Shown: positions 1-64,000 of the stretch, in pieces
How the letters are laid out: each line of letters starts with the position of its first letter
How positions within the stretch are numbered: the stretch's first letter is position 1
IMG/VR virus record: IMGVR_UViG_3300025137_000027
Location: 12,869-76,868 of that record
Length of the DNA stretch: 64,000 nt
Direction: 5' to 3' (one strand)
Source of the DNA: a virus
Program-made: the position numbers and the translations under genes
The notes under the pieces: generated by a model
The model's database searches: none
What the model was told of the DNA's origin: nothing
What the model saw: the letters and a program-made list of their open reading frames with translations, nothing else

Positions 1-1113
1 CCTGCAGGCATGGTAGTTGGTGCTGGGGTAGGTTTACTTAAGGCTAGGCAAGAGAGTAACATGGAAAAAAATCGTTTCATAGCAGAAGAAGAAAGACTTT
101 CTGGTATGCGAACGGCTGCAAATGTGGCTAATGCACAAGACTTTAGTCGTCAGGCTTTAAGTACTTACGATCAAGACGGTGCAGGAGGAGGGTACTACTC
201 TAAGTATGGAGGACCAGTAGATCGTTTTTACATGGGAGGAGCTACTAAGCGACAGTATCCCCATGGCGGAGGAACTCATCCTCCTGTTATTCCTGGGATG
301 GAGCAATATGCCCAATACAATAACTTAAATCCTGATCTTGCTGCTGCTGTTGCAAACCGGCCTGAGACTTCTGATAGGTTAACAAATTATACTAATGCGG
401 AACAGCGCAGGTATAACAATATAGGAAATCAAACACGTATAAATTCTGCTGTTGAAAATGCGAGGAATAATGCAAATACTTTTGCTACTAACACTTATAA
501 TTTTCATAAGGAGCAACCTTTGGATGCGCTAGGCATGGATTTAGCTATTGCTGGTCAGCTCCCTATAGTAGGCGAGGCGGCGGACTTATTAAATGCTGGA
601 ATTAGTGGAGCGCGAGGCTTTTACAATACTGCAGTAGGAGATACCGCAAAAGCTAAAGAACAGTATGCATTAGCGACACTTAGCGGGTTAAGTGCAATCC
701 CTATTGCAGGAAATGTAACTGGAGCAGCTCGCATAGGTAAAGGACTGTACAAGGCTTCTCATGGTGCTCACAAGCTAGAGAGAGGGGTCATTGGCGCAAA
801 AGGAGTAAAAGCCGGGACTTACGAGTCTTATGCTATGGGCGGCCCTATCGATTATGAAACTGAAAAAGAAGAAGTTATATTAGCTTCGCCTTACGACCGA
901 CCCGTAGCGCCGGGACAAGGAAGCTATAACCAGCTGTCTGAAAATCTTTTTAAAGGTAATGGCCCTAGTCACGCGCAAGGAGGTATTCCTACACGAGGTG
1001 CTACACAACCATTTGTAGACGCTGGAGGGCAACCTGTTGATAGCCCATATGTATTTAGCGATTCTAAAGATATGAAATTTGATCCGAATGACATTTTATC
1101 TATGATCACATGA
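1..1113 (+). CDS. Internal virion/ejection (cargo) protein, probably 5'-truncated by the window edge; contains a pre-toxin-like hydrophobic helical segment
   Basis: Frame is open from base 1; YxxGG motifs, GPSHAQGG motif and LAIAGQLPIVGEAADLLNAGI segment; lies upstream of the other cargo genes. Confidence 0.6.
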   Translation, partial: PAGMVVGAGVGLLKARQESNMEKNRFIAEEERLSGMRTAANVANAQDFSRQALSTYDQDGAGGGYYSKYGGPVDRFYMGGATKRQYPHGGGTHPPVIPGMEQYAQYNNLNPDLAAAVANRPETSDRLTNYTNAEQRRYNNIGNQTRINSAVENARNNANTFATNTYNFHKEQPLDALGMDLAIAGQLPIVGEAADLLNAGISGARGFYNTAVGDTAKAKEQYALATLSGLSAIPIAGNVTGAARIGKGLYKASHGAHKLERGVIGAKGVKAGTYESYAMGGPIDYETEKEEVILASPYDRPVAPGQGSYNQLSENLFKGNGPSHAQGGIPTRGATQPFVDAGGQPVDSPYVFSDSKDMKFDPNDILSMIT

Positions 1114-4100
1114 GTAAGAAGAAGATGACCCCTGCTCAAGTAGCAGAAAAAATAGCGCGGTTTATAGCTAAACAAGAAGAAACGTTAAAGACTTACCCTG
1201 TAGGTCCTTTAGGCAACACGGCAAAGCGTAATTTGGAAAAGGGTAAGAAAGCGTTAGCTGCTTTGCAAGGTAAGAACGAAGAGATGCGTATGGCTATGCA
1301 GCCTCAAGGTCAGGCTGCTATGCCTTCCCAGCAAATGGCATTAGGGGGGGATTTAGTAAGCGCACTTCCGGCTGCTAGTGGAGCAGGGACTGCTTCTAGT
1401 ATAACACCCGCACAGCAGTCTATGATTGATAGCCTGTCTTCTCAGTATGGCATGAGTCCTGCTATTGCTGCTGCTGTAGCTTCTGTAACCCAAAAAGAAA
1501 GCGGGGGGTCAGGAACTAAAGCAGAAAATAATTACAGCAACACTTCTAATGCTGCTATTAGAGGAGTAAACACCCGTTTTGCAAGGAAGTTTAAGGACAT
1601 GCCAGACGCAGAGCTTACTAAGCTTAAAGCGAATCCAGAGGCGTTCTTTAATTATGTATACGATGATGCTACCGGTAACTCTGCTGAGGGTGACGGCTAC
1701 AAGTATAGAGGGCGAGGGCTTGTACAAGTTACTGGCAAGGCTAATTACAAACGCGTAAGCCAGGCAGTATACGGGGATGATCGCTTAGTAGACAATCCGG
1801 ACTTGCTTTTAGACGATGCTACTGCCGGAGCAGCTGCTGCTTATTTTGCTGCGGAAAGCGGTAAAGGGGTAAAAGGATATGTGGACTTTGATTTGAGCAC
1901 GCCTAATCCCTCTCCCGAACAGATACAACAAGTATTAAATGGGTCGTACGCTGTAGTTGCATCTGGAGGAACTTTGTCAAAGACAGAAGCTCAAGACTCT
2001 GCAAAGATGGCAAAGCGGTACGAACAGTTTAATAAGAGTATGGCTACAATGCAGGCGTTTGCCGGAGTAAATGTTCCAAACTCCCAGGGTTCTAACGAAG
2101 CTTCTGCACAAAATACTAATGGTTCAAATGCTGTTGCACCCCAAACGCAGAGAGTTCAAGAACCTCAAGTTTCTATTCCTGAAGAATTAGATGATAATAA
2201 ACTATTTGAGTTAGCTGCTTCTGATAAACGCACGTTGGATTTTATGCAACGTAATAATGTTACTACAAGTGACTTAAATAAAGCTTTAGCAGGAGAGTAC
2301 GTAGACATCCCTAACCGAGCTGCATTTGATGGCTTAGTTAGAAAAGTTGCTAGTGATTACACTACTTCTCGAAACTCTGCAATAGCTCAAACCCAAGCGT
2401 CTCGTACAAAAGATAAAACAGGCGACTCTATTGGGTGGAGCGAATCTTTAGGCATTTCTAGAGAGCGTTATAAAGAGTTAGCTTCAGAAGCAGAAGACGA
2501 GTTCCCCGATCAGGCTTTAGCTTATATACCTGGTCCCGAGGGTACTGAGGGTAGCTTTCGAGTTGATATAACTAGTCCTATGGGTTCGGCAAGGGTAGTT
2601 ACGGATAGGCCAGAATTTACTGGTATGCAGGCAAAAATTAACTATGATAATTTTAAAGCCGGCGGGGAGGATTTCTTAGAACGTGGGATAGAAATGACGG
2701 ATGCGGTAAAGGCAGGGCGAGACGAGTTCGCAGATACTTTTATGAAACCTGCTCTAGCTATGGGTTTAGGAGCTGCGGCTTTAGCCCCAGGAGCTATAGG
2801 ATTAGGCGGTCTTAGTATGGGTCAAACTGGGTTAGCTGCTCAAGCCGTCGGTCGGCAATTTTTATCTGGTCAGGTTTTTAATCCTGCTATTGCTGGTGGA
2901 GGCATTAATTATGCGGGGGCTTTGGGGTCTGCAGCAGTTGCAGCACAGATGACGTCTGGAGTTATGCGTACTGCTGGAGACTTTGGGTTAACTGATCGGC
3001 AAAATGCTTTTGAAGTTGCAATGGACCCTGACTTAAGTGCTCTTCAAAAAGCGCAGTATTTTACTGAAATAGGTTTAGAGTTATCCCCGGCACTTTTCGA
3101 AAGTCCGACAGCTATAAGAAATATATTTCGAGGTAAGCCGTCAGATTTTCCAGGTAGCCGTTCTCAATTTTTAATGGCGCGTAGAGCAGGACTTAATAAA
3201 GCAGATGATGCTTCGGCTTTAGTTGATGAAACGCAGGATGCTTTTAGAGCTGTTCAAACTAATCGGGGGTCTTTTAAAAACACTGCAGCTTCGGCAGAGC
3301 AAAAAGCTCTAGCTGCTGAAACTAAAGCAACAAACTCTCCTACGAAAGCGAATAAAACAGCAGCTACTAAAGCTCGGGCGAAAGCAGAGACTGCAAAAGC
3401 AAATGATGCGCAGGCTTTGCGTAACCAGCAATCTGCAGGGGCGTTTAGAAACAACGCTGTAGGTCGGGCAGGGGTAGCAGATGATGAGCTGAACTTATTT
3501 AATAAACGTTACAACGCTGCTCGAGAGCCTTACAGTTTTGGTTCTACTGGAGTATTAAGTAATACAGGTAAGTTAATACCTGCGGCAGTTTCTGCGGCTC
3601 CTATGTTAGCTAACCTTGCTACTAACCCGGCTCAGAACACTCCAGAAAATGTACGAGCTGTATCTCCCACTATAGTAGATCCTCAAATACAGGCGAATCA
3701 AATTGAACAACCTGTAAGCGACCCTAATCAGGTTCCGACTAGAGATGGTTCTGGGACAACACCTGGTGGAGGGACTAGAGAAGGCGTCGCACCGTTGCCT
3801 GTTCGAGGAGTAGAAGAGGTAGCTTCTGTATTGCCTACAAAGGAAATACAAACTGCTTCTCCTGAAATGATGCAGGTAAATATGCCTAAGATGAACGCGT
3901 TACAAGCAGTACCTGCTATGGCATCTCTGGGTAGCGCGGCAATCCAACGTCGGGCACTTAATGCTATGCAAGGACCTCAGCGTCCTATTGAAACTGATAT
4001 ACCGCAGTTTGCTTATGAAAGTAATATTCAAAGTACGCTCGACGATATCCGCAATGCTACTAACACGGCAGCCCGAGGTACAAACTTACCGCAACAAGCG

Positions 4101-4445
4101 GCTGCTGCAAACCAACAAGCTTTAATGGCAAACCGGTTTAGAGCAGAAGGGCGTGCACGGGCTATCGACAATCAAGCAAAGCAACAAGCTAAAGCGCGTT
4201 ATGATACGATGGCTTACCAAGGAAGAGCAGTTCAAAACGATTTACGTAGCAAATACCAAGATGATATGGTAGGGTTTAATAATCAGAAGGCTATGCTTGA
4301 TGCTCAAATCAAACAACAACCTCTGAACGTACTAGCTTCTAGCACTCAAGACTACCTAAAAAACATTTATGCGCCTAACTTAGCAGCAATGTTTGAATCG
4401 CAAGGCCGGCAGTACGGCACAAACTACACTGAAGAAAATACATAA
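1110..4445 (+). CDS. Ejection/cargo protein with glycoside hydrolase family 19 (lysozyme/chitinase-like) domain
   Basis: KESGG and GDGYKYRGRGLVQVTGKANY...LVDNPDLL are GH19 signature motifs; remainder is Ala/Gln-rich coiled coil and Gly-rich hydrophobic segments; ATGA overlap with the upstream gene. Confidence 0.85.
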   Translation: MSKKKMTPAQVAEKIARFIAKQEETLKTYPVGPLGNTAKRNLEKGKKALAALQGKNEEMRMAMQPQGQAAMPSQQMALGGDLVSALPAASGAGTASSITPAQQSMIDSLSSQYGMSPAIAAAVASVTQKESGGSGTKAENNYSNTSNAAIRGVNTRFARKFKDMPDAELTKLKANPEAFFNYVYDDATGNSAEGDGYKYRGRGLVQVTGKANYKRVSQAVYGDDRLVDNPDLLLDDATAGAAAAYFAAESGKGVKGYVDFDLSTPNPSPEQIQQVLNGSYAVVASGGTLSKTEAQDSAKMAKRYEQFNKSMATMQAFAGVNVPNSQGSNEASAQNTNGSNAVAPQTQRVQEPQVSIPEELDDNKLFELAASDKRTLDFMQRNNVTTSDLNKALAGEYVDIPNRAAFDGLVRKVASDYTTSRNSAIAQTQASRTKDKTGDSIGWSESLGISRERYKELASEAEDEFPDQALAYIPGPEGTEGSFRVDITSPMGSARVVTDRPEFTGMQAKINYDNFKAGGEDFLERGIEMTDAVKAGRDEFADTFMKPALAMGLGAAALAPGAIGLGGLSMGQTGLAAQAVGRQFLSGQVFNPAIAGGGINYAGALGSAAVAAQMTSGVMRTAGDFGLTDRQNAFEVAMDPDLSALQKAQYFTEIGLELSPALFESPTAIRNIFRGKPSDFPGSRSQFLMARRAGLNKADDASALVDETQDAFRAVQTNRGSFKNTAASAEQKALAAETKATNSPTKANKTAATKARAKAETAKANDAQALRNQQSAGAFRNNAVGRAGVADDELNLFNKRYNAAREPYSFGSTGVLSNTGKLIPAAVSAAPMLANLATNPAQNTPENVRAVSPTIVDPQIQANQIEQPVSDPNQVPTRDGSGTTPGGGTREGVAPLPVRGVEEVASVLPTKEIQTASPEMMQVNMPKMNALQAVPAMASLGSAAIQRRALNAMQGPQRPIETDIPQFAYESNIQSTLDDIRNATNTAARGTNLPQQAAAANQQALMANRFRAEGRARAIDNQAKQQAKARYDTMAYQGRAVQNDLRSKYQDDMVGFNNQKAMLDAQIKQQPLNVLASSTQDYLKNIYAPNLAAMFESQGRQYGTNYTEENT

Positions 4446-5974
4446 TGGCTGTAAATCTCCCCAAGTCTATGGAGTTTGTAGAGTACAAACCTTCGATGGT
4501 AGGTATTCCCACGCAATCTGTAGCACGATACTATGACCGCTTAGACAGAGACGCTCTTCGTACTGAAGCTGCGGCTAATTCTGTTCAAGACACTTTAGCT
4601 GCAGAAATTGCATTAGCTGCTGAAGGCGACAAACCCTACTTAAACGATTTATGGGGTAAAGTCGATGGGATTATGGAACAGGCTTCGAGCGAAAAGAATC
4701 TGCCAGGTTATGCTAAGCAGATTCGCAAGCTAGTAGGGGACATTAGTGGTTCTCCAGAGTATGCTAATGTTAAGCTAAACTCTCAGTTAGTTAAATCGTA
4801 TACTGATAACTATACCAATTTGGCTACGTTGTACGGACCAGAGAACATTGTTTCTAGCGGCGACAATCCGCGTAATTTTTCTAGCTCTAACGCAGAGGGC
4901 GGGATGCAAAAATTCCAAGGATTTGCAACAAAACGTCCCGACTACTTAAAAGGCATGGACGACGTTTATATGAAAAATGTAGACATTGTACAGTCTGTAG
5001 GTGCTATGGAAGAGTTTGTAGATAGCGGAATGGCTCTTTCAGATTACTTGCAAACTCCTGAAGGACGAGTCCATATAAATGAAATTTCGCAGCAACTTAC
5101 AGGGGTGTCTTATGACCGCCTTCCTGCAGCTCAAAATCAAGCAGGAGAGTACGTTGTTGGAGAAGAGGGCGTAGCAGTCATGAATCGAATGAATGACCTT
5201 CTTAAAGATGCAGGAGTTCGGTATGTTAAGACTGCCACAGCTAAAACTGCAGCTGACGATCCTCGATTTAAAAACTTAAAAAATAAAGGAATTGTCAGTA
5301 GCGGTATTGCTAACGATACACTTACAGATGGCACTGCTGCTCCAGATAGCACTATAGGTGTCTTTGACGATCGGGTAAATAATACATTATTAGACGATCA
5401 GCTTAATGCCTTCGTCGCATATGACCGCACGCTTAATCTGTTCCCCGCTGCAAGTGGGGGTAAAGAGAACTTTGAGCGCGGGGAGAACATCCAGTCAAAT
5501 CAGATTTTAGGATCACGATTGACAAGTGGCATTGGTCCTAAGGGTTATCCGCTTGTGCAAGTAGAATATAGTAATCGAGTTGCGGGCAAGGAAGGGGAGC
5601 AAGGTATTGGGTATTACGAGCTGAATAATCCAGATGATTTAGGGCTTCTCCAACAAAGTATGGAGGGAACATTGTTACAGCTTCGTAGTGGGGCTACAAC
5701 TCCTGCAACCCGTTTCAGCATGACTCCAGCTATTGCTAATATATTTGCTCCTAAATTAAATTCGTGGGCAGGGGGAGACGGAAAAGAATCGCTTACTGTG
5801 CAAAGTCCTCGAGGTACAGCATTAGAAATTAAAAAAGTATCGAATGGGTTTGCGTTATATGACAGCGAGGGGTCTCCTTATATGAATAATGGGAGTCATT
5901 ATATTTTAGATAATGAGAATGGGGTTAAGGATTTGCGTAACGCAATTGGAGATTTATTTATTAATAATTATTAA
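4445..5974 (+). CDS. Ejection/cargo protein (uncharacterised)
   Basis: 509-aa ORF, TAATG-coupled, between the GH19 cargo gene and the vRNAP gene, as in crAss-like cargo loci. Confidence 0.55.
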   Translation: MAVNLPKSMEFVEYKPSMVGIPTQSVARYYDRLDRDALRTEAAANSVQDTLAAEIALAAEGDKPYLNDLWGKVDGIMEQASSEKNLPGYAKQIRKLVGDISGSPEYANVKLNSQLVKSYTDNYTNLATLYGPENIVSSGDNPRNFSSSNAEGGMQKFQGFATKRPDYLKGMDDVYMKNVDIVQSVGAMEEFVDSGMALSDYLQTPEGRVHINEISQQLTGVSYDRLPAAQNQAGEYVVGEEGVAVMNRMNDLLKDAGVRYVKTATAKTAADDPRFKNLKNKGIVSSGIANDTLTDGTAAPDSTIGVFDDRVNNTLLDDQLNAFVAYDRTLNLFPAASGGKENFERGENIQSNQILGSRLTSGIGPKGYPLVQVEYSNRVAGKEGEQGIGYYELNNPDDLGLLQQSMEGTLLQLRSGATTPATRFSMTPAIANIFAPKLNSWAGGDGKESLTVQSPRGTALEIKKVSNGFALYDSEGSPYMNNGSHYILDNENGVKDLRNAIGDLFINNY

Positions 5975-5985
5975 TACTACATATT

Positions 5986-8900
5986 ATGGCGGAGGAAAAT
6001 CAAGAGCCGGTCAACCTGGGCGATCTAGGTACGGCATCATCCTCAGACATTCGCAAAGCTTTAGAAGGACAGCCTAGTCCTGTAGAAGCGAAGGATGCTG
6101 TTGACTCGGAAACACCAACTGAAACCCCTGATGCACCACCTGCATCTCCGGGTCAGGACATTACAGGGTTTCTTACAAACAGCAGTAACAATATTGTCCA
6201 GAAGGAGAACGGCAGCTTTAAGTTTATAAATCCTTACGATAATAACTTAGATGTTGACTTAGATCAGTTTGAAACTCAGCGACGTCGAGTATCGGAAGGT
6301 AGCGCGTTGTCAGGCATTTTAAACGGGGTAGAAGGGCTTGAAGAAAGCTTTACTTACACTAGCTTAGAAGACACTGCAAAACGCAGTCAGGAGGCTCAAG
6401 GCGTCATCAATAAGATGAAGAATGGGATGACTCAGCTTGTAGCAGATACAGGTATAAATGTTGCTCAAGGTTTTGGCGCATTGCTTTACGGAGTTCCTAG
6501 TGCTATAGCGAATGGCGACATCACAAAACTGTATGATAATTCTTTAGCTAATAACTTAGATAAAGGCACAGAGTTTTTAGACGAGTTCTATAAGATAAAA
6601 CGAGGGGGTGACCAGAGTAAGGGTCAGAAGGTAGCTAACTTTTTATTTGATGACTTAGCGGGCGGTGCAAGTTTTGTAATGGGTGCTATTGCTACAGAAA
6701 TGGCATTTAGTGCTCTTACTGCTGCAACTTTTGGAGGAGCTGCTCCTGCGCAAGCTGCAGTTACTGCAGGTCTTGTGGCTCGAGGTACGCGGTTAGCTCA
6801 AAAAACTTTACAAGGAGGGAAGGCTTTAATATCAGGTAGCCTAGTAGACGATGCTTTACGGGCTAGTAGATCTTTAGGAGCTGCAGCTACTAGAGAAGGT
6901 GCGGCTTCTGCTTTGCAAGCTGCGGCTCAAACTGCGCGTACTCCGATGGCGCTTCAAGCAGCAGCACGTGTAGGACGTCAGCTTATTACAGGCGCTTCAA
7001 TGGAGTCTGGTATGGAAGCAAGACACATGCTCAATGCTTCAGTTGAGAACCAAAAACAACAGTATGAAGAACTAAACGGTAAAGGTTCTTTTTCTGAGGA
7101 GATGGCAGGAGACTTTCGAGAGGAAATTAGCGGGTATGCAGACGGTGTTTTCGGGGCTAATATGGCTTTGGTAGGAGCGTCTAACATGTTGATGTTTCCA
7201 AAACTGTTTGGGGTAGGGTTACGCAAAGGAATGTCTACTTCAAAGTTTATTGATACAAGTAAACTTTCTCAGAAAGCACGGGCGCGATTGGCTAAAAATC
7301 TAGGAGTAGTAGAAGGCAAGCTTCCGCGTCTTGTAGATGCTGCAAGAGGGAACACTCTAGGGCGTATAGCGGGTCGCACTGGGACTGTAGGACGTGTAAC
7401 TGCTGCCAATACTAAGAATGCTTTGTATGAAGGTTTTATCGAGGAAGGTGGGCAAGGAGCTATCAGTCGTTCGACAGAGGATTACATATCGAAACGCTAT
7501 GACCCAAAAGGCGTAAAGGATACTGTACGGTTTGCAGACAGCTTTTTAGAGGGACTTAAAGGCAGCTACACGACCAAAGACGGCTTTAAGGAAATTGGCA
7601 TTGGTATGCTTCTAGCATTTACAGGTGTCCCTATGTATGCCCGTAATCAAAGTACTACTCCGTCTTCTAATAGTGAAACGGCTGGAAAGCCTGAGAAGAA
7701 GTGGAAGTGGCAAATGATGGGAGGGTATGCAGATCAACGGAAAGCACTCATAGCGCGGGATAAAAAAATGGACGCTATTATGAACCTGTCTGAGAAGCAC
7801 GGGGATGTAGGCGGCATACTGCGGGCAGAGATAGCAAATATGAATAGACAAAATGTTTTGCAAAAAGAGCAAGACGCGTCTATTCAAGAGGGCCGATTCA
7901 AAGAAGCCAAAGATGCGGAAGCTGAAATGATTTTTTCTCATGCCGCAACTAAAGTCGTTACTGGTCGGTATGAGCAATCTATTGCTGAAGCTCAGCAGAT
8001 TATGGACGAGATGTCAGACGAGGAGTTGCGGGAACAGCTAGGCCCTTCTGCAAAAAACATGACAGAAGAAGACTTGCGTGCCCACCGCAATAAAGCCATG
8101 GAAACTTACCGGTCTAGAATGGATCGGGCTAGGCAGGCGTATGATAGGGCAGGTACAGTGTACAGAGGAGAAGATGCAGACATCCATACGGGAGTCGCTC
8201 ATATGCTTTATATGACTAAGGAGAAGGATGCACGTGAGAAGAGTATTGCGGGAGAGATTGCAGATGCAATTGAAAATATGAATGAAGGTGATGTTCTTGA
8301 TCTTGTCCGTATGCAGGCAGATTTAAACATGACTGAGAGCACGACTAATTCATTTTTAGACCTTATTAATAAATATCAAAATATTGATAAACAGCTTAAT
8401 ACAAAGCTGGAACGTAAGATTATAAAAAACATTGACCCGGAAAAAGCTGACCAACGTCAAAAAGATATTGCTAGCGCTCAACAAGCTCGGGAAATACTGG
8501 CGGAACAAATGGAAACTATGCTGGAGACTATGGCTACAGCACAGAATGTCGAACGAGGTAAGTACGACTTTGACCTTAGCACATTCGATCGTTTAGGAGA
8601 CTTACATAGAGCGATTAGACGTCAACAAGGGGTCGAGTTTCAAGAGGCGGATCTAAAGGCTTTGTTTGAGGACATGTATGCCGTAGCACAGGACCGTCTA
8701 AATTTAATTGGTAACTATAACGACTTTATTAAACCTGGAGGTGTTGAGCGTTTTGAATCTAAGATGATTGGTTCTATAGAGCGTTTAGCAAAGATGTCTC
8801 CTGAGCAGCGTCAAGAAGCTCGTCAACAAGCGGCAGCCGAAGAAGATGCTGATGCTGATTCTGCGGTAGCAGAAGAGATAGTAAAGGCGGAAGAGGCAGC

Positions 8901-11900
8901 TACAAAACAGGCTTCTTCACCCCAAAATCCAGGTTCTAATCCCCCTCAAGCTCAAGATGGAGGAGGAGAGTTTAGCGTAAATCAAGCTCCACAACAGGTT
9001 GTTACTGAGCCGGGCATTGGGTTTCCTGAGCCAGCAGGGTATACTGGGGATGTGCCGACTGCTCCCGCTAATGTGGAACTTCGCGAGACACTGCCAGGAG
9101 AAAACCCTACACGTAATACGGTAGTCTCTGACGTGACAACAGTACAATTTCAATTTACAAATGCGAATAATAGTACAGAGGAAAATAAAGGTAGTACGAT
9201 TAATGACAAGTACTTAGCCGGACTAAAGAAGGTTATTGCAGGGCTACCTATAGGCACTGTAATAGAAGCTAGAGAAGGAGAATCTAATGGGAGAATTGCA
9301 CTACGAGCAGATAAAACTCTTTTAGCAGACATTAAAATTCAAGAGTTTTCTCAAGAGGTGCAAGCGGAGTTAAGGCTGGGAAAGACAGTCGCACTAGTAA
9401 CAACATCAGAAGTTAGTCGAGGCTTTGTGGGAGGCGAAACACTTTGGGAAAACAATAATGGAGTAAGGGTTAGCGCGAATCAGAAAAACGACTTTCCAAC
9501 AGAGGACTTAGTTAGAGAGGTATTACCGAATGGTGTAGAAGATATCAAAGGCATGAATTTAGTGCCTTCTAATTCTAACAATTTACTGCCTATAGCAGGG
9601 GTAGAATCTATGGGGATTCCTGGTGAAATGGTTACGGATCCAAAGTTTGCAGGTAATTTATTGGTTTCTACTGTAGATGCTTTAACTAAAGAAGAAGCGT
9701 ATCACTTTGTGGAACTCTCGCCAATGACATACGAAAGTTCTACCCAATTGGTAGACTTAGTAGATGCATTTAATCAATTTGTTCTTAGCCCAAACTCTAT
9801 GAGTCCTAGTCAAAACGATCTTCTTAGAAAGTTCGCAGAGGCTTCACAAATAGATTTGCAACAACCCGCAGACGAAGTTTCTAAGGCTGTTGCGTTAAAA
9901 CTTCGACGGATTATACAGGGCGCAGAGTTCTTAAGTGAGCAAACAAAGAAACTAAAAAATAACCCTAGGATTAAAAGGCCGTTACTTGCTGTGGAGCCTT
10001 TGGGTTCAGGGAGGGACGGAATTACTTTGGTGGCTTTACTGCAAGGAGATACGTATTATTCCCATGACAAAGAGGGGAATCGACAAGGCCCCGGTGCGGA
10101 AGCTATTGCAAGTTTTATAACCAAGCGTCCTGCAAACGTTACTCAAGAAGGCACTACAGTGTACCCAGATGGTAAAGGGAATTTTGATGTTTTTTCTACT
10201 TTGGAAATGGTCCAGAAGCAAGGAAAATTTGTGTATCGTGCGCCTTTTGTAGTAGACGGCAAAATTTATAACCGGCAATTTGCAAAGGTAGAGCTAAGCA
10301 TGAACCCTTTGGTTCCTGTTCCTACTAAATTTAAAAGATTAGAAGAGACACCCGAACCTGCTGGCAATACATCTTCTGAGGTTGTAATTGAAAAAAATAC
10401 GCAGTTTGATCCAGGCAACTATGATCCGAATAAGTTTGGTCTTGACGCAGACTACTTGCCATCTAGTTCCCAAGAGAGTACCGACCCAATGGAACGCGCA
10501 GGGGCTTTGTATGAAGTTCCAGGACTGACTTCTCGTCAGTTGCGTGACGGGATTAACTTCAGTACAGGAATGATGGCACGAGCGTTTTCTACTCACATTC
10601 GAACGAAAGACCGCAGTGTACCTATTTCAAGTGATTACCTGCGACGTTATGTGAAAGCCAACTTAGAAAATAATCTTGCATACTATAAGTCTCTTAAACA
10701 AGAGGGCTTTACTGTGAAAGTAGTTGAAGCACATGAAGCCTATCTCAGCTCTGAAAACTTCAATCCTTTAATGGATTTGGCTATGGTTGAGCTGCTGCAA
10801 CAAGCAAAAGACACAGTCGTAGGTCAGGGCGATTTGAATAAGGCGCTCGAAAACATCCGGGATAGAGCGGCAAATTCTGAAATGTTAGATGATGCAGAGC
10901 AAGCTGAACGGGATGCAAATCCTATGGCTGCGTTTGATGAAAACTTTGCTTTTGGAGTAAACCCTAAAAGCACTTTGCGGTTAGAGTCTAAGCTTTTGCT
11001 TATGGGCTTAGTCGATGAGCGTGGTACAACCGGGAAGTCTTTTGGTCTAGCTGGACGTAAATTTTTGAACAACACAGATCTTTTAGATAAGCTATCTGCT
11101 GTGCTTGCAGGTGTTGCGCCTAGCTATATTAAAGTTAAAGAACGCTTAAAAAAATACACTAAGACTTATCCTCAGTTTCAGTCTGTTCTAGATATAATGA
11201 CGGATACTTATGCAATTAATAGCATACCTCCGGGTTTAAAAGCAACCTCTACTGCTAAAGAGTACGCTGAAATTCAAAACCGTGCTTTGTCTGTCCAAGA
11301 CATGATTCGCAACCAGTTTGTAGTCTTTGCAAACAAAGAGGTTACAACTTATGACTCGGTTAAAATTGTAGACGTTACTGCTACACAAGCAAGGGACATC
11401 CAAATTTGGAACAGCAACTCCCGTAATATGCGGGAGCATGCAGGAAACGATATTCGTTCAGCTTTGATTGAACAAGAGTTCTTTGATCTTGATGGTGCGA
11501 TTAATAAGCCGAAGTTTAAAAACCTTTACGATCAAATCGTAGGAATTTCTGAGTTGCCAGAATCAGACCAAGCTGCTAAATTTTCTTTAATTCTTGAAGA
11601 TGAATTAAATATTTCAGTAACGCCTGATGCTTTAACAAGTAAAAACTTGACGGACAATGAAAAGGGTGATAGAATATTTCTTGGGGTAGAAGATGCATTA
11701 AGGAAAGGAGAAGCGGGAACTGCTGGGATTGTGGGGCGTTTTAAAACAGCCTTAAAAGATTTAAGCACGTCAGATTTAACTTTAGAAGAAGCATTAAGCT
11801 CTGGGTCACAAGCGGGTCGAGCGGTAAAAGACTTTTTTGTAGGGTTAGCGGATTACCGTGAAAACTTTATTCAAAAAAGTAGTAAAGACGGGGACAATAA

Positions 11901-14900
11901 AACTCGGTATCAATACAGTGCGCCTAAACTGGTGCATCAGATGCTAAGAGAAATCAAGACAGCAGCTGTAGAAAATCCAGCTTCGGTTCTTTTAGGAAAG
12001 CGTTTTGCACAACTTAGCGCAGAAAACCGTCGCTTGATTGAGTTGACTTACTTAAGTGGCATTAAAAAGGGAAATAAAGGAAAGGAACGAAACTTTCACG
12101 GCATGCAAGTGGGTGACAATGTTTTAGCCCAACTTGCTTTTTACGGCAATCGAAACACATATAAACAGCGGGATGCAAACGGGGAGGCTATAATAATATC
12201 AAAATTTTTGATGCCTACCCTAGCTGATAAACAAACAATGCCGATTTTGCAAGCCCCTGCTTTAAGTGCTAAGCAGGCTGGTGTTGTTTTAAACGAAGAG
12301 GTATCTGAAAAGTCTTGGAAGACTCTAACGTTTAAAGACGTAGTGCCTAACGTAGCTGGTGCTTATGAAACAATTCTTAAAGACAGCGTTGATCTTGAGA
12401 TAGATCGTATTATGCGTATCCAAGCGGGAAATACAGAGGGCATGACTGCAGCTCAACGAGTAGCAGTAGGATTTGTAATGGTTCCTTCCTTAAACGGAGT
12501 AGCTGAAACCTTTATGGAAGGTAAAATCAAACGCGCGGACTTCCGAGCAGAAATTCATAGCAAAGCAGTAAGGGTATTTGAAGAAGCGATGAACGAAGAT
12601 ATGCAGCACATGCTTCGTGAGACAGAGGGTACTATCTGGAATCCTACAGATAAAGAGGGGGTTGAAACTATAGGTGAGCTATTTCACTTTAACGGGTCTA
12701 AAAAGAAAAGTCCTGTTAAGGTTCATGTTGCTCCAACAGCTAATCTTCAAAAAGGAGGCAGGCACATAGTAGCATTTGTAGCGTTTTTAGCTAAGTATGC
12801 TATGGATAGCATGAACGTTCGGACAAGTGTTATTATGGACACTATGGGAGATCCTGGGGCATTTGTAAAAACAGATAAAGAGACTGGTAAAATTAAACCT
12901 GCAAAAACTGCTACTAATTTAGGAAAGCGGTTTGCATCTCTTATTGCCCCTGGCGCGGCAATACCCTATGTCACATACAATAATCGAAAAGGTATTCCTG
13001 TAGATAGCCAAAAGGTAAACTTTCTGGTTATCCCTGCTCGCGTAGTATCTAAAGCCGGGCATTATGAATACTTGAAAAAGATAGGACAGTCTGCAGATGA
13101 ATTGTCTATGCAGGAAAATTACGATAGCGCAGATGCTGCAGAGTATACAACTGTGGAAGAGCATCTGGGTATACTCTATGCGAAAGGTGAAATAACTCGT
13201 CTGGAAATGGACGATGTTTTAAGTAAAATAGCAAACAACATAAAGCTAACCAATGAGCTAGATTGGTTTCAACCCATGAAGCCGGTAACTACTGCGCGTG
13301 TGGGGGATCATATGCTTTATGTTAAGAGTGCAGCCTTCCCGTTAGTGCCTCAACTTACTCAAGGGACAGAGCTAGACAAGCTACGGGTATTTATGGAGAC
13401 TAATAATGTCCAACGTGCTGCTTACGACAGTGCTGTAAAGTTGGGCAACGAGTGGTCGGATGTTAATGACACGTTAGCTACTGAAGCCCAAAAAATGATT
13501 CCGGTTCACGTAGGAGACACGGTTGAAATTAATGTAGACGAGTTAAAAAAGCGTGTTATAACTGGCGTCGATCGTAAGTACATGCGGATACAACAGGAAG
13601 TCCCGAGCAGTACTACAAATGAGAAGGTTCACGGATCGCAGGTAGCTAAATTGCTTCTAGTTGATATAATCAGTTCTAAATTTATTTTAAATGGAGAATC
13701 GGTAAAAGGGGCTAAGATGTATCAGGCTTACTTGAAGGCTCGTAGGGAAGAGCAAAACGCTCGTTTAGAAGTATTTGCTGCTCGATACGGGATGGAGTAC
13801 GATAGCGACACGGGTATATCGCACACTCCAGAGTCAAGGAAGAAGTTTGCCGAGCGTATAACTGAAGAAGGTGTTGACCGTTCCTATGATGCTAACGAAT
13901 TAGCGCATCTTTACTTTGACCAGGAAACAGTACGTTTCTTGACACCTTTAGAGGCAGGCCCAAGTTCAGAACGCATTGAAAACCTCGTCAAAAGTATAAT
14001 TTTTAAGGAAGTATACGAGCCGAGTATAGAGGGCTTTAGTGGACCTATACGACCGGAGGTAGGCATTAAGTCTATTGACGAGGATTTAGTTAATAGCGGA
14101 GACATTATGTGGGTTATGAAAGGAGGCGTGCGTCTCTTTGATGGCAATAAACTGAAGGTTGCTCAGGAAGGGCAGATGGATCAGATTATCATGCCTTGGA
14201 AATACAAAGCCAGTCTTGAAAAATATATGGATGATGATGGCAATATCAATGCTGATGACTTACCTCCAGAGTTGCTCAAGGCTTTTGCCTATCGTATTCC
14301 AAATCAACGAAAGAGTTCTTCTGCTGCATTCGAAATTGTAGGGTTCTTGCCCAAGAGTTACGGAGATACCTTAATTGTTAATGAAGAGCTGGTAGGACGT
14401 ATTGGACAAGACTACGACATCGATAAGATGTTTGGGTTCTTGTATTCAATTGAACAAACAGAGGATGGTTCTATAGAGGTTATTAGGAGCGAAGAGAAAG
14501 CTAGTGCGCAACGACGGGTTGCGGCTGCACGCAACGAACAAGTTGATATCTATCTCGCCTCTATGGACCCTCAGGACAATGCGGTTGAAAAGGCTATACA
14601 CGCTCCTGTAACAGACGGCTATGCGGTAGCGTTAGCAGATCAGATGGATGGACTACTGCATGATGATGCAGTTTTGGGGCTACCTATGAGCCAGTCCTAT
14701 AACTCTCGTAAAGCAGATGCAGCTCGAAGTGCGAAAAGTTCTATTGGAGTATTTGCAAAACAGCATGTTCTTCACGCGCAACTTCAACAGTCTCTTGAAA
14801 CAAGAGGTTACGGAGGTATTAGTTTTCGAGAGGGAGAGTTTATTACAATTCTTTCAAGCCCAAATGCGAAGAAACCTACAGAGAATATAGCTTTAGGGAA

Positions 14901-17900
14901 CATAGGAATTCATGACGCAGACTTTAAACTTGAGTATAAAAATCCTCCAGCAGCAGGCAACCGTAGCGATCAGTTTAGCCGATTGTTAAATCATTCTGTA
15001 GATAACGAAAACAACGGGTTGTTAAGCAAGCTAGGAATTACACAAGATACTTGGCCTGTATGGACTGGCTTAACGCATATGGGGTACAACCAAGAGACTA
15101 TAGCTTTTCTTGTAGCTATGCCTGCAGTTCAACAGTACTTAGCTTTAAAGAAAAAGACGGGACGTTTAGCTAGTACAGGAAGTACTATAAAAATTAGTAC
15201 GCTGATAGCACAGGAAATAACAAAGCTGCAGGGAGATTCTAAAAATCCTATAGATATTAAGACTTTACCAGAGTTAGATAAGGAGTCTATGCTGGATATT
15301 ATTAAAGGCGCGTCTGAGAAAAGTGAGAGAGAAATTTCTCAAATGAATCTGAGAGCTTTACTAGCTGTTGAGAAGCTAGAGGTTATGGGTAGAGATCTGA
15401 GTCGTGTACAAAACTTTATGGGCTTAGACACTAACCGACCAAAAACATTAATTGGATTGCAGGTGGCTTTGTCTAAAATGAAAAACCCTCAAAGTGACAA
15501 AGAAGGGACTACATTCTCTGTACTAGACGCTGTATCAGCCGCAGACATGACAGTTTCAGGGCAGATTTCGAATCTAGTTAAAAGGACTGCAACAGGCTTG
15601 TTGAATATTCAAAATAACCTGCTGCCGCAAAATATTATTTCGTCTTTAGTAACTGATTTTGAAAAAGCAGGTCTAACTCAATCTGTAGAAGAATCTATTG
15701 GTGACTTGATAAAAGGTGTCAAGAGTTACAATTACTCTTTGTTTACAGCTAAACTAGCGGGTAGGAGTGCAGAAGAAGTAAGAGCAGAAGCTCACAATCT
15801 TGAGACGGGCGGTATTGCAACTCTTTTAATTGAGGCACGTCAGAATCCTGAAATAGCTAATAATTCTTTTATTAAGCAGTTGATTGCTGTAAAGGCACCA
15901 GGTTCATACCCACACCTAGAGTTTCCAGGAGACCGAGAGCTAGAGGGAAGTTCTACAGAACTACATCGAGGCTTTTTAAGTTTACTACGTAGTGCTGATC
16001 CTGAAGTAAAGAAGTTTGGGGAGTACTTGGTTGTATATGCTTTGGCTACTAGTGGAGGTAAACTCAAAGCAAGAGGCTATTTAAAGTATGTTCCGGCAGA
16101 ATACTTACAATCTAAAGGGCTAGGAGATATTGTCAATATTCCTAATATTGCTGAAAGCGTGTCTACTGATAAAGTCATAACTGAGGTAATTCGTCATAAT
16201 GATACTTTAGCTCCTTACTACAACAGTAAGGCAGACGCGGGCATATTTACCTCTAACGAAGTATTACACCTAGACGTTGAAGCAGCATCCTTTAGAGGGC
16301 ACGTTCGTGTTAAGAATGCTTTATATGCTCCTTCTGATACTATGGGGCGCATGGTTAGACATAAAGGAAAAGACGTTGAAGCTATTCCTTTGATACTGGT
16401 GAGTAAATTAGGCGATTATTTGACAGATGAGTACACGTCAGATTTTCAGCCAGCTAATAAGAAACCTATAGTTAAGAGTCTAAAAGGTAATACTACAGCT
16501 CCAGCACCTGATGCGCCTCCCCAAGGAACTATGGATCAAAGCTATGAACCAACCCGTAACGTAGCGGAAGAGTACGACCCAAATTTTAATCCGGTTGTTC
16601 CCATGAATATGGGTTTGTCGGGTAAGGTTAATGATGAGATAGTCCGGTCTGAGAATCCAAACAAAATGCCAATGGGCATTAAGGAGTTCTTAAAAGTTTC
16701 TGAGTTACGTAATAACCCTTTTATACAAGAGTTAGCGCAGACTCAAGAATCGTTACAACCTGAAGATAGAGTTACGGTAGTTGTTAGTGAGGACTTGCCA
16801 GGAAAGGGTATGTATAATGCTGGTACTAATACTGTTACTATTCGTCAGGATATGGTAAACGATATTCGTACTGTAACTCATGAGTTGGTCCACGCATTTA
16901 CAAGCCTATCTATTAAGGTAGCGCAAGGCAAGGCAAAAATATCTGACCCTAACAAAAAGGCTAAGATGGTAGCTGCAGTGAACGAGCTGCAAAAACTTCT
17001 GAATATTGCACGTACTCCAGAGTCCTTGCAAAAGATGGGATTAACTTTTGCGGGTCAACAACAATCTGCAAGAGGCTACAGGGCTTTTAAGAATCAGAGA
17101 GATGGAAAGGCCTTGACTGCAGAAGAGCAGCTTGATTTGGATTTCTTCAAAGAAAACTTAGATAAGTACTATGCTTTTGTAAGTCTAGAAGAGTTCGTAG
17201 CGGAGTCTTTTTCTAATAAAAAGTTTGCTGAGAGGATTGCAAAGCTTTCTTTGAATAGAAATGAAACCTTTATCGATAGGTTTATGCAGGCTGTAAATAA
17301 AGCGTTAATCGCTTTAGGCATAAACTTTGGTAAGGACACTAAGTTCTTAAAGGAGATTTACACGCTGAGTATGGGAATCGTGGACATCCAAACAGGAGGT
17401 CAGATTGGGTTGATTCCCGGGCAAGAGATAGCGTCTAGTGATTTGATTGACGCAGTTACGGCTGTGGATGTAGGGGGACAAAACCTACAAGGACTAGATC
17501 AGATGAAGGACTACAAGGAGAAGCGTATCCGACAGTTTGAGGAACTTAAGAGTCGGTATAACACTAATAGGGAGTTTGTACGGAGGGTGGAAGCTAGGCT
17601 GGTACAAGAGCGTAAGGATTTGAAGGTGCTTACTGATGATAGTGTAGAGATAACGCCTGACTACTTCCTGGCTGTTGGTCAAAGAGAACTTGATTTTGCT
17701 CGTAGGACTATCGAGAACGTTGACTCTACCGACCCGCAGATTACCATGGCTCTGAGTGCTCTAGAGAATATTTATAGTGTGGTCGAGTTCTACGATAAGA
17801 GTAGAGAGATTTTGAAAGATCCTGCGCTGTTAGATGTTGCTACTGCGCTACGTAGGGAAGCATCGGAATTGAAAGATAATTATTTGGATAAGGCTCGGGA

Positions 17901-20718
17901 CATAACACGTCGTGGTGCTAGACAAGAATTAGAGACTCTAGGCGTTAACGTAGATGCTAATAGCTTTGAGACTTTACAGCAGGTTGGGTGGATGAAGTCT
18001 TTCTTTATGGATGCGTCTCGTCAGGGCACGGTAGAACTTTCTTTCTTAGATAAGATTGTAAGAGATGCTAGCCAATTGCAGCGGGTACAGTTTAATGCTC
18101 GTGCTAAGCGGTATATGGAAAATAGTAAGAAGTTTAAAAAGACCTCTTACTTTAACGAACACGGCTGGAATGGCATGGTTGAACTAGATGCGCAAGGGAA
18201 TCCTACAGCTAATATGCTTACCATGCTTAGCGGTTCTTATGAATCGGAGTACAACCTTAAGCGTGCTACGTTAAACAATTCAAAAGCTTTCTATGATTGG
18301 AAGCGAAGTGTTACGGGACGTATTGATATCTCTGCTATGTTTGATATCTCTGGTACAGAGGTAAAGCGTAAAAACAATCCTAAGTACGTAGAGTATCTGA
18401 ATAAAACGTATGGCGCAGCTGGTGCAGCAGAATTTTTGCAGCAGCAAGAAACGATGGCGCAGGAGTATGTAGACGCGCGTACCAGTGAATTTGATACGCT
18501 GGAGCTTACCCTAGGGGAAAACGCAACAGATGCAAAAGCTTTATGGGAGGCTAAGAATAATCCTATCCAAGCTTACAAACGTGCTGAGGGTAAAGGGGGT
18601 CGTTTTATTAAAGGCGCAACAAGTAGATTCTTGTTAGACATTCCTTTACGCACTGTAAAGGGTAAGGCTACGAATTACTATGATGCTAGGTTTGATCAGC
18701 TTCAGTCTGAGCCTGATGCATTGGCTTTCTATAATGACTACCGCCAGCAGATAAAAGAGATGATGGCAATGTTGCCAGCACATAAGATGACACGTGAAGC
18801 GCACCTTGTACGTAATGGACTTTTTATTCCAGCAATTGCGAAATCATTGACGAACGATTTATTTAAAGCAGAAGGGCTGGCAACCAGGATGAAGCAGCTG
18901 CCTGATAATATTCGTAGCGCGTTTACAATTGACCCTGAGTACAATATTAATAAACTTATTGACCCAGTAACTGGACGTCCTCGTCAAGAGCTTCCTACTT
19001 ATTTCTTGGGACAGGTAGATCCTGAAACTCAGGACTACGATATGGATAGGACCTTCCTTGCTTTTACTATGATGGCTACCACTTACGATAGTAAGAATGC
19101 TATTGAAGATAAAGTTCGGATGACGAAAAGTGTTATGAGCAATGCGCGTGTAGGACGCGTAAAGAAAGGATTAGCAGAAAGTGTTTTAAATAAATTAGGG
19201 GCAGAGTCTCCTGTAGGGTATGCTGATGAGGCAGCTAGAGCAACTACTATGAGAGTAGTAAATACTGTAGTAGATACTTTCTACGGTTACCAAAGTAATC
19301 AGGATATTACTTTTGAAGCAAATGAAAATTTGTTCACTAAAAAGCAAAAGGAAAAACTAGACGAGTTGAAAGACCAAAAGCTTGCTGCAAAAACGCAAGA
19401 AGAAAAAGACTTAATTCAAAGTCAAATAGAAGAAGCTACTCCTCAAGTAAGTGTGTATAAAGGAATTCGAGGGGTACAACAGTTTATCCAAGCCAAAGGC
19501 ATGGCATGGAACGTTCCAGCAGCTATTGTGAATATGGCGTTTGGAGCCATAAGTGTCTTCAAGCACGCTAGTGGTCAGCGTGACTTTACTGAAGCAGACA
19601 CCCGTAAAGCTACAGGTATTATGCTAAGTAGTTCATTGAATAATATGACCTTAAATACAGGCTTAACGCAGAATAAGGAAGCGTTGAAGACTCAAAATGC
19701 TATGATAAGCTTTGATTCACTGAAGGACTTTACAGAGATGCGGCACGACCAACGCAAGTTTAAAACTCAATCTGGTGAAACTAGCATAAACCAGGCAGAA
19801 TCTCAGGGCTTTAACAAGCTACGTATGTACGAAATTCAACGTAGCTCAGAGTATTTTGTGTATGGGCAGGTCATGATTTCTGTATTGCTACATGAAAAAG
19901 TCGAGGGTAAGTCTTTGTGGGAGCACATGGGTGGAGATGGGATTATTGATATTGATGGTTATCGTCCGGGCGAAGAGAAACACTTGGCTTTGATGAATAA
20001 GATGGACCAGATCAATAAACGCATACACGGTAACTACGACCCTTCGAGTCCTATCGCAGTGAAGAAGACAATGATTGGGCCTCTTCTTATGCAGTTCCGT
20101 AGTTGGTTGCCTGAATCCGTAGCAGCTAGATTCGAAAAAGAAAAGTTTGATCCGTATTTGCAACGAGATGTAAAGGGCACGTATCAAACGATGTTCTTTA
20201 GTAGTGCTATTCGTAAGCACCTAACTGCAATGCTTCCAATGTTGGTGCCGAGCTGGGCACGTACGAAAGGTATGAATGAGATGAGTGCAGAGATCTCAGC
20301 AGTGGACCAAGAAAACATTAGAAAGTTCGCGGCTAGCTTGCGTCAGTACTTACAAATAATGATTCTTATTTCTGTCTTACGTGCCTTGAAAGATGATGAA
20401 GACGATAAAGAAGCGTTAATGATTCTGAATGCAAGTCTGAATGTAGTGGACAGAGCTGAAAATGACTTAGCTTTGTTCGGTCGTCCTGGGGCATTCTTAG
20501 ATATGACTCAAGGTGATTTCTTAGCTGCAATTGGCGCAGCTAGTGAAGTTGAGAAACTTGGAGAAGCTGTAGTTAAAACAGCGCAAGGAGACGGAATAAT
20601 TGAAACCGGTGTTTACGCTGGTAAGTCACGAATGTGGCATCACTTCCAGAAATTAGTACCACACTTAGGAGCAGTACAGCGGATAGCTAACAACTTAGAT
20701 CGCGAACTAGGCTCTTGA
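5986..20718 (+). CDS. Giant (4910 aa) virion RNA polymerase-containing polyprotein with zincin-like metallopeptidase domain
   Basis: YRIPNQ...IVGFLP...GDTLIV...GQDYDIDK (crAss vRNAP catalytic region, DxDxD at 14410-14424); HELVH at 16879-16893 plus downstream EEFVAE; N-terminal Gly/Ala-rich hydrophobic cargo-like region. Confidence 0.92.
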   Translation: MAEENQEPVNLGDLGTASSSDIRKALEGQPSPVEAKDAVDSETPTETPDAPPASPGQDITGFLTNSSNNIVQKENGSFKFINPYDNNLDVDLDQFETQRRRVSEGSALSGILNGVEGLEESFTYTSLEDTAKRSQEAQGVINKMKNGMTQLVADTGINVAQGFGALLYGVPSAIANGDITKLYDNSLANNLDKGTEFLDEFYKIKRGGDQSKGQKVANFLFDDLAGGASFVMGAIATEMAFSALTAATFGGAAPAQAAVTAGLVARGTRLAQKTLQGGKALISGSLVDDALRASRSLGAAATREGAASALQAAAQTARTPMALQAAARVGRQLITGASMESGMEARHMLNASVENQKQQYEELNGKGSFSEEMAGDFREEISGYADGVFGANMALVGASNMLMFPKLFGVGLRKGMSTSKFIDTSKLSQKARARLAKNLGVVEGKLPRLVDAARGNTLGRIAGRTGTVGRVTAANTKNALYEGFIEEGGQGAISRSTEDYISKRYDPKGVKDTVRFADSFLEGLKGSYTTKDGFKEIGIGMLLAFTGVPMYARNQSTTPSSNSETAGKPEKKWKWQMMGGYADQRKALIARDKKMDAIMNLSEKHGDVGGILRAEIANMNRQNVLQKEQDASIQEGRFKEAKDAEAEMIFSHAATKVVTGRYEQSIAEAQQIMDEMSDEELREQLGPSAKNMTEEDLRAHRNKAMETYRSRMDRARQAYDRAGTVYRGEDADIHTGVAHMLYMTKEKDAREKSIAGEIADAIENMNEGDVLDLVRMQADLNMTESTTNSFLDLINKYQNIDKQLNTKLERKIIKNIDPEKADQRQKDIASAQQAREILAEQMETMLETMATAQNVERGKYDFDLSTFDRLGDLHRAIRRQQGVEFQEADLKALFEDMYAVAQDRLNLIGNYNDFIKPGGVERFESKMIGSIERLAKMSPEQRQEARQQAAAEEDADADSAVAEEIVKAEEAATKQASSPQNPGSNPPQAQDGGGEFSVNQAPQQVVTEPGIGFPEPAGYTGDVPTAPANVELRETLPGENPTRNTVVSDVTTVQFQFTNANNSTEENKGSTINDKYLAGLKKVIAGLPIGTVIEAREGESNGRIALRADKTLLADIKIQEFSQEVQAELRLGKTVALVTTSEVSRGFVGGETLWENNNGVRVSANQKNDFPTEDLVREVLPNGVEDIKGMNLVPSNSNNLLPIAGVESMGIPGEMVTDPKFAGNLLVSTVDALTKEEAYHFVELSPMTYESSTQLVDLVDAFNQFVLSPNSMSPSQNDLLRKFAEASQIDLQQPADEVSKAVALKLRRIIQGAEFLSEQTKKLKNNPRIKRPLLAVEPLGSGRDGITLVALLQGDTYYSHDKEGNRQGPGAEAIASFITKRPANVTQEGTTVYPDGKGNFDVFSTLEMVQKQGKFVYRAPFVVDGKIYNRQFAKVELSMNPLVPVPTKFKRLEETPEPAGNTSSEVVIEKNTQFDPGNYDPNKFGLDADYLPSSSQESTDPMERAGALYEVPGLTSRQLRDGINFSTGMMARAFSTHIRTKDRSVPISSDYLRRYVKANLENNLAYYKSLKQEGFTVKVVEAHEAYLSSENFNPLMDLAMVELLQQAKDTVVGQGDLNKALENIRDRAANSEMLDDAEQAERDANPMAAFDENFAFGVNPKSTLRLESKLLLMGLVDERGTTGKSFGLAGRKFLNNTDLLDKLSAVLAGVAPSYIKVKERLKKYTKTYPQFQSVLDIMTDTYAINSIPPGLKATSTAKEYAEIQNRALSVQDMIRNQFVVFANKEVTTYDSVKIVDVTATQARDIQIWNSNSRNMREHAGNDIRSALIEQEFFDLDGAINKPKFKNLYDQIVGISELPESDQAAKFSLILEDELNISVTPDALTSKNLTDNEKGDRIFLGVEDALRKGEAGTAGIVGRFKTALKDLSTSDLTLEEALSSGSQAGRAVKDFFVGLADYRENFIQKSSKDGDNKTRYQYSAPKLVHQMLREIKTAAVENPASVLLGKRFAQLSAENRRLIELTYLSGIKKGNKGKERNFHGMQVGDNVLAQLAFYGNRNTYKQRDANGEAIIISKFLMPTLADKQTMPILQAPALSAKQAGVVLNEEVSEKSWKTLTFKDVVPNVAGAYETILKDSVDLEIDRIMRIQAGNTEGMTAAQRVAVGFVMVPSLNGVAETFMEGKIKRADFRAEIHSKAVRVFEEAMNEDMQHMLRETEGTIWNPTDKEGVETIGELFHFNGSKKKSPVKVHVAPTANLQKGGRHIVAFVAFLAKYAMDSMNVRTSVIMDTMGDPGAFVKTDKETGKIKPAKTATNLGKRFASLIAPGAAIPYVTYNNRKGIPVDSQKVNFLVIPARVVSKAGHYEYLKKIGQSADELSMQENYDSADAAEYTTVEEHLGILYAKGEITRLEMDDVLSKIANNIKLTNELDWFQPMKPVTTARVGDHMLYVKSAAFPLVPQLTQGTELDKLRVFMETNNVQRAAYDSAVKLGNEWSDVNDTLATEAQKMIPVHVGDTVEINVDELKKRVITGVDRKYMRIQQEVPSSTTNEKVHGSQVAKLLLVDIISSKFILNGESVKGAKMYQAYLKARREEQNARLEVFAARYGMEYDSDTGISHTPESRKKFAERITEEGVDRSYDANELAHLYFDQETVRFLTPLEAGPSSERIENLVKSIIFKEVYEPSIEGFSGPIRPEVGIKSIDEDLVNSGDIMWVMKGGVRLFDGNKLKVAQEGQMDQIIMPWKYKASLEKYMDDDGNINADDLPPELLKAFAYRIPNQRKSSSAAFEIVGFLPKSYGDTLIVNEELVGRIGQDYDIDKMFGFLYSIEQTEDGSIEVIRSEEKASAQRRVAAARNEQVDIYLASMDPQDNAVEKAIHAPVTDGYAVALADQMDGLLHDDAVLGLPMSQSYNSRKADAARSAKSSIGVFAKQHVLHAQLQQSLETRGYGGISFREGEFITILSSPNAKKPTENIALGNIGIHDADFKLEYKNPPAAGNRSDQFSRLLNHSVDNENNGLLSKLGITQDTWPVWTGLTHMGYNQETIAFLVAMPAVQQYLALKKKTGRLASTGSTIKISTLIAQEITKLQGDSKNPIDIKTLPELDKESMLDIIKGASEKSEREISQMNLRALLAVEKLEVMGRDLSRVQNFMGLDTNRPKTLIGLQVALSKMKNPQSDKEGTTFSVLDAVSAADMTVSGQISNLVKRTATGLLNIQNNLLPQNIISSLVTDFEKAGLTQSVEESIGDLIKGVKSYNYSLFTAKLAGRSAEEVRAEAHNLETGGIATLLIEARQNPEIANNSFIKQLIAVKAPGSYPHLEFPGDRELEGSSTELHRGFLSLLRSADPEVKKFGEYLVVYALATSGGKLKARGYLKYVPAEYLQSKGLGDIVNIPNIAESVSTDKVITEVIRHNDTLAPYYNSKADAGIFTSNEVLHLDVEAASFRGHVRVKNALYAPSDTMGRMVRHKGKDVEAIPLILVSKLGDYLTDEYTSDFQPANKKPIVKSLKGNTTAPAPDAPPQGTMDQSYEPTRNVAEEYDPNFNPVVPMNMGLSGKVNDEIVRSENPNKMPMGIKEFLKVSELRNNPFIQELAQTQESLQPEDRVTVVVSEDLPGKGMYNAGTNTVTIRQDMVNDIRTVTHELVHAFTSLSIKVAQGKAKISDPNKKAKMVAAVNELQKLLNIARTPESLQKMGLTFAGQQQSARGYRAFKNQRDGKALTAEEQLDLDFFKENLDKYYAFVSLEEFVAESFSNKKFAERIAKLSLNRNETFIDRFMQAVNKALIALGINFGKDTKFLKEIYTLSMGIVDIQTGGQIGLIPGQEIASSDLIDAVTAVDVGGQNLQGLDQMKDYKEKRIRQFEELKSRYNTNREFVRRVEARLVQERKDLKVLTDDSVEITPDYFLAVGQRELDFARRTIENVDSTDPQITMALSALENIYSVVEFYDKSREILKDPALLDVATALRREASELKDNYLDKARDITRRGARQELETLGVNVDANSFETLQQVGWMKSFFMDASRQGTVELSFLDKIVRDASQLQRVQFNARAKRYMENSKKFKKTSYFNEHGWNGMVELDAQGNPTANMLTMLSGSYESEYNLKRATLNNSKAFYDWKRSVTGRIDISAMFDISGTEVKRKNNPKYVEYLNKTYGAAGAAEFLQQQETMAQEYVDARTSEFDTLELTLGENATDAKALWEAKNNPIQAYKRAEGKGGRFIKGATSRFLLDIPLRTVKGKATNYYDARFDQLQSEPDALAFYNDYRQQIKEMMAMLPAHKMTREAHLVRNGLFIPAIAKSLTNDLFKAEGLATRMKQLPDNIRSAFTIDPEYNINKLIDPVTGRPRQELPTYFLGQVDPETQDYDMDRTFLAFTMMATTYDSKNAIEDKVRMTKSVMSNARVGRVKKGLAESVLNKLGAESPVGYADEAARATTMRVVNTVVDTFYGYQSNQDITFEANENLFTKKQKEKLDELKDQKLAAKTQEEKDLIQSQIEEATPQVSVYKGIRGVQQFIQAKGMAWNVPAAIVNMAFGAISVFKHASGQRDFTEADTRKATGIMLSSSLNNMTLNTGLTQNKEALKTQNAMISFDSLKDFTEMRHDQRKFKTQSGETSINQAESQGFNKLRMYEIQRSSEYFVYGQVMISVLLHEKVEGKSLWEHMGGDGIIDIDGYRPGEEKHLALMNKMDQINKRIHGNYDPSSPIAVKKTMIGPLLMQFRSWLPESVAARFEKEKFDPYLQRDVKGTYQTMFFSSAIRKHLTAMLPMLVPSWARTKGMNEMSAEISAVDQENIRKFAASLRQYLQIMILISVLRALKDDEDDKEALMILNASLNVVDRAENDLALFGRPGAFLDMTQGDFLAAIGAASEVEKLGEAVVKTAQGDGIIETGVYAGKSRMWHHFQKLVPHLGAVQRIANNLDRELGS

Positions 20719-20721
20719 CAC

Positions 20722-21990
20722 ATGAAAAATAAAATAATCTTTAAAACGCTTAGCCTACTTTGGTTAGGCGTTTTTCTTGGCTATAATAATTATAGTCAAT
20801 CTGTCCCCTTTATAGAAGGAATAAACTTATTATTTCCTGGGTGCACTGATCCTATGGCGCTCAACTACAATGAGGAAGCTACTGAAGATGATGGCACCTG
20901 CGTCTATTCTATAGGCCCAGATCCAGTCATACTTAATATAACTGTTACAGATGAAAGCTGCCAAGAGTACGAGACAGGAGTCCTGTCTTCTTACGTATAC
21001 GAGGCTACTATAGTAAATATAGGAAACGAAGCAGTTACAAACTTTTGCCTTAGCGACTTCTTAGGTACCACGTTTAACTGTTTTAACGGGGTCTCTAATC
21101 TTGCTGTTTGGATTCAACCCGGGGATACTATAACTGTGACGGGTAACATCAATAGTATAGGCACATGGGTAGAAGGACAAGGAAACTATATGACTGTAAC
21201 GAGTGTTCCTGGGGAGGTTATTACAGGTAATAATAACTTTGTTTTTTATATGCCTGAGGGAGTGGATTGCGTAGAGCCTGCTGATCCTGAATACTGCGAT
21301 ACTCTACTGGTCTACGTGACTGAAATAGACACGCTTATTGAGTATGTAGAACTTCCGGCTGATACAGTGACTGTGCTGCAGCTAGACACGTTGTATATTC
21401 CTTGGGAGTATTATTTCTACGATACGGTATACGTAGATGTTTTTGACACTATTTACGTGACAATGCTAGATACTGTAATTATTACAGAAATAGATTTACA
21501 GTATGTATATGAAACAGATACTATTCTTGTACTACAAGTAGACACAGTTCTTGTGTCTCAAATAGATACTCTCTTTCAGGAGGTAGTAATCTATGAATAT
21601 ATCTACCAGACGGATACAGTACTCCAAGTAGTATACGATGAGGTTTTAATAGACTGCGGGACCGGTCTACCTTGTATAGGAGGTTTCTCAGGCATGACGT
21701 GTGAATCTGTATTCATACCAAATGCGTTTTCTCCAAACAACGATGGCATTAATGATACTTTCTATGTAGTATCTGAATCTTATGACTGCTGGTTAGAATG
21801 GCAGTTAATCGTATACAATAGGTGGGGTACTGCAATTTGGAGCAGCGATGATCCGCAAGCCCAGTGGTATGGACAAGCAGAAAATCAAATGCATTACGTT
21901 TCAGATGGCGTGTATGTCTGGACTCTGCGGGCAAAGGGAGCCACAGGTAACGCGTTAGATCTATCAGGGTCAGTTACGGTCTTCCGTTGA
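20722..21990 (+). CDS. Secreted protein with T9SS type-B (gliding motility-associated, CHU_C-like) C-terminal sorting domain
   Basis: N-terminal signal peptide; GCTDPMALNYNEEATEDDGTC motif; CARDB-like segment; DT[VIL] repeats; C-terminal VFIPNAFSPNNDGINDTF...IVYNRWG...W.G...DGVYVW...GSVTVFR. Confidence 0.88.
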   Translation: MKNKIIFKTLSLLWLGVFLGYNNYSQSVPFIEGINLLFPGCTDPMALNYNEEATEDDGTCVYSIGPDPVILNITVTDESCQEYETGVLSSYVYEATIVNIGNEAVTNFCLSDFLGTTFNCFNGVSNLAVWIQPGDTITVTGNINSIGTWVEGQGNYMTVTSVPGEVITGNNNFVFYMPEGVDCVEPADPEYCDTLLVYVTEIDTLIEYVELPADTVTVLQLDTLYIPWEYYFYDTVYVDVFDTIYVTMLDTVIITEIDLQYVYETDTILVLQVDTVLVSQIDTLFQEVVIYEYIYQTDTVLQVVYDEVLIDCGTGLPCIGGFSGMTCESVFIPNAFSPNNDGINDTFYVVSESYDCWLEWQLIVYNRWGTAIWSSDDPQAQWYGQAENQMHYVSDGVYVWTLRAKGATGNALDLSGSVTVFR

Positions 21991-22257
21991 CGCATTGGTT
22001 ACACGTCCGCAAATCATGTGCTCTGAGATTAGCACGTGGTCTTCTCCGTCGATAGGAATAATTAGACCTTTAGATTCAGGATGTACCATAACAGTATCGC
22101 CAACTTTAACATTGCGGCAATCAGGTCCGACTGCTAGAACGGGCAATACATAAGAAGGTCTAACAGTAGTCTGTTCCGTAAGGATAATACCAGACTTAGT
22201 CTTCTCGTGCTTTTCGTGAGGCAGAATCACGTAGTTGTGTGTGGGTATAAAATTCAT
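21970..22257 (-). CDS. groES: Co-chaperonin GroES (Cpn10)
   Basis: PTHNYVIL...EKTKSGIIL...VLAVGPD...VKVGDTV...IDGEDHVLISE pattern; 95 aa. Confidence 0.88.
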   Translation of the reverse strand: MNFIPTHNYVILPHEKHEKTKSGIILTEQTTVRPSYVLPVLAVGPDCRNVKVGDTVMVHPESKGLIIPIDGEDHVLISEHMICGRVTNASTEDRN

Positions 22258-22268
22258 TGCTGATAAAT

Positions 22269-22403
22269 TTAGCGTCCTTGCCCTCTGTAAGATTTCTTAT
22301 AGAGCTTGGAGTTATTACTTTTAGATGTCTTTGTTTTAGCGTGTACACCTGGACGCTTTACACTTTGCTTAGTTGCAAATGTGCTAGTCATATTCTTTGC
22401 CAT
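22269..22403 (-). CDS. Small basic protein (44 aa), not in the ORF track
   Basis: Manual translation MAKNMTSTFATKQSVKRPGVHAKTKTSKSNNSKLYKKSYRGQGR*; fills the gap between ung and groES on the operon strand. Confidence 0.7.
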   Translation of the reverse strand: MAKNMTSTFATKQSVKRPGVHAKTKTSKSNNSKLYKKSYRGQGR

Positions 22404-22412
22404 ACCGTAAAG

Positions 22413-22452
22413 GTAGTAACTGAGGCGGGACTCTCACCCGCACTCAGTCTAC
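22413..22452 (-). other. Stable intergenic hairpin (terminator, processing site or tRNA-minihelix-like)
   Basis: Minus strand GTAG-ACTGAG-T-GCGGG-TGAGAGT-CCCGC-CTCAGT-TA-CTAC. Confidence 0.55.
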
Positions 22453-22455
22453 TGT

Positions 22456-23142
22456 CTACCAGTTTATTGGTTCAGCACCGTGTTGTACTAAAAAGTTATT
22501 GGCTTTCTGAAAATGCCCTGATCCAAAGTACCCTGCTTTACCCCCTGCGTACACTTCTGCAGCAGGGTGTGGGGCTTTAAGTACTAGTTGATGCGGCATA
22601 GTAAAGAACTTCTCATACTCTTGTGCTGCTTTACCCCATAGCATAATAACAAGGGGAGCTTGGGACTCGCGAAAGTTCAGCGCGTTCAAGGAAGCAGCAA
22701 TAAACTTCTCCCATCCCCATCCGTGGTGTGACTTTGGTGAGCCAGCATCCACTGTAAGGATTGTATTAAGAAGAAGAACCCCTTGCTCAGCCCAATGGCT
22801 AAGGTTGCCGTTCTCTTTACTCAGTCTTCCAATGCTGCCTTTAATCTCCTTTTGGATGTTACGTAAAGACGGGTTGATTTTAGGACTATCGCCTACGTCA
22901 AATGCTAAGCCTGTAGCTACCCCATCATGATAAGGGTCTTGTCCTAGTATAAGTACACGGGCATCGAGCAGTGAGGTGTCTCTATATGCTCTGAAGATAT
23001 TCTTTCGTGCAGGATAGGTAGTACCAAATGTATAGCAGACTCCCAATTTTTCTTGGAGAGCCTGCATATACTTTGAATCGAACTCAGCATCTAAATGCTT
23101 TGCCCACTCCTTACCTACAACGTGTTCATACGTTGTAACCAT
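22456..23142 (-). CDS. ung: Uracil-DNA glycosylase (family 1)
   Basis: VLILGQDPYH, GLAF, SLRNI, WAEQGVLLLNT, LWG and HP motifs. Confidence 0.95.
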   Translation of the reverse strand: MVTTYEHVVGKEWAKHLDAEFDSKYMQALQEKLGVCYTFGTTYPARKNIFRAYRDTSLLDARVLILGQDPYHDGVATGLAFDVGDSPKINPSLRNIQKEIKGSIGRLSKENGNLSHWAEQGVLLLNTILTVDAGSPKSHHGWGWEKFIAASLNALNFRESQAPLVIMLWGKAAQEYEKFFTMPHQLVLKAPHPAAEVYAGGKAGYFGSGHFQKANNFLVQHGAEPINW

Positions 23143-24139
23143 CAGGTAATTTTAAGGTTTGAATCATGCCTAACTGAGTCTCCATAGAGTTACCCCAGTT
23201 GTTTCGAGCAAGGTGAAAAGCAATTCGGTCAAGGTGTGCTTCGTACTCTAGGATGCCTTGAGACAAATAACTTTCGTCAATTTTAAATACTTCGCTTGGG
23301 AACTCTTTATTAGTTTGAACCGCTACGATGTAACACTCGTCTACTTCATAGCCGTCATATGCTGTCTCAAGACACATACGGTAGTATGCGAGTTGACGGT
23401 GGTAGTGGTACATATTTATCGTCTCTTCAAACTTGCCTAAAGGTTTGGCAGTAGTCTTTAAGTCGACAAGCGTTATGCGTTTGTTCTTGTGATCAAAGAG
23501 TACTCGGTCAATCTTACCCTTAATAGGAATATCGACTAACTGATCATTCTCTACAGGCCACTGTAAGTCAAACGTAATTTCTATTTCAGCCATAGCTTCA
23601 TCGAATTTGCCATAGCCGTCTTTACAGATCAACTCATTAGCTGCTTCGTGCATCTTAATAGACTCGATACATCCTTGTACGGTGTGGTAGGTAACAGGGT
23701 CGACAATCATTTTGCCAGCACTTGTACAGATACACTTCCAGTAATCGTTGCCGTCTTTTAAGATGCGGTTGATTTTAGTCTGAAGCCCATTGCTTTTGTA
23801 GTAGTCCTCAGGTATGACGGACTCCCAAGTATCGTTCTTAATAGAATCTAACTCGGTAATAGGGACATCGTTAGCTTCGACATTCTTGTATAGCCTATTG
23901 TAAAGCCGGTCAATAACGTCTTGTGTTTTAGGACCTGGCACATTCTCAGATACAATATCTAGTTTACCTGGTTCTAGCAGCTCTTCATGAATGAGAGTTC
24001 CAATCTCAAAAGATTTGGAAGACTTCTGTTCTAGTTGTCCGTCAAGAAATTTCCGAAAGAGACGGGGATTACCCCCGCTCTCCGGATCAATGTAGTTCAG
24101 CGAGCTATTGCTTACTGCTTTAATATCAAAGTAACTCAT
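23126..24139 (-). CDS. PD-(D/E)XK exonuclease (RecE/ExoVIII-like)
   Basis: SNSSL, GTLIHE, KGKIDRV...LVDLKTT and YHRQLAYY motifs. Confidence 0.85.
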   Translation of the reverse strand: MSYFDIKAVSNSSLNYIDPESGGNPRLFRKFLDGQLEQKSSKSFEIGTLIHEELLEPGKLDIVSENVPGPKTQDVIDRLYNRLYKNVEANDVPITELDSIKNDTWESVIPEDYYKSNGLQTKINRILKDGNDYWKCICTSAGKMIVDPVTYHTVQGCIESIKMHEAANELICKDGYGKFDEAMAEIEITFDLQWPVENDQLVDIPIKGKIDRVLFDHKNKRITLVDLKTTAKPLGKFEETINMYHYHRQLAYYRMCLETAYDGYEVDECYIVAVQTNKEFPSEVFKIDESYLSQGILEYEAHLDRIAFHLARNNWGNSMETQLGMIQTLKLPDGYNV

Positions 24140-25200
24140 GTAAATAAAGTAAGTTGGGCATTACTGATTTCTTTATACTCCTCGTCAGAAAGATACTGCT
24201 CAGTAGTAATGTTGAACCACATCTCTTCTTCTTTGTCCCAGATAAAATCGTATCCATCCCCTGATTGGTAATACCCCTCGTCTTCCTCAGTATAGTCGTC
24301 AAAAATCGAGGAGCTATAAACAGTTGGACTAGTAGGCTGTCGGTAATCTGCGTAGTCTTTGAGTAAAGGCAAATCTGCATTAGGAACAGTGTCGTTAAAG
24401 TACAGCCAGGATGTAACGACCATTCCATTGTCTAATGAAATCTTTATCTCTTTACGTTGGTACCATTCCGGATGATTCTCTAGCTGGTCCATCTGGTTTA
24501 GAGTAGCGTCGTCTACTGCATATACTTCGACCCTAAGATTGTGACCGTCTTCTCTGTGCCCTGAGGCTACATACGGAATGCCTTGTGCTACCATTGCATA
24601 CTGCTCGATAGTTTGACCTGCTCCAAGAAGACGAGCACTGCTAAGTAAACGGTGGTTGCCGAAGCCTTTACGGAGAGTACCGTATACTGCTACAAGATGT
24701 GGGCAATCTAAGACATTGGGCTTACTGTAGTATACCCCATCGTTTATGTGCCAGTTACCTATACGATTTACATATACCTTACCTGATTTGCTCATACGAG
24801 TGTATGCAAACCTGCTATCCGTTAAAGACAATATGTCTTTCCATGATTGCCAAGGCGTTTTACGAAGTGTGTCTGCCACAAAACGTGTATCAGATATGTC
24901 TTTATCCCAGGTGTGCGGTACCTGCACGGTGCCGTTATGGAATAGCCAGTTATGTTCGTTGACTTTAACTGGATGAGCATTGTCTATATCAGTTGTGCCT
25001 ACTGTAGTAAGGCGGGCGTGAAAGATATAAGGACGCTCAGACTGTAGCCAGTCCTGAGCTTCCGCAATGTTCATTGTCTTTAAGACTTTGCCATCATCCA
25101 AAGTTTGGATACCAAAACCATGGGGGTTGTATGCCAGCGCTTGGGCGGCAATAGAGGGATCAAGCTTCCCGGTTTGCTTCTTGACTATAATCACACACAT
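24136..25200 (-). CDS. Class II (Ntn) glutamine amidotransferase fused to gamma-glutamylcyclotransferase (AIG2-like)
   Basis: N-terminal MCVI (Cys2 nucleophile), NPHGFG, FHARLTTVG, NAHP, LFHNG, SDT; second domain VAVYGTLRKGFGNH...EVYAV...MDQLE...YQR. Confidence 0.88.
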   Translation of the reverse strand: MCVIIVKKQTGKLDPSIAAQALAYNPHGFGIQTLDDGKVLKTMNIAEAQDWLQSERPYIFHARLTTVGTTDIDNAHPVKVNEHNWLFHNGTVQVPHTWDKDISDTRFVADTLRKTPWQSWKDILSLTDSRFAYTRMSKSGKVYVNRIGNWHINDGVYYSKPNVLDCPHLVAVYGTLRKGFGNHRLLSSARLLGAGQTIEQYAMVAQGIPYVASGHREDGHNLRVEVYAVDDATLNQMDQLENHPEWYQRKEIKISLDNGMVVTSWLYFNDTVPNADLPLLKDYADYRQPTSPTVYSSSIFDDYTEEDEGYYQSGDGYDFIWDKEEEMWFNITTEQYLSDEEYKEISNAQLTLFT

Positions 25201-26110
25201 CTAAAGTGAGTTGTTTTAAATTTGACTTAACCGTAGGATTTGGTTGGACGATGAGTCTGTTCCTTACTCCGGTTGGAATTAGAGTGCGCACCTTGCTATA
25301 GGATTTCCACTCGATTGATTCTACTGCAAAGGCTTTGCTGTATGCAGCTGCTAATAGGACTTTCTCGCCATACTTCTTTTCATACAAGCCGTAGATATGA
25401 CTTCCTAACTCGCTGTTGATGTCAAGTAAGTCTTTATAGATTGTATCCCAGGACAGGTCTTCGTACTTCTCTGTGGTAAACAGAATACGAAGTAAAGTTA
25501 CCCGCCACTCTAGCTGTTTGAGAGATTTAATAGCACTGAAAAGCCGTATCTCCATGCGATCCGAGCTACCAAGATTGATAGCATTGTATCTTTCGTTGTA
25601 GTCGTTCTTGGTGTAGAACTTAGAGTAGCCTCTTCTCTTCGCCCGCTTAGGGTAGAGAGCGTAGAGTAACGGGATAATCTGTGCAGCTTTCTTAGCATAC
25701 CAATCAGCATCAGCGTTATGCTTTGAAACAGTGATGTGTCCACCACATGCGTAGCTGGTTTTAGAATGGATGAGGTAGTTTAATACAGGTTCACTTAAGT
25801 GTGTCTTGTATATGTCATTACAAAGATTGTAGATAGGGCTGATAAGCTCGAATCCATAATTTCCTAGTGACCCGTCTCTTTCTGCACGCCAGGAGTTAGG
25901 AAGATACTCTTCTCTTTGACCTTGGTATAGTTGACAGATGTGTCTGCCAGGCTCGTCTTCTTTCTCTGCTTCGATACCGAATCGGTACATAGCACGAGGA
26001 GTCGTATCCCAGATAGCAGCTACAGAATGGTATCCATATAAGTCACCGTATGTATAGGGAGCATCTTCGCATAGTGCTTCGTACATGTCTTCTCTTACTT
26101 CGGTTGGCAT
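25160..26110 (-). CDS. Putative amidoligase (COOH-NH2 ligase, Amidoligase_2-like)
   Basis: FGIEAE, ERDGSL...GFELISP, CGGHITVS and RYNAINL...MEIRLF motifs; adjacent to GATase-II/GGCT. Confidence 0.85.
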   Translation of the reverse strand: MPTEVREDMYEALCEDAPYTYGDLYGYHSVAAIWDTTPRAMYRFGIEAEKEDEPGRHICQLYQGQREEYLPNSWRAERDGSLGNYGFELISPIYNLCNDIYKTHLSEPVLNYLIHSKTSYACGGHITVSKHNADADWYAKKAAQIIPLLYALYPKRAKRRGYSKFYTKNDYNERYNAINLGSSDRMEIRLFSAIKSLKQLEWRVTLLRILFTTEKYEDLSWDTIYKDLLDINSELGSHIYGLYEKKYGEKVLLAAAYSKAFAVESIEWKSYSKVRTLIPTGVRNRLIVQPNPTVKSNLKQLTLDVCDYSQEANREA

Positions 26111-26310
26111 GGCTCATCCATATTGTCAAACTCATTAACTAAACTGAATATTTGCATGATGAATAGATCAGCATCGACATTCCCGTTTCGGTAAAGTTTA
26201 ACTGCGTGTGATACATTCTTCATACATGTTTGTGCGTATTCTAATTCCGGCGCACCAGCCGTCATACCACTCGAAATTTCTTCGTGGTAATGCTCTTTTA
26301 ATTTACCCAT
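26095..26310 (-). CDS. Hypothetical protein
   Basis: 71-aa ORF in the tightly packed operon. Confidence 0.6.
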   Translation of the reverse strand: MGKLKEHYHEEISSGMTAGAPELEYAQTCMKNVSHAVKLYRNGNVDADLFIMQIFSLVNEFDNMDEPCQPK

Positions 26311-26455
26311 TTTCTTTTAATTTAAATGCTTCTTCCATAGCTCTCTCAAACCTTTTATAGTTTTTGAACCCTATTCTCTTTGTTAAAGATGTTACATTGA
26401 TATTTTCATCTGCTAACTTTAACATTAGTCCGTCAATTATTTCTTCTTTACTCAT
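26303..26455 (-). CDS. Hypothetical protein (50 aa), not in the ORF track
   Basis: Manual translation MSKEEIIDGLMLKLADENINVTSLTKRIGFKNYKRFERAMEEAFKLKENG*; fills the gap exactly. Confidence 0.6.
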   Translation of the reverse strand: MSKEEIIDGLMLKLADENINVTSLTKRIGFKNYKRFERAMEEAFKLKENG

Positions 26456-26456
26456 C

Positions 26457-26912
26457 TTATATAGAATAAAGGTGTGAAGGGTCTGGGATATCCAGACTCA
26501 TATTCTCAGCAGCCCACTGTCGTATGTTGTCTATGTAAAGCTTAAACTCTTTAGTAGACATATCCTTAGTGGACTTCTTGGTCAGTGCGATAACGCGTCC
26601 TGTTTCAGGATGGTACAACTCTTGCTTAGCGAAGAGTTCTTTCATCACTTCATGAACGATATCGCGTGTTAGATTGCCGGTTCTACCAGTGACTAAGTCG
26701 CCTGCTTGGTATCCGGATGATACAAGTTCTTCTCGAATCATGTATAGTAGCGTACCCCAGTAATATCTATTCTGAGGATTGCTGCGTAGTCGTACACTGT
26801 TGACTGTTACTTCAACGTCGTGTCCTTCGAGCTTACGTAGCTCGTTGTGAAATTGAAGATCTTCATACGGTATTAGTACACCGTCTTTAATCTTCCCGGT
26901 AATATGTATCAT
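26457..26912 (-). CDS. NinB/YbcN-like recombination-associated protein
   Basis: RSNPQNRYYWG and STKDMSTKEFKLYIDNIRQWAAE...IPDP motifs. Confidence 0.65.
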   Translation of the reverse strand: MIHITGKIKDGVLIPYEDLQFHNELRKLEGHDVEVTVNSVRLRSNPQNRYYWGTLLYMIREELVSSGYQAGDLVTGRTGNLTRDIVHEVMKELFAKQELYHPETGRVIALTKKSTKDMSTKEFKLYIDNIRQWAAENMSLDIPDPSHLYSI

Positions 26913-27499
26913 ACATAGAAAAGCGTGTGCTCTCTTGTGTCTGTTGTAATGGTAAATACTAGCTTACGTTCTTCCGTAGTTTCTACTGGAAAGAACTCCA
27001 TGCTAGCAGCCTTACTGACGTACTTGATATTGTCATCAGGTATCAGTTTTTCATTTACGATAAGATCTTGGAACACCTTTAGGTAAATCCATTTGTTATC
27101 TAAATCCCAGTCGGCTTTACCAGCTACATCATACATGGCACAACTGATTTGAATTGGGAACTTGTCTCTTGGAATCTTCCGAACCTTCCTAAGGTAAGGG
27201 CGGAAGGCATCCTTAATAGCGTTAACTACCTTGACTCGCATGACTGGTCTTGTATTACCAGCATAGAAGTCTTGGCCGTTAATCTTCTTCATACGCGGGG
27301 TGTTTACACTCTTCGCGTTACGAATAATAGGTTGTCCATCGTTAGTACAAAGCCTACCCTTTCGGTCATACCCGAAAGTAGGGTCTTGGAACTTCTTTGG
27401 AATCTTGTCTTTACTAGTGTAGTAGGTCGCTCGTCTTCGGTTGCTCATCTTTACGTGGGTGATGAACTCCGGAATCTCTATCGTTACGATATGTGCCAT
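26909..27499 (-). CDS. RusA-like Holliday junction resolvase
   Basis: WDLDNK...KVFQDLI...IPDDN motif. Confidence 0.7.
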   Translation of the reverse strand: MAHIVTIEIPEFITHVKMSNRRRATYYTSKDKIPKKFQDPTFGYDRKGRLCTNDGQPIIRNAKSVNTPRMKKINGQDFYAGNTRPVMRVKVVNAIKDAFRPYLRKVRKIPRDKFPIQISCAMYDVAGKADWDLDNKWIYLKVFQDLIVNEKLIPDDNIKYVSKAASMEFFPVETTEERKLVFTITTDTREHTLFYV

Positions 27500-28463
27500 C
27501 CCATAAAGATATGAGTTTCTCTACCTTGCTTCGACCATAAGCCTGCACTAAGTCGCTAATGTCCTTAGCTCCATAGTTAATCGACCCGAATCTACCGTCG
27601 GTTAGAAACATAGGTCTGATGCCATACTTCTTACGCATGTAGTTAGCCATCGTTACACCAGCTCGGTCAAAATCATATAGACTTACGACAGTATGTGCTT
27701 CAGAAAGTAACCCAGTAATCCAAACTTCATCTGGGTACACGGTCTCAGACTGAGGAGCTACAGCAGTGATGCCAAACTCATGTAAGACCATCACGTCTTT
27801 CATACTTTTAGTAATGACTACTAGACCTGTAGTATCTCGCAGCACTTGGTAACCTTGTACCAAGCTACAGTTGCACATGAATCGGTTAGTCTTCCGTTTA
27901 GGGAAATAGATTTTGTATTGATCGTCACCAAAATCATATGCATAAGCAGGGTCACCTTTCCTATAGGAGTAGATGCAATTGCCGTTTAACCATGCTGCTT
28001 CAAGTGGAGGTACATGGAAGTGCAGTAGAGTAGATTTACTTATACCGAACTGTGTCCAGAACTCTCTGTCCTCTTCGTTGAAAGGACGTCTCTTGATTTG
28101 TATTACAGTCTCGCGTCGCTGAAAAGTGACGAGGTGCGGGTAGTCTTTACGCTCTACCCGCACTCCATCAATCAAATTAAAGTCATTTGCTATAATCTCT
28201 AGTGCCTCGTGAAAGGAGCAGTTGTAGATATGCATTACAATCTTGAAACAACCGCCGCTTAGAAATCCAGCAAAGTCTTTGAATATCAGCGAGCCTTCTT
28301 TATTGTAGAAAAATCCACAGGTCGGATTCTTATCCTCACGTAGAGGGCTAAGAAACCTAGCCTTAAGCTTAATGGGCACTTTAAGGTAGTGCTGCATTAT
28401 CTGCTCTTGGCTTAGTTCCCCAAGGATATAGTCTGCGCTTAAGTCAGGCTTAAGCTGATACAT
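27414..28463 (-). CDS. dnaG: DNA primase (DnaG-like, TOPRIM)
   Basis: SPLREDKNPTC N-terminal region; ITKSMKDVM, YDFDRAG and KDISD motifs. Confidence 0.85.
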   Translation of the reverse strand: MYQLKPDLSADYILGELSQEQIMQHYLKVPIKLKARFLSPLREDKNPTCGFFYNKEGSLIFKDFAGFLSGGCFKIVMHIYNCSFHEALEIIANDFNLIDGVRVERKDYPHLVTFQRRETVIQIKRRPFNEEDREFWTQFGISKSTLLHFHVPPLEAAWLNGNCIYSYRKGDPAYAYDFGDDQYKIYFPKRKTNRFMCNCSLVQGYQVLRDTTGLVVITKSMKDVMVLHEFGITAVAPQSETVYPDEVWITGLLSEAHTVVSLYDFDRAGVTMANYMRKKYGIRPMFLTDGRFGSINYGAKDISDLVQAYGRSKVEKLISLWDGTYRNDRDSGVHHPRKDEQPKTSDLLH

Positions 28464-29089
28464 TACCAGGGAGCAGTATCCTCCGTTGTCGCAGTAGACT
28501 TCTCACTGCTAGACCATGCTTCTCCAGAACTATCAGGAGCAGCAGCTTCCACGATATCCCACTTAGGGTCAATCACAAGACGGTTAGGCTCAGTCATCGC
28601 TTGGATAAATGGCTTGAACGCTCTGTTAGGGAAGGTTGTAAACTGACTGTTCTTCTTGTAGACAATCTTTACACGGCAAGGCACGTCGACATAAGTCTGA
28701 CCAAGCATCTTGATCACGCCGTCTGCAAACTCTTTGAAGTTGGCAGCACGGAATACACACTTGTCCTTAGGGATAAAGCATGAAAGAACGTGCTTGATAC
28801 GCTCGCCTTGAGCGTCAAACTGCTGCTTAACAAATGCTTCAGCATCAGCAGTAGACTTGCCCCAACCTTTAGCAAGCTCTTGGAGTCGTGCCGGGTCAAT
28901 AGGAAATTCTATATGTGTAAAGCTAGAGCCAGCGCTATCGCTGAATAGAAACTTAAGTACATCGTCTCCACTGCCATCGGCTTTAAGAGGTTCGTACAAC
29001 ACGTCTTTAAGGTTTACGTTTTCAGTAATACCTGCCGCGATACGAGAGCCTCCACTAGAAGCGCCCGTTTGTTCATCAAATCCGTACAT
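28463..29089 (-). CDS. Putative single-stranded DNA-binding protein
   Basis: Position between ATPase and primase; flexible acidic/Ser-rich tail ending in PW. Confidence 0.5.
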   Translation of the reverse strand: MYGFDEQTGASSGGSRIAAGITENVNLKDVLYEPLKADGSGDDVLKFLFSDSAGSSFTHIEFPIDPARLQELAKGWGKSTADAEAFVKQQFDAQGERIKHVLSCFIPKDKCVFRAANFKEFADGVIKMLGQTYVDVPCRVKIVYKKNSQFTTFPNRAFKPFIQAMTEPNRLVIDPKWDIVEAAAPDSSGEAWSSSEKSTATTEDTAPW

Positions 29090-29775
29090 TATTTTATTGT
29101 ATCAGGGTAAATTTTATTCCAATTTAATTCTAAGAACTGACCTGCTAAGGTAGGAATGCGGCACCCAGCGTCAGTATTAATTCCGGTTCGGAAATCAACC
29201 ATTAGTTTATCTTCTTCACGGACTATGCGTCCTACCCCATCCATAATAGAACAGAGGTGAGTCTTGAGTTTACCTGTAAGGTTAATCTTCTGTACTTCTA
29301 CACCCTCGTCATCGTGCCCATCTTTCTGGTGCCCGACAATAATGATGTGCTTTGAAGCACGTGCAAACTGCTCGACTATTGCAATAACTTGACTGCGCAT
29401 TAGTGACCAGCCCTTACCGTGAGGGATGTCGCCAATGTGCTTTACATTGTTAGAGTTGCATATAGCCTCGCCTACCCACTGCTCGATATGATCAATGGTA
29501 TCTAAGACAATAAAGTCATGCTTGCTAGGATTCTCTAGCAAATAGTCAAGAGTTTCTCTTAGCATGGGCAGTCCATCTACAACGATGCTTGTTGCACCAT
29601 CGCAGTAGGATGTGCCGCCTACTAACTCTTCTCCATAGTTGCCCTTGACTTCGGTGTCGATAATCAGGTGCGAGGGTAATTGTGCTACTGCACTTGTTTT
29701 ACCCACCTTCGGTTTTCCATACAAGAACAACCGGTGTGGCGATAATGCTGCCACCGTTACTTTAGGTTTAATCAT
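29089..29775 (-). CDS. AAA-family ATPase (AAA_24/Sak4-like)
   Basis: Walker A LYGKPKVGKT, IIDTE, IVLDTID, IIVGH. Confidence 0.8.
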   Translation of the reverse strand: MIKPKVTVAALSPHRLFLYGKPKVGKTSAVAQLPSHLIIDTEVKGNYGEELVGGTSYCDGATSIVVDGLPMLRETLDYLLENPSKHDFIVLDTIDHIEQWVGEAICNSNNVKHIGDIPHGKGWSLMRSQVIAIVEQFARASKHIIIVGHQKDGHDDEGVEVQKINLTGKLKTHLCSIMDGVGRIVREEDKLMVDFRTGINTDAGCRIPTLAGQFLELNWNKIYPDTIK

Positions 29776-30118
29776 CTAGTATTCCGTCTTCTATTTCATG
29801 ATATATAGCGCCGAGTAATGTTCGAGCGCGATCTCTAAGATACGTAATAAGCTCCTTATCTTCTACTATTATGTCAGCAGAACTAGCAGTGTATTCCTCT
29901 GCAGGAGAAGCAGTTACGTAGTTTTTGCCAATGAATTTATAGATTCTATACTTACCTAAAAGTACGAATTGAGTAGGAGGAGCATACGTGCTTTTACCCA
30001 AGCTGTCATTGTCATACTTTGAGATAAGTATGCTACCTACATCAAAGCTTTTAGAGACCGTAGGGGTTGTCTCTACGTGCTGCCGTATCTCCACTGTCCC
30101 AGTCTTCAAAGATTCCAT
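29768..30118 (-). CDS. Hypothetical protein
   Basis: 116-aa ORF in the replication operon. Confidence 0.55.
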   Translation of the reverse strand: MESLKTGTVEIRQHVETTPTVSKSFDVGSILISKYDNDSLGKSTYAPPTQFVLLGKYRIYKFIGKNYVTASPAEEYTASSADIIVEDKELITYLRDRARTLLGAIYHEIEDGILDD

Positions 30119-31031
30119 GTCTTAAATTATTTTTAAGTAGCGTAATGCCTGCCTGACCGTGTCGGTTCTTAAGGCAATGCAATGCTACTAGATTTCTAGT
30201 CGGTAAGTTTTTCCTACCGTACGCTTCTAGCCCTAGTAACGAAGGCTGATGGATTACCATGACAATATCAGCAGCGTGGTACAGCTGCTTACTGCCGTGG
30301 ATGTCAGTCTTCAAGGGGTAGTGTAGATTGGGAGAATCAGGATCGCGTCTCTTCTCACCTTCTATCTTGTCATTGAGTTGAGAGAGTAAGAGAACCATAG
30401 CGCCAAAGCGTTTACGGATTTCGATACTAATCTTACCTAGTTCAGCGAGTGTTTGAATCTCGTTCTCTCCAGGCATAGGATTTACAAGCAGAGTGTGGTC
30501 AAGGCATATAACATAATGACAATCGCCATGTTGTTTAATGAACTCTTGCACAGTACGAGCAATCTGTACCCTGTTACCAGGTGTTTCTATAAAATAAATA
30601 GAAGGCTCGTCAATCTGTTTGAGCTTATCCTCAATCATCACCCGCTCAGTATCATTAAGAGCAGTCGTAGCGTGAAGCATCCTATCTAGGGGTACTTCAG
30701 CTAATGATGAAAGTCTACGCATCAGTTCCATTTCTGCAGACATCTCGAAAGAAAAGTGCAGAATCTTTACTGGCTTGTCAAACTTATTGTAAGCAGTTGA
30801 AGTAAAGTCACGGAGTAAGTTGTTTAAAAACATACTCTTACCATGACCTGACGCACCCGCTACTACATATACCATCCCAAACTGCATGCCACCCAGCAGC
30901 ATCTTGTTGACTTTCTCCCAGCGTGTTTTCATCACAGGGATTTTGCCATCCATATAGTTGTGAATCGTAGTCTGAGTAGATTCTACGACTGATGCCATTG
31001 GGCGTACTAGAAGTTCAGAGAATTCGGTCAT
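30051..31031 (-). CDS. dnaB: DnaB-like replicative helicase (C-terminal ATPase domain only)
   Basis: AGASGHGKS, FSFEMS, LDH, LLSQLN and KNRHG motifs. Confidence 0.9.
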   Translation of the reverse strand: MTEFSELLVRPMASVVESTQTTIHNYMDGKIPVMKTRWEKVNKMLLGGMQFGMVYVVAGASGHGKSMFLNNLLRDFTSTAYNKFDKPVKILHFSFEMSAEMELMRRLSSLAEVPLDRMLHATTALNDTERVMIEDKLKQIDEPSIYFIETPGNRVQIARTVQEFIKQHGDCHYVICLDHTLLVNPMPGENEIQTLAELGKISIEIRKRFGAMVLLLSQLNDKIEGEKRRDPDSPNLHYPLKTDIHGSKQLYHAADIVMVIHQPSLLGLEAYGRKNLPTRNLVALHCLKNRHGQAGITLLKNNLRHGIFEDWDSGDTAARRDNPYGL

Positions 31032-31572
31032 GCGGTAAGTCTTCTGTAGGGGTTTCTTTCATCATCTCCCAAAGGTCGACGAAAGTTTCTGCTTGTAACC
31101 ACTTGTCTATACGTGTGCTAATCAACTTCCTGTCTTTGGCAAACTGCAAAGCTGCCATTACTTTCTTGTGATCGTGCACGCTACCAACGTGTTTATGGTA
31201 CCACTTTACCATTTCCTCCTTGTTGACAGCTTTAAGAGTAATCTTTTTGCCATCGATAGTACTGTAAGGAGGATAGCTCTTCCAAAACTCATCGCCATCT
31301 GTGGTTGAGACAGAATAAAAGGCTTTGCTAAACTCTTCCGTTACTTCATAGTACTCTGCGTACTTTGAATTTGCAGAAGGGTTTGTATCAACTACTAAGC
31401 CTTTGGTTACGAGGTCGTCTAGATACTCTTTAGGAAATATCTGTCCTTCCTCTCCAATTTTGTAAAGCAGATCGTGTCGTCTTTCATATATGATTTGACA
31501 AAACAATACTTGAATAGGGCTGATGTTTAGCTTAAGCAATACATCTACGTATTTGTCAAGCGGGTACACCAT
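31015..31572 (-). CDS. Putative replication initiation/helicase-associated protein
   Basis: DEFWKSYP motif; directly upstream of DnaB. Confidence 0.45.
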   Translation of the reverse strand: MVYPLDKYVDVLLKLNISPIQVLFCQIIYERRHDLLYKIGEEGQIFPKEYLDDLVTKGLVVDTNPSANSKYAEYYEVTEEFSKAFYSVSTTDGDEFWKSYPPYSTIDGKKITLKAVNKEEMVKWYHKHVGSVHDHKKVMAALQFAKDRKLISTRIDKWLQAETFVDLWEMMKETPTEDLPHDRIL

Positions 31573-31715
31573 TGCTCTTTAAGATTGTTTGTTCAACACA
31601 TCGGGCATCCGTTAACTCTTGGGATATCTGAGTAAGGGAAGCTTCTAAATTATACTCTTCACTCAGAGATAGTTGGAACTGCCATGGTTGGTCAGCCCAC
31701 TCCCTCTTACCAGAC

Positions 31716-32954
31716 TTAACCAGTAATAGGATTTCTGAGTAAAGAGTCGTTGCACTTTGTGAGTAGTTCCTCGATAGAGTGTACCCATTCGATATTCGCG
31801 GACTTACTTTGCCGCTTCTTAAGCCATTTTTCATCCTGTGTATCTTTCAGATATAGGTTAATAATAACTCCGGTCTTATTCTCCTGAAACCTAATGGCTC
31901 GACCTGTACGTTGTAGGTCTTGCCTGGGTGTCGAAGTCCCGGAACAAACTATTGCCAACTCTATGCCTTCTACATCAAATCCCTCGTCCAATGCGCGTGC
32001 TGTATGAATCACACGGATATCGGTACGTCTGTCTGCAAAAGAATCTAGTACGTTTTGACGGGCGTACTTAGACATTTTTGAATGGTACGCAGCGCCCCAT
32101 GGCTGCGTCTCTTTGTTCATTTGTATAGCGAAGTCAACACTCTCGCTAAAAGTGATAGTAGGTACGTCAAAGATCTCAATGAGTTTCTTTGCTGCAGTCT
32201 GCTTAGTAGCACTCTTGTAGATGAGCTGCTTTCGCTTTTGCATTGCTCGGTTAAACGCACGGGCCTGATTCAGTACCTGTTGTTCGTCCCATCCTGCCAA
32301 GTTTCTAGTGAATACTGACAGGTATTGTCGGTCTTGCATACAGCGCATAGCTGCATGGAACCGGTTGTTAAAGATAGCAAATGCTTTGTAATAAGCATCC
32401 GTAACTACCCCATACTCTTCAGCCTCTTTCTCGCCCATGCGTAGACCAAGGTTAAAGACTTGAAACTGTGATACATAGTTGTTACGCACAGCTTCCCGAA
32501 GAGAGATAGTATCTATGACTGGAGCTGCACTAGATATGATATGAAACCTAGGGTCTTCATGATCTAGTGTAGCAGTCAAGCCAAGGATATACCGATAGTC
32601 GGTACAGCCAAAGATACCTCTAAATACATCAGACATGTAGTTATGTATCTCGTCAAGTATCAACAAGTCACACTCAGTTTGTATTTTAACTGCACTGTTT
32701 ATGACTCTAACAGTTGTGTTAGTGATACCCATTGCTTCAATCTGCTTTTGCCATTGGTCTCGCAGATTCTGAGTGGGTACAATAACAAGTGCAGTTCCTG
32801 TAGGTAACCGCATGTTAAGGTCTTGAATGATAAGCAGAGCAACGTAAGTCTTACCGAAGCCTGTTACAGCCTCGAGAGTACCACGTCGCCCTGCTTTAGT
32901 CCATTTGTCTATGACCTGCTGCTGTCGTTTGAGTCGCCGCTGGTCAATCTTCAT
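31716..32954 (-). CDS. Superfamily 2 DExH helicase (ResIII/UvsW-like)
   Basis: AVTGFGKT, LILDEIH, GLTAT, LDEGFDV and QRTGRAIR motifs. Confidence 0.9.
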   Translation of the reverse strand: MKIDQRRLKRQQQVIDKWTKAGRRGTLEAVTGFGKTYVALLIIQDLNMRLPTGTALVIVPTQNLRDQWQKQIEAMGITNTTVRVINSAVKIQTECDLLILDEIHNYMSDVFRGIFGCTDYRYILGLTATLDHEDPRFHIISSAAPVIDTISLREAVRNNYVSQFQVFNLGLRMGEKEAEEYGVVTDAYYKAFAIFNNRFHAAMRCMQDRQYLSVFTRNLAGWDEQQVLNQARAFNRAMQKRKQLIYKSATKQTAAKKLIEIFDVPTITFSESVDFAIQMNKETQPWGAAYHSKMSKYARQNVLDSFADRRTDIRVIHTARALDEGFDVEGIELAIVCSGTSTPRQDLQRTGRAIRFQENKTGVIINLYLKDTQDEKWLKKRQSKSANIEWVHSIEELLTKCNDSLLRNPITG

Positions 32955-33423
32955 AAGCCATAGAGGTATTCATTCGCTCTTCACTTACATAATCCCATGA
33001 CTCGCCCCACATTTTACCGTGTGGCAGCTCGATAAAAGCATGAGCATAGCCGCCATCATTGACTTCGCACACAGAGAAACGCTCATAAATAAACTGACCT
33101 AGTGTGTAGTCGTTCCCTTCCTCGATGCTAACTGTGTATTCGCGCTCTGTGTTGTTTCCATTAAAGTCTATTCCCGTGCGTTTCTGAGTATAGTAATACC
33201 TAGAAGGGTCTCTTTCTCCAATCAGATACGATGGAGGAGCGCACCCATTTACTTTGCAGAACTTTATACCTTCAGGAGTTAAGAAGTGTATTTCTTCTAT
33301 ACCTCCGCTATCTCCGCACCCTTGCCAATGAATATGTACGCCGGGGAAATCACGAGGGCTGACGGAGTGCGTCTTGTATAAGTCCTCCAATGTGTCGAGG
33401 ATCTTTCTTGGAATCCGTTCCAT
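32944..33423 (-). CDS. DUF6878-like protein
   Basis: WQGCGDSGGIEEI and NDGG motifs; adjacent to a DUF6915-like gene. Confidence 0.55.
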   Translation of the reverse strand: MERIPRKILDTLEDLYKTHSVSPRDFPGVHIHWQGCGDSGGIEEIHFLTPEGIKFCKVNGCAPPSYLIGERDPSRYYYTQKRTGIDFNGNNTEREYTVSIEEGNDYTLGQFIYERFSVCEVNDGGYAHAFIELPHGKMWGESWDYVSEERMNTSMAYED

Positions 33424-33760
33424 GGTCTTCTAATTTTAATTTACGACCGGTCATCCAGAACTCTTTTGGGAGATCCTTTAACCAGTCTTGTACTGATGGG
33501 ACAAAGCCCAAGTCTTCTACGATATGCGTCTCGGCAATGGTCCTAACAGGTACCTCTATGCCGTCGCTATTCATTATTGTTTTCCCGAATTTCTCTTCGC
33601 AAGCAAATACGCCAAAGCTATGATGACGCAAAGCACGATGTCGATGGTCACTAAAAGCAATCTTAGAGCCATCAATCCACTCATGTATAGCCATATAGTC
33701 TTCTGGAATACCACGAAAGCGACGAGTAGTACTAACAGCGTGATGATAAGCATGTGCCAT
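33350..33760 (-). CDS. DUF6915-like His-rich protein
   Basis: MAHAYHHAVS...PEDYMAIHEWIDGSK...RHRALRHHSFG...VPVRTIAETHIVEDLG.VPSVQDWL. Confidence 0.7.
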   Translation of the reverse strand: MAHAYHHAVSTTRRFRGIPEDYMAIHEWIDGSKIAFSDHRHRALRHHSFGVFACEEKFGKTIMNSDGIEVPVRTIAETHIVEDLGFVPSVQDWLKDLPKEFWMTGRKLKLEDHGTDSKKDPRHIGGLIQDALRQPS

Positions 33761-33999
33761 TATAAATCAATTATTATTTCTCTTACATCTATATCTCGTT
33801 CTTTAGCAGACTTGAGAAGGTCTTTAAAACTAGACCGAAAGAGAAGGGTTTGTTGGCTGTCAATGTCTTCAAGAACATAGGCAGATAACTCTCGGTACAA
33901 ACGATACTTACCCGTACGAGGGGCTTGGAAGATATCCTTGCATATAGCTTGAATATCTTCCAAAACCTCTATGTACAGGCGTTGTTGCCGAATGTCCAT
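33760..33999 (-). CDS. Hypothetical protein
   Basis: 79-aa ORF with coupled start and stop. Confidence 0.6.
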   Translation of the reverse strand: MDIRQQRLYIEVLEDIQAICKDIFQAPRTGKYRLYRELSAYVLEDIDSQQTLLFRSSFKDLLKSAKERDIDVREIIIDL

Positions 34000-34760
34000 T
34001 AGTTTAATGCTGCTTCACTGAAAAACTCGGTGATTTTAGCATGTGTTTTAACAGTCTCGTGAGCTGAAGAACGTTTAGCTGCTTCAGTACAGTTATTGTA
34101 CAGCTTCCAAACGGTGTCATTCATAAGTTTGCCCTCTTCTGTTTGCTCGAAAGCCCACAACTCAGAGTCATAGATCTCTTTCTTTAGGTCGCTAAGCATA
34201 CGTGGTGAAAGAACACCGTCGAAGTACATGCGTCCAGCTAATTGAGCGGCACGTTCTGGGCTAATTATTACATTCTCTGCCTTAGTCCTGAAGTCTACCA
34301 ACTTTGTAAAGTTCCTATGCATCTGGTCTACTTGGGTATCTACAGAAGTATAAATGTCATCCCAGATATTGCTATGATGGCGTCGTGTAAACGTGTTTTC
34401 ATCTCCAATAAACATACCGTTAGAGCATGCCATAACTACAGCTCCTGATGCAAAGGATACCTTGCGCATCTTGTTGTAGCTATTCATAAAAGCAAATACT
34501 CGGTTCATCCCGGGTGTTTCAGGACTATTGATATGAAGCTTACAAAGCATTACTTGTCCTTTTAAAGAGGACTCAAATTCTTCATTGACAATGGTCAAGC
34601 CGTGCTGACGTATTCTTTCAGTCACCGTGTTATACAGCTCCTCGTTTGCTACGGGACCGTACGTTCTTGTCGCCATCGGTACGGCTTGTTGAAATAGCCC
34701 TCTTTTGTTTTGCTGTGCTCGGAGTTGACGCACTTGCGATTGTTCTGTTACTAGGTTCAT
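33999..34760 (-). CDS. DUF932/DUF945-like protein
   Basis: NSYNK...G...ACSNGMF...RRHH and VWKLYNNCTE motifs. Confidence 0.7.
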   Translation of the reverse strand: MNLVTEQSQVRQLRAQQNKRGLFQQAVPMATRTYGPVANEELYNTVTERIRQHGLTIVNEEFESSLKGQVMLCKLHINSPETPGMNRVFAFMNSYNKMRKVSFASGAVVMACSNGMFIGDENTFTRRHHSNIWDDIYTSVDTQVDQMHRNFTKLVDFRTKAENVIISPERAAQLAGRMYFDGVLSPRMLSDLKKEIYDSELWAFEQTEEGKLMNDTVWKLYNNCTEAAKRSSAHETVKTHAKITEFFSEAALN

Positions 34761-34953
34761 TCTTAAGGATATTAAGGGTTTCTGTTACTCTTCTAATTTC
34801 GGCTAAAAGCATATCGTGCTTCTCGCTACTAATATCTGGATCATGTAAGGAAAATGTAATTAGACGATCTAAATAGTCTAACCAATATAACCTTCTATGA
34901 TGCAAAGGGAGATGCTCGTATCGTGCGAACGAGGTATCATCGTATACTTTCAT
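34630..34953 (-). CDS. Hypothetical protein
   Basis: ORF starting at an ATGA overlap with the polA stop; the C-terminus overlaps the next gene. Confidence 0.45.
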   Translation of the reverse strand: MKVYDDTSFARYEHLPLHHRRLYWLDYLDRLITFSLHDPDISSEKHDMLLAEIRRVTETLNILKNEPSNRTIASASTPSTAKQKRAISTSRTDGDKNVRSRSKRGAV

Positions 34954-36830
34954 TTGCTCCATTTATCTGTAATCTCGACCTCTGCTTTGAGTAGGTCGTT
35001 TCCCATGATGTGTTCTGCGGCTTCTTCCATAAGTTCTTTAAGTTTAGCAGCCCACTCCTCGGCATAATCGCGCGGACATGTCGTATCGATCTGATCGTGT
35101 ACGGTCATGACGAGTTCTACGGGTATATTATTGTTCTTGATATAGTCATAGCATAGCACCAGAGCGTGTTTGGTCATGTCAGCAGCAGTACCCTGAATAG
35201 GTGTATTCTTACTGACACGCTCGATGCGTCCTTTAGTAGCCATGTCCATACCTCGCGGCATCCAGTCATCAAACCATCGGGTACGTCCCCATGGTGCAAA
35301 TGTCTTGATGAATCCTTGCTTGACACCAGCTCTAGACATACCCTCCAAGAAGTCTTTAATCTTGGGGAATGCTTTGAAGTAGTTCTCAATCAAGGTAGAA
35401 GCCTCAGACATGGAAATCTCCATAGTCTCTGATAGCTTCTTAGGCCCCATACCGTAGGCGAGTCCAAAGTTGATACTCTTAACTGCGGTACGTAGCTTCT
35501 TATGTTCGGGACAGCTGCACTTCTCAAAGCCCTGTTCAAATACACACGAGTCTTCAGCGGCATCCTTCCATCGTTCCCCGAACACAAGTGCTGCGCAGAC
35601 GCTATGCAAATCGTGTCCATTGCGGAGGGCGTGATTGAAGACCGGGTCTTTAGATCCGTGAGCTATGATACAAAGCTCTTGTGAAGAGTAGTCAGCTGAT
35701 ACAAATACATGGTCGGGCTTAGTGATGAAACAATTACGATAGCTGTTATCAGCAGGTATCTGTTGCATGTTAGGCTCTTTGCAAGACACACGGCCCGTCC
35801 GTTTAATCTGAACGAAACGCGGGTGAATCTTACCGTCATCATATACATGAGCCATGAACGCTTCACCAAAGGAAGAAACCTTCTTACTCATCTCTCGATA
35901 CTTACGTAGTAGCTTACCGAGATCATGCATAGAAGCAATCTTAAATGTATCACGTTCTGACGTACCCATGATACTATTATCTATGCATTGGAATACACGT
36001 AGAGTCTGCATAGGGCTATCCCAATTGAGACGAGTGCCCATAACCTCAGAGTCAGCAAGAAACATATCAAGCTGAGAGGCAGGGGTACGCACAGATTGGA
36101 ACGTGTCGTCTGTGTCGATGATAGTGTTAAGGTCTGATATGCATTGGACTGATTGTTGAGCGAGTGCATCAACCATATTCATCCAAGGCTTTTTGTCAAG
36201 AGTGAGGCCGTTGTATTCTATGGTGAGGAAAGCAAGGCATGCTTGACACTCGAGACGAGCGATATGCATGAGCTTGTTTTTCTTGAGTGCTGAAATCTGA
36301 GCGAGCATTACAGGTTTGAGGTACTTGACATCATCGGCAGCATAACGTAGCTGTCGTTCAGTAAGTTTAAGACCTGCGCTGAATGTGGTACGAACGGATT
36401 TATCTAAGCGAACCTGACAATACCGTTGCACTACAGAGTCTAGACCAGCACGTAGGTTAGTACCACTGACGAGTATCTGCTCACATAGCATAGTGTCGTA
36501 GATAGGTACATCAATCTGATAGCCATGGTACATTAGAAACTTGAGGTCAAACTTGATGTTATGACCAACCATCATCTCGCATGTATTGAGTGTCTCAAAC
36601 ATACTAGTGAGGTCTTCTTTGTTATAGATGAAGACCCATTGGTCATTGGTATCATGAGCGATTTGTATCGAGAGGATACGGTCGCCCATAAAGTTGAACC
36701 CTGTTGTTTCTATGTCTACGAATAGGTATACATGGTCCCTGAGAGCTGCTAGTGCAGCATCCCAGGGCATGTATTCATATCCGTCTGTGCATTCTGATTC
36801 CTGTGGGCTAGTGGTGACGAGGTATATCAT
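34950..36830 (-). CDS. polA: Family A DNA polymerase with 3'-5' exonuclease domain
   Basis: FVDIETTG, GHNIKFD, YAADDV exonuclease motifs; TGRVS, ADYSSQEL, KSINFGLAYG, NTPIQG, VHDQ polymerase motifs; probable start MIYLVTT at 36830. Confidence 0.95.
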   Translation of the reverse strand: MIYLVTTSPQESECTDGYEYMPWDAALAALRDHVYLFVDIETTGFNFMGDRILSIQIAHDTNDQWVFIYNKEDLTSMFETLNTCEMMVGHNIKFDLKFLMYHGYQIDVPIYDTMLCEQILVSGTNLRAGLDSVVQRYCQVRLDKSVRTTFSAGLKLTERQLRYAADDVKYLKPVMLAQISALKKNKLMHIARLECQACLAFLTIEYNGLTLDKKPWMNMVDALAQQSVQCISDLNTIIDTDDTFQSVRTPASQLDMFLADSEVMGTRLNWDSPMQTLRVFQCIDNSIMGTSERDTFKIASMHDLGKLLRKYREMSKKVSSFGEAFMAHVYDDGKIHPRFVQIKRTGRVSCKEPNMQQIPADNSYRNCFITKPDHVFVSADYSSQELCIIAHGSKDPVFNHALRNGHDLHSVCAALVFGERWKDAAEDSCVFEQGFEKCSCPEHKKLRTAVKSINFGLAYGMGPKKLSETMEISMSEASTLIENYFKAFPKIKDFLEGMSRAGVKQGFIKTFAPWGRTRWFDDWMPRGMDMATKGRIERVSKNTPIQGTAADMTKHALVLCYDYIKNNNIPVELVMTVHDQIDTTCPRDYAEEWAAKLKELMEEAAEHIMGNDLLKAEVEITDKWSK

Positions 36831-37548
36831 TGACGTTGAGCTTAGAGCTACGCAAGCCTTTGTTATACCAGTATAGCATATGACGTGCCCAATTACCGGT
36901 ACCTGATTGCTGTAGTATAGACTCAAAGTTACGTTCTAATGCGTAGAATAATCTCTCCGCATCGAAGTTATGGTCACGCTGAAGCCACATAATACCTATT
37001 AGTACAGACTTCTGGCAAAACATATCTCGGATTTTAGATAATGCATGGATCTTATCTAAGATGTACTTTTTCTCATCGGTCAGTTCGAATTTAAACTCTC
37101 CGTTCCTGATGACTACTGTATGAGTACTAGCTGCCGAATTCTTATGAAGGAAGCTTGCAAGAGCCGATAACTTAAGAGGCTTATAAGCTTCTGCGTATGC
37201 CTGTAAATTGGCATAATTTTCATTACCACTTTCAGCATAGTAATGAATCCAGTCTTGAATTCTCCATTGCCGTTGATTAGCATTTATCTCAGGCACGATA
37301 TGAAATGGTATATCACGCTTGATGTACTTAACCTGTACTGGTGTATCAGCAGTCTGGTTGATTGCTCGGATTGCTTCAAGTCTATGCTGACCGTCGGCTA
37401 CCGTCATATCTTTATTGACAATGATAGGCATGAGCTGCCCATGCTCTTTGAGGGATTCGACAAGCAGTTTAACAAAACTTTGAATTACTAGTCGGTTACG
37501 TGGATCAAATTGGAACTGGTCCAAGTTGGTAGTCGTTTGAATTTTCAT
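36808..37548 (-). CDS. ParB/Sulfiredoxin-like N-terminal domain protein
   Basis: NR...PIIVN...ADGQHRLEA motif. Confidence 0.7.
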   Translation of the reverse strand: MKIQTTTNLDQFQFDPRNRLVIQSFVKLLVESLKEHGQLMPIIVNKDMTVADGQHRLEAIRAINQTADTPVQVKYIKRDIPFHIVPEINANQRQWRIQDWIHYYAESGNENYANLQAYAEAYKPLKLSALASFLHKNSAASTHTVVIRNGEFKFELTDEKKYILDKIHALSKIRDMFCQKSVLIGIMWLQRDHNFDAERLFYALERNFESILQQSGTGNWARHMLYWYNKGLRSSKLNVNDIPRHH

Positions 37549-37550
37549 GT

Positions 37551-37871
37551 TTAAGAAGTTAAGGAAATAGTCTCGTTGTCTTGATGCAGCTTGAGCTTAC
37601 CGAGGTCAGCTTGTATCTGCATATCTACTAACTCTCCTAAGCTGCAAGCCTCACGGGTAGCAAGTTCTTTGTGAAGAGTTTTTGTCACGATACCTAAAGT
37701 GTCGCCTACCTCAAGCATCTTATTGAGCTTGTGGTTGTGCTTGGCTTTACGCATTAACATGTCGTGAAGAGCGGTCATGAGTTCCACGGCATTCATACTA
37801 GATATGTCGTGTTGCTTGCCGTCACGTGTTTGGTATACGGCATTCGGTGTTTCTGTAGGTACTAGGGTCAT
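37551..37871 (-). CDS. Hypothetical protein
   Basis: 106-aa ORF. Confidence 0.6.
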   Translation of the reverse strand: MTLVPTETPNAVYQTRDGKQHDISSMNAVELMTALHDMLMRKAKHNHKLNKMLEVGDTLGIVTKTLHKELATREACSLGELVDMQIQADLGKLKLHQDNETISLTS

Positions 37872-37885
37872 GATGAAAAGGGGTT

Positions 37886-37915
37886 AAAAAGGAGAGAAGC
37901 ACATGGCTTCCCTCC
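37886..37915 (-). terminator. Rho-independent terminator
   Basis: Minus strand GGAGGGAAGC-CATGT-GCTTCTCTCC-TTTTT. Confidence 0.7.
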
Positions 37916-37922
37916 TGTAAGA

Positions 37923-38432
37923 TTAATGGTTCGCTACTATCCCGCGTGCAGTAGATACTACTTCGTTAGCACCAGGGTTAGAGTAAGTCATATCTCCGTT
38001 CATAGGTACACGTGTAGCATCGGCTACTAGTGTGCGTCCGCTTCGGTCAAAGGCAGCTTTGATTGCCATATTGAACTCAGCCGAATTTGGATTACCTTGC
38101 ACAAAGCAAGTAGCATTGTTGCGAACTTCTCCGTTGATTTCATACGGAATAACTTCACGACGTACGATCTGACCTTCTACTACCATGCCAGGAGCGGCAT
38201 TCCATAGATAGTCAGAGACAGCAGACGAGTCGTCTTCGTCATAGAGATAGGGTACCTTGTAGCCAATGGTACGCACTGTCTTGCCTGGAGACAAGACTTG
38301 ATGGATTTCTCCTGTTGATGGATTGGTCCAACTTCCTTCTGTGGCAGTAGTGCCGAGTGTGACGCGTTTGTATTCGCGTCCGTTCTTGTCGCTACAAACT
38401 TCAGTAGCAACTACTTCAATCATGTTACTCAT
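37923..38432 (-). CDS. Hypothetical protein
   Basis: 169-aa ORF followed by a terminator. Confidence 0.65.
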   Translation of the reverse strand: MSNMIEVVATEVCSDKNGREYKRVTLGTTATEGSWTNPSTGEIHQVLSPGKTVRTIGYKVPYLYDEDDSSAVSDYLWNAAPGMVVEGQIVRREVIPYEINGEVRNNATCFVQGNPNSAEFNMAIKAAFDRSGRTLVADATRVPMNGDMTYSNPGANEVVSTARGIVANH

Positions 38433-38480
38433 GTTGATAGGTATTAAGGGTAAATAAAATTAAATATATCGAAATCTGAT

Positions 38481-38789
38481 ATGGCACGTAACTCATTAGC
38501 TGGTAAGGGCCGCACTTATAAGAAGCGTGGCATGACTGCGAGGAGTATCGCAAAGAAGCGTAAGTATGATGCTGAGTATCAGAAGAAACGATCCGCTGTT
38601 AAGAAGCGTGTCCAAGCTAATAGAGCTAATAGACGCGCTGGTACTTATGGTAATGGTGACGGTAAGGACGCCAGCCATAAGAAAGGAGGCAAGATTGTAA
38701 TGGAGAAAGCCTCCAAGAATCGAGCACGTAATGGTATGAAGAAAGGTCGTAAGCCTTCATCACGCCGTCGCAATACAAAAAAGAAATAA
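38481..38789 (+). CDS. Very basic small protein with degenerate HNH-like motif
   Basis: Lys/Arg-rich; GDGKDASHKK...KNRARN resembles small phage HNH-like proteins; lone + strand gene in the - strand block. Confidence 0.6.
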   Translation: MARNSLAGKGRTYKKRGMTARSIAKKRKYDAEYQKKRSAVKKRVQANRANRRAGTYGNGDGKDASHKKGGKIVMEKASKNRARNGMKKGRKPSSRRRNTKKK

Positions 38790-38925
38790 CCTACCGAGCG
38801 TTCCAACATCCCCTGCCTGCAAGCAAAGAGGAGCGTAATAAGCCTTTCAAACGGTTATTCCCTGATGTAAATGTCTTACAAGTGTCGGGGACTTGCTGCT
38901 ATGTAACAGTCCGAAGACAAGACAA

Positions 38926-38950
38926 AGCTGAGGGGTAGTCATATTGGGGG
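38926..38950 (-). promoter_or_regulatory. Candidate phage-specific promoter, copy 1 of a 25-nt repeat
   Basis: AGCTGAGGGGTAGTCATATTGGGGG, 21/25 identical to 41523-41547. Confidence 0.5.
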
Positions 38951-38951
38951 A

Positions 38952-38986
38952 GAAAAGCAAGAGGGCCAGCATCTCTGCTAGCCCTC
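38952..38986 (-). terminator. Rho-independent terminator with GAGA tetraloop
   Basis: Minus strand GAGGGCTAGCA-GAGA-TGCTGGCCCTC-TTGCTTTTC. Confidence 0.6.
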
Positions 38987-39133
38987 CGTCCTTTTACTAA
39001 TCCACCCTGTGGAACTACATTGGGTCAAGCTGTAGTAGGCTCGTAGACATAAACTACTTCTATAGGATAGGAACATGTAGTTACCCACCCTGTCTGCTGT
39101 GTGGTGCTATAATTAACCCTTAATACTGGCACG
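38952..39133 (-). ncRNA. Candidate ~180-nt small RNA with a four-way-junction (cloverleaf-like) core
   Basis: Bounded by a consensus promoter and a terminator; 8-bp stem 39013-39020/39075-39082 encloses three small hairpins; no convincing ORF. Confidence 0.45.
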
Positions 39134-39136
39134 AGC

Positions 39137-39168
39137 CAAATATACAAGAGTTGCATATAACTACCAAA
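39137..39168 (-). promoter_or_regulatory. Bacteroidota sigma70-type promoter (-33 TTTG / -7 TAnnTTTG)
   Basis: Minus strand TTTG (39168-39165), 20-nt spacer, TATATTTG (39144-39137): full consensus match. Confidence 0.75.
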
Positions 39169-39188
39169 CAACATATAGAAACTTTATA

Positions 39189-39437
39189 TTAGCTGTGCAT
39201 ATTGGTGACAGCAGTGTCCCAATTCATACCTCTTTTAAATATCTCAACTGGTTCAGTTAAGGTGTAAGAGCGTTCATCCATGCGATTGGCATTGGCATAA
39301 GACTTAGCTTCTGCTTCAGCTGCCCAGGGTGTATGGCTATAGAATGGTAGTCGTGAACCCTTATCTGTTTCGATAAGAACACACTTCCAAGTAGCCTTGC
39401 TAGACCACTTGCCGGATGTTTTAGCATTGGCTCCCAT
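39189..39437 (-). CDS. Hypothetical early protein
   Basis: 82-aa ORF, TAATG coupling. Confidence 0.6.
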   Translation of the reverse strand: MGANAKTSGKWSSKATWKCVLIETDKGSRLPFYSHTPWAAEAEAKSYANANRMDERSYTLTEPVEIFKRGMNWDTAVTNMHS

Positions 39438-39706
39438 TACTTCCCCATCTTTTGTTCGTACAGACGATCAGCTGCATCCTCAAAAGCTTCTGCTTTATTC
39501 GTGATGACAAGATCAGAGTCTTCAAGATGGGTACTGATACCCTCTCTGACACCACCTAAAGGTTCTAGCTTGTGCCTGATAAGAGCAACTGTATCAAGTT
39601 CGAGTGTCTCTTTATCTGGACACTCGCAGTCATCGTATGTCACGCATACGGTTATGTATACCTCACCACTAAATTGAGGTAAGGTGTAATCTTCGTTAGG
39701 ATTCAT
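39437..39706 (-). CDS. Hypothetical early protein
   Basis: 89-aa acidic ORF. Confidence 0.6.
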   Translation of the reverse strand: MNPNEDYTLPQFSGEVYITVCVTYDDCECPDKETLELDTVALIRHKLEPLGGVREGISTHLEDSDLVITNKAEAFEDAADRLYEQKMGK

Positions 39707-39737
39707 GTTACTTAATTTAAGGTTACTAATTTAAGAT

Positions 39738-39766
39738 AAAGGGACTGGCTTTTACACCAGCCCCTT
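39738..39766 (-). terminator. Probable terminator hairpin
   Basis: Minus strand GGGGCTGG-TGTAAAAG-CCAGTCCC-TTT. Confidence 0.5.
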
Positions 39767-39775
39767 CATCACCCC

Positions 39776-40147
39776 TTATTCATGGTAAGCCTTACCTAGA
39801 ATAGTGCGGTAATAATGACGCTCGGATTCAACTCGAGTACTTCTCCTGACATAGGAAAGAATACTGGAAGAAATAAGAGCGCCATATAAAGAGAACTTAA
39901 TCATAAACCATAGTATAGAGCTATCAGTTTGGATGTCTAGATACATAGAGAGTAACATACATCCAAAGGTTAGCCCATATGCTACGCGTTCGCTGATTTC
40001 TGCATCATCTAATAACTTGCAGAGCTTGAGTACTTGTACTCTGTGGTCGTCTGCCTGTTTGGGAGTCATGCCATCGAGTGGGTCAGGCAGCTGACTCCAG
40101 TTTAGTTTATTCAATGGGATGCTACGCTTATTGATTGACTTACTCAT
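39776..40147 (-). CDS. Hypothetical membrane protein (two TM helices)
   Basis: Hydrophobic VAYGLTFGCMLLSMYL and SILWFMIKFSLYGALISSSIL; probable start MSKSINK at an ATGA overlap. Confidence 0.6.
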   Translation of the reverse strand: MSKSINKRSIPLNKLNWSQLPDPLDGMTPKQADDHRVQVLKLCKLLDDAEISERVAYGLTFGCMLLSMYLDIQTDSSILWFMIKFSLYGALISSSILSYVRRSTRVESERHYYRTILGKAYHE

Positions 40148-40296
40148 GGTGCAGGTGTTTGATATGCAGGACAAGAATTGTAGGATCGGGAACTACCACT
40201 AACATGAGAGGTAGAAGAACAAGAGGTTAAGAATGCCACAGTAAAGAGTACTGCAAGACATATCCAAAGAAGTCTAGTTTTATGAAGGGTATTCAT
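40144..40296 (-). CDS. Small lipoprotein (50 aa), not in the ORF track
   Basis: Manual translation MNTLHKTRLLWICLAVLFTVAFLTSCSSTSHVSGSSRSYNSCPAYQTPAP*; lipobox LTSC. Confidence 0.65.
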   Translation of the reverse strand: MNTLHKTRLLWICLAVLFTVAFLTSCSSTSHVSGSSRSYNSCPAYQTPAP

Positions 40297-40314
40297 GGCT
40301 TATAGAATAAAGGG

Positions 40315-40629
40315 TTAAAAGATAGGACAGTCTGCAACAGATATAGGCTGTGAATTAGGCTGAGGTTTCCATGCCTTGTAGTCATTGATGAGCTTATAGA
40401 CACATGCTTTATGAATTACATAAGCATCCATGTTCTCGATAGTATCGCACCTGGTCATGCCTTCTTTAATATCTGAAAGCATCTTGATGCGCGTTACAAG
40501 TCGTTGGCGTTCTACTTGTGAGCTAGTAAGGTTAGCTGAGAAGTCAGCTTCTCTCATGAACGTTTCACGTTCTTCGAGCTGCACACTGTAGTCATTGATA
40601 AGGTCTTGGGTGTAATTAGGAGTCCACAT
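40315..40629 (-). CDS. Hypothetical early protein
   Basis: 104-aa ORF. Confidence 0.6.
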   Translation of the reverse strand: MWTPNYTQDLINDYSVQLEERETFMREADFSANLTSSQVERQRLVTRIKMLSDIKEGMTRCDTIENMDAYVIHKACVYKLINDYKAWKPQPNSQPISVADCPIF

Positions 40630-40698
40630 GTTACTAGGTTTAAAAGGTTACTAAGAATCGGATTTGTCTCTACCACGTATAGAGAGAGACATAAATAC

Positions 40699-40980
40699 TT
40701 ACCACTCTGTAGTAGAGCAGTAAGCACTAAACAATGGTAGTATAGGTGAAGGTGTCTCATCTAGATAGAAGGTGTCTCTAACTGCTGAGCATTCGTTCTC
40801 TACAACTATCCAGTTAACAGTACATGAGTAGTAGAAGCCATAGATCTTCCCACATACACATTCGTCTGTTACGTTAGTAAGAGGTATGGTAGGTTCAATG
40901 ACTTCTTTAGTGCATGCAGTTAAGGATGCTGTTAGGATGATAAGGATACAAATAAGACTATGATGAATGGAGTTATTCAT
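40699..40980 (-). CDS. Cys-rich lipoprotein
   Basis: Signal peptide II with lipobox LTAC followed by TKE; CVCG and further Cys residues. Confidence 0.65.
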   Translation of the reverse strand: MNNSIHHSLICILIILTASLTACTKEVIEPTIPLTNVTDECVCGKIYGFYYSCTVNWIVVENECSAVRDTFYLDETPSPILPLFSAYCSTTEW

Positions 40981-41134
40981 AGTGCAAGGATTAGAAGGTT
41001 ATAGCGATAAAGACTATAGTCTGTAGTACAGATGATGTAGCAAGGCCTAAACAAAGGGTAAATAGCTATGCACACGTCCTGGTAGGCACATGCACATAGC
41101 TGTAAGTGTCGTCGTTCTGATGATAGTGTACACT

Positions 41135-41153
41135 AAAGGCACCGAAGTGCCCC
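41135..41153 (-). terminator. Terminator hairpin with UUCG loop
   Basis: Minus strand GGGGCAC-TTCG-GTGCCTTT just after the 41159 stop. Confidence 0.6.
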
Positions 41154-41158
41154 GTACG

Positions 41159-41476
41159 TTAGTCACGTACTATACCATACCACTGCTTACCTTCTTCAGT
41201 AAGCCATGGTTCGTTGGTCTCTCGGTCTGTGTAAGGCACGAGCTTCACACCTTCGAGGGCCACAGCTTCCTTGCTGCAGAACTCTGGGTACGAACCACCG
41301 CCTTCACGGCACTCAACCCAAGTGCTTGTTACTTGCTCGGTTAGCCCGAAGTGGGCAGCCCTAAGAGCATCTACAAACACCAGGTGTGTGCCGTTCAACG
41401 TAGTATCATCGAACGACTGAAGAACCAAGTTACCAGTTTCGGTACGGTTCATAGGGAATAAGGTTAGCTTATCCAT
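41159..41476 (-). CDS. Hypothetical protein, first gene of the leftward early block
   Basis: 105-aa ORF between the repeat motif and a terminator. Confidence 0.6.
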   Translation of the reverse strand: MDKLTLFPMNRTETGNLVLQSFDDTTLNGTHLVFVDALRAAHFGLTEQVTSTWVECREGGGSYPEFCSKEAVALEGVKLVPYTDRETNEPWLTEEGKQWYGIVRD

Positions 41477-41522
41477 GAGTTTGGGGTTTATGTTTGTGTA
41501 GAGCAGGATTACTCTGGCACGG

Positions 41523-41547
41523 AGCCGAAGGGTAGTTGTATTGGGGG
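41523..41547 (-). promoter_or_regulatory. Candidate phage-specific promoter, copy 2 of a 25-nt repeat
   Basis: AGCCGAAGGGTAGTTGTATTGGGGG, upstream of the first leftward gene at the divergence point. Confidence 0.5.
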
Positions 41548-41611
41548 GTGTTAAGTTGGACCGAGCGGGAGGGGAGTAGTAATGGGGGTGGTGCTCATAA
41601 GCATATTTCCG

Positions 41612-41619
41612 TAACTTTG
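41612..41619 (+). promoter_or_regulatory. Bacteroidota -7 promoter element
   Basis: TAACTTTG 4 nt before ATG 41624 at the start of the rightward block. Confidence 0.55.
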
Positions 41620-41623
41620 AGAT

Positions 41624-41806
41624 ATGTCAGAATTTTATCCGGTAAATATTCAGCTGGTAGAACCCTACATTTTTACTTTCTATGAGCAGGGTGGGGGTGA
41701 CTTAGTAGTCATTACAACGACCGGGGGTTTGTATATTACTAGTGACTTAGTGGGGGAGGGTACTGACACAGTCGCATTGGACTTACTCGAACAGAACATT
41801 AATTAA
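41624..41806 (+). CDS. Hypothetical protein
   Basis: 60-aa ORF immediately after the promoter element. Confidence 0.45.
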   Translation: MSEFYPVNIQLVEPYIFTFYEQGGGDLVVITTTGGLYITSDLVGEGTDTVALDLLEQNIN

Positions 41807-41812
41807 ATTATT

Positions 41813-42091
41813 ATGGAAGGCAAGTACTACACAGATAGTAAGACACGTAAGGTTATTGATTCCTTACTTAAGATGAATGCTGCTATACAAGCGAACATTG
41901 GCACTAATAGCGCAGTGGATATTAAGTCGCCGGGGGCTGCAGAACAGTTATGGCATCAGTGGTTAGTTGAGATTAAACAGCTTGATCCGTTGTTTTATAA
42001 GTCTATTTCTACCGCAGAGGAGAAAGAGATGGTGGCTAAGAAAATCTATAGTAAGCGTAGGTTTAGGGAACAGCAAGCTGGTTCTGTATAA
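41813..42091 (+). CDS. Hypothetical protein
   Basis: 92-aa ORF with AT-rich leader. Confidence 0.6.
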   Translation: MEGKYYTDSKTRKVIDSLLKMNAAIQANIGTNSAVDIKSPGAAEQLWHQWLVEIKQLDPLFYKSISTAEEKEMVAKKIYSKRRFREQQAGSV

Positions 42092-42118
42092 TTTTCTTAT
42101 ATTTCGGGCAAATATTAT

Positions 42119-42427
42119 GTGATGGAAATTGTCAAGCCCGGGATAGAGTATCGGCTGCACAACTTCAAGTCAGAAACAGAGTATCAAACAGTACGCTTCA
42201 CCGAGAAGACACCTACTGGATTTGTACCAGGAACGACTAATGAAGAAGTGGTGTCGATGTTTATTGATCGCCTGTATGCACTGCAGGCTAAAAACTTTTC
42301 TGTAGAAAATCAGTGTTGTATTATCTTACTTAAACAAGTTAGAGTGCTTCTAAAGAAGCGTTTAAATCGTAAGATCGACAGAGTAAACAAATACCAAGAG
42401 AATGCAGCTGGAGATCAAGACAAGTAA
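42119..42427 (+). CDS. Hypothetical protein
   Basis: 102-aa ORF with GTTNEEV motif. Confidence 0.6.
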   Translation: MMEIVKPGIEYRLHNFKSETEYQTVRFTEKTPTGFVPGTTNEEVVSMFIDRLYALQAKNFSVENQCCIILLKQVRVLLKKRLNRKIDRVNKYQENAAGDQDK

Positions 42428-42755
42428 AAAAAGTTTTATTCGCCACTACTTAGAACTTTTAAATGGTATCTTGAAGCTGACTCCCCGTGAGCTAGATTCA
42501 CTGCTACTCTTTTTAGAATTCGACCCAGAAGTAGCGTGTAGCATGCAGGCAAGAAAGTTTGTTGCAGAGGCAATGAACTTTAAAAGCGTTAGTGTATTAA
42601 ACAACTACGTAAAGAGCCTTAAGGACAAGAAAGTCATTCACAAGGATGACCACGGGGTGTATCGGTATAATGACATTGTTAAACCGCATGGAAACCTTGA
42701 ATCACTTACCTTCAAATTCGTCGTCACCGAAACCTCTATTTCGCCTAGAATATGA
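42402..42755 (+). CDS. Putative winged-HTH DNA-binding protein
   Basis: LTPRELD...VAEAMNF...VLNNYVKSLKDKKVI pattern. Confidence 0.55.
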   Translation: MQLEIKTSKKSFIRHYLELLNGILKLTPRELDSLLLFLEFDPEVACSMQARKFVAEAMNFKSVSVLNNYVKSLKDKKVIHKDDHGVYRYNDIVKPHGNLESLTFKFVVTETSISPRI

Positions 42756-42756
42756 G

Positions 42757-42897
42757 ATGGATTCGCTTGACGTATTGTTTGCGTTTGAACTGTCTATGGC
42801 TACAGAGCTTGAAGACCAGCAGGTGTTGTACGATACGGCAGTATCTGTTGGGCTGCACACCTACGTTTTAACTTACATAATCTATGCCGCGACCTAA
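42757..42897 (+). CDS. Small hypothetical protein
   Basis: Probable start at ATG 42757 (46 aa), fills the gap between neighbours. Confidence 0.4.
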   Translation: MDSLDVLFAFELSMATELEDQQVLYDTAVSVGLHTYVLTYIIYAAT

Positions 42898-43117
42898 TAA
42901 ACTGATGGAAGAACTTATCCTGGAGATACTTCAGGAAGACGGGGGGACTTATGAGGAGGTGTCGGAAGTAGTTATGAGTCAGTTTACTTTTTTGCGCAAG
43001 CACATGGAGCACGGAGCATTTAGTACAGTGCGCTTACCCTACCTGGGCAAGTTTTATGTTAAACCCGGTCGGCTATACAGATTAAACAATGCGATTATTC
43101 AGGGAAGAAAGTTTTAA
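42884..43117 (+). CDS. IHF/HU-like DNA-binding protein
   Basis: Helical N-terminus then TVRLPYLGKFYVK; IHF-like genes are typical of crAss-like phages. Confidence 0.65.
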   Translation: MPRPNKLMEELILEILQEDGGTYEEVSEVVMSQFTFLRKHMEHGAFSTVRLPYLGKFYVKPGRLYRLNNAIIQGRKF

Positions 43118-43652
43118 AGTAGTAGTAGATACAGAGCTGAAGTTAATCCCAGAGTTTAAGGCTCTAATTACCCGGGACCGCAGTGCCGATAAAAAGCAAG
43201 CGGTTAAAGAGTTGAGTTTTATCTACTTTTTCCACGACCACAAATCGCCTTATTTTATCTACCCTGAAGATGAACGCCGCTTGCGTGTGTGTAAAGATTC
43301 TGGGCTAGGCGAGGCCTTTACTCCTGATGATAAAGTTAAAGCGGCTGTTAAAAAATACCTTGAGTTGTCTAAGACTCCGACTATTCAGTCTCTTACATCT
43401 ATACGCGAGGGTCTGCTTACTAGTAGTAGGCTTATTGATACATTGCGCGAGCGTATTGAGTCTGCTCTTGCTGATCCTTTGTTGGAAGACATTGACCCTG
43501 TTGTGCGATCCGTTACCCGCATGCTCGAGATTTCTGAGAAGCTGCCAAAGGCGATTGAGAATATTACATCGCTAGAAGAGAAGGTAAAGAAAGAGGAGTC
43601 TAATGATGTGCGCATCAAGGGAGGAGGTAAAAAAGGAATGTTTGAAGACTAA
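43089..43652 (+). CDS. Conserved protein upstream of TerL (possible small terminase)
   Basis: 187-aa helical protein TAATG-coupled to TerL. Confidence 0.45.
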   Translation: MRLFREESFKVVVDTELKLIPEFKALITRDRSADKKQAVKELSFIYFFHDHKSPYFIYPEDERRLRVCKDSGLGEAFTPDDKVKAAVKKYLELSKTPTIQSLTSIREGLLTSSRLIDTLRERIESALADPLLEDIDPVVRSVTRMLEISEKLPKAIENITSLEEKVKKEESNDVRIKGGGKKGMFED

Positions 43653-45661
43653 TGTTAGTTAATACAAGAGAATTTAGTAGGAGTGGGCAACACTTCTTAG
43701 AACACGGGTTCTACTGTGCTGACCCGCCAGGCAGTGCTGCGTACTTTGAGTACTGGGCTGAAGAACTGCGTCGGTGCAAGGTGGGCTATCAAGTGGGAGG
43801 GACGGCTATTACCGGGCATCACTACTTCTATCTAAACTACGTACAGATAAAACTGACCGATAAGGGAAATAAAAAGATAGTTTCTTTTCCAAACTTTTGG
43901 GACGGAGACTACGAGTACTTCTGGTTGCAGGACATTGCACGTAATGGAACTACCGTTGAGAAATATCAAAAGCTAGGCCTATCTTCAGTTGTTGCTCCTG
44001 AGCACATGGATGGGAGTCGGCACATGATTGTAGGTAAAGCGCGTCGTAAGGGATTCTCGTACAAAAACGCTGCTTTAGTAACCAATACCTTTAACACCGA
44101 ACGCAATAGCTATACTTTGCTTTGTGCCTTTGACAAAAAATACCTTTACCCTAAAGGCATTATGGCAATGGTTACAGACAACATGAACTTTCTAAATGAA
44201 CACACGGGATGGGCAAAGCGCAGGCAGGTAGTCGATAAACAGAATCACCGCAGGGGCAGCTACTTAGAGTACATGTCGGGACAACAGGTGGAGAAGGGCT
44301 ACAAGTCTGAGGTAGAGGCGATTACATTTAAAGATAACCCAGACGCTGCTCGTGGTAAGGATGCTAGTATCGTTATCTTCGAGGAGTGCGGGGCATTTGA
44401 TAATCTCAAAGCATCTTACCTCGCTACTAAACCAACCGTAGAAGACGGCGGTGTTACAACAGGGCAGATGATTTTGTTTGGCACAGGCGGAGACATGGCA
44501 GGAGGCACGATTGATTTCGAGAGTATGTTCTATAATCCAGAAGCCTACAATCTTTTACCTATTACAAACACTTGGGACGAAGGCACGGACCACTCTAACT
44601 GTGGGTTTTTCTTTCCTTCTTTCATTAACAAGATTGGGCATATGGATTTCTCTGGCAACAGCGATGTAGCTGGGGCAAGACAGTCGGAAGAAGCAAAGAG
44701 AGAGCAAATTAAACGAGATGCTAAAGATGCGGGTGTACTAGATAAGCATATTACAGAGTACCCATTTACGCCTAAGGAAGCATTCTTGCAGCATACAAGT
44801 AATATTTTTCCTACCGCTACCCTTATGGAATGGAGAAACGAACTTATGCGCAGTGGCATGTTTAAATCTCTAGCAGTAGCGGGGCATTTAGTGCAAACCC
44901 AGTCTGGTATAAAACTTAAACCAGACGACCGGTTGCGCCCTGTATTAAAATTTCCTACACAACGCGGGGACGATACAACAGGATGCGTTGTAATGTACCA
45001 GTCTCCGTACAAAGAAAATGGTGAGGTTCCTGGAGATCTGTACATTATCGCGCATGACCCTTATGCGCAGGACGGTAAAGGGCAATCTTTGGGGGCTGCG
45101 TATGTCTTGAAACGTGTAAATCCTTACAGCCAACCCGACGATATGATTGTTGCAAGTTATATAGGCAGACCAGATACGCAGGATGAATACAACAATACCC
45201 TATTTTTGCTGTCAAAGTATTATAATGCTCGTATAGGATTTGAGAATGACCGAGGTGAAATTATTCCTTTTGCTAAACGTCACAAAATGATGCAGCAGCT
45301 TTTACCAGAGGTAGAAATCTTTGATAAAACGGACAATGTGCGCATACGCAAGCTAGGCCGTAGTTACGGCATGAGCATGGGTAGTAAAGAACGTAAAGGG
45401 CAAGCAGAAATCTATCTAAGAGACTGGTTAAAAACTCCTCGGGGTCGCAACGAGTCTGGAGAGATAAAGCTTAATCTACACCAAATATACGATATTGCGT
45501 TGATAGATGAGTTAGTAAAGTACAATCGTCGTGGCAACTTTGACAGAGTTTCCGCGCTGATGGTAGGCATGTTTCATTTAAAGGACCTGCATTCTAGAGA
45601 AGTCCAGGTGGTAGAGCAGTCAAGTAATGACACTTTTTTTGACCGAGACTTCTTTTCATAA
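43652..45661 (+). CDS. terL: Terminase large subunit
   Basis: ITGHHYFYLNY, GKARRKGFSY (Walker A), FEECG (Walker B), FGTGG, HDPY and NFDRVSA nuclease motifs. Confidence 0.95.
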   Translation: MLVNTREFSRSGQHFLEHGFYCADPPGSAAYFEYWAEELRRCKVGYQVGGTAITGHHYFYLNYVQIKLTDKGNKKIVSFPNFWDGDYEYFWLQDIARNGTTVEKYQKLGLSSVVAPEHMDGSRHMIVGKARRKGFSYKNAALVTNTFNTERNSYTLLCAFDKKYLYPKGIMAMVTDNMNFLNEHTGWAKRRQVVDKQNHRRGSYLEYMSGQQVEKGYKSEVEAITFKDNPDAARGKDASIVIFEECGAFDNLKASYLATKPTVEDGGVTTGQMILFGTGGDMAGGTIDFESMFYNPEAYNLLPITNTWDEGTDHSNCGFFFPSFINKIGHMDFSGNSDVAGARQSEEAKREQIKRDAKDAGVLDKHITEYPFTPKEAFLQHTSNIFPTATLMEWRNELMRSGMFKSLAVAGHLVQTQSGIKLKPDDRLRPVLKFPTQRGDDTTGCVVMYQSPYKENGEVPGDLYIIAHDPYAQDGKGQSLGAAYVLKRVNPYSQPDDMIVASYIGRPDTQDEYNNTLFLLSKYYNARIGFENDRGEIIPFAKRHKMMQQLLPEVEIFDKTDNVRIRKLGRSYGMSMGSKERKGQAEIYLRDWLKTPRGRNESGEIKLNLHQIYDIALIDELVKYNRRGNFDRVSALMVGMFHLKDLHSREVQVVEQSSNDTFFDRDFFS

Positions 45662-45672
45662 ATCGATATCTG

Positions 45673-47871
45673 ATGACCCAGATCCCAAAACAAAAAATTG
45701 CTAGATCTCGCAAGTCCAAAGACTGGGCGCAGGACTGCATCCGTGCTTTTATCAATCGTTCGTCATTTAGCACGAGCACTAAGCACACGCTACAAACATA
45801 CTATGAGGCCTATAATGGGAATCTTAGAGAGGCGGATTACAACTATGTAACGAACCCTTATAATAGCGAAGCATGGGCTAAGAAGAACTTCCCAGCTCGA
45901 TTGCGTAACTACAATATTATCAAGCCTATCATAGACTTGCTCTTAGGAGAAAAAGCCAAGCGCCCGTTAGCTTACCAAGTTGTTGTACGCAATAGCGATA
46001 TCGAATCGCGGTTTGACAAGTTTCGGAAGACGCAGTTCCGTCAGTACCTAGACCAAGTCTTTGTTAACGAGGCAAACAAACAAGGCATTGCAACTGGACA
46101 AGAGTCTGCCGAACTGCCTGCTGCTGAGGAGTACATGGACCAAGTCTTTTCTAACTATAGGGATTCCCGTGCTATTATGGGGCAGGAGGTGTTGAATTAC
46201 CTATTCGATTGGCTCGGCATGGAGGATCAGATTCAAAAAATGTTCTTTGACTGGTTAGTTGCGGGGGAGTGCTATTCGTACAAAGACGTTTGCATGAACG
46301 ACGTGAGCTACGATGTGGTGTCTCCTTTAGATATTGACTTTGAGAAGGGGCCGGACGTAGAGTATATTGAAGACGCGGATTGGGTAGTACGACGCCAGGT
46401 CATGAGCGTTAACCAAGTAGTGGACCGTTTCTACGATGTTTTGACCCCAAAACAAATTGATCGGCTTGAAGCTCCTCATGGTAAATACCGTGATTCTGCA
46501 GGCGGGGCACAAAGCATGTTTAATACCAAGTCGGATGAAGACGACTCGGATCGTATGATAGAGGTAATGCATGTCTGTTGGAAGTCTTTCTCACGTGTAG
46601 GCATTTTGAGCTACATAGATGAGTTAGGACAGCCGCAGGAAGAAGTAGTAGACGAAACTTACTCGGTGGAAGAGAATGAGGAGATTAAATACTACTGGGT
46701 AAATGAAGTTTGGGAAGGGTATCAAATTGATAAAGACCTTTTTGTATCTCACCAACCTCATCCTGTACAGCGAAATGAGATGAATAATCTTTCTGTATGC
46801 AAGCTGCCATATAACGGCAGGGTATACAGCAATCGGCACAGCGATAACATAAGCGTTGTCAGCATGGGGCTGCCGTACCAAGTTCTTTACAATGTATTTC
46901 ATTACCGCCTAGAGCTGTCTATTGCTAAGAACAAAGACAAGATTATGCTTATGGAGATGAATACCATCCCTAAACGCCATGGTTGGGACGAAGAGAAGTT
47001 TATGTATTACGCGGATGCTATGGGCTACGCGTTTATTGACTCTACTGCAGAGGGCAAGAACAACGAACGTGTTACTTTTAATCAGTACCAAGTACTGGAC
47101 ATGTCTTTAGGTCAGTATATCGCGGCTCAGTTCCAACTACTGCAAGCTATTAAAGCTGAGTGGGAAGAAAACATTGGGGTCTCACGGCAACGCAAAGGGC
47201 AAGTAAAGACCTCTGATGGCGTAGGCACGACCGAACGCGCAGTATTTCAGTCTTCCGTTATCTCAGAAGAGATATTCAGACGATTCGAGTCTTTCTTAGA
47301 GCGCGAGTATGCAGGTTTAATTGACACAAGCAAGATTGCATGGCGAGAAGGCAAAAAGATGTCTTACGTAACCAGCGATTTGCGTACAGCCCTAGTGAGC
47401 GTAGACCCTCAAGAGTACCAAGAAGCTGAATACGGAGTATTTGTCAAGAATAACAGCCGCGAGCAGGACAAGTTAAACCAGATTAAGTCTTTGGCTTTAG
47501 CCTTTGCTCAGAACGGGCAGCAGCCTTCTACTATTGCGGAGATTATAGACAGCAACAACTTCAGTCAAATTAAAACTTTGATGGCAGAGGTTGATGAAAA
47601 GCAAAAAGAAATGCAAGAACAGGCTAGTCAAATGCAGCAGCAACAACTTCAAGCTCAAGCAGAGGCACAGGCTCAGGAAAAGCAAGGAGACCAGATGTTT
47701 GAAGCGGATCAAAACGACAAAGACCGCATGGTTCAACTAGAGCTTAAGAAAATGGAAGTTGCCTCTAAGTTGACTACAGATGCAGACGGTAATGGGCGTA
47801 AAGACGAGATTGACAAGGCTCGGTTAGACGTCGAAAAAGAAAAAGTGGCGCTCCAACGTCAAAAAGGTTGA
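45673..47871 (+). CDS. Portal protein
   Basis: 732 aa directly after TerL; FPARLRNYNIIKPIIDLLLGE, GVSRQRKG; C-terminal Gln-rich coiled coil. Confidence 0.9.
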   Translation: MTQIPKQKIARSRKSKDWAQDCIRAFINRSSFSTSTKHTLQTYYEAYNGNLREADYNYVTNPYNSEAWAKKNFPARLRNYNIIKPIIDLLLGEKAKRPLAYQVVVRNSDIESRFDKFRKTQFRQYLDQVFVNEANKQGIATGQESAELPAAEEYMDQVFSNYRDSRAIMGQEVLNYLFDWLGMEDQIQKMFFDWLVAGECYSYKDVCMNDVSYDVVSPLDIDFEKGPDVEYIEDADWVVRRQVMSVNQVVDRFYDVLTPKQIDRLEAPHGKYRDSAGGAQSMFNTKSDEDDSDRMIEVMHVCWKSFSRVGILSYIDELGQPQEEVVDETYSVEENEEIKYYWVNEVWEGYQIDKDLFVSHQPHPVQRNEMNNLSVCKLPYNGRVYSNRHSDNISVVSMGLPYQVLYNVFHYRLELSIAKNKDKIMLMEMNTIPKRHGWDEEKFMYYADAMGYAFIDSTAEGKNNERVTFNQYQVLDMSLGQYIAAQFQLLQAIKAEWEENIGVSRQRKGQVKTSDGVGTTERAVFQSSVISEEIFRRFESFLEREYAGLIDTSKIAWREGKKMSYVTSDLRTALVSVDPQEYQEAEYGVFVKNNSREQDKLNQIKSLALAFAQNGQQPSTIAEIIDSNNFSQIKTLMAEVDEKQKEMQEQASQMQQQQLQAQAEAQAQEKQGDQMFEADQNDKDRMVQLELKKMEVASKLTTDADGNGRKDEIDKARLDVEKEKVALQRQKG

Positions 47872-47928
47872 TATTAATAAAAAGAATAGACGGCAAATAT
47901 AATCCGTCATATAATTCGGTATATAAAA

Positions 47929-47936
47929 TACTTTTG
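47929..47936 (+). promoter_or_regulatory. Bacteroidota -7 promoter element
   Basis: TACTTTTG 5 nt before ATG 47942. Confidence 0.5.
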
Positions 47937-47941
47937 TAGGA

Positions 47942-49030
47942 ATGAGTGAAGAAAAATCATTGGATTTAAGCCAAGTTAGCGTAGCCAACTTGCTTAACAA
48001 TACGGGACAAACGGCAATTCCAACGCCCGAGCCAGAAGCAGTAGAAGAGCCAGAAGCAGTTGCTGAGACCCCCGAGGTTTCGGAAGAAGTGGAAGAGCAA
48101 GTAGAACAAGAAGAAGAAACGTCGGAAGACTCTGACGATTCTCCTGAAGTTCTTGCAGATACTGATACTGAAGCACCTGTAGAAGAAGATGTAAGTGTCA
48201 TCGATGTTTTAAAGTCCAAAATGGGCTACGAAATTGAAGGAGACTTTGCAGAAGACTACGACGGCGTTGCAAAGTTTGCAGATGCTGTAGCTCAAGAGAT
48301 TGCTAAAGAGCAGCTTGACACGGTATTCTCGCAATTTCCTGACGTAGAAGAGTACTTGCAGTTTCGTTACAACGGTGGCGATCCTAAACAATACTTTCAG
48401 GCAACCTCTCCTGTAGTAGACTATAGTGCTGTAGAGATAAGCGATGAAAACGTCGGTATCCAACGAGCTGTAGTAGAAGAGTTTTTACAACGCTCTGGGT
48501 ATACTAACGAAGAAGTTGCAGAAACAGTGCAGGACTACCTCGAGGCAGGCATTTTGCAGCGTCAGGCAACTAGAAGCTTAGGCAAGCTCCAACGGCTACA
48601 GGAGACTGAAGCTAAGGAAATTGTAGTAAAGCAAAAGCAGCAAGCGGAGCAGCGTCAAGAAGAAATGCAACAACAGTGGTCCTCTATTAAAGGCACCATT
48701 GATAAAGGCACAGTTAAAAACTTTGAAATCCCTACCTCTGATCGCAAGAAGTTTTATACTTGGATGAGCGAGGCGGTAGATAAACAAGGACGCACTCAGC
48801 GTCTAGTAGATAGAGAGCAAATGGACTTAGAAAGCCAAGTTGCTATGGAGTACTTGTTGTGGAAGAAGTTCGACCTCAACAAATTAGTAAGTAGTACTAA
48901 GAATACTAAAGCGGCACAGAACCTTAAGCAGAAACTGCAACAGAATAAACCCGCCTCACAGCGGATGAAGGGAGGTAAATCTTCTTTCAAAGCACCGAAG
49001 AAATTACCTTCATTGAAAGATCTTTTGTAA
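47942..49030 (+). CDS. Acidic scaffold-like protein
   Basis: Glu-rich disordered N-terminus and coiled coil; between portal and MCP. Confidence 0.65.
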   Translation: MSEEKSLDLSQVSVANLLNNTGQTAIPTPEPEAVEEPEAVAETPEVSEEVEEQVEQEEETSEDSDDSPEVLADTDTEAPVEEDVSVIDVLKSKMGYEIEGDFAEDYDGVAKFADAVAQEIAKEQLDTVFSQFPDVEEYLQFRYNGGDPKQYFQATSPVVDYSAVEISDENVGIQRAVVEEFLQRSGYTNEEVAETVQDYLEAGILQRQATRSLGKLQRLQETEAKEIVVKQKQQAEQRQEEMQQQWSSIKGTIDKGTVKNFEIPTSDRKKFYTWMSEAVDKQGRTQRLVDREQMDLESQVAMEYLLWKKFDLNKLVSSTKNTKAAQNLKQKLQQNKPASQRMKGGKSSFKAPKKLPSLKDLL

Positions 49031-49052
49031 CCCTTAATAATTAGTTTAAATC

Positions 49053-50480
49053 ATGTCTGCTGACAACATTAAAAAGCTTCGTTTATACGAAGACACGTTC
49101 AACAGTTCCTCGATGACTGATGAGAATAGCCTCGCAGCTGCTCTCATGACTCAACCCGACGTTCTGTCCCCTGTAATTACCCATCTTTCCGGCCAGGAAG
49201 ACAAGCGATTCCCGCTTTCTTACTTGACTGAAGGCATGGGTGCAACTAAGTACATCAACGATATTGAGTACGATTACCCAGTGATGGGCCGTATGAATAA
49301 AGCCGTAGAGTGTACTGCCCAATCTGGTACTGGTATAAACCATACTCGTATTAAATTAACTTTTGCTGAGCGATGGTTCGTTCGTCAATACATTCTTGAG
49401 GCTCCAGATGGAACGCAAGTACGTGTAATGGACGACCCCACTCCTGTAGCAGCAGGTTATGAGTATAGCGTTCAGCTCGTATCATCTGATGGTGCCGCCG
49501 TAACTAGTACTGCTTTTGCAAACAAGATGTTTGTTCAATTGTACGCTCCGGCTGCAATGAGCGGATCTCGTGGAAACGAAAGCCACTGGGTTGCCCCATC
49601 TAAAATGCGTAATCAAATCAGCTTGATTCGTAAGTCTTATGCGTACGAAGGCAACATGCCTGACCGCGTTGTAAACTTTGAATTCAATGTTGGTGGACGC
49701 TCTACTAACCTATGGTATGACTTTGAGGAGTACCAGCACATGTTGCGTTGGAAAGAAGAGACTGAATATGCATTGTGGTACAGCCAGTACAACCGTGACG
49801 CTGCAGGACTTATCCATATGAAGGATGACAATGGCAAGCCGATTTCTCTTGGTTCTGGTGTCTTTGAGCAGATTCCTAACGTGGATACCTACTCTGAGTT
49901 GACTACTGCTAAGATTAAGTCTGTTGTACGGGATGCTTTGTATGGGGCAACTGACGCACAACAGATGAACATCGTATTGTTCACTGGTATTGGGGGAATG
50001 GAAGAGTTTGACAACGCTATGAAGTCTGAGATTAGTGCCGGTTCTTATATCAAGAATACTGATCCTGCAAGCTTTATTGGCGGAAGCGGTAACAACCTTA
50101 AGCTAGGCGGTTACTTCACTTCTTACCAGCACATCGATGGGCACATCATCACTGTTCGCCACTTGCCTCTGTTTGACCACGGAGCACGTGCTTTGAATAG
50201 CGATCGTCACCCAGTGACTGGTCTTCCTTTGGAATCTTACCGCATGTGTTTCCTCGATATGAGCACATATGATGGTGAGCCAAACGTTCAGTACATTTCT
50301 CGTAAGGGACGTGAGCTAATGCGTTGGGCCGTTGCAGGTGCTTCTGTACCTCCTGGGTTCGGCGGAAACGCTCTCCGTGCTACTGACGTTGACGGTTCTT
50401 CTGTACACTTCATGAAGGAGTGTGGAATTGCAATCCGTCGTGCTACAAATTGCTTACTCTTGGATTGCACCAAGTCGTAA
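49053..50480 (+). CDS. Major capsid protein
   Basis: 475 aa; crAss-type MCP features (MTDENSL, MRNQISLIRKS, FTGIGGMEEFD); followed by a strong terminator. Confidence 0.9.
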   Translation: MSADNIKKLRLYEDTFNSSSMTDENSLAAALMTQPDVLSPVITHLSGQEDKRFPLSYLTEGMGATKYINDIEYDYPVMGRMNKAVECTAQSGTGINHTRIKLTFAERWFVRQYILEAPDGTQVRVMDDPTPVAAGYEYSVQLVSSDGAAVTSTAFANKMFVQLYAPAAMSGSRGNESHWVAPSKMRNQISLIRKSYAYEGNMPDRVVNFEFNVGGRSTNLWYDFEEYQHMLRWKEETEYALWYSQYNRDAAGLIHMKDDNGKPISLGSGVFEQIPNVDTYSELTTAKIKSVVRDALYGATDAQQMNIVLFTGIGGMEEFDNAMKSEISAGSYIKNTDPASFIGGSGNNLKLGGYFTSYQHIDGHIITVRHLPLFDHGARALNSDRHPVTGLPLESYRMCFLDMSTYDGEPNVQYISRKGRELMRWAVAGASVPPGFGGNALRATDVDGSSVHFMKECGIAIRRATNCLLLDCTKS

Positions 50481-50500
50481 CTGGTATTTTGGTTAGGATT

Positions 50501-50533
50501 GGGGGAGGTAGTGTGCCTCCCCCTTTTCTTTTT
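50501..50533 (+). terminator. Rho-independent terminator after MCP
   Basis: GGGGGAGG-TAGTGTG-CCTCCCCC-TTTTCTTTTT. Confidence 0.85.
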
Positions 50534-50562
50534 ATTAGAAACTCATTAGAAAAACAATAGAT

Positions 50563-51372
50563 ATGTCTTCACACCTCATCACCATTAACCGTCGACCTAA
50601 CTCGACAAACCTCCCAAATGAAATTTATACAGAGTCCAAGCGTAAGATTGGATCAGTATTTACTAGCGGAGGAGATATTATTAGAGGCCTGACTTTTGCA
50701 GAGCAGAAGCAGTACCTCCCTGAAATTATAGGACTTAGCCCCTCTGATCCCGAATTCAGTCGTAAATGCCGAGAATACTATTTGAACATGACTGTGTCTG
50801 TTCCTATGGCTGGGCTAGATCTTGAAGTTGGTTTAGACGAAGAAGGGCATCCTTTGAATGTACTTGATTACATTAAGTACAAGTTTGCTCTTGCACACCC
50901 CTTTGTTGTAACAGACGAGGAGCAGTTGACTGGCAGCAAGCGTATCCAGTATTTTATTAGCGATAACCGCAAGGAGCTTAAAGAAGCTAGTGCAAGTTTG
51001 GTTATTAGGAAAGATGCGTACAAGGAGTTTATTAAGCTGTGCGATAATGAAGACCGTATGAATATGGTTCTTCACGTGTATTCTTATGATCCTGGGTCAA
51101 TGACTAAGGATGAAAAAGAACTTCAATTAGAAGAGCTACAAGAAGATAATCCTCTTTACTTTATCGATATTTGTAAAGATAAAGATTTGGCTCTTACAGC
51201 TCTTATCAATGAAGCTCTAAGCGCAGAGGCCCTTCGTAAAGTAGGCAACAGTATATTAGACGGTGACATCACCCTAGGAGATTCTATGGAAGGCGCCGTT
51301 CTCTTCCTTAAGGATAAGAAAAATTCTAATGTTTTAACGGCAATCAAAGCCAAACTAAAGGCTTTCGCATGA
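50563..51372 (+). CDS. Conserved crAss-like structural-module protein downstream of MCP
   Basis: Position; PLNVLDYIKYKF motif. Confidence 0.6.
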   Translation: MSSHLITINRRPNSTNLPNEIYTESKRKIGSVFTSGGDIIRGLTFAEQKQYLPEIIGLSPSDPEFSRKCREYYLNMTVSVPMAGLDLEVGLDEEGHPLNVLDYIKYKFALAHPFVVTDEEQLTGSKRIQYFISDNRKELKEASASLVIRKDAYKEFIKLCDNEDRMNMVLHVYSYDPGSMTKDEKELQLEELQEDNPLYFIDICKDKDLALTALINEALSAEALRKVGNSILDGDITLGDSMEGAVLFLKDKKNSNVLTAIKAKLKAFA

Positions 51373-51373
51373 T

Positions 51374-52066
51374 ATGACTGTTCAAGAGATGCACTATGCT
51401 GTGGACCAGGGATTACAAAAAGTAGCCTCGTCGGTCTATGATTACTTCTTACCTGAAGAGGTTGACTTTTGGTTGAATCGGGCACAGGAAAGATTTATTA
51501 AGCAGCGTCTCTACAAACAGACTGATCCTAAAAAAGTCGGATTTGAAGGCAACATAAAGCGTATGGATGACCTCCGTATGCTTATTACAGTAGACTATGA
51601 AGATGGGGTGGTTCCATCTTCTAATGTAGACTTTGTAAACTTTGACTTGCCAATCGATTATATGTTCCTCGTCAATGCTCGCGTGCAATTTCACGTGAAC
51701 CATTGCGGGGAACAAGTCGATACTGCAGACCCTTTGGTTATCAGGGATTTAAGAATTGTTGAGCAAGACAAAGTATACCAGCACCAGCAGAATCCTTTTG
51801 GAAAAACTAGGGCTGAAGCTCCTGTAGCAACAATTTTTGACGACGACGTTAGGGTCTTTCAAGAGAAAGAAAAGTTTATATTAAAAACACTGCGGCTAGA
51901 TTACTTGCGGGTACCTGTTGACATTACGCTGTCAACTAGCGTAGATTGCGAACTCGCAGAACACACGCACCACGAGATTGTAGATCTCACGGTGAAAAGC
52001 ATCATCGAGGCCATAGAGTCGCCACGATACCAAACGACTTCTATCGAACAACAACAATCTGAGTAA
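51374..52066 (+). CDS. Tail ring/head-tail connector protein
   Basis: EEVDFWLNRAQ...GFEGNIKRMDDLR...YLRVP...CELAEHTHHEIV pattern of crAss-like ring proteins. Confidence 0.7.
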   Translation: MTVQEMHYAVDQGLQKVASSVYDYFLPEEVDFWLNRAQERFIKQRLYKQTDPKKVGFEGNIKRMDDLRMLITVDYEDGVVPSSNVDFVNFDLPIDYMFLVNARVQFHVNHCGEQVDTADPLVIRDLRIVEQDKVYQHQQNPFGKTRAEAPVATIFDDDVRVFQEKEKFILKTLRLDYLRVPVDITLSTSVDCELAEHTHHEIVDLTVKSIIEAIESPRYQTTSIEQQQSE

Positions 52067-53274
52067 TGAATAATCTTATATCTACGCTGGTAATTGAAGC
52101 TTTGGATTCAGCTATGGCAAATCAAACAGGGGCAACAGCAACAAGTATTGCGGACGCCGCAGCTACCAATCGTTTGGTTGTACAGCGTGACGGGGAGTTT
52201 GCTACTGGACAATTGACTAATACTACTGCAGCTCAACTCATTAAGCTTAGTGCTGCAACTACTATGTCTGATGGCACTGTATCCGTAATGTCTTCTTCAG
52301 AGTTTAAGTTAGCGGACATTATTTCTTCTAATTATGCTATTCCAAGTGCAGGCACTGCTGCTTCGTACGTTCTTGAGTTTGCAAATGCTGTTAAATTAGG
52401 AGGACAATTCTTTATTCGTCTAGAACGTAAGGATGGCGCAGGCATTAATGCTTCTGCTACTTTTTCCGGCGAAACTTTAGCTGAAGTAAAAGCGCAGTTT
52501 GACTTGCGGGCATCGTTTAATGACTTTGGCAATGTAGCTATGACTGCTACGGATGCCGACACAATGACAATTGCTGTAAGTGCTAAGGATTCAAATTCTG
52601 ACGTACACATCTCTACAAATGATGATGTTACTTTTACAGATGTAAATCCTGTAAATAAAAAAGGATCTCTTACTGTTGCTAAAGGCTTAGAGAAGTCTGG
52701 CTTTATTAGTCAAGGGGCTTATAACCAATATGGCTTTCCAATCGTTGTCCCAGAAACATCTACATCTGCAGGACAGGATTATGGTATTTATACTATCGAA
52801 CTCCGCAAAAAAGTTGCAGGTCGTTTCGTATTTGAGACAATTAAAGTTCTTATTGCGGACGATGAGGCTAACGCTCAAAAGACTGCTCAAGCGTTGAACA
52901 ATCTACTTGGACTGACTGCTGCAGATTCTACTGTGCCTACAGCTATTACTGCAACATCGTTTGTTACAAATGACGCTGGAGACACTGTTGCAGGTACAAC
53001 TTATACTGATGACGCTGCAGTTGCAATCTTTGTCAAGGCTACAGGATGCGAGGTTGGTACTACCATTACAATTACTTTAGAGTCTGATGGATCTGAGGCA
53101 AACCACGTACAAGCCTTTAGTGTTACTGATGCATCGGATGTTTACGCTATTACTGGGGTTGACTCTTCAACCTATGCAAATGGCGCAGTAGTCACTGCTA
53201 AAGCCATTCTTACAGATTCTTCAGGTAATGTCAGTGCTGCCGCATCTAGCGCAGGCACTGTAACTATCGCATAA
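52066..53274 (+). CDS. Auxiliary capsid/decoration-like protein with C-terminal Ig-like domain
   Basis: Ala/Thr-rich beta protein; C-terminal DSTVPT...TDSSGNVS; similar to the next gene. Confidence 0.5.
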   Translation: MNNLISTLVIEALDSAMANQTGATATSIADAAATNRLVVQRDGEFATGQLTNTTAAQLIKLSAATTMSDGTVSVMSSSEFKLADIISSNYAIPSAGTAASYVLEFANAVKLGGQFFIRLERKDGAGINASATFSGETLAEVKAQFDLRASFNDFGNVAMTATDADTMTIAVSAKDSNSDVHISTNDDVTFTDVNPVNKKGSLTVAKGLEKSGFISQGAYNQYGFPIVVPETSTSAGQDYGIYTIELRKKVAGRFVFETIKVLIADDEANAQKTAQALNNLLGLTAADSTVPTAITATSFVTNDAGDTVAGTTYTDDAAVAIFVKATGCEVGTTITITLESDGSEANHVQAFSVTDASDVYAITGVDSSTYANGAVVTAKAILTDSSGNVSAAASSAGTVTIA

Positions 53275-53296
53275 TATTACCCTTAATTTTTAAATC

Positions 53297-54115
53297 ATGT
53301 CTCATACTAAGACTGTTCTCGTCTCTAATGACGCCGCCGCTACTTCAACAACTGTAGCTAGTGGCAAACTTGTTGCTTTTGTTGATGGTTCTGCTGTTGC
53401 TAGTAGCGCACCATGGGCTGCTATTAATGCTTCTGGCTCTGCTGCTAAAACCTTTCAGTTCCAAACTGGTGAAGGAAGCTCTTTGCTTTTTAAAGGCGCT
53501 GATGTAAAATCTTCTACAATTCAAGATTACGTAGCTGGTACACAGCAAATCTTGGAGGTTACGCCTGTAGTTGAAGCAGATGGATCTGCATTTATTAAGC
53601 TTATCAATGTAACTGAAGGCCGAGAGAAGTTCACTATTGCTACTTTTGAAGCTCCTGCAAAGGCGGGTCAAAACGATGCTGCTGCTGTAGATCTTTTGGT
53701 TCTCGCTATCAATGCTTCTAAGCGTGACATCTTCAAAGATGTTCAAGCTGCTGAAAAGAGTGGTGCTGCTACTGTGATTCAAATCACTATGCCTTTGAAT
53801 GTAAGCATGCGAGGAGCATCTAATGACGCTTCTTCTGCTGTTGTGGTGGCTACTGCTCCTGTTTTTTCTATTGGCGCACCCGCTGATGTAAATGCCGAAG
53901 TTCAAGCCGCTCTTCCTATCCAAGGTGTTACTAACATTGCAGGACCTAACGTAGTAAAGCCTGCAGTTGTTACTGGAGCTAATACCTACGATCGGACTTG
54001 TTTGTTTGTAGAGCAGACGCACGGTAACCGCACAGACATTCATGAGATTGTTTTGTATACCCTTGCTGCTAACACTACTTTGAACGGTACGCTGGATACT
54101 TTCTTGGCATCATAA
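53297..54115 (+). CDS. Auxiliary capsid/decoration-like protein (paralogue)
   Basis: Shares motifs with 52066-53274. Confidence 0.5.
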   Translation: MSHTKTVLVSNDAAATSTTVASGKLVAFVDGSAVASSAPWAAINASGSAAKTFQFQTGEGSSLLFKGADVKSSTIQDYVAGTQQILEVTPVVEADGSAFIKLINVTEGREKFTIATFEAPAKAGQNDAAAVDLLVLAINASKRDIFKDVQAAEKSGAATVIQITMPLNVSMRGASNDASSAVVVATAPVFSIGAPADVNAEVQAALPIQGVTNIAGPNVVKPAVVTGANTYDRTCLFVEQTHGNRTDIHEIVLYTLAANTTLNGTLDTFLAS

Positions 54116-54125
54116 CTTATAAAAT

Positions 54126-54677
54126 ATGGCTACAGGATATTGGAGACTTAAAGCGGTGTCTGGCAACTTTCAGTTGTTCGATCATCTGCCAAACGCCACT
54201 ACGCGGACAACCCTCATAGTGAAGGTTACCATTCCTGGAGCCACAACGGAAGAAACTTTATCTGCTGGCATTATAGGCGGCGCTGGAGACTATACGTTGG
54301 CTAACCCTTGGTCCAACCCTGTGAAAATCGAACCGGCTGATGTTACGGCTGAAACCGGTTCGACTTTCAGGGATGGGATCTATAGGTTTAATATTTCCTT
54401 TGTTATTGGGAGTGATACGTATGCGTTTGATGAACGCATCTTGTATATTCCTATTATTGATGCTGCTATTAGCACTAAGCTCGATGCATACCTCGCAGGA
54501 GTGTGTGACAAGTGTGCTAACGGTGGTTTGTTAGATACCCTGCAAGAACTTGTTTCGCTACGGCAAGGTGCTCAGCTAGATTTAAATGCTGGACGTAATA
54601 CTGCTGCTGCAAAAAAGGTTACCTTAATGTCCAATATCTCTACAGGGGCATCATGCAACTGTATTTGCGGTTGCTAA
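54126..54677 (+). CDS. Tail hub-like structural protein
   Basis: FRDGIYRF motif, CDKC and C-terminal CNCICGC. Confidence 0.5.
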   Translation: MATGYWRLKAVSGNFQLFDHLPNATTRTTLIVKVTIPGATTEETLSAGIIGGAGDYTLANPWSNPVKIEPADVTAETGSTFRDGIYRFNISFVIGSDTYAFDERILYIPIIDAAISTKLDAYLAGVCDKCANGGLLDTLQELVSLRQGAQLDLNAGRNTAAAKKVTLMSNISTGASCNCICGC

Positions 54678-54678
54678 T

Positions 54679-56295
54679 ATGATTTTACTCGCCACGGATT
54701 ATAGTTCTACAGCAGAATTAACTGCAGCTATTGATACATACTTGTCTAATGCAGCTGACATTTATGTGACAAAAGCCACGTACGATATAAGCCGAGACTG
54801 CGATCAAACAGATTTCTTTATCAATGTCTTGCATCACCAGGTAAAAAATGGTTACCAAGACAGAGAGCTATACTCTGGCTTTGACGACTACGTAACCCCG
54901 CCTCCTGTACAAGCTATTAGTTATTTAGACGGCTTTAATATTACTTATGGTACTCAGCCTGCGACTTACACGGAAGGTGCTGCTGTTACAATAACTGTAA
55001 TTAGCGGTAACTCTGCTGTACAGATTCTTAACACTGATATTACATTAACTTTTGGTACGGAGGTATTCACGGTTACAGCTAATGCTCAAGGCATTGCTAC
55101 TTTTACCTTTACCCCTACTACTCAAGGTCCTGTTACAGTTACCTCTGCTTTGTCTTCAGCAGCATCTAATGCTATTGCCCTCGGGTACCACGGAGTAAAT
55201 GTAGATACGTCTACCTACTCTATAGACTCGACTGCTACTTACGGCTTGACTTTGAATTCAGGCATTCTAGCTGTAGGAGACGGGAATACTCCGACTGGTT
55301 TTGGCGCCATAAATGTCAACGATTTAACAAATGCGCTAACCATGAGCGCGAGTAGCCGACTACTGTTTACTAAGCATGCAACTGTTGAGATAGGGAGTCT
55401 CTTTTATAACCCTGGCGTTGGCGGTACGTTAAGTTACACCATAACGCCAGTTGCAGGAGACTACACTTTTGGCGCTATCTCTGGGCAGTCAAAAAGCATT
55501 GATAATTTGCGTTACAACTACGCAATTACAGACAGTGATGGCTCTCCCTCGTCTACAATAAGTTCTCTTATAACTCATGCTGCTAACACTTTAGCTGCAG
55601 ATGGTTCATTTACAGGCACCATTCCTATTTCGGCTGCTTTTAATAATCCGTTGTTAGTAGTATTCGCTTTAGCAAATGCTTACAATAAAGCGGTTATAAC
55701 TGCTGCTAATTTAACAGGTTTACAGGCTACAATTAGTGCCAACGATTCTTTTGAACCAGGGGACACTGTGGTTGTAACAGTTAGTGACGGAACGGGAGAT
55801 GCAAATGTTACTGGAAGCCTTTTGTACTTAGAAGGGTATGCTACTTCTGCTTTAACCGGCACCCCCTTAGTGACTACTTCGGGATTTGTAACTGCTACTA
55901 ATGCGGGAACGTTATCGCTGGCTATTCCGAGTACACTGGACCAAGACCTCTTCTTAAAGACGGGTTATACATTTTACAATGTAATAAACTCTGTTACTGT
56001 AGCATACATACCAGGAACAATTGCTGATGTAGCTTCGATAATGGTTATTACTACAAACGTAACTTATTACACTGCTGTAGGTCAAACTATTACAGTTACC
56101 GTTACTATGCAGGGAAGCAATAGTCGCACAGCTTATAAACTTACTTTACTTGCCCAAGAAGTAGGCACAAGTAATTTACATACAGTTGCGACAGCTGACC
56201 AATCCAGTGCTGTCTCTTACACCTTTCAGCCGAATTCTGGCGATCTTACAGGCACAAAATCAATTGTGTTAAACGCCAGTTTAGTAGCAGTCTAA
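54679..56295 (+). CDS. Structural protein with Ig-like domains
   Basis: Thr/Ala-rich beta-sandwich repeats (e.g. VTANAQGIATFTFTP). Confidence 0.5.
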   Translation: MILLATDYSSTAELTAAIDTYLSNAADIYVTKATYDISRDCDQTDFFINVLHHQVKNGYQDRELYSGFDDYVTPPPVQAISYLDGFNITYGTQPATYTEGAAVTITVISGNSAVQILNTDITLTFGTEVFTVTANAQGIATFTFTPTTQGPVTVTSALSSAASNAIALGYHGVNVDTSTYSIDSTATYGLTLNSGILAVGDGNTPTGFGAINVNDLTNALTMSASSRLLFTKHATVEIGSLFYNPGVGGTLSYTITPVAGDYTFGAISGQSKSIDNLRYNYAITDSDGSPSSTISSLITHAANTLAADGSFTGTIPISAAFNNPLLVVFALANAYNKAVITAANLTGLQATISANDSFEPGDTVVVTVSDGTGDANVTGSLLYLEGYATSALTGTPLVTTSGFVTATNAGTLSLAIPSTLDQDLFLKTGYTFYNVINSVTVAYIPGTIADVASIMVITTNVTYYTAVGQTITVTVTMQGSNSRTAYKLTLLAQEVGTSNLHTVATADQSSAVSYTFQPNSGDLTGTKSIVLNASLVAV

Positions 56296-56308
56296 TAAAA
56301 TAAGAAAA

Positions 56309-57535
56309 ATGGACATTCTTGCATTAGTTAAACAGTACTGCAAGAATCACCGAAATGAGACACACGCGCGTATCGCTTCGCTGATTCTTGAAGAAAATCC
56401 AGGAGTTGAGCTGTCACATCGCTCGCTACGACGAGCGGTGGCTAAAGAGCGCAAGCCCGTTCCAGAGGTAACTCAAGATATTTCTCCGCAAGCAGCTAGC
56501 TTTACCTATAAAGGTGCTGATCCTATTAACAACTTAGACGAAGCCTTAGAGTACTTTAAGGTAGACACTTCTAAGTGGGAAGTTGCTCGGTACACTTGCA
56601 ATAGTTGGGAATCCCAAACTAAGACAGGTCCTATAACCATGCACCAGGTTAAGGTTCAACTTGAGCCTAAAACTGTAGAAATAGATCTTGAAGGAGTTAT
56701 TGAAGATTTGCGCGAAACTCTAGATGGGTTTCAAATCAATCGCGGACCTGGAAGCAATACAGCGGTTCTCGCTCTCTCAGACTTCCATATAGGAGCTAAA
56801 GTAGAGGCTATGGGCAACACGCCTGTATTTGACGTCAAGACCGTTGTAGCACGCTTACAAGAAGTCGCTACTCAGGTAAACTCTAAACAGTATGAAGATG
56901 TTTACGTTTGCCTTCTTGGGGATTTCATTGAATCTTTCACAGGGCTTAACCATATGTCTACATGGCACGAGCTTGAGCATAAGGGACACGGCACTAATGT
57001 TATTATCCTAGCTTATAATATCATTCGTAGATTCTTAACGAGTCTTGACAATGTAGCAGGCGTATATATCGTTAGTGGTAATCACGATAGGGTTACCATG
57101 AAGATGGAAGGAGACCCATATGGTTCAGTAGCAGGACTTCTTGCATTTATGCTGAAAGAAAACACTCCGTTGGATATAAGACACAATGCCGTACTTTTGG
57201 GAATAGAGATAGATAGTATCTATTACATCCTTACACACAACCATTTTGGAGTGTCTAAGGGAGACTTAGGAAAGGCTTTCTGGGAGCATGGACGGCAAGG
57301 CGTATACAATGTTATGCTGGGCGGTCACTGGCACTCGCGGAAAGGAAAGCGGGTCTATACCACTATAGACGAGAAACAAGTTGATCAAGCAAACTACCGG
57401 CAGCTAGCAGTTGCTCCTTTGTTTACGGGTAATTTTTACTCGGAAAGCAACGGGTGGAATAGCTCTGCTGGTTATACTGTAATTGTAAATAACGGACAGG
57501 GGAAACCCAATGTCTTTGAATACGTTTTATCCTAA
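56309..57535 (+). CDS. Calcineurin-like metallophosphoesterase
   Basis: LSDFHIG, LLGDFIE, SGNHDR, THNH and GHWH motifs. Confidence 0.85.
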   Translation: MDILALVKQYCKNHRNETHARIASLILEENPGVELSHRSLRRAVAKERKPVPEVTQDISPQAASFTYKGADPINNLDEALEYFKVDTSKWEVARYTCNSWESQTKTGPITMHQVKVQLEPKTVEIDLEGVIEDLRETLDGFQINRGPGSNTAVLALSDFHIGAKVEAMGNTPVFDVKTVVARLQEVATQVNSKQYEDVYVCLLGDFIESFTGLNHMSTWHELEHKGHGTNVIILAYNIIRRFLTSLDNVAGVYIVSGNHDRVTMKMEGDPYGSVAGLLAFMLKENTPLDIRHNAVLLGIEIDSIYYILTHNHFGVSKGDLGKAFWEHGRQGVYNVMLGGHWHSRKGKRVYTTIDEKQVDQANYRQLAVAPLFTGNFYSESNGWNSSAGYTVIVNNGQGKPNVFEYVLS

Positions 57536-57924
57536 TGTCTGCAGGTAAATACAACTTTGTAGTAGAGCAAGGATCTCAACATGAGGTATCCTTTCGATAT
57601 AAGCTAGCGGATGGCAATTACCAGAACTTAGATAGCTTTCGAGCTAGGATGTCTGTTAAAGACCATATCACCGATACGGCATATGTGTATCGAGCTACTA
57701 GCGATGCTTCTAGTGACACTGGTTATAATGTACATTTTGTTAAGGCTGCAAGTCAAGGGACTGCTGCAAATACAGGTAAGTTTACTTTAACTATTCCTGC
57801 AGGTACTACGAGTGCTTTTACTTTTGGGCAAGGAGTTTATGACTTAGAGTTAGTAAGCAATAGTGGGGTGGTATCTAAGTTGCTTGAGGGAAAGTTTAAA
57901 GTCAAGCCTCAAGTATCTGAGTAA
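57535..57924 (+). CDS. Tail-fibre adaptor-like protein (BppU N-terminal-like)
   Basis: YNFVVEQGS...GVYDLEL...LLEGKFKVKPQVS pattern. Confidence 0.6.
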   Translation: MSAGKYNFVVEQGSQHEVSFRYKLADGNYQNLDSFRARMSVKDHITDTAYVYRATSDASSDTGYNVHFVKAASQGTAANTGKFTLTIPAGTTSAFTFGQGVYDLELVSNSGVVSKLLEGKFKVKPQVSE

Positions 57925-58955
57925 TGCCTAATAAAGTTGAAATAACTGAAGCAGGTAAAAATATCGTACAGATATCTACTAGTCCTACTACTCTTGCTAT
58001 TACCGAAACTACTCACACGGTAGAAATAGCCGCTTTGACCCGTGCCGTAGGTAATGCAACCTTAACCGGAAGTATCGATATAACGAATACAATTGGAGAC
58101 GCTATTGCTGGAGGTACCTATGCATCAGGAACAACTTTAGAGGCTGTAGTAAGAGATCTTATCGGTCCTTTCTTAGAGCCTAGTTTTTTAAGTGTTTCTT
58201 TCTCAGGTACTGGTGCTCAGCAGTCAGACGGAGAAAACCTTTTGGTCGAGTGCGGCAGTGCTGCTACTGTTTCATCAATGCTTATTACTTGGGCCAACCC
58301 TGAGAACTTAGATGACGATACCAATCTTGTAATTACAGACACTGCTGTTGTAGGAGGAAGTAATGGAGCAATGGTAAATCAGGATATTGCCAATTATGGG
58401 GCTTTAAACGTACCGCATAATCAACTCATTAATTATGTTGTTCCGGTTCAGACTTCTCCCATAAGCCGTAGTATTACGCTTACAACCGGCTATTTAAATA
58501 ACAATGGGGTTGGATCAGTTGTAGCACTTACGAAGACTGTAAAGATTCACCATCGTAACGCTGTGCTTGTTAGAACGGGAACGGCTGCTACAGTAGTTTC
58601 TGCAGGAAGCTTCACTGCTTTTTTAAACGCTTCAACGGCGGTAGTGCAAACACTTGGAGTAGATCAAACTCAGGCTTCTCAAAATATGTCTGTAAATTGT
58701 ACTTCAAATACAGGTAATTCAAGTAACTTTACATACCTCTTTATGCCACTTGCGGCTTCTTTAGGAGAGGTTGCGGCAGAAGTGAACGTTAGGGGTGTAG
58801 CAGACTACACCGACAGCTGGGTGTTAGACGATAACAGCGGTAACGGTTATACTCGAACCATTGGAACAGCGTCTCCTTTATACAAAATTTATAGAAGCAT
58901 TCAACCCGGGGCATTTGACTCGGACATTACTTTGAACATCGAAATCTTACATTGA
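57924..58955 (+). CDS. Tail-associated structural protein
   Basis: 343 aa, Thr/Val-rich, in the tail cluster. Confidence 0.5.
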   Translation: MPNKVEITEAGKNIVQISTSPTTLAITETTHTVEIAALTRAVGNATLTGSIDITNTIGDAIAGGTYASGTTLEAVVRDLIGPFLEPSFLSVSFSGTGAQQSDGENLLVECGSAATVSSMLITWANPENLDDDTNLVITDTAVVGGSNGAMVNQDIANYGALNVPHNQLINYVVPVQTSPISRSITLTTGYLNNNGVGSVVALTKTVKIHHRNAVLVRTGTAATVVSAGSFTAFLNASTAVVQTLGVDQTQASQNMSVNCTSNTGNSSNFTYLFMPLAASLGEVAAEVNVRGVADYTDSWVLDDNSGNGYTRTIGTASPLYKIYRSIQPGAFDSDITLNIEILH

Positions 58956-58956
58956 T

Positions 58957-61092
58957 ATGGCAATCAAATTTGGAGACACCCTTGAAAATCAAAACACCAG
59001 CTACCCTATTGTAGATGTAGTTGGGGATAATATTGCGGGTGTGCATATTGTATCTGCTTTTGACAATACTCAGTTAGCTGCTATTCCAGTCAACGCTCGC
59101 AGACAAGGTTCTATTGTAATCAATACCGCTGACGGAAAGGTCTACATCTTTAAAGGCGGGACTGTTACGGGCAACGATAACAACAGCAATGCGTGGGGCC
59201 ATGCTGCAGGCACAAACTGGGTACCTGCAGGTAGCACTACTTTAGGTACTCCAACAGATGGAGACTTGACTGATGGTAACCCGGCAATCGGATCGTTTAC
59301 GGCGAGCACGACAATTGTAGATGCTATCGATTTATTGAATGAAACGCTGGGTTCTTTGGTTCCTACAGCTCCAACAGATTGGAATACATTTGAAAATGGC
59401 CTAGCTGCAAGTGCATTTGGAGTTCAGGCTAGTGCTAATGCTCGCCTTACTCCGAAGGACAGCAGTGGTAATAATATCACGCATGCAACAAATAACAGTG
59501 GCGCATCATATACAGCGGGTAGTGGCAGTAACACAGTAAACTGGGAGACTGATACTTCCATTAATGCAGAGTTTAGCCCTGGTTCTGTTGGGTCAGAAGG
59601 AGATAATGATCTAGCCCCTACTGTGCTAACCTTCCGACTGAACGACGAGTCTGTAACGCTAGCGTCCACTTCCGCAACATCTGCAACCTTGGCTGCTAAC
59701 CAAAATACTCATGGAGGAGCAATTACTTTAGCGGTAACTTATGGCAACTTCCCAACTACAGGTGACTCTGCAGGATTCTATCAAGGAATAGATAAAGTAG
59801 AACTAGATATTGGGGCCTCTCTTCTGCAAGGATTCCACAAACTCACCCTTGAGGATGCCTCCAACAATGGCATAAGCAATACTATTTATAGAGCACCTAG
59901 CTCAACCGATATTTCTGTTACTGCAGTTGGGGTTGCAACAGACGCTGGAGATAATATTTATATGAGTGGTCAAAAGTTTTGGACCAGACCAACATACCTA
60001 CCTAGCGCAGTAGCAGTACAAACAATTATACCGTCATCCGCACTGGTATACGGCGCTACCTCAAGCGCAACTAATAATACCTTCTTGACGTCCACGAATG
60101 GAGATATCTTTCCTGCACTAGCTTCTAAAAGCTACACAGATATTAGTGGCGTTACTTCTGTAGACGATTTACGTTTAAATCAATCTGTTACTTTTGGAAA
60201 TTCTGACTATTCTTCAGTTACGGCTGTCGCAGGGACGAAGGGATTTAAAGATTTGAATGGTGTGAGCAACAGTAATGTTCCTAAGATTAACGGTCTTTCT
60301 ATACATGGTAATGATCTTAACAACAGAGTCTCTGCTGCAGGCGCTAACTATGCTTTTTGGGATAAAGGCAGCGTTGCACAATCGCTTGCAAACCTCTACC
60401 CTTATGAGGACAATTTGTATACCGACTTGCACTCAACCGATAATGAAGGTGAGCGCGTAGTTGACCCAGATGCTATTACTGGTACTTATGTAGACAATCC
60501 AAGTGACGCAGTATCAGCTTATACTCTATGGAGTCCCCAGTACGGTAACAACACTAGTGGTTCTTTATCTCTAGATGCACAGGATGCTATTACCTGTATT
60601 AATTCTGCAGGCACTTCTTTAGAGTGTGCTCATGAACTGCGCAACTTTACTAGCGGATATACGTTTGCTGCATCTGCACAAAACTTTAGCGGTCGTACAA
60701 GTGGTACTGCCCAATACGTTACTTATCGCTTCCCTATCAATGGGACATCTGTTGCAACTGTTTACTTGAAGTTTCAGGGAGACTTAGACGGAGGTGGTGA
60801 CGTCTTCATCAAAATCTTTGACGGTGCTGGGGCCACAAACCTAGAAGGAGCTAACTCTTCTACAGGAGGCTGGATGCCAGCTACTTTAAATGGTACCAGC
60901 AATGGTAATGTACCAGTAGGAGGGTGTGCTTCAGGAACGCCTCTTTCTAAAACAGCAACAAGCTTACAAACTGTAGCTCTTAATGCTGGAGGGGCACGAT
61001 GGGAAACCGGCAGTGATAATTTTATCTATGTACGAGTCAAGCTAAAAGCAGGTGACTACGTGCGTAAAATCGGACTGTGTGCTACGGCCTAA
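58957..61092 (+). CDS. Tail fibre/spike-like protein
   Basis: 711 aa, Ser/Thr/Gly/Asn-rich; LGTPTDGDLTDG and DAIDLLNE motifs. Confidence 0.6.
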   Translation: MAIKFGDTLENQNTSYPIVDVVGDNIAGVHIVSAFDNTQLAAIPVNARRQGSIVINTADGKVYIFKGGTVTGNDNNSNAWGHAAGTNWVPAGSTTLGTPTDGDLTDGNPAIGSFTASTTIVDAIDLLNETLGSLVPTAPTDWNTFENGLAASAFGVQASANARLTPKDSSGNNITHATNNSGASYTAGSGSNTVNWETDTSINAEFSPGSVGSEGDNDLAPTVLTFRLNDESVTLASTSATSATLAANQNTHGGAITLAVTYGNFPTTGDSAGFYQGIDKVELDIGASLLQGFHKLTLEDASNNGISNTIYRAPSSTDISVTAVGVATDAGDNIYMSGQKFWTRPTYLPSAVAVQTIIPSSALVYGATSSATNNTFLTSTNGDIFPALASKSYTDISGVTSVDDLRLNQSVTFGNSDYSSVTAVAGTKGFKDLNGVSNSNVPKINGLSIHGNDLNNRVSAAGANYAFWDKGSVAQSLANLYPYEDNLYTDLHSTDNEGERVVDPDAITGTYVDNPSDAVSAYTLWSPQYGNNTSGSLSLDAQDAITCINSAGTSLECAHELRNFTSGYTFAASAQNFSGRTSGTAQYVTYRFPINGTSVATVYLKFQGDLDGGGDVFIKIFDGAGATNLEGANSSTGGWMPATLNGTSNGNVPVGGCASGTPLSKTATSLQTVALNAGGARWETGSDNFIYVRVKLKAGDYVRKIGLCATA

Positions 61093-61111
61093 TCCTTAAT
61101 ATCTACAAACA

Positions 61112-63259
61112 ATGGCTACATTTAGCGGAGAGGAGCAGTTAGACCTCTTAATCAAAAAACTGTTTTACGGGGTTGCCAAGGGGGGATCTAGTGATAACTA
61201 CAACTTCTCTAACGAAGTACATGACTCTTTCTTAGCAGTCAAGCCGGCCAATATTTGGACTAATGCAGCAAGCATTCCAACCGCTCCTCCAACCAACACA
61301 GACACTACGGTAGAAGTATATACTCCGAATGCCGGTGGTAGTCAAAATGCCCCGCTCGAGCTTACCGCTGTAAGTCTTGCTGGGAATGCAGGCGACTACT
61401 CTAACTTCCGTAAGCAATGGGTTGCTTTAGATAGCAGCGATAATCGCTTAAAGAATTGGATCGGACCTGGTTATGGGGGCGCTTATGCTGCAAGAGTTTA
61501 TGTAGGTGCTACAAGCTGGGATGGTACCGACGCTGATGCTTCAAATAAAGGCATCCAAGAGATTAGCTTTGGGGGTAACGCAGCCGCAGACTGGTTCTTT
61601 GACTATGAAGCGGGAGTGTTGTTTTGGACCAATGAAAACCTTAGTGAAACAGGTGACTTTCAGGGGTCTGCTAACTTTACTACAGATACAAGCCTTATTG
61701 CTAATGGCGATGTAGTTTACATCAAAGCGTATCGATATATTGGAGGCACTGGACTAGGTTCTGCTACTAACGTCTCCATCTCTGCATCTGCTGATGATAC
61801 TGCTTTTCCACTTGTTTTCGCAGACGGAGCAAATGCTTCCGCTGCTCTTAAGGTAGATGGTGTAAATCCTGCTACTTATAACCCAGACAGTGGGATATTA
61901 ACTACTACGACTTTATCCGCTACAGCTAGCTTTACAACAGCCATTTTACAGGTTAATGGAAACTCAACCTTAGGAAACCTCGCATCTGAAGACACCGTAA
62001 CTTTTAGTAGTCGTATTGCTAGTGATTTTATTCCTAGTACTAATAATAGTAAGGATTTAGGTTCGGGCTCTCTAAAGTGGGCGCAGGTACACGCTACTAC
62101 CTTCACCGGTAACTTGACTGGTGATGTAACTGGTAACGTAAGCGGTTCTTCTGGCTCAACAACTGGTAACGCTGCTACTGCAACAGCCTTGGCAGCTGCT
62201 GTAACAATTGGTGGAGTATCATTTAATGGTTCTCAGAATATTAACTTACCGGGTGTAAACGCTGCGGGTGACCAGAACACTTCAGGTACTGCAGCAAAAG
62301 CTACAGCTATTGCAGGAGGGGTTTTAGGCAGTGTACCTTACCAGAGTGATGCAAATACTACTGCATTCCTTGCGGGTAACACAGCTACTACTAACCTGTT
62401 TATGCGTTCAGTGGGCGATGGCACTGATGCTGCAGCTCCAACTTTTGCAGCAGTAACTAAGGCAGATGTAGGACTGGGTAGTGTTACCAATGCAAGTCAA
62501 GCAACAATAGTAGCAGCTGCAGAAGCCTCCGCTGCTAATTTATACTTGCCTTTGAGCGGCGGTACAATAACAAGTGACCTTAGTATCACTGGTAACCTAA
62601 CAGTTAGTGGGGACTTTGTTCAAGCTAACTCTACTGCGGTTAACTTTGAAGATGCAGTGCTTGCTCTTGGGGTGCCACGCGATGGCTCTAACGCTATTAC
62701 AAATGGCACTTCTATTATAGACACTGGTTTCAACTTTGTTAAAACTACAGGAGGTGCTGCTATTACAGAGTTTGCAGCGTTACGATACGATATTAGTGAT
62801 GATAAGTTTAAGTTTACTCGTCATGCAGACGGAGGAAACTACACCGAGACGCAACTGATTAGCGGCGCAGATAACGTGGCTGCGCTAAAGTTTAATATGG
62901 CGGCAGCAGACACTGTTGTTCAAACAGATCAGGCTGATACTCTTGTAACGATGCCCGATGGTCAATTTGCTAATGCAGCAGCAGCTCGCTCGTTAGGAGC
63001 TGTAGCTAAGTGTCGAATCACTATTACTTCTACCGCTGATGGGAGCAGCAACTTTGCCCCAGACATTCAAGGCGCTAATGGGTATGTAATCAAGCACAAC
63101 TTGGATACTCAATCTATTTATGCGATAGCTATTAAAGATCCAACTGGTACTCCAATTCCAGTTTTCTGTAAGTATGAGCCTATTAACAATGCATCAGTAC
63201 GTGTGACGGTAGGGATTACGGCTGACAATGAAGTCTATGATATCATTGTAATTGGATAA
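61112..63259 (+). CDS. Tail fibre protein
   Basis: FTGNLTGDVTGNV, GNAATATAL...IGGVSFNGSQNINLPG and VTKADVGLGSVTN fibre repeats; C-terminal KHNL. Confidence 0.75.
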   Translation: MATFSGEEQLDLLIKKLFYGVAKGGSSDNYNFSNEVHDSFLAVKPANIWTNAASIPTAPPTNTDTTVEVYTPNAGGSQNAPLELTAVSLAGNAGDYSNFRKQWVALDSSDNRLKNWIGPGYGGAYAARVYVGATSWDGTDADASNKGIQEISFGGNAAADWFFDYEAGVLFWTNENLSETGDFQGSANFTTDTSLIANGDVVYIKAYRYIGGTGLGSATNVSISASADDTAFPLVFADGANASAALKVDGVNPATYNPDSGILTTTTLSATASFTTAILQVNGNSTLGNLASEDTVTFSSRIASDFIPSTNNSKDLGSGSLKWAQVHATTFTGNLTGDVTGNVSGSSGSTTGNAATATALAAAVTIGGVSFNGSQNINLPGVNAAGDQNTSGTAAKATAIAGGVLGSVPYQSDANTTAFLAGNTATTNLFMRSVGDGTDAAAPTFAAVTKADVGLGSVTNASQATIVAAAEASAANLYLPLSGGTITSDLSITGNLTVSGDFVQANSTAVNFEDAVLALGVPRDGSNAITNGTSIIDTGFNFVKTTGGAAITEFAALRYDISDDKFKFTRHADGGNYTETQLISGADNVAALKFNMAAADTVVQTDQADTLVTMPDGQFANAAAARSLGAVAKCRITITSTADGSSNFAPDIQGANGYVIKHNLDTQSIYAIAIKDPTGTPIPVFCKYEPINNASVRVTVGITADNEVYDIIVIG

Positions 63260-63263
63260 AGCA

Positions 63264-63271
63264 TATATTTG
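63264..63271 (+). promoter_or_regulatory. Bacteroidota -7 promoter element
   Basis: TATATTTG in the intergenic gap before 63295. Confidence 0.45.
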
Positions 63272-63294
63272 TACCAGTACCAAAAACTTATAGC

Positions 63295-63678
63295 ATGTTA
63301 CTAAAAGATTGTATCGGGGTCTATCAGGCCTTTCAAAAACTTAGTGCAATGAACCTCCCACTGAAAAGTAGTTGGATGATTGCGCAAAACATTTCTAAGC
63401 TTCAACCTGTAGTTGAAACGTTTGAAGAGAGTCGCCAAAAGTATATCACGAGTTTGCAAGAAAAAGCAGCGCGAGATAAGGAAGGGAATCCTGAAGTCAG
63501 CGATGAATTAGCTGACGAGTTTCGTACTGACGTAGAAGCGTTACTAAACGAGGATCAAAAAGTCAGACTGAAGAAGGTAACTTTGTTTGATGACGGCAAG
63601 CTGTCTATTGAACCAAATGTCCTTCTCGCAGCGATGGACTATTTAATCCTTAAGGAAGATGGCAATAAAGCTAGCTGA
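63295..63678 (+). CDS. Hypothetical protein (possible tail assembly chaperone)
   Basis: 127-aa helical protein between fibre genes. Confidence 0.5.
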   Translation: MLLKDCIGVYQAFQKLSAMNLPLKSSWMIAQNISKLQPVVETFEESRQKYITSLQEKAARDKEGNPEVSDELADEFRTDVEALLNEDQKVRLKKVTLFDDGKLSIEPNVLLAAMDYLILKEDGNKAS

Positions 63679-64000
63679 TGTAATTGAGAATGTAAATTCT
63701 AACTTTGCTGTTGTAGAGACTAACAAACATAATATTGTTGGGCTGTATAATGGCTCTGTTGGTACTGCGCCTTCATTAGAGATTTATCATAATGGGACCC
63801 ATGTTAAAACGGGTTTAACTAGTGACGGCGTAAATACAAATAGAGTAGAGGTATATAAGTCTCCATTTGCTCAGAGTGCTGCTACGAATTATGTTACAGG
63901 CACAGACAGCTTAAAACTAGAAACCCGTAAAGGAGGTTTAATTTCTGTGCACGATGGGGTGCTTAACGACGGCAATGGAGGAGAAGCAGTATACTTGGTT
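63659..64000 (+). CDS. Tail fibre-like protein, 3'-truncated by the window edge
   Basis: MAIKLADVIENVNSNFAVVE..., N-terminus similar to 58957 (MAIKFGDTLENQNTSYPIVD); open to the window end. Confidence 0.6.
   Translation, partial: MAIKLADVIENVNSNFAVVETNKHNIVGLYNGSVGTAPSLEIYHNGTHVKTGLTSDGVNTNRVEVYKSPFAQSAATNYVTGTDSLKLETRKGGLISVHDGVLNDGNGGEAVYLV

What the first reader, a model, noticed from the sequence alone, without database searches (positions are those of the whole stretch)
20722..21990. Phage-encoded type IX secretion cargo: a lytic phage addressing a protein to the host T9SS/gliding apparatus
Seen: Sec signal peptide, a GCTD...DDGTC Cys motif, a CARDB-like domain, a repetitive stalk and a complete type-B CTD (21709-21990). 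The gene starts 3 nt after the vRNAP stop, at the end of the virion operon. Established: type-B CTDs (SprB-like) route proteins through the Bacteroidota T9SS with a PorP/SprF partner, and gliding/T9SS mutations confer phage resistance in Flavobacterium. No PorP/SprF-like gene is visible in this window. Inference: the phage hijacks the host T9SS to display its own surface protein, or jams the translocon/receptor (superinfection exclusion, altered adhesion or motility of the infected cell). This is the best candidate for an undescribed system here.
Basis: partly seen in the sequence, partly recalled or inferred. Interest (0 to 1): 0.88.

Follow-up and report, generated by a model that had tools for sequence, protein, structure and literature searches.

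The report
Phage gene for T9SS surface protein
An uncultured marine crAss-like phage encodes a very acidic, stalked, non-enzymatic protein with an export signal and a genuine type-B type IX secretion tag, so it probably uses its flavobacterial host's secretion machine to put this protein on the infected cell; the idea is already published for the other tag type and has never been tested.

Summary
The 422-aa ORF is real. It has a Sec-type signal peptide, one Cys motif, an Ig-like beta-sandwich, a 123-residue acidic DT-repeat stalk and a complete type-B CTD (Pfam CHU_C 60.7 bits against a cut-off of 27; TIGR04131 is 0.7 bit under its cut-off).

It is not an assembly artefact. An independent 19.5-kb contig spans the locus, and relatives sit in several phage lineages.

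The passenger core is narrow: 26 clusters among 1.84 billion representatives. It was not found in 401 Flavobacteriales genomes. The Cys motif and the CTD are shared with host-type surface proteins.

The phage genome has no PorP/SprF gene. Candidate host MAGs carry about 28 type-B cargo genes for 7 shuttles, so an orphan cargo on a shared shuttle is plausible.

Upstream of the window lies a conserved four-gene envelope cassette: type-A CTD fibre, outer-membrane barrel, membrane coiled-coil protein and thioredoxin-like protein. In distant relatives the type-B gene abuts this cassette. However, only 1 of 10 cassette phages has any CHU_C gene, so the type-B gene is an accessory.

The "phage hijacks T9SS" idea is already published (Bellas 2020; de Jonge 2019). 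This scan noted the same family on other DNA before. I class it as a new variant of a known kind; its function is untested.

The parts
5986..20718 (+). 4910-aa ORF containing the crAss-type virion RNA polymerase module. The gene under study follows it after 3 nt.
   Evidence: ORF list. PDB 6VR4 (phi14:2 gp66) matches aa 2374-2825, E 2.8e-16. Junction sequence read.
20722..21990 (+). Gene for the 422-aa exported type-B CTD protein (P0001), stop codon included.
   Evidence: The identical protein is on 3 contigs, and 507 relatives have E<=1e-3.
20722..20796 (+). Predicted Sec signal peptide, aa 1-25. Cleavage would leave Gln26 at the new N-terminus.
   Evidence: Heuristic: 3 Lys, then a hydrophobic core of KD 2.1. 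110 of 120 relatives have such an N-terminus and 87 of those have a small-residue/Gln junction. AF2 models a helix at aa 4-18. SignalP was not run.
20842..20901 (+). Cys motif C-T-D-P-x-A-L-N-Y ... D-D-G-T-C (aa 41-60). This short module is also common in host-type giant surface proteins.
   Evidence: Pattern scan, single copy in the window. There are 55-64 matches per genome in two Flavobacteriales MAGs, inside ORFs of 1000-4400 aa. Eight copies occur in the phage's own type-A cargo.
20914..21276 (+). Ig-like beta-sandwich domain, aa ~65-185.
   Evidence: AF2 pLDDT about 90. Foldseek gives generic Fn3/Ig/CARDB-type hits, with 2kl6/3idu at TM 0.51-0.57 by target. Pfam gives only DUF7507 at E 0.096.
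21283..21651 (+). Acidic DT-repeat stalk, aa 188-310. The period is about 8 residues, and there is no Lys or Arg.
   Evidence: DT spacings are 8 (six times), 10, 11, 12 and 16, with 25 D/E and 0 K/R. AF2 pLDDT is about 30 as a monomer. There is no DNA tandem repeat. D/T columns are nearly invariant in 112 relatives.
21655..21675 (+). Conserved Cys linker C-x-T-G-L-P-C (aa 312-318) between stalk and CTD.
   Evidence: C318 is invariant. C312, T314 and G315 are conserved in at least 90% of 112 relatives.
21712..21987 (+). Type-B T9SS C-terminal sorting domain (CHU_C), aa 331-422, reaching the last residue.
   Evidence: PF13585 60.7 bits against cut-off 27. A six-frame search of the genome gives 64 bits. 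TIGR04131 gives 34.3 bits against cut-off 35. AF2 pLDDT is about 90.
21970..22257 (-). Convergent GroES-like co-chaperonin gene. It overlaps the 3' end of the type-B gene by 21 nt and neighbours the type-B gene in three crAss-like lineages.
   Evidence: phrog_3188, E 1.3e-14. Synteny is shown in L002-L005, L007, L009 and L010.

Best explanation
The gene encodes an accessory phage protein that is exported by the host and displayed on the surface of the infected flavobacterial cell.

Inferred steps:
1. It is transcribed with the virion operon.
2. The Sec system exports it, and signal peptidase I leaves an N-terminal Gln, following the Bacteroidota Q-rule.
3. It folds and forms disulfides in the periplasm.
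4. The C-terminal type-B CTD is read by the host T9SS and by a host PorP/SprF-type shuttle that many orphan cargoes share. As with cellular type-B cargo, the CTD is not removed and keeps the protein on the outer membrane.
5. The acidic 8-residue-repeat stalk then holds an Ig-like domain and a host-like Cys motif away from the surface.

Most likely effect (inferred, least certain): the protein re-dresses the cell surface and competes with host adhesins for shuttles. This would mask or displace phage receptors linked to the gliding/T9SS apparatus and so limit superinfection and loss of progeny on infected cells and debris.

Shown here: the domain architecture, its conservation, its restriction to phages, and its genomic context. 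Not shown: export, the partner, and the function.
For: Signals:
- CHU_C scores 60.7 bits at the extreme C-terminus.
- The signal peptide and Gln junction are conserved across the family.
- The mature passenger has 47 D/E and no K/R.

The locus is real and expressed DNA is plausible:
- The identical protein lies on 3 contigs.
- A 19.5-kb contig from another study spans 19802-22400 at about 97.7% identity.
- Contigs from an RNA library cover the gene, and one bridges the junction with the polymerase gene.

The family is phage-borne:
- It occurs in IMG/VR loci of three crAss-like lineages and two large phages.
- The core (aa 65-329) has 26 clusters in 1.84 billion representatives.
- The core gave one marginal hit in 401 Flavobacteriales genomes.
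- An ESM Atlas CHU_C cluster is labelled 100% viral, and BFVD holds relatives.

The gene is mobile and accessory:
- It is 77-81% identical in phages whose terminase is 41% identical.
- It is only 57-74% identical in close relatives whose neighbouring genes are 76-97% identical.

An orphan cargo is plausible:
- Candidate host-lineage MAGs have 27-28 CHU_C genes for 7 PorP/SprF genes.
- Only 13 of the 80 cellular loci with the most similar CTDs have a PorP/SprF gene nearby.
- In F. johnsoniae three orphan type-B cargoes share one shuttle (PMC12618676).

Link to phage receptors: gliding/T9SS mutations give phage resistance in Flavobacterium (PMC9804748; bioRxiv 10.1101/2020.10.02.323337).
Against: - Nothing has been tested experimentally, and the host is unknown.
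- TIGR04131 falls 0.7 bit under NCBI's cut-off.
- Type-B CTDs pair with their shuttles with strong specificity (PMC12618676). The phage CTD is only 33-44% identical to the best cellular CTDs found, and 52% at best for another family member.
- A position at the end of the late operon is unusual for a classical exclusion gene.
- The RNA evidence consists of contigs from an RNA library, which can contain DNA.
- The stalk could not be modelled, so the 'stalk' geometry is an inference.
Confidence: 0.5

Rival explanations
1. The protein belongs to a phage-built envelope apparatus together with the conserved upstream cassette: type-A CTD Cys-repeat fibre, 12-strand-like outer-membrane barrel, inner-membrane coiled-coil protein and exported thioredoxin-like protein. 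The phage barrel, not a host shuttle, would anchor it. Alternatively, the set acts at lysis like a spanin pair, with the coiled-coil protein as the inner part and the barrel as the outer part.
For: - In distant crAss-like relatives the type-B gene lies tail to tail, 0-3 nt from the cassette. It does so in 8 of 67 further cassette loci.
- In a third lineage a 219-aa signal-peptide, DT-stalk and C-x-T-G-L-P-C protein sits inside the cassette next to the barrel. There the cassette is followed by an endolysin (phrog_894) and a holin (phrog_3427).
- The barrel model resembles outer-membrane barrels at Z 14-15.
- The barrel family was not found in 201 Flavobacteriales genomes.
Against: - Only 1 of 10 cassette-bearing phage records, 7 of them at least 99% complete, has any CHU_C gene. 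The barrel therefore has a role that does not need a type-B cargo.
- The barrel shows no similarity to PorP/SprF: PF11751 gives no hit and hhalign gives probability 0.3%. Its sequence ends in the barrel and lacks the Cys-x-Cys tail of SprF (PMC12635249).
- In this phage the gene lies about 22 kb from the cassette.
- Two large phages carry family members with no barrel found, although their records are incomplete.
- No endolysin of the L012 type was found in this genome.
Confidence: 0.17
2. The protein is a decoy that jams the machinery. It would dock on the T9SS translocon or on SprF-type shuttles and block export of host adhesins and enzymes. The surface-exposed passenger would have no function of its own.
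For: - The phage encodes no shuttle.
- Type-B cargo stays bound to its shuttle (PMC9143113; PMC12618676).
- Earlier notes of this scan report phage genes that encode only a signal peptide plus a CTD (e1-5829737, unchecked here).
Against: - A 300-residue passenger with an Ig-like domain, conserved Cys residues and a conserved stalk is kept across the family. That is more than a plug would need.
- In a lytic cycle, late expression leaves little time for a block of secretion to matter.
Confidence: 0.12
3. The protein is a virion fibre or receptor-binding protein. The 8-residue repeat would form an intertwined trimeric beta-helix as in phage fibres. The CTD at the tip would bind host PorP/SprF-type proteins from outside, mimicking their natural ligand.
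For: - The gene lies in the virion operon.
- The stalk has an 8-residue period with alternating hydrophobic residues, and the monomer model fails there.
- Ig-like domains are common on virions (own knowledge).
Against: - A cleavable Sec-type signal peptide with the Gln rule is conserved in the family. Tailed-phage virions assemble in the cytoplasm.
- There is no N-terminal domain resembling a virion attachment module.
- There is no PHROG structural family hit.
- The position of the gene varies between lineages.
Confidence: 0.06
4. The gene is a host-derived passenger with no function in the phage, or an assembly chimera.
For: The CTD and the Cys motif are host-like modules.
Against: - An independent contig spans both junctions.
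- The frame is intact and conserved in many phages.
- The core was not found in the cellular genomes sampled.
- The CTDs of the family cluster apart from 78 cellular CTDs in a quick tree (2 label changes, SH-aLRT 88).
Confidence: 0.02

Closest known systems
Orphan type-B CTD cargoes of Flavobacterium johnsoniae (Fjoh_1123, Fjoh_1720, Fjoh_4934) and their shared shuttle Fjoh_1677 (Paillat et al. 2025, PMC12618676)
   Same: Both have a Sec signal plus a C-terminal type-B CTD, are non-enzymatic and adhesin-like, and have no PorP/SprF gene next to the cargo gene. Use of a shuttle encoded elsewhere is the mechanism proposed here.
   Different: This one is encoded by a phage, not by the cell. Its passenger (Ig-like domain plus DT stalk) was not found in the cellular genomes sampled. 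The shuttle is unknown, and the CTD is only 33-44% identical to the best cellular CTDs found.
SprB/SprF gliding adhesin and carrier pair (PMC12635249; PMC9143113)
   Same: Both have a type-B CTD and a surface-anchored, elongated, repeat-rich passenger. In both cases the CTD is expected to stay bound to an outer-membrane carrier.
   Different: SprB is far larger (own knowledge) and is encoded with its carrier SprF. The phage has no SprF/PorP homologue. Whether the phage protein is moved on the gliding track is unknown.
'Cryophage' T9SS type-A cargo genes (Bellas et al. 2020, PMC7468147)
   Same: This is phage-encoded T9SS cargo, variable between phage variants, and proposed to hijack the host system and affect competition or superinfection.
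   Different: Those proteins carry type-A CTDs on enzymes and a PA14 protein. This one carries a type-B CTD, which in cells needs a specific shuttle and is not cleaved, on a non-enzymatic stalked protein.
T9SS sorting-domain proteins beside crAss-BACON ORFs in crAss-like contigs (de Jonge et al. 2019, PMC6949934)
   Same: These are crAss-like phages with T9SS-tagged proteins near the head/structural region.
   Different: Those are gut phages with BACON repeats. No type-B CTD is described and the function was left open.
UniProt A0A7S9STS8, 'Gliding motility-associated C-terminal domain-containing protein' of the marine crAss-like Virus NIOZ-UU157 (BFVD hit)
   Same: It is a predicted-structure relative (Foldseek E 9.9e-15, 406 aa) in a marine crAss-like virus and already carries the automatic CTD name.
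   Different: It has only an automatic annotation. Neither of the two papers I found naming that virus was opened, and neither is about this gene by its title.
Phage proteins that block the phage's own receptor, such as the T5 Llp lipoprotein acting on FhuA (own knowledge)
   Same: The proposed effect is the same: a phage-made envelope protein prevents superinfection and loss of progeny on debris.
   Different: Llp is a small early lipoprotein that uses the Lol pathway. This protein sits in the late operon, is T9SS-routed and is much larger. No receptor is known.

Membership tests
T9SS type-B CTD cargo (Pfam CHU_C PF13585 / NCBIfam TIGR04131) | CHU_C domain above Pfam's gathering score | tested here: met
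   60.7 bits against cut-off 27, aa 331-408. A six-frame search gives 64 bits.
T9SS type-B CTD cargo (Pfam CHU_C PF13585 / NCBIfam TIGR04131) | TIGR04131 above NCBI's curated cut-off | tested here: inconclusive
   34.3 bits, E 1.9e-8, against cut-off 35. That is 0.7 bit short.
T9SS type-B CTD cargo (Pfam CHU_C PF13585 / NCBIfam TIGR04131) | The domain lies at the extreme C-terminus and is complete | tested here: met
   The domain runs to residue 422. The terminal G..T.FR block is conserved in the family. AF2 pLDDT is about 90.
T9SS type-B CTD cargo (Pfam CHU_C PF13585 / NCBIfam TIGR04131) | N-terminal Sec signal peptide | tested here: met
   Heuristic only: a charged n-region, a hydrophobic core and a Ser|Gln junction, conserved in 110 of 120 relatives. 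SignalP was not available.
T9SS type-B CTD cargo (Pfam CHU_C PF13585 / NCBIfam TIGR04131) | The five motifs A-E that are needed for secretion of F. johnsoniae type-B CTDs (PMC12618676) | not tested
   The motif sequences are only in a figure that is not held. The invariant blocks seen here (PN.F.PN.DG.ND, NRWG, W.G, DG.Y, terminal R) could not be mapped to them.
T9SS type-B CTD cargo (Pfam CHU_C PF13585 / NCBIfam TIGR04131) | A cognate PorP/SprF-type shuttle is available | tested here: inconclusive
   None is in the phage genome. Candidate host-lineage MAGs have 7 each for 27-28 CHU_C genes. The true host and partner are unknown.
T9SS type-B CTD cargo (Pfam CHU_C PF13585 / NCBIfam TIGR04131) | T9SS-dependent export and surface anchoring | not testable with these tools
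   This needs expression in wild-type and T9SS-mutant Bacteroidota.
PorP/SprF shuttle (PF11751), asked of the phage's 346-aa barrel at L102:10095-11135 | Sequence or profile similarity to PF11751 | tested here: not met
   There is no match at E up to 1 in the whole genome and no Pfam or NCBIfam family. hhalign against 12 PorP/SprF sequences from two MAGs gives probability 0.3%.
PorP/SprF shuttle (PF11751), asked of the phage's 346-aa barrel at L102:10095-11135 | Periplasmic C-terminal tail with a Cys-x-Cys motif, as in SprF (PMC12635249) | tested here: not met
   The sequence ends in a barrel strand with an aromatic last residue and has no Cys-x-Cys. The model has strands up to aa 344 of 346.
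PorP/SprF shuttle (PF11751), asked of the phage's 346-aa barrel at L102:10095-11135 | Outer-membrane beta-barrel fold | tested here: met
   AF2 pTM is 0.63. VIA gives Z 14-15 to EstA/NalP autotransporter barrels and to KdgM, NanC and Tsx. Foldseek gives E about 1e-6 to porins and FadL. The fold is generic and not specific to PorP.
CARDB domain (PF07705) | Pfam match, or a clear and specific structural match | tested here: inconclusive
   There is no PF07705 hit at E up to 1, and DUF7507 gives E 0.096. Foldseek to the CARDB structures 2kl6/3idu gives TM 0.51-0.57 by target, among many Fn3/Ig-like hits of equal rank.
crAss-like phage (Crassvirales-type) | Homologue of the phi14:2 gp66 virion RNA polymerase, plus crAss-type terminase, portal and capsid genes | tested here: met
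   6VR4 hits at E 2.8e-16. phrog_6681, 6547 and 11589 match at E 1e-95 to 1e-137. CheckV completeness is 96%.

The most novel reading that the evidence does not exclude
The type-B protein and the conserved phage cassette (type-A Cys-repeat fibre, phage-specific outer-membrane barrel, inner-membrane coiled-coil protein, exported thioredoxin-like protein) form one phage-built envelope apparatus. In it, a barrel unrelated in sequence to PorP/SprF would replace the host shuttle as anchor, or would act as the outer half of a spanin-like lysis device. Phages of Bacteroidota would then carry their own adaptor to the T9SS rather than merely borrowing it.
Probability: 0.12. Interest if true: 0.8.

Novelty: new variant of a known kind. 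Interest (0 to 1): 0.5.

Why it matters
T9SS and the gliding apparatus shape adhesion, polymer degradation and phage susceptibility in marine Bacteroidota.

A phage family of surface proteins that carries the type-B tag but no shuttle gives a natural test of how specific the pairing between type-B CTDs and shuttles is. It also offers a handle on how abundant ocean phages remodel the surface of infected cells.

The gene is widespread in seawater data sets: the stretch, or part of it, was found in runs of 14 studies. It can be tested in existing Flavobacterium genetics.

The concept is not new, only the tag type and the protein family are, and no function has been shown.

Tried and rejected
- The look-up of encoding contigs. 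The genomic context of the relatives on 113-323 kb contigs could therefore not be read.
- Complex prediction. The pairing of the CTD with the phage barrel, and a trimer of the stalk, could not be tested.

Searches that gave nothing useful:
- No PHROG family at a useful E-value for the protein.
- No DNA match in INPHARED. By protein there are only CTD-level hits, in two about 640-kb uncultured phage records and one 4.2-kb faecal contig.
- ESM Atlas search by features: no usable hit.
- Tandem Repeats Finder: nothing in the gene.
- The promoter and terminator scans are no better than shuffles.
- The L012-type endolysin was not found in this genome.
- No tyrosine integrase was found.

Searches with limits:
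It cannot exclude cellular full-length relatives. The 401-genome search with the core and the exhaustive representative search were used instead.
- The careful tree and the one-clade test did not finish, so only the quick tree is quoted.
- The RNA-library contigs have gaps at 20844-21017. I draw nothing from that.

Ideas rejected:
- The barrel as a PorP/SprF homologue.
- The barrel as a dedicated partner of the type-B protein.
Full report
**What is there.** The window is bases 12869-76868 of a 76,868-bp IMG/VR virus record that CheckV rates 96% complete. It encodes a terminase, portal and major capsid protein of crAss-type PHROGs, a family-A DNA polymerase and a GroES-like gene. It also has a 4910-aa ORF whose residues 2374-2825 match the solved virion RNA polymerase of Cellulophaga phage phi14:2 (6VR4, E 2.8e-16). 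No tyrosine integrase was found, while all 14 control genomes rang. The phage is therefore a marine crAss-like phage. The stretch occurs in seawater and viral metagenomes of 14 studies.

**The gene.** ORF 20722-21990 (+) gives 422 aa. It starts 3 nt after the stop of the 4910-aa ORF. It ends 21 nt inside the 3' end of the convergent GroES-like gene.

The protein has the following parts.
- **Signal peptide.** Three Lys are followed by a hydrophobic core and a probable Ser25|Gln26 cleavage site. Of 120 relatives, 110 have such an N-terminus, and 87 of those have a small residue followed by Gln. From my own knowledge this is the Bacteroidota 'Q-rule' for signal peptidase I substrates. The two exported cassette proteins named below show it too.
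- **Cys motif**, aa 41-60.
- **Beta-sandwich**, aa ~65-185. AF2 models it at pLDDT about 90. It resembles many Fn3/Ig-like domains, CARDB among them.
- **Stalk**, aa 188-310. DT recurs mostly every 8 residues, with 25 acidic and no basic residues. It is unmodelled as a monomer and is not a DNA-level tandem repeat.
- **Conserved C-x-T-G-L-P-C linker**.
- **CHU_C domain** to the last residue: 60.7 bits against 27. TIGR04131 scores 34.3 against 35.

The whole mature passenger has no Lys or Arg.

**Not an artefact.** The identical protein lies on three contigs. A 19.5-kb contig from a different study covers 19802-22400 in one piece at about 97.7% identity. Contigs from a metatranscriptome library cover most of the gene at 99% or more, and one of them bridges the junction with the polymerase gene. 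Such contigs show presence in an RNA library. They do not show a transcript.

**Who has it.** There are 507 relatives at E<=1e-3. The family is modular:
- most members add a ~170-aa Cys-rich N-domain after the signal peptide;
- some share only the stalk and CTD;
- a short form has the N-domain, a Pro-rich linker and the CTD.

Loci in IMG/VR show the gene in these settings:
- close relatives with the same synteny (L009, L010);
- distant crAss-like phages (L002-L005, L007);
- two large phages that have a prohead protease, an endolysin or a sigma factor nearby.

The gene is 77-81% identical in phages whose terminase is only about 41% identical. It is only 57-74% identical in close relatives whose neighbouring genes are 76-97% identical. 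It therefore moves between phages.

The core without the Cys motif and CTD (aa 65-329) finds only 26 clusters among 1.84 billion representatives. It gave one marginal hit in 401 Flavobacteriales genomes. An ESM Atlas CHU_C cluster of 57 members is labelled 100% viral. BFVD holds relatives, including one from the crAss-like Virus NIOZ-UU157 that is already named as a gliding-motility CTD protein.

By contrast, the Cys motif occurs 55-64 times per genome in two Flavobacteriales MAGs, inside giant ORFs. The nearest cellular CTDs are from Flavobacteriales. In a quick tree the family's CTDs cluster apart from 78 cellular ones, with 2 label changes and SH-aLRT 88 on a short alignment. One cellular CTD, 52% identical to two family members, lies inside the cluster. 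The protein is thus a phage-specific passenger framed by host-like surface modules.

**The missing shuttle.** No PorP/SprF gene is in the phage genome. In F. johnsoniae, type-B CTDs pair specifically with PorP/SprF shuttles, but three orphan cargoes share one orphan shuttle (PMC12618676). Type-B cargo stays anchored through PorP-like proteins (PMC9143113). The two MAGs with the best CTD matches have 27-28 CHU_C genes and 7 PorP/SprF genes each. Only 13 of the 80 cellular loci with the most similar CTDs have a PorP/SprF gene within the locus. Orphan type-B cargo on shared shuttles is therefore normal in this lineage, and a phage orphan could use the same route. The modest identity of the phage CTD to cellular CTDs (33-44%) leaves the partner open.

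**Context outside the window.** Bases 7960-11795 of the record (L102) hold four tightly packed genes:
- a 712-aa signal-peptide protein with eight copies of the same Cys motif and a type-A CTD (PF18962 27.7 bits, TIGR04183 23.9 bits);
- a 346-aa signal-peptide protein with no family;
- a 96-aa membrane plus coiled-coil protein;
- a 121-aa exported thioredoxin-like protein (weak hit).

The 346-aa protein models as an outer-membrane barrel: pTM 0.63, and Z 14-15 to autotransporter, KdgM, NanC and Tsx barrels. Its family has over 3000 members and at least 563 viral loci. It was not found in 201 Flavobacteriales genomes, although that search had no positive control.

Of 80 viral loci with the barrel, 77 have the type-A protein, 77 the coiled-coil protein and 76 the thioredoxin-like protein.

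The type-B gene abuts this cassette tail to tail in the distant crAss-like relatives and in 8 of 67 further loci. In a third lineage a 219-aa stalk protein sits inside the cassette, which is followed there by an endolysin and a holin.

However, only 1 of 10 cassette-bearing records has any CHU_C gene. The barrel also shows no similarity to PorP/SprF and lacks the Cys-x-Cys tail of SprF (PMC12635249). The type-B gene is therefore an accessory that tends to lodge beside the cassette. It is not an obligatory partner of it.

**Mechanism.** The best-supported reading is Sec export, T9SS transport via a host shuttle, and display of a stalked Ig-like head on the infected cell. Its effect on the surface is the weakest link. 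I favour masking of, or competition at, the gliding/T9SS-linked receptors, because mutations in those systems give phage resistance in Flavobacterium (PMC9804748; bioRxiv 10.1101/2020.10.02.323337). The rivals, given with odds in their own section, are a role within the cassette (anchor or lysis), a plain decoy, and a virion fibre.

**Novelty.** Phage-encoded T9SS cargo and the hijack idea were published for type-A CTDs (PMC7468147), and sorting-domain proteins were noted in crAss-like contigs (PMC6949934). I found no paper on type-B CTDs in phages, but only open-access papers and preprints were searched. Earlier notes of this scan describe the same family or theme on other DNA. I class it as a new variant of a known kind, of moderate interest.

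Noticed in passing
L102:7960-11795 (G000 record, just upstream of the window): A conserved four-gene phage envelope cassette: a 712-aa protein with 8 Cys motifs and a type-A CTD, a 346-aa outer-membrane barrel of a phage-only family with over 3000 members, a 96-aa membrane plus coiled-coil protein, and a 121-aa exported thioredoxin-like protein. It is present nearly intact in 76-77 of 80 viral loci.
   Followed up: partly
L012:4701-7910: In another phage lineage the cassette order is barrel, then a 219-aa signal-peptide, Cys-rich, DT-stalk protein with a short C-terminal piece, then the coiled-coil protein and the thioredoxin-like protein. It is directly followed by an M15 endolysin (phrog_894) and a holin (phrog_3427). 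This hints at a link to lysis.
   Followed up: partly
window 5986-20718: A single 4910-aa ORF carries the crAss-type virion RNA polymerase module (aa 2374-2825 match 6VR4) within a much longer protein than the 2194-residue solved chain of phi14:2 gp66.
   Followed up: no
L010:6001-7837: In a close relative the homologous gene reads in two or three frames (161 aa, 308 aa, and the last 32 residues in another frame). It may be broken or may contain assembly errors.
   Followed up: no
G001 and G002 (Flavobacteriales MAGs reached through L013 and L014): The short C-T-D-x-x-A-x-N-Y ... D-D-G-x-C motif occurs 55-64 times per genome, mostly in tandem, inside ORFs of 1000-4400 aa. It matched no Pfam family in the phage proteins scanned.
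   Followed up: no
L127, L132, L139, L156 (ORF on the minus strand right after the thioredoxin-like gene): Short-form type-B cargo of 302-315 aa: signal peptide, the Cys-rich N-domain of the long forms, a Pro-rich linker and the CTD, with neither sandwich nor stalk.
   Followed up: partly
L008 (G003, 162 kb, 52% complete) and L006 (G004): Family members of 534-545 aa occur in large non-crAss phages. They lie next to small ORFs of 121-140 aa that earlier notes of this scan call dockerin-like. No barrel cassette was found in these incomplete records.
   Followed up: partly
window 1110-4445: A 1111-aa protein in the virion operon has an endolysin-type domain at aa 32-361 (phrog_181). It is probably a virion-borne cell-wall hydrolase.
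   Followed up: no

Follow-up and report, generated by a model that had tools for sequence, protein, structure and literature searches.

A small RNA of about 165–184 nt is encoded on the minus strand of the window, by which we mean the whole 64,000-nt stretch of viral DNA analysed here, and it almost certainly belongs to a genuine, structured and abundant sRNA family. The family is new and has no Rfam counterpart. Its members share a pseudoknotted body with compensatory base changes and an invariant loop sequence complementary to a motif that lies upstream of phage start codons. We tentatively favour the view that the RNA acts in trans, by base pairing, on translation initiation of the phage's own mRNAs; its most likely pairing partner would be the UAACCCUUAAUA element of phage leaders.

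The sRNA gene and its genomic setting

The window covers bases 12869–76868 of a 76.9-kb viral record judged 96% complete, and its source is an uncultured marine crAss-like (Crassvirales-related) phage clade of Bacteroidota. The genome has a terminase, portal and major head protein with crAss-type PHROG matches, a family-A DNA polymerase, a helicase and a 4910-aa virion protein, and its capsid protein shares ~34% identity with its counterparts in crAss002 and related phages. Relatives originate from marine viromes and metagenomes, TARA samples among them. The sRNA gene lies at ~52 kb of the record, in a 400-nt gap with convergent genes on either side, early genes to one side and replication genes to the other; two long minus-strand gene blocks border it. 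The main features of the locus are as follows.

38481–38789, plus strand: basic 102-aa gene, one flank of the 400-nt gap.
38952–39135, minus strand: sRNA gene, ~165–184 nt, as defined by homologues, covariance-model matches and RNA-library contigs.
38953–38995, minus strand: bidirectional intrinsic terminator, composed of an A-tract, GAGGGCUAGCA, GAGA, UGCUGGCCCUC and a U-tract.
39138–39169, minus strand: Bacteroidota-type promoter, with a −33 TTTG (39169–39166), a 20-nt spacer and a −7 box TATATTTG (39145–39138).
39189–39437, minus strand: 82-aa gene, the other flank of the gap.

The preliminary description had proposed a novel phage ncRNA between a leftward promoter and a GAGA-loop terminator. 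Both signals are present in the sequence, and the ncRNA itself is now backed by conservation and covariation, by contigs from RNA libraries and by the absence of any conserved ORF. A scan returned an overlapping sigma70-like match as well (TTGGTA-17-TATATT), and relatives keep both promoter boxes imperfectly, with TTGG or CTTG at the first and TATATTTG, TATATTAG, TACATTAG or TATCTTCA at the second. The 5′ end of the RNA maps near 39132–39135, where an RNA-library contig end at 39132 is ~6 nt beyond the −7 box, and the 3′ end falls within the U-tract at 38953–38960. The terminator hairpin (12 bp, GAGA loop, T-rich tail; 38987–38960) was recovered independently by a terminator scan. In the 20-homologue alignment it is 99.5% paired, with 7 of its 11 pairs altered on both sides, and its tetraloop is of the GNRA class on the sRNA strand (GAGA, GGGA, GUAA) in all types except F, which has a long insert there. 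A direct repeat, ACAGGGTGG, had also been pointed out at 39002–39010 and 39085–39093; both copies exist, yet they fall in different helices of the fold described below (the P2 5′ strand versus the P6 loop and 3′ strand) and are not retained as a repeat in relatives.

Several observations concern the neighbourhood of the gene. Directly after the terminator, at 38926–38950 on the minus strand, lies a ~25-nt C-rich motif (CCCCCAAUA..ACUACCC.UC.GC) that recurs where the leftward early block begins, at 41523–41547; a sequence resembling it also follows the terminator in some relatives (types C and F). The flanking basic 102-aa protein belongs to PHROG 6437 and shows 90% identity between clades whose neighbouring proteins share only ~44%. 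It has no match to a Pfam, PDB or RNA-binding family, and its nearest named Atlas clusters are HNH-like, which is a weak lead.

Homologues and coding potential

Relatives' loci were retrieved through the neighbouring 169-aa protein. Intergenic conservation (69–79%) is confined to 38953–39148, from the −7 box through the terminator, and a two-block pattern built from the conserved parts recovered further copies in viral and metagenome contigs. After de-duplication there are 20 distinct homologues of about 8 types, with 69–99% identity and covariance-model scores of 84–231 bits. Invariant blocks (AUUAAGGGUUA, UGGGU, AGAAGUAGU and AAAAGGA) are interleaved with variable stretches and indels of 1–5 nt, a patchy pattern like that of a structured RNA.

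Outside this group the searches were negative. A DNA search of INPHARED phages with 1.1 kb around the RNA gave no match; nearly all matches in a 14-nt pattern scan of viral contigs were due to chance, and a combined-pattern scan gave 4 chance matches, in coding sequence. Bacterial genome contigs yielded 26 pattern matches and none was confirmed by profile, so that no bacterial copy was found at this sensitivity. Rfam 15, searched over 38300–39800 with E up to 10, gave nothing on the RNA's strand and nothing that approached a gathering score; the sole overlaps were weak plus-strand chance matches, which scored 14.6 and 13.4 bits where the gathering scores are 55 and 62. The preliminary description had anticipated no canonical match from Rfam or ARAGORN, and none was obtained. 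Our literature search found no earlier description of this RNA.

Minus-strand short ORFs of 32–49 codons can be read in the window, among them a 32-codon frame (MFLSYRSS...) whose conservation would have pointed to a small protein-coding gene. This frame is missing from type B and from most relatives, no other frame is maintained, and in types E, F and G no ATG-initiated ORF on the sRNA strand exceeds 16 codons. Homologues also differ by indels of 1, 2, 4 and 5 nt. The probability that the conserved element is a small coding gene, in this frame or any other, is negligible.

Contigs from RNA libraries

Four metatranscriptome runs from three studies contain the sRNA stretch. In run X4, contigs confined to 38992–39117 reach depths of 189, 80 and 63, compared with 3–13 for flanking-gene contigs, and in run X5, from the same study, the sRNA stretch has a depth of 68 versus 2–7 for the flanks. 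Assembled contigs give no strand, no exact ends and one depth per contig, making them a poor measure of expression, and DNA may occur in metatranscriptome libraries; the local excess of 10–25-fold over the flanks in X4 and X5 nevertheless argues against a uniform DNA background. Run X19 holds a single 168-nt contig over 38968–39132, and X20 a 167-nt contig of a relative, equivalent to 38954–39106; the ends of the two fit transcription that starts ~6 nt past the −7 box and stops at the terminator. Neither X4 nor X5 has coverage at 38912–38962, which would fit two-sided termination, though contigs cannot prove absence.

Several contigs in two RNA libraries of one study end at 39117/39118, inside the GGG of the invariant loop, and in one of them the adapter follows directly. 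These ends may stem from processing or cleavage of the loop, from fragment ends in the library or from breaks in the assembly.

A conserved fold with an H-type pseudoknot

A MAFFT alignment and a first model misaligned P2, P6 and PK1 in types C–H. They were replaced by a covariance model built from types A and B only, containing nested helices, which was used to align all 20 homologues. The helices of the resulting model are listed here.

39104–39132, minus strand: P1 (weak), GUGC/GCAC, closing the invariant loop; UGC/GCA is pairable in types A, B, D, F and H, and 2–3 bp remain in C, E and G.
39065–39090, minus strand: P2, GGGUGGG (39090–39084) with CCUAUCC (39071–39065); its loop, YCCAAUUG, is conserved in relatives.
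39043–39057, minus strand: P3, GUAG, a 7-nt loop and CUAC; 100% paired, with changes from G-C to G-U only.
39014–39042, minus strand: P4 hairpin, GAGC (39042–39039) with GCUU (39030–39027), together with PK1; P4 is 100% paired, with 2 compensatory pairs.
39002–39012, minus strand: P6 hairpin, CCAC, AGG and GUGG; six different helix sequences occur across types, and 90% of cells are paired.

Across the conserved-fold model, 94.0% of pairs are standard, compared with 85.7% in shuffles and 38–46% with slid partners, and 22 of 44 pairs are altered on both sides, against 9.9 ± 1.7 in shuffles (none of 500 shuffles reaches 22). We also applied a strand-swap test, in which 5′ and 3′ strands are exchanged between sequence types and cognate and non-cognate pairing are compared. 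Permutation p values were <2e-4 for P2, PK1, P6 and the terminator and 0.004 for P4; the test gave no support for P1 (p = 0.29) or for pairing between the P2 loop and the 3′ tail (p = 0.30).

P2 joins the invariant UGGGU and its flanks to a variable strand of ACCYA type; pairing holds in 89% of cells, and 5 of its 9 pairs are altered on both sides. The data for P3 are consistent with pairing without proving it. P6 is longer in relatives and often has GNRA-like loops. Besides the invariant 5′ loop, the conserved loops are YCCAAUUG in P2 and UNUAYRU. In PK1 the P4 loop ACUACA (39036–39031) pairs with UGUAGU (39019–39014) across an A-rich linker; the partner strand begins 3–8 nt after P4. PK1 is 88.6% paired, 6 of its 7 pairs are altered on both sides, and the cognate duplex is at −9.4 kcal/mol versus −5.3 kcal/mol for the non-cognate one. 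The aligning model did not contain PK1, so its pairing carries no fitting bias. PK1 is a classic H-type pseudoknot with an A-rich third loop, maintained by compensatory change. The G-U pairs, GNRA loops, promoter and terminator together assign the RNA to the minus strand.

Two other pairings were considered and rejected. A second pseudoknot between CAAUU of the P2 loop and GAUUG of the tail survives several transitions; it fails in type H and lacks permutation support (p = 0.30). In several minimum-energy folds the GGG of the invariant loop makes a long-range pairing with C-rich sites, and its partner varies by type.

The core had previously been drawn as a tRNA-like cloverleaf, possibly a tRNA mimic or a decoy for anticodon nucleases. 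In the window's own sequence this drawing is possible: an 8-bp stem (AACUACAU/AUGUAGUU) closes three arms, one of which has a 7-nt loop, and all four stems can be formed. Two of the arms stand, since GUAG/CUAC is P3 and GAGC/GCUU is P4, and both are fully paired in the 20 homologues. The closing stem and the first arm (UUCCUAU-CCU-AUAGAA) are not conserved, with standard pairs in 56.7% and 62.5% of cells, respectively, and the former is specific to the window's own type. In all lineages, what was drawn as the 3′ strand of an acceptor-like stem pairs with the P4 loop, as PK1, and the stem appears illusory because the P2 loop happens to complement the PK1 3′ strand in the window's type. Covariation among related phages, which had been suggested as a check, thus revealed compensatory changes in a fold different from the cloverleaf, with the competing P2 and PK1 pairings covarying. 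Variants of the P3 loop (UUUAUGU, UAUACAU, UCUACGU and UCUACAC) have U, A or C at position 2, and the U33/anticodon-loop pattern is not conserved in this 7-nt loop. ARAGORN predicts no tRNA gene in the whole window, there is no CCA end, and the 3′ end is a terminator; neither a canonical T-loop nor a D-loop motif was found, in agreement with the earlier statement that the RNA is not a tRNA. It resembles tRNAs and tRNA-like RNAs in size, in the multi-arm look of one sequence and in a 4-bp stem with a 7-nt loop, but fails every defining feature tested. A cloverleaf mimic or decoy is exceedingly improbable on this evidence, and we regard that reading as essentially refuted.

A putative seed loop and its complement in phage leaders

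The loop of the 5′ hairpin is a putative seed. Eleven of its bases, corresponding to alignment columns A12–A22, are invariant, and their complement, UAACCCUUAAU(A), is the source of the 6-mers most enriched upstream of phage start codons; these bases are complementary to TAACCCTTAAT, and the loop matches exactly, as its complement, the motif with the strongest enrichment 10–21 nt before the starts. Motif discovery was blind to the RNA and used windows from −30 to −5 of 72 called genes. The top 6-mer, CCTTAA, occurred 8 times against 0.53 expected (p = 7e-8), and ACCCTT, CTTAAT and CCCTTA were also high. CCCTTAA has 6 copies in the genome, both strands counted; four are in sense at −35 to +5 of start codons and a fifth is the sRNA gene. 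Motif sites precede at least 7 genes, always in sense, ~9 to 25 nt before the ATG and mostly at −21 to −11. The seed and the leaders that match it are listed below.

39114–39127, minus strand: seed loop AGUAUUAAGGGUUA; AUUAAGGGUUA (39124–39114) is invariant in 20/20 homologues.
49028–49038, plus strand: putative target in the leader of the major capsid gene (ATG 49053), TAACCCTTAAT(A), a 12/12 complement of the seed 14–25 nt before the ATG, −15.1 kcal/mol.
38443–38453, minus strand: putative target, 169-aa gene (ATG 38432), −15.5 kcal/mol; 10–13 pairable positions are kept in relatives.
34771–34781, minus strand: putative target, 253-aa gene (ATG 34760), −15.3 kcal/mol.
61090–61100, plus strand: putative target, 715-aa tail-fibre-like gene (ATG 61112; PHROG tail-fibre match), −14.0 kcal/mol.
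40307–40317, minus strand: putative target, 50-aa gene (ATG 40296), −11.6 kcal/mol.
53277–53287, plus strand: putative target, 272-aa gene (ATG 53297), −11.0 kcal/mol.
39715–39725, minus strand: weaker putative target TAACCTTAAAT, 89-aa gene (ATG 39706).

The 169-aa and 253-aa genes belong to the replication block, and the other targets include small early genes. Predicted duplexes at or below −12 kcal/mol were obtained for 4 of 72 sense windows, as against 0.6% of random windows and none of the 72 antisense windows. The signal is specific to the seed; 7-mers complementary to other parts of the sRNA are not enriched upstream of starts. In relatives, AACCCT was observed 11 times against 0.63 expected in 147 windows, the motif rate was 6.8% versus 1.65%, and the motif is retained before the capsid gene and the 169-aa gene. 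The seed itself never varies across homologues; one difference in its flank (U to A, type B) is uncompensated in the homologous leader. In nested folds, with P1 weak, the seed has an unpaired probability of 0.34–0.60.

No structure is predicted in the motif-bearing leaders, which have no −35-like block in common; some of them overlap the stop codon of the upstream gene, and that of the 169-aa gene has a conserved −7 box immediately before its motif. These properties identify the leader motif as a putative RNA-level element of the initiation region rather than a promoter. The 16S rRNA of Flavobacterium (one genome, not known as a host) offers no good complement to the motif, the best being an internal site at −10.1 kcal/mol, and a search of five Bacteroidota genomes with the seed gave counts like those of the control and no multi-copy, rRNA-like site.

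The motif of the 169-aa gene lies in a 48-nt divergent gap (window 38441–38453 in plus-strand view). The upstream region of the basic 102-aa gene thus carries GTATTAAGGGTAA, which is similar to the seed, 26–38 nt before its ATG. A further observation concerns TGTTAAGGGTTA and GATTAAGGGTTA, which occur in a Dyadobacter genome (G002, reached via L220) as dozens of clustered pairs on both strands; this looks like a dispersed short repeat and is unrelated.

Sister clades and wider relatives

In a sister clade whose terminase is 77% identical, this sRNA is absent, and no CCC or C-rich motif is among the top upstream 6-mers. The same locus there has a different RNA candidate of ~150 nt (L280:2715-2866 on the locus's minus strand, and L282:734-974), flanked by homologues of the basic 102-aa gene and the 82-aa gene. 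It has a similar promoter (…GTATATTTG) and a UUCG-capped terminator and is conserved between the two contigs; our covariance model does not detect it, and its complementarity to the leaders of that clade is not significant. Among the early leftward genes of a more distant relative, whose terminase is 67% identical, is an ORF-free gap of 437 nt (L292:4308-4744) that may hold other ncRNAs.

AU-rich cousins of the leader motif, UAAUCUUUAAUA and AACCUUUA, precede capsid genes in wider clades without this sRNA. The motif itself therefore probably plays a part in initiation, and the sRNA may be only one of its readers or modulators. Cellulophaga phage phi14:2 has no sRNA homologue (covariance-model score 11 bits, E = 0.46), and the leader motif is absent there too.

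Possible function and alternative explanations

Under the base-pairing reading that we tentatively favour, the invariant loop would serve as a seed that pairs in trans with the unstructured leaders of phage mRNAs, namely those of the capsid gene, the tail-fibre-like gene, the two replication-block genes and the small early genes. Pairing would change how readily the 30S subunit reaches the start site, or what becomes of the mRNA; because pairing at −21 to −11 falls within the ribosome footprint, the simplest effect would be repression or timing. The pseudoknotted 3′ domain could supply stability or a platform for protein binding. Several points weigh against this reading. The invariance of the seed precludes a test of seed–target covariation, and the single flank change, in type B, has no counterpart in the leader. 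AU-rich forms of the motif stand before capsid genes where the sRNA is absent; P1, supposed to present the seed, has no covariation support; nested-only folds pair the GGG with various C-rich sites in some types; and a conserved, pseudoknotted domain of ~100 nt exceeds the needs of a simple antisense RNA.

This last point is the strength of a second, less probable explanation, in which a structured RNA binds a protein or machine (host RNA polymerase, the ribosome, a nuclease or a phage protein) through its pseudoknotted body, and the loop match is secondary or coincidental. Most of the covarying structure (P2, P3, P4/PK1, P6 and the conserved loops) is superfluous for antisense pairing, and an abundance far above that of neighbouring mRNAs fits a stoichiometric RNP or a sponge; very abundant ncRNAs are also reported from the related phage phi14:2 (bioRxiv 10.1101/2020.03.07.982082). 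It leaves unexplained, however, a 12/12 complement of the top upstream motif that is found in sense only, and nothing points to a partner protein; the neighbouring basic 102-aa gene matches no RNA-binding family. We consider it very unlikely that the RNA is instead a cis-acting leader or attenuator, whose promoter, structured RNA and terminator would switch leftward read-through into the replication operon that starts at 38432. The location between two long minus-strand blocks and the unusually conserved terminator would suit such a role, but the convergent plus-strand gene (38481–38789) follows the terminator and read-through would be antisense to it, the 169-aa gene possesses its own conserved −7 box, and we saw no conserved antiterminator pairing to the 5′ strand of the terminator. 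Equally doubtful is a DNA-level explanation, in which TAACCCTTAAT is a protein site on double-stranded DNA that also occurs inside the sRNA region, by the bidirectional terminator, and the RNA is a by-product. On DNA the motif and its reverse complement are indeed one site, and the flanks (TTAA...TTAA) are symmetric. Five helices with compensatory changes, G-U pairs and strand-specific GNRA loops nevertheless indicate selection on RNA, and motifs near genes occur in sense without exception, their distance to the ATG being fixed even across an upstream stop codon, and have no −35-like block in common.

Bacteroidota ribosomes rarely rely on Shine-Dalgarno pairing. Against this background one may also imagine, as an improbable variant, a phage-supplied initiation adaptor, in which the loop of an abundant RNA would read the UAACCCUUAAUA mark while the pseudoknotted body docks on the 30S subunit or protein S1. 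The mark would then designate genes that need fresh initiation, the capsid gene most strongly, and an anti-leader sequence would be supplied in trans in favour of phage mRNAs.

Comparison with known systems

Classic H-type pseudoknots with an A-rich loop 3 occur in frameshift signals, telomerase RNA and the preQ1 and SAM-II riboswitches. PK1 shares their architecture, with a stem 1 of 4–5 bp, a loop 1 of 1–3 nt, a stem 2 of 5–7 bp stacked on stem 1 and an A-rich loop 3 of 3–8 nt; it differs in belonging to a free-standing sRNA and not to coding sequence or the leader of a gene. A relationship to phi29-type pRNA was considered and rejected, as there is no Rfam match, the gene is not at a genome end, and the covarying loop pairs 11–14 nt downstream in the same molecule, not intermolecularly.

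Multi-target sRNAs that bind upstream of start codons include GcvB, with its G/U-rich seed and C/A-rich enhancer elements, and Bacteroides sRNAs such as GibS. The RNA described here has in common with them its own promoter, an intrinsic terminator and a short, conserved, putatively single-stranded G-rich seed matched to a C-rich motif upstream of several starts. It bears no sequence or Rfam relationship to them, is encoded by a phage and putatively aimed at that phage's own genes of all temporal classes, and has a large, covarying, pseudoknotted body.

Phage antisense RNAs that act in trans on their own genes are also familiar, in the form of P1/P7 c4 RNA, P22 Sar and P4 CI RNA. These too are small phage RNAs with loops complementary to regions near the ribosome-binding sites of phage mRNAs. 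In temperate phages they act within one immunity operon, at one or two sites; the sRNA of the window has no homology to them, and here at least 7 dispersed leaders carry the motif, in a crAss-like genome of lytic type. If the pairing is real, this would be a rare case of a lytic phage with one sRNA addressing an initiation motif that early, replication and structural genes have in common, and one would have to ask how phage mRNAs come to be translated in hosts not dependent on Shine-Dalgarno pairing.

The ncRNAs of crAss-like phages are almost unstudied, and the sole report that we found concerns Cellulophaga phage phi14:2, a crAss-like phage whose intergenic ncRNAs, of unknown function, exceed most mRNAs in abundance (bioRxiv 10.1101/2020.03.07.982082). 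Phage order, host phylum and the presence of abundant non-coding transcripts are the same in the two cases. The phi14:2 RNAs differ in coming from a 1.7-kb region near the genome start, in a phage with neither a covariance-model homologue nor the leader motif; the sRNA presented here adds a defined family, with a covariation-backed structure, evidence of abundance in the sea and a concrete set of phage leaders as putative targets.
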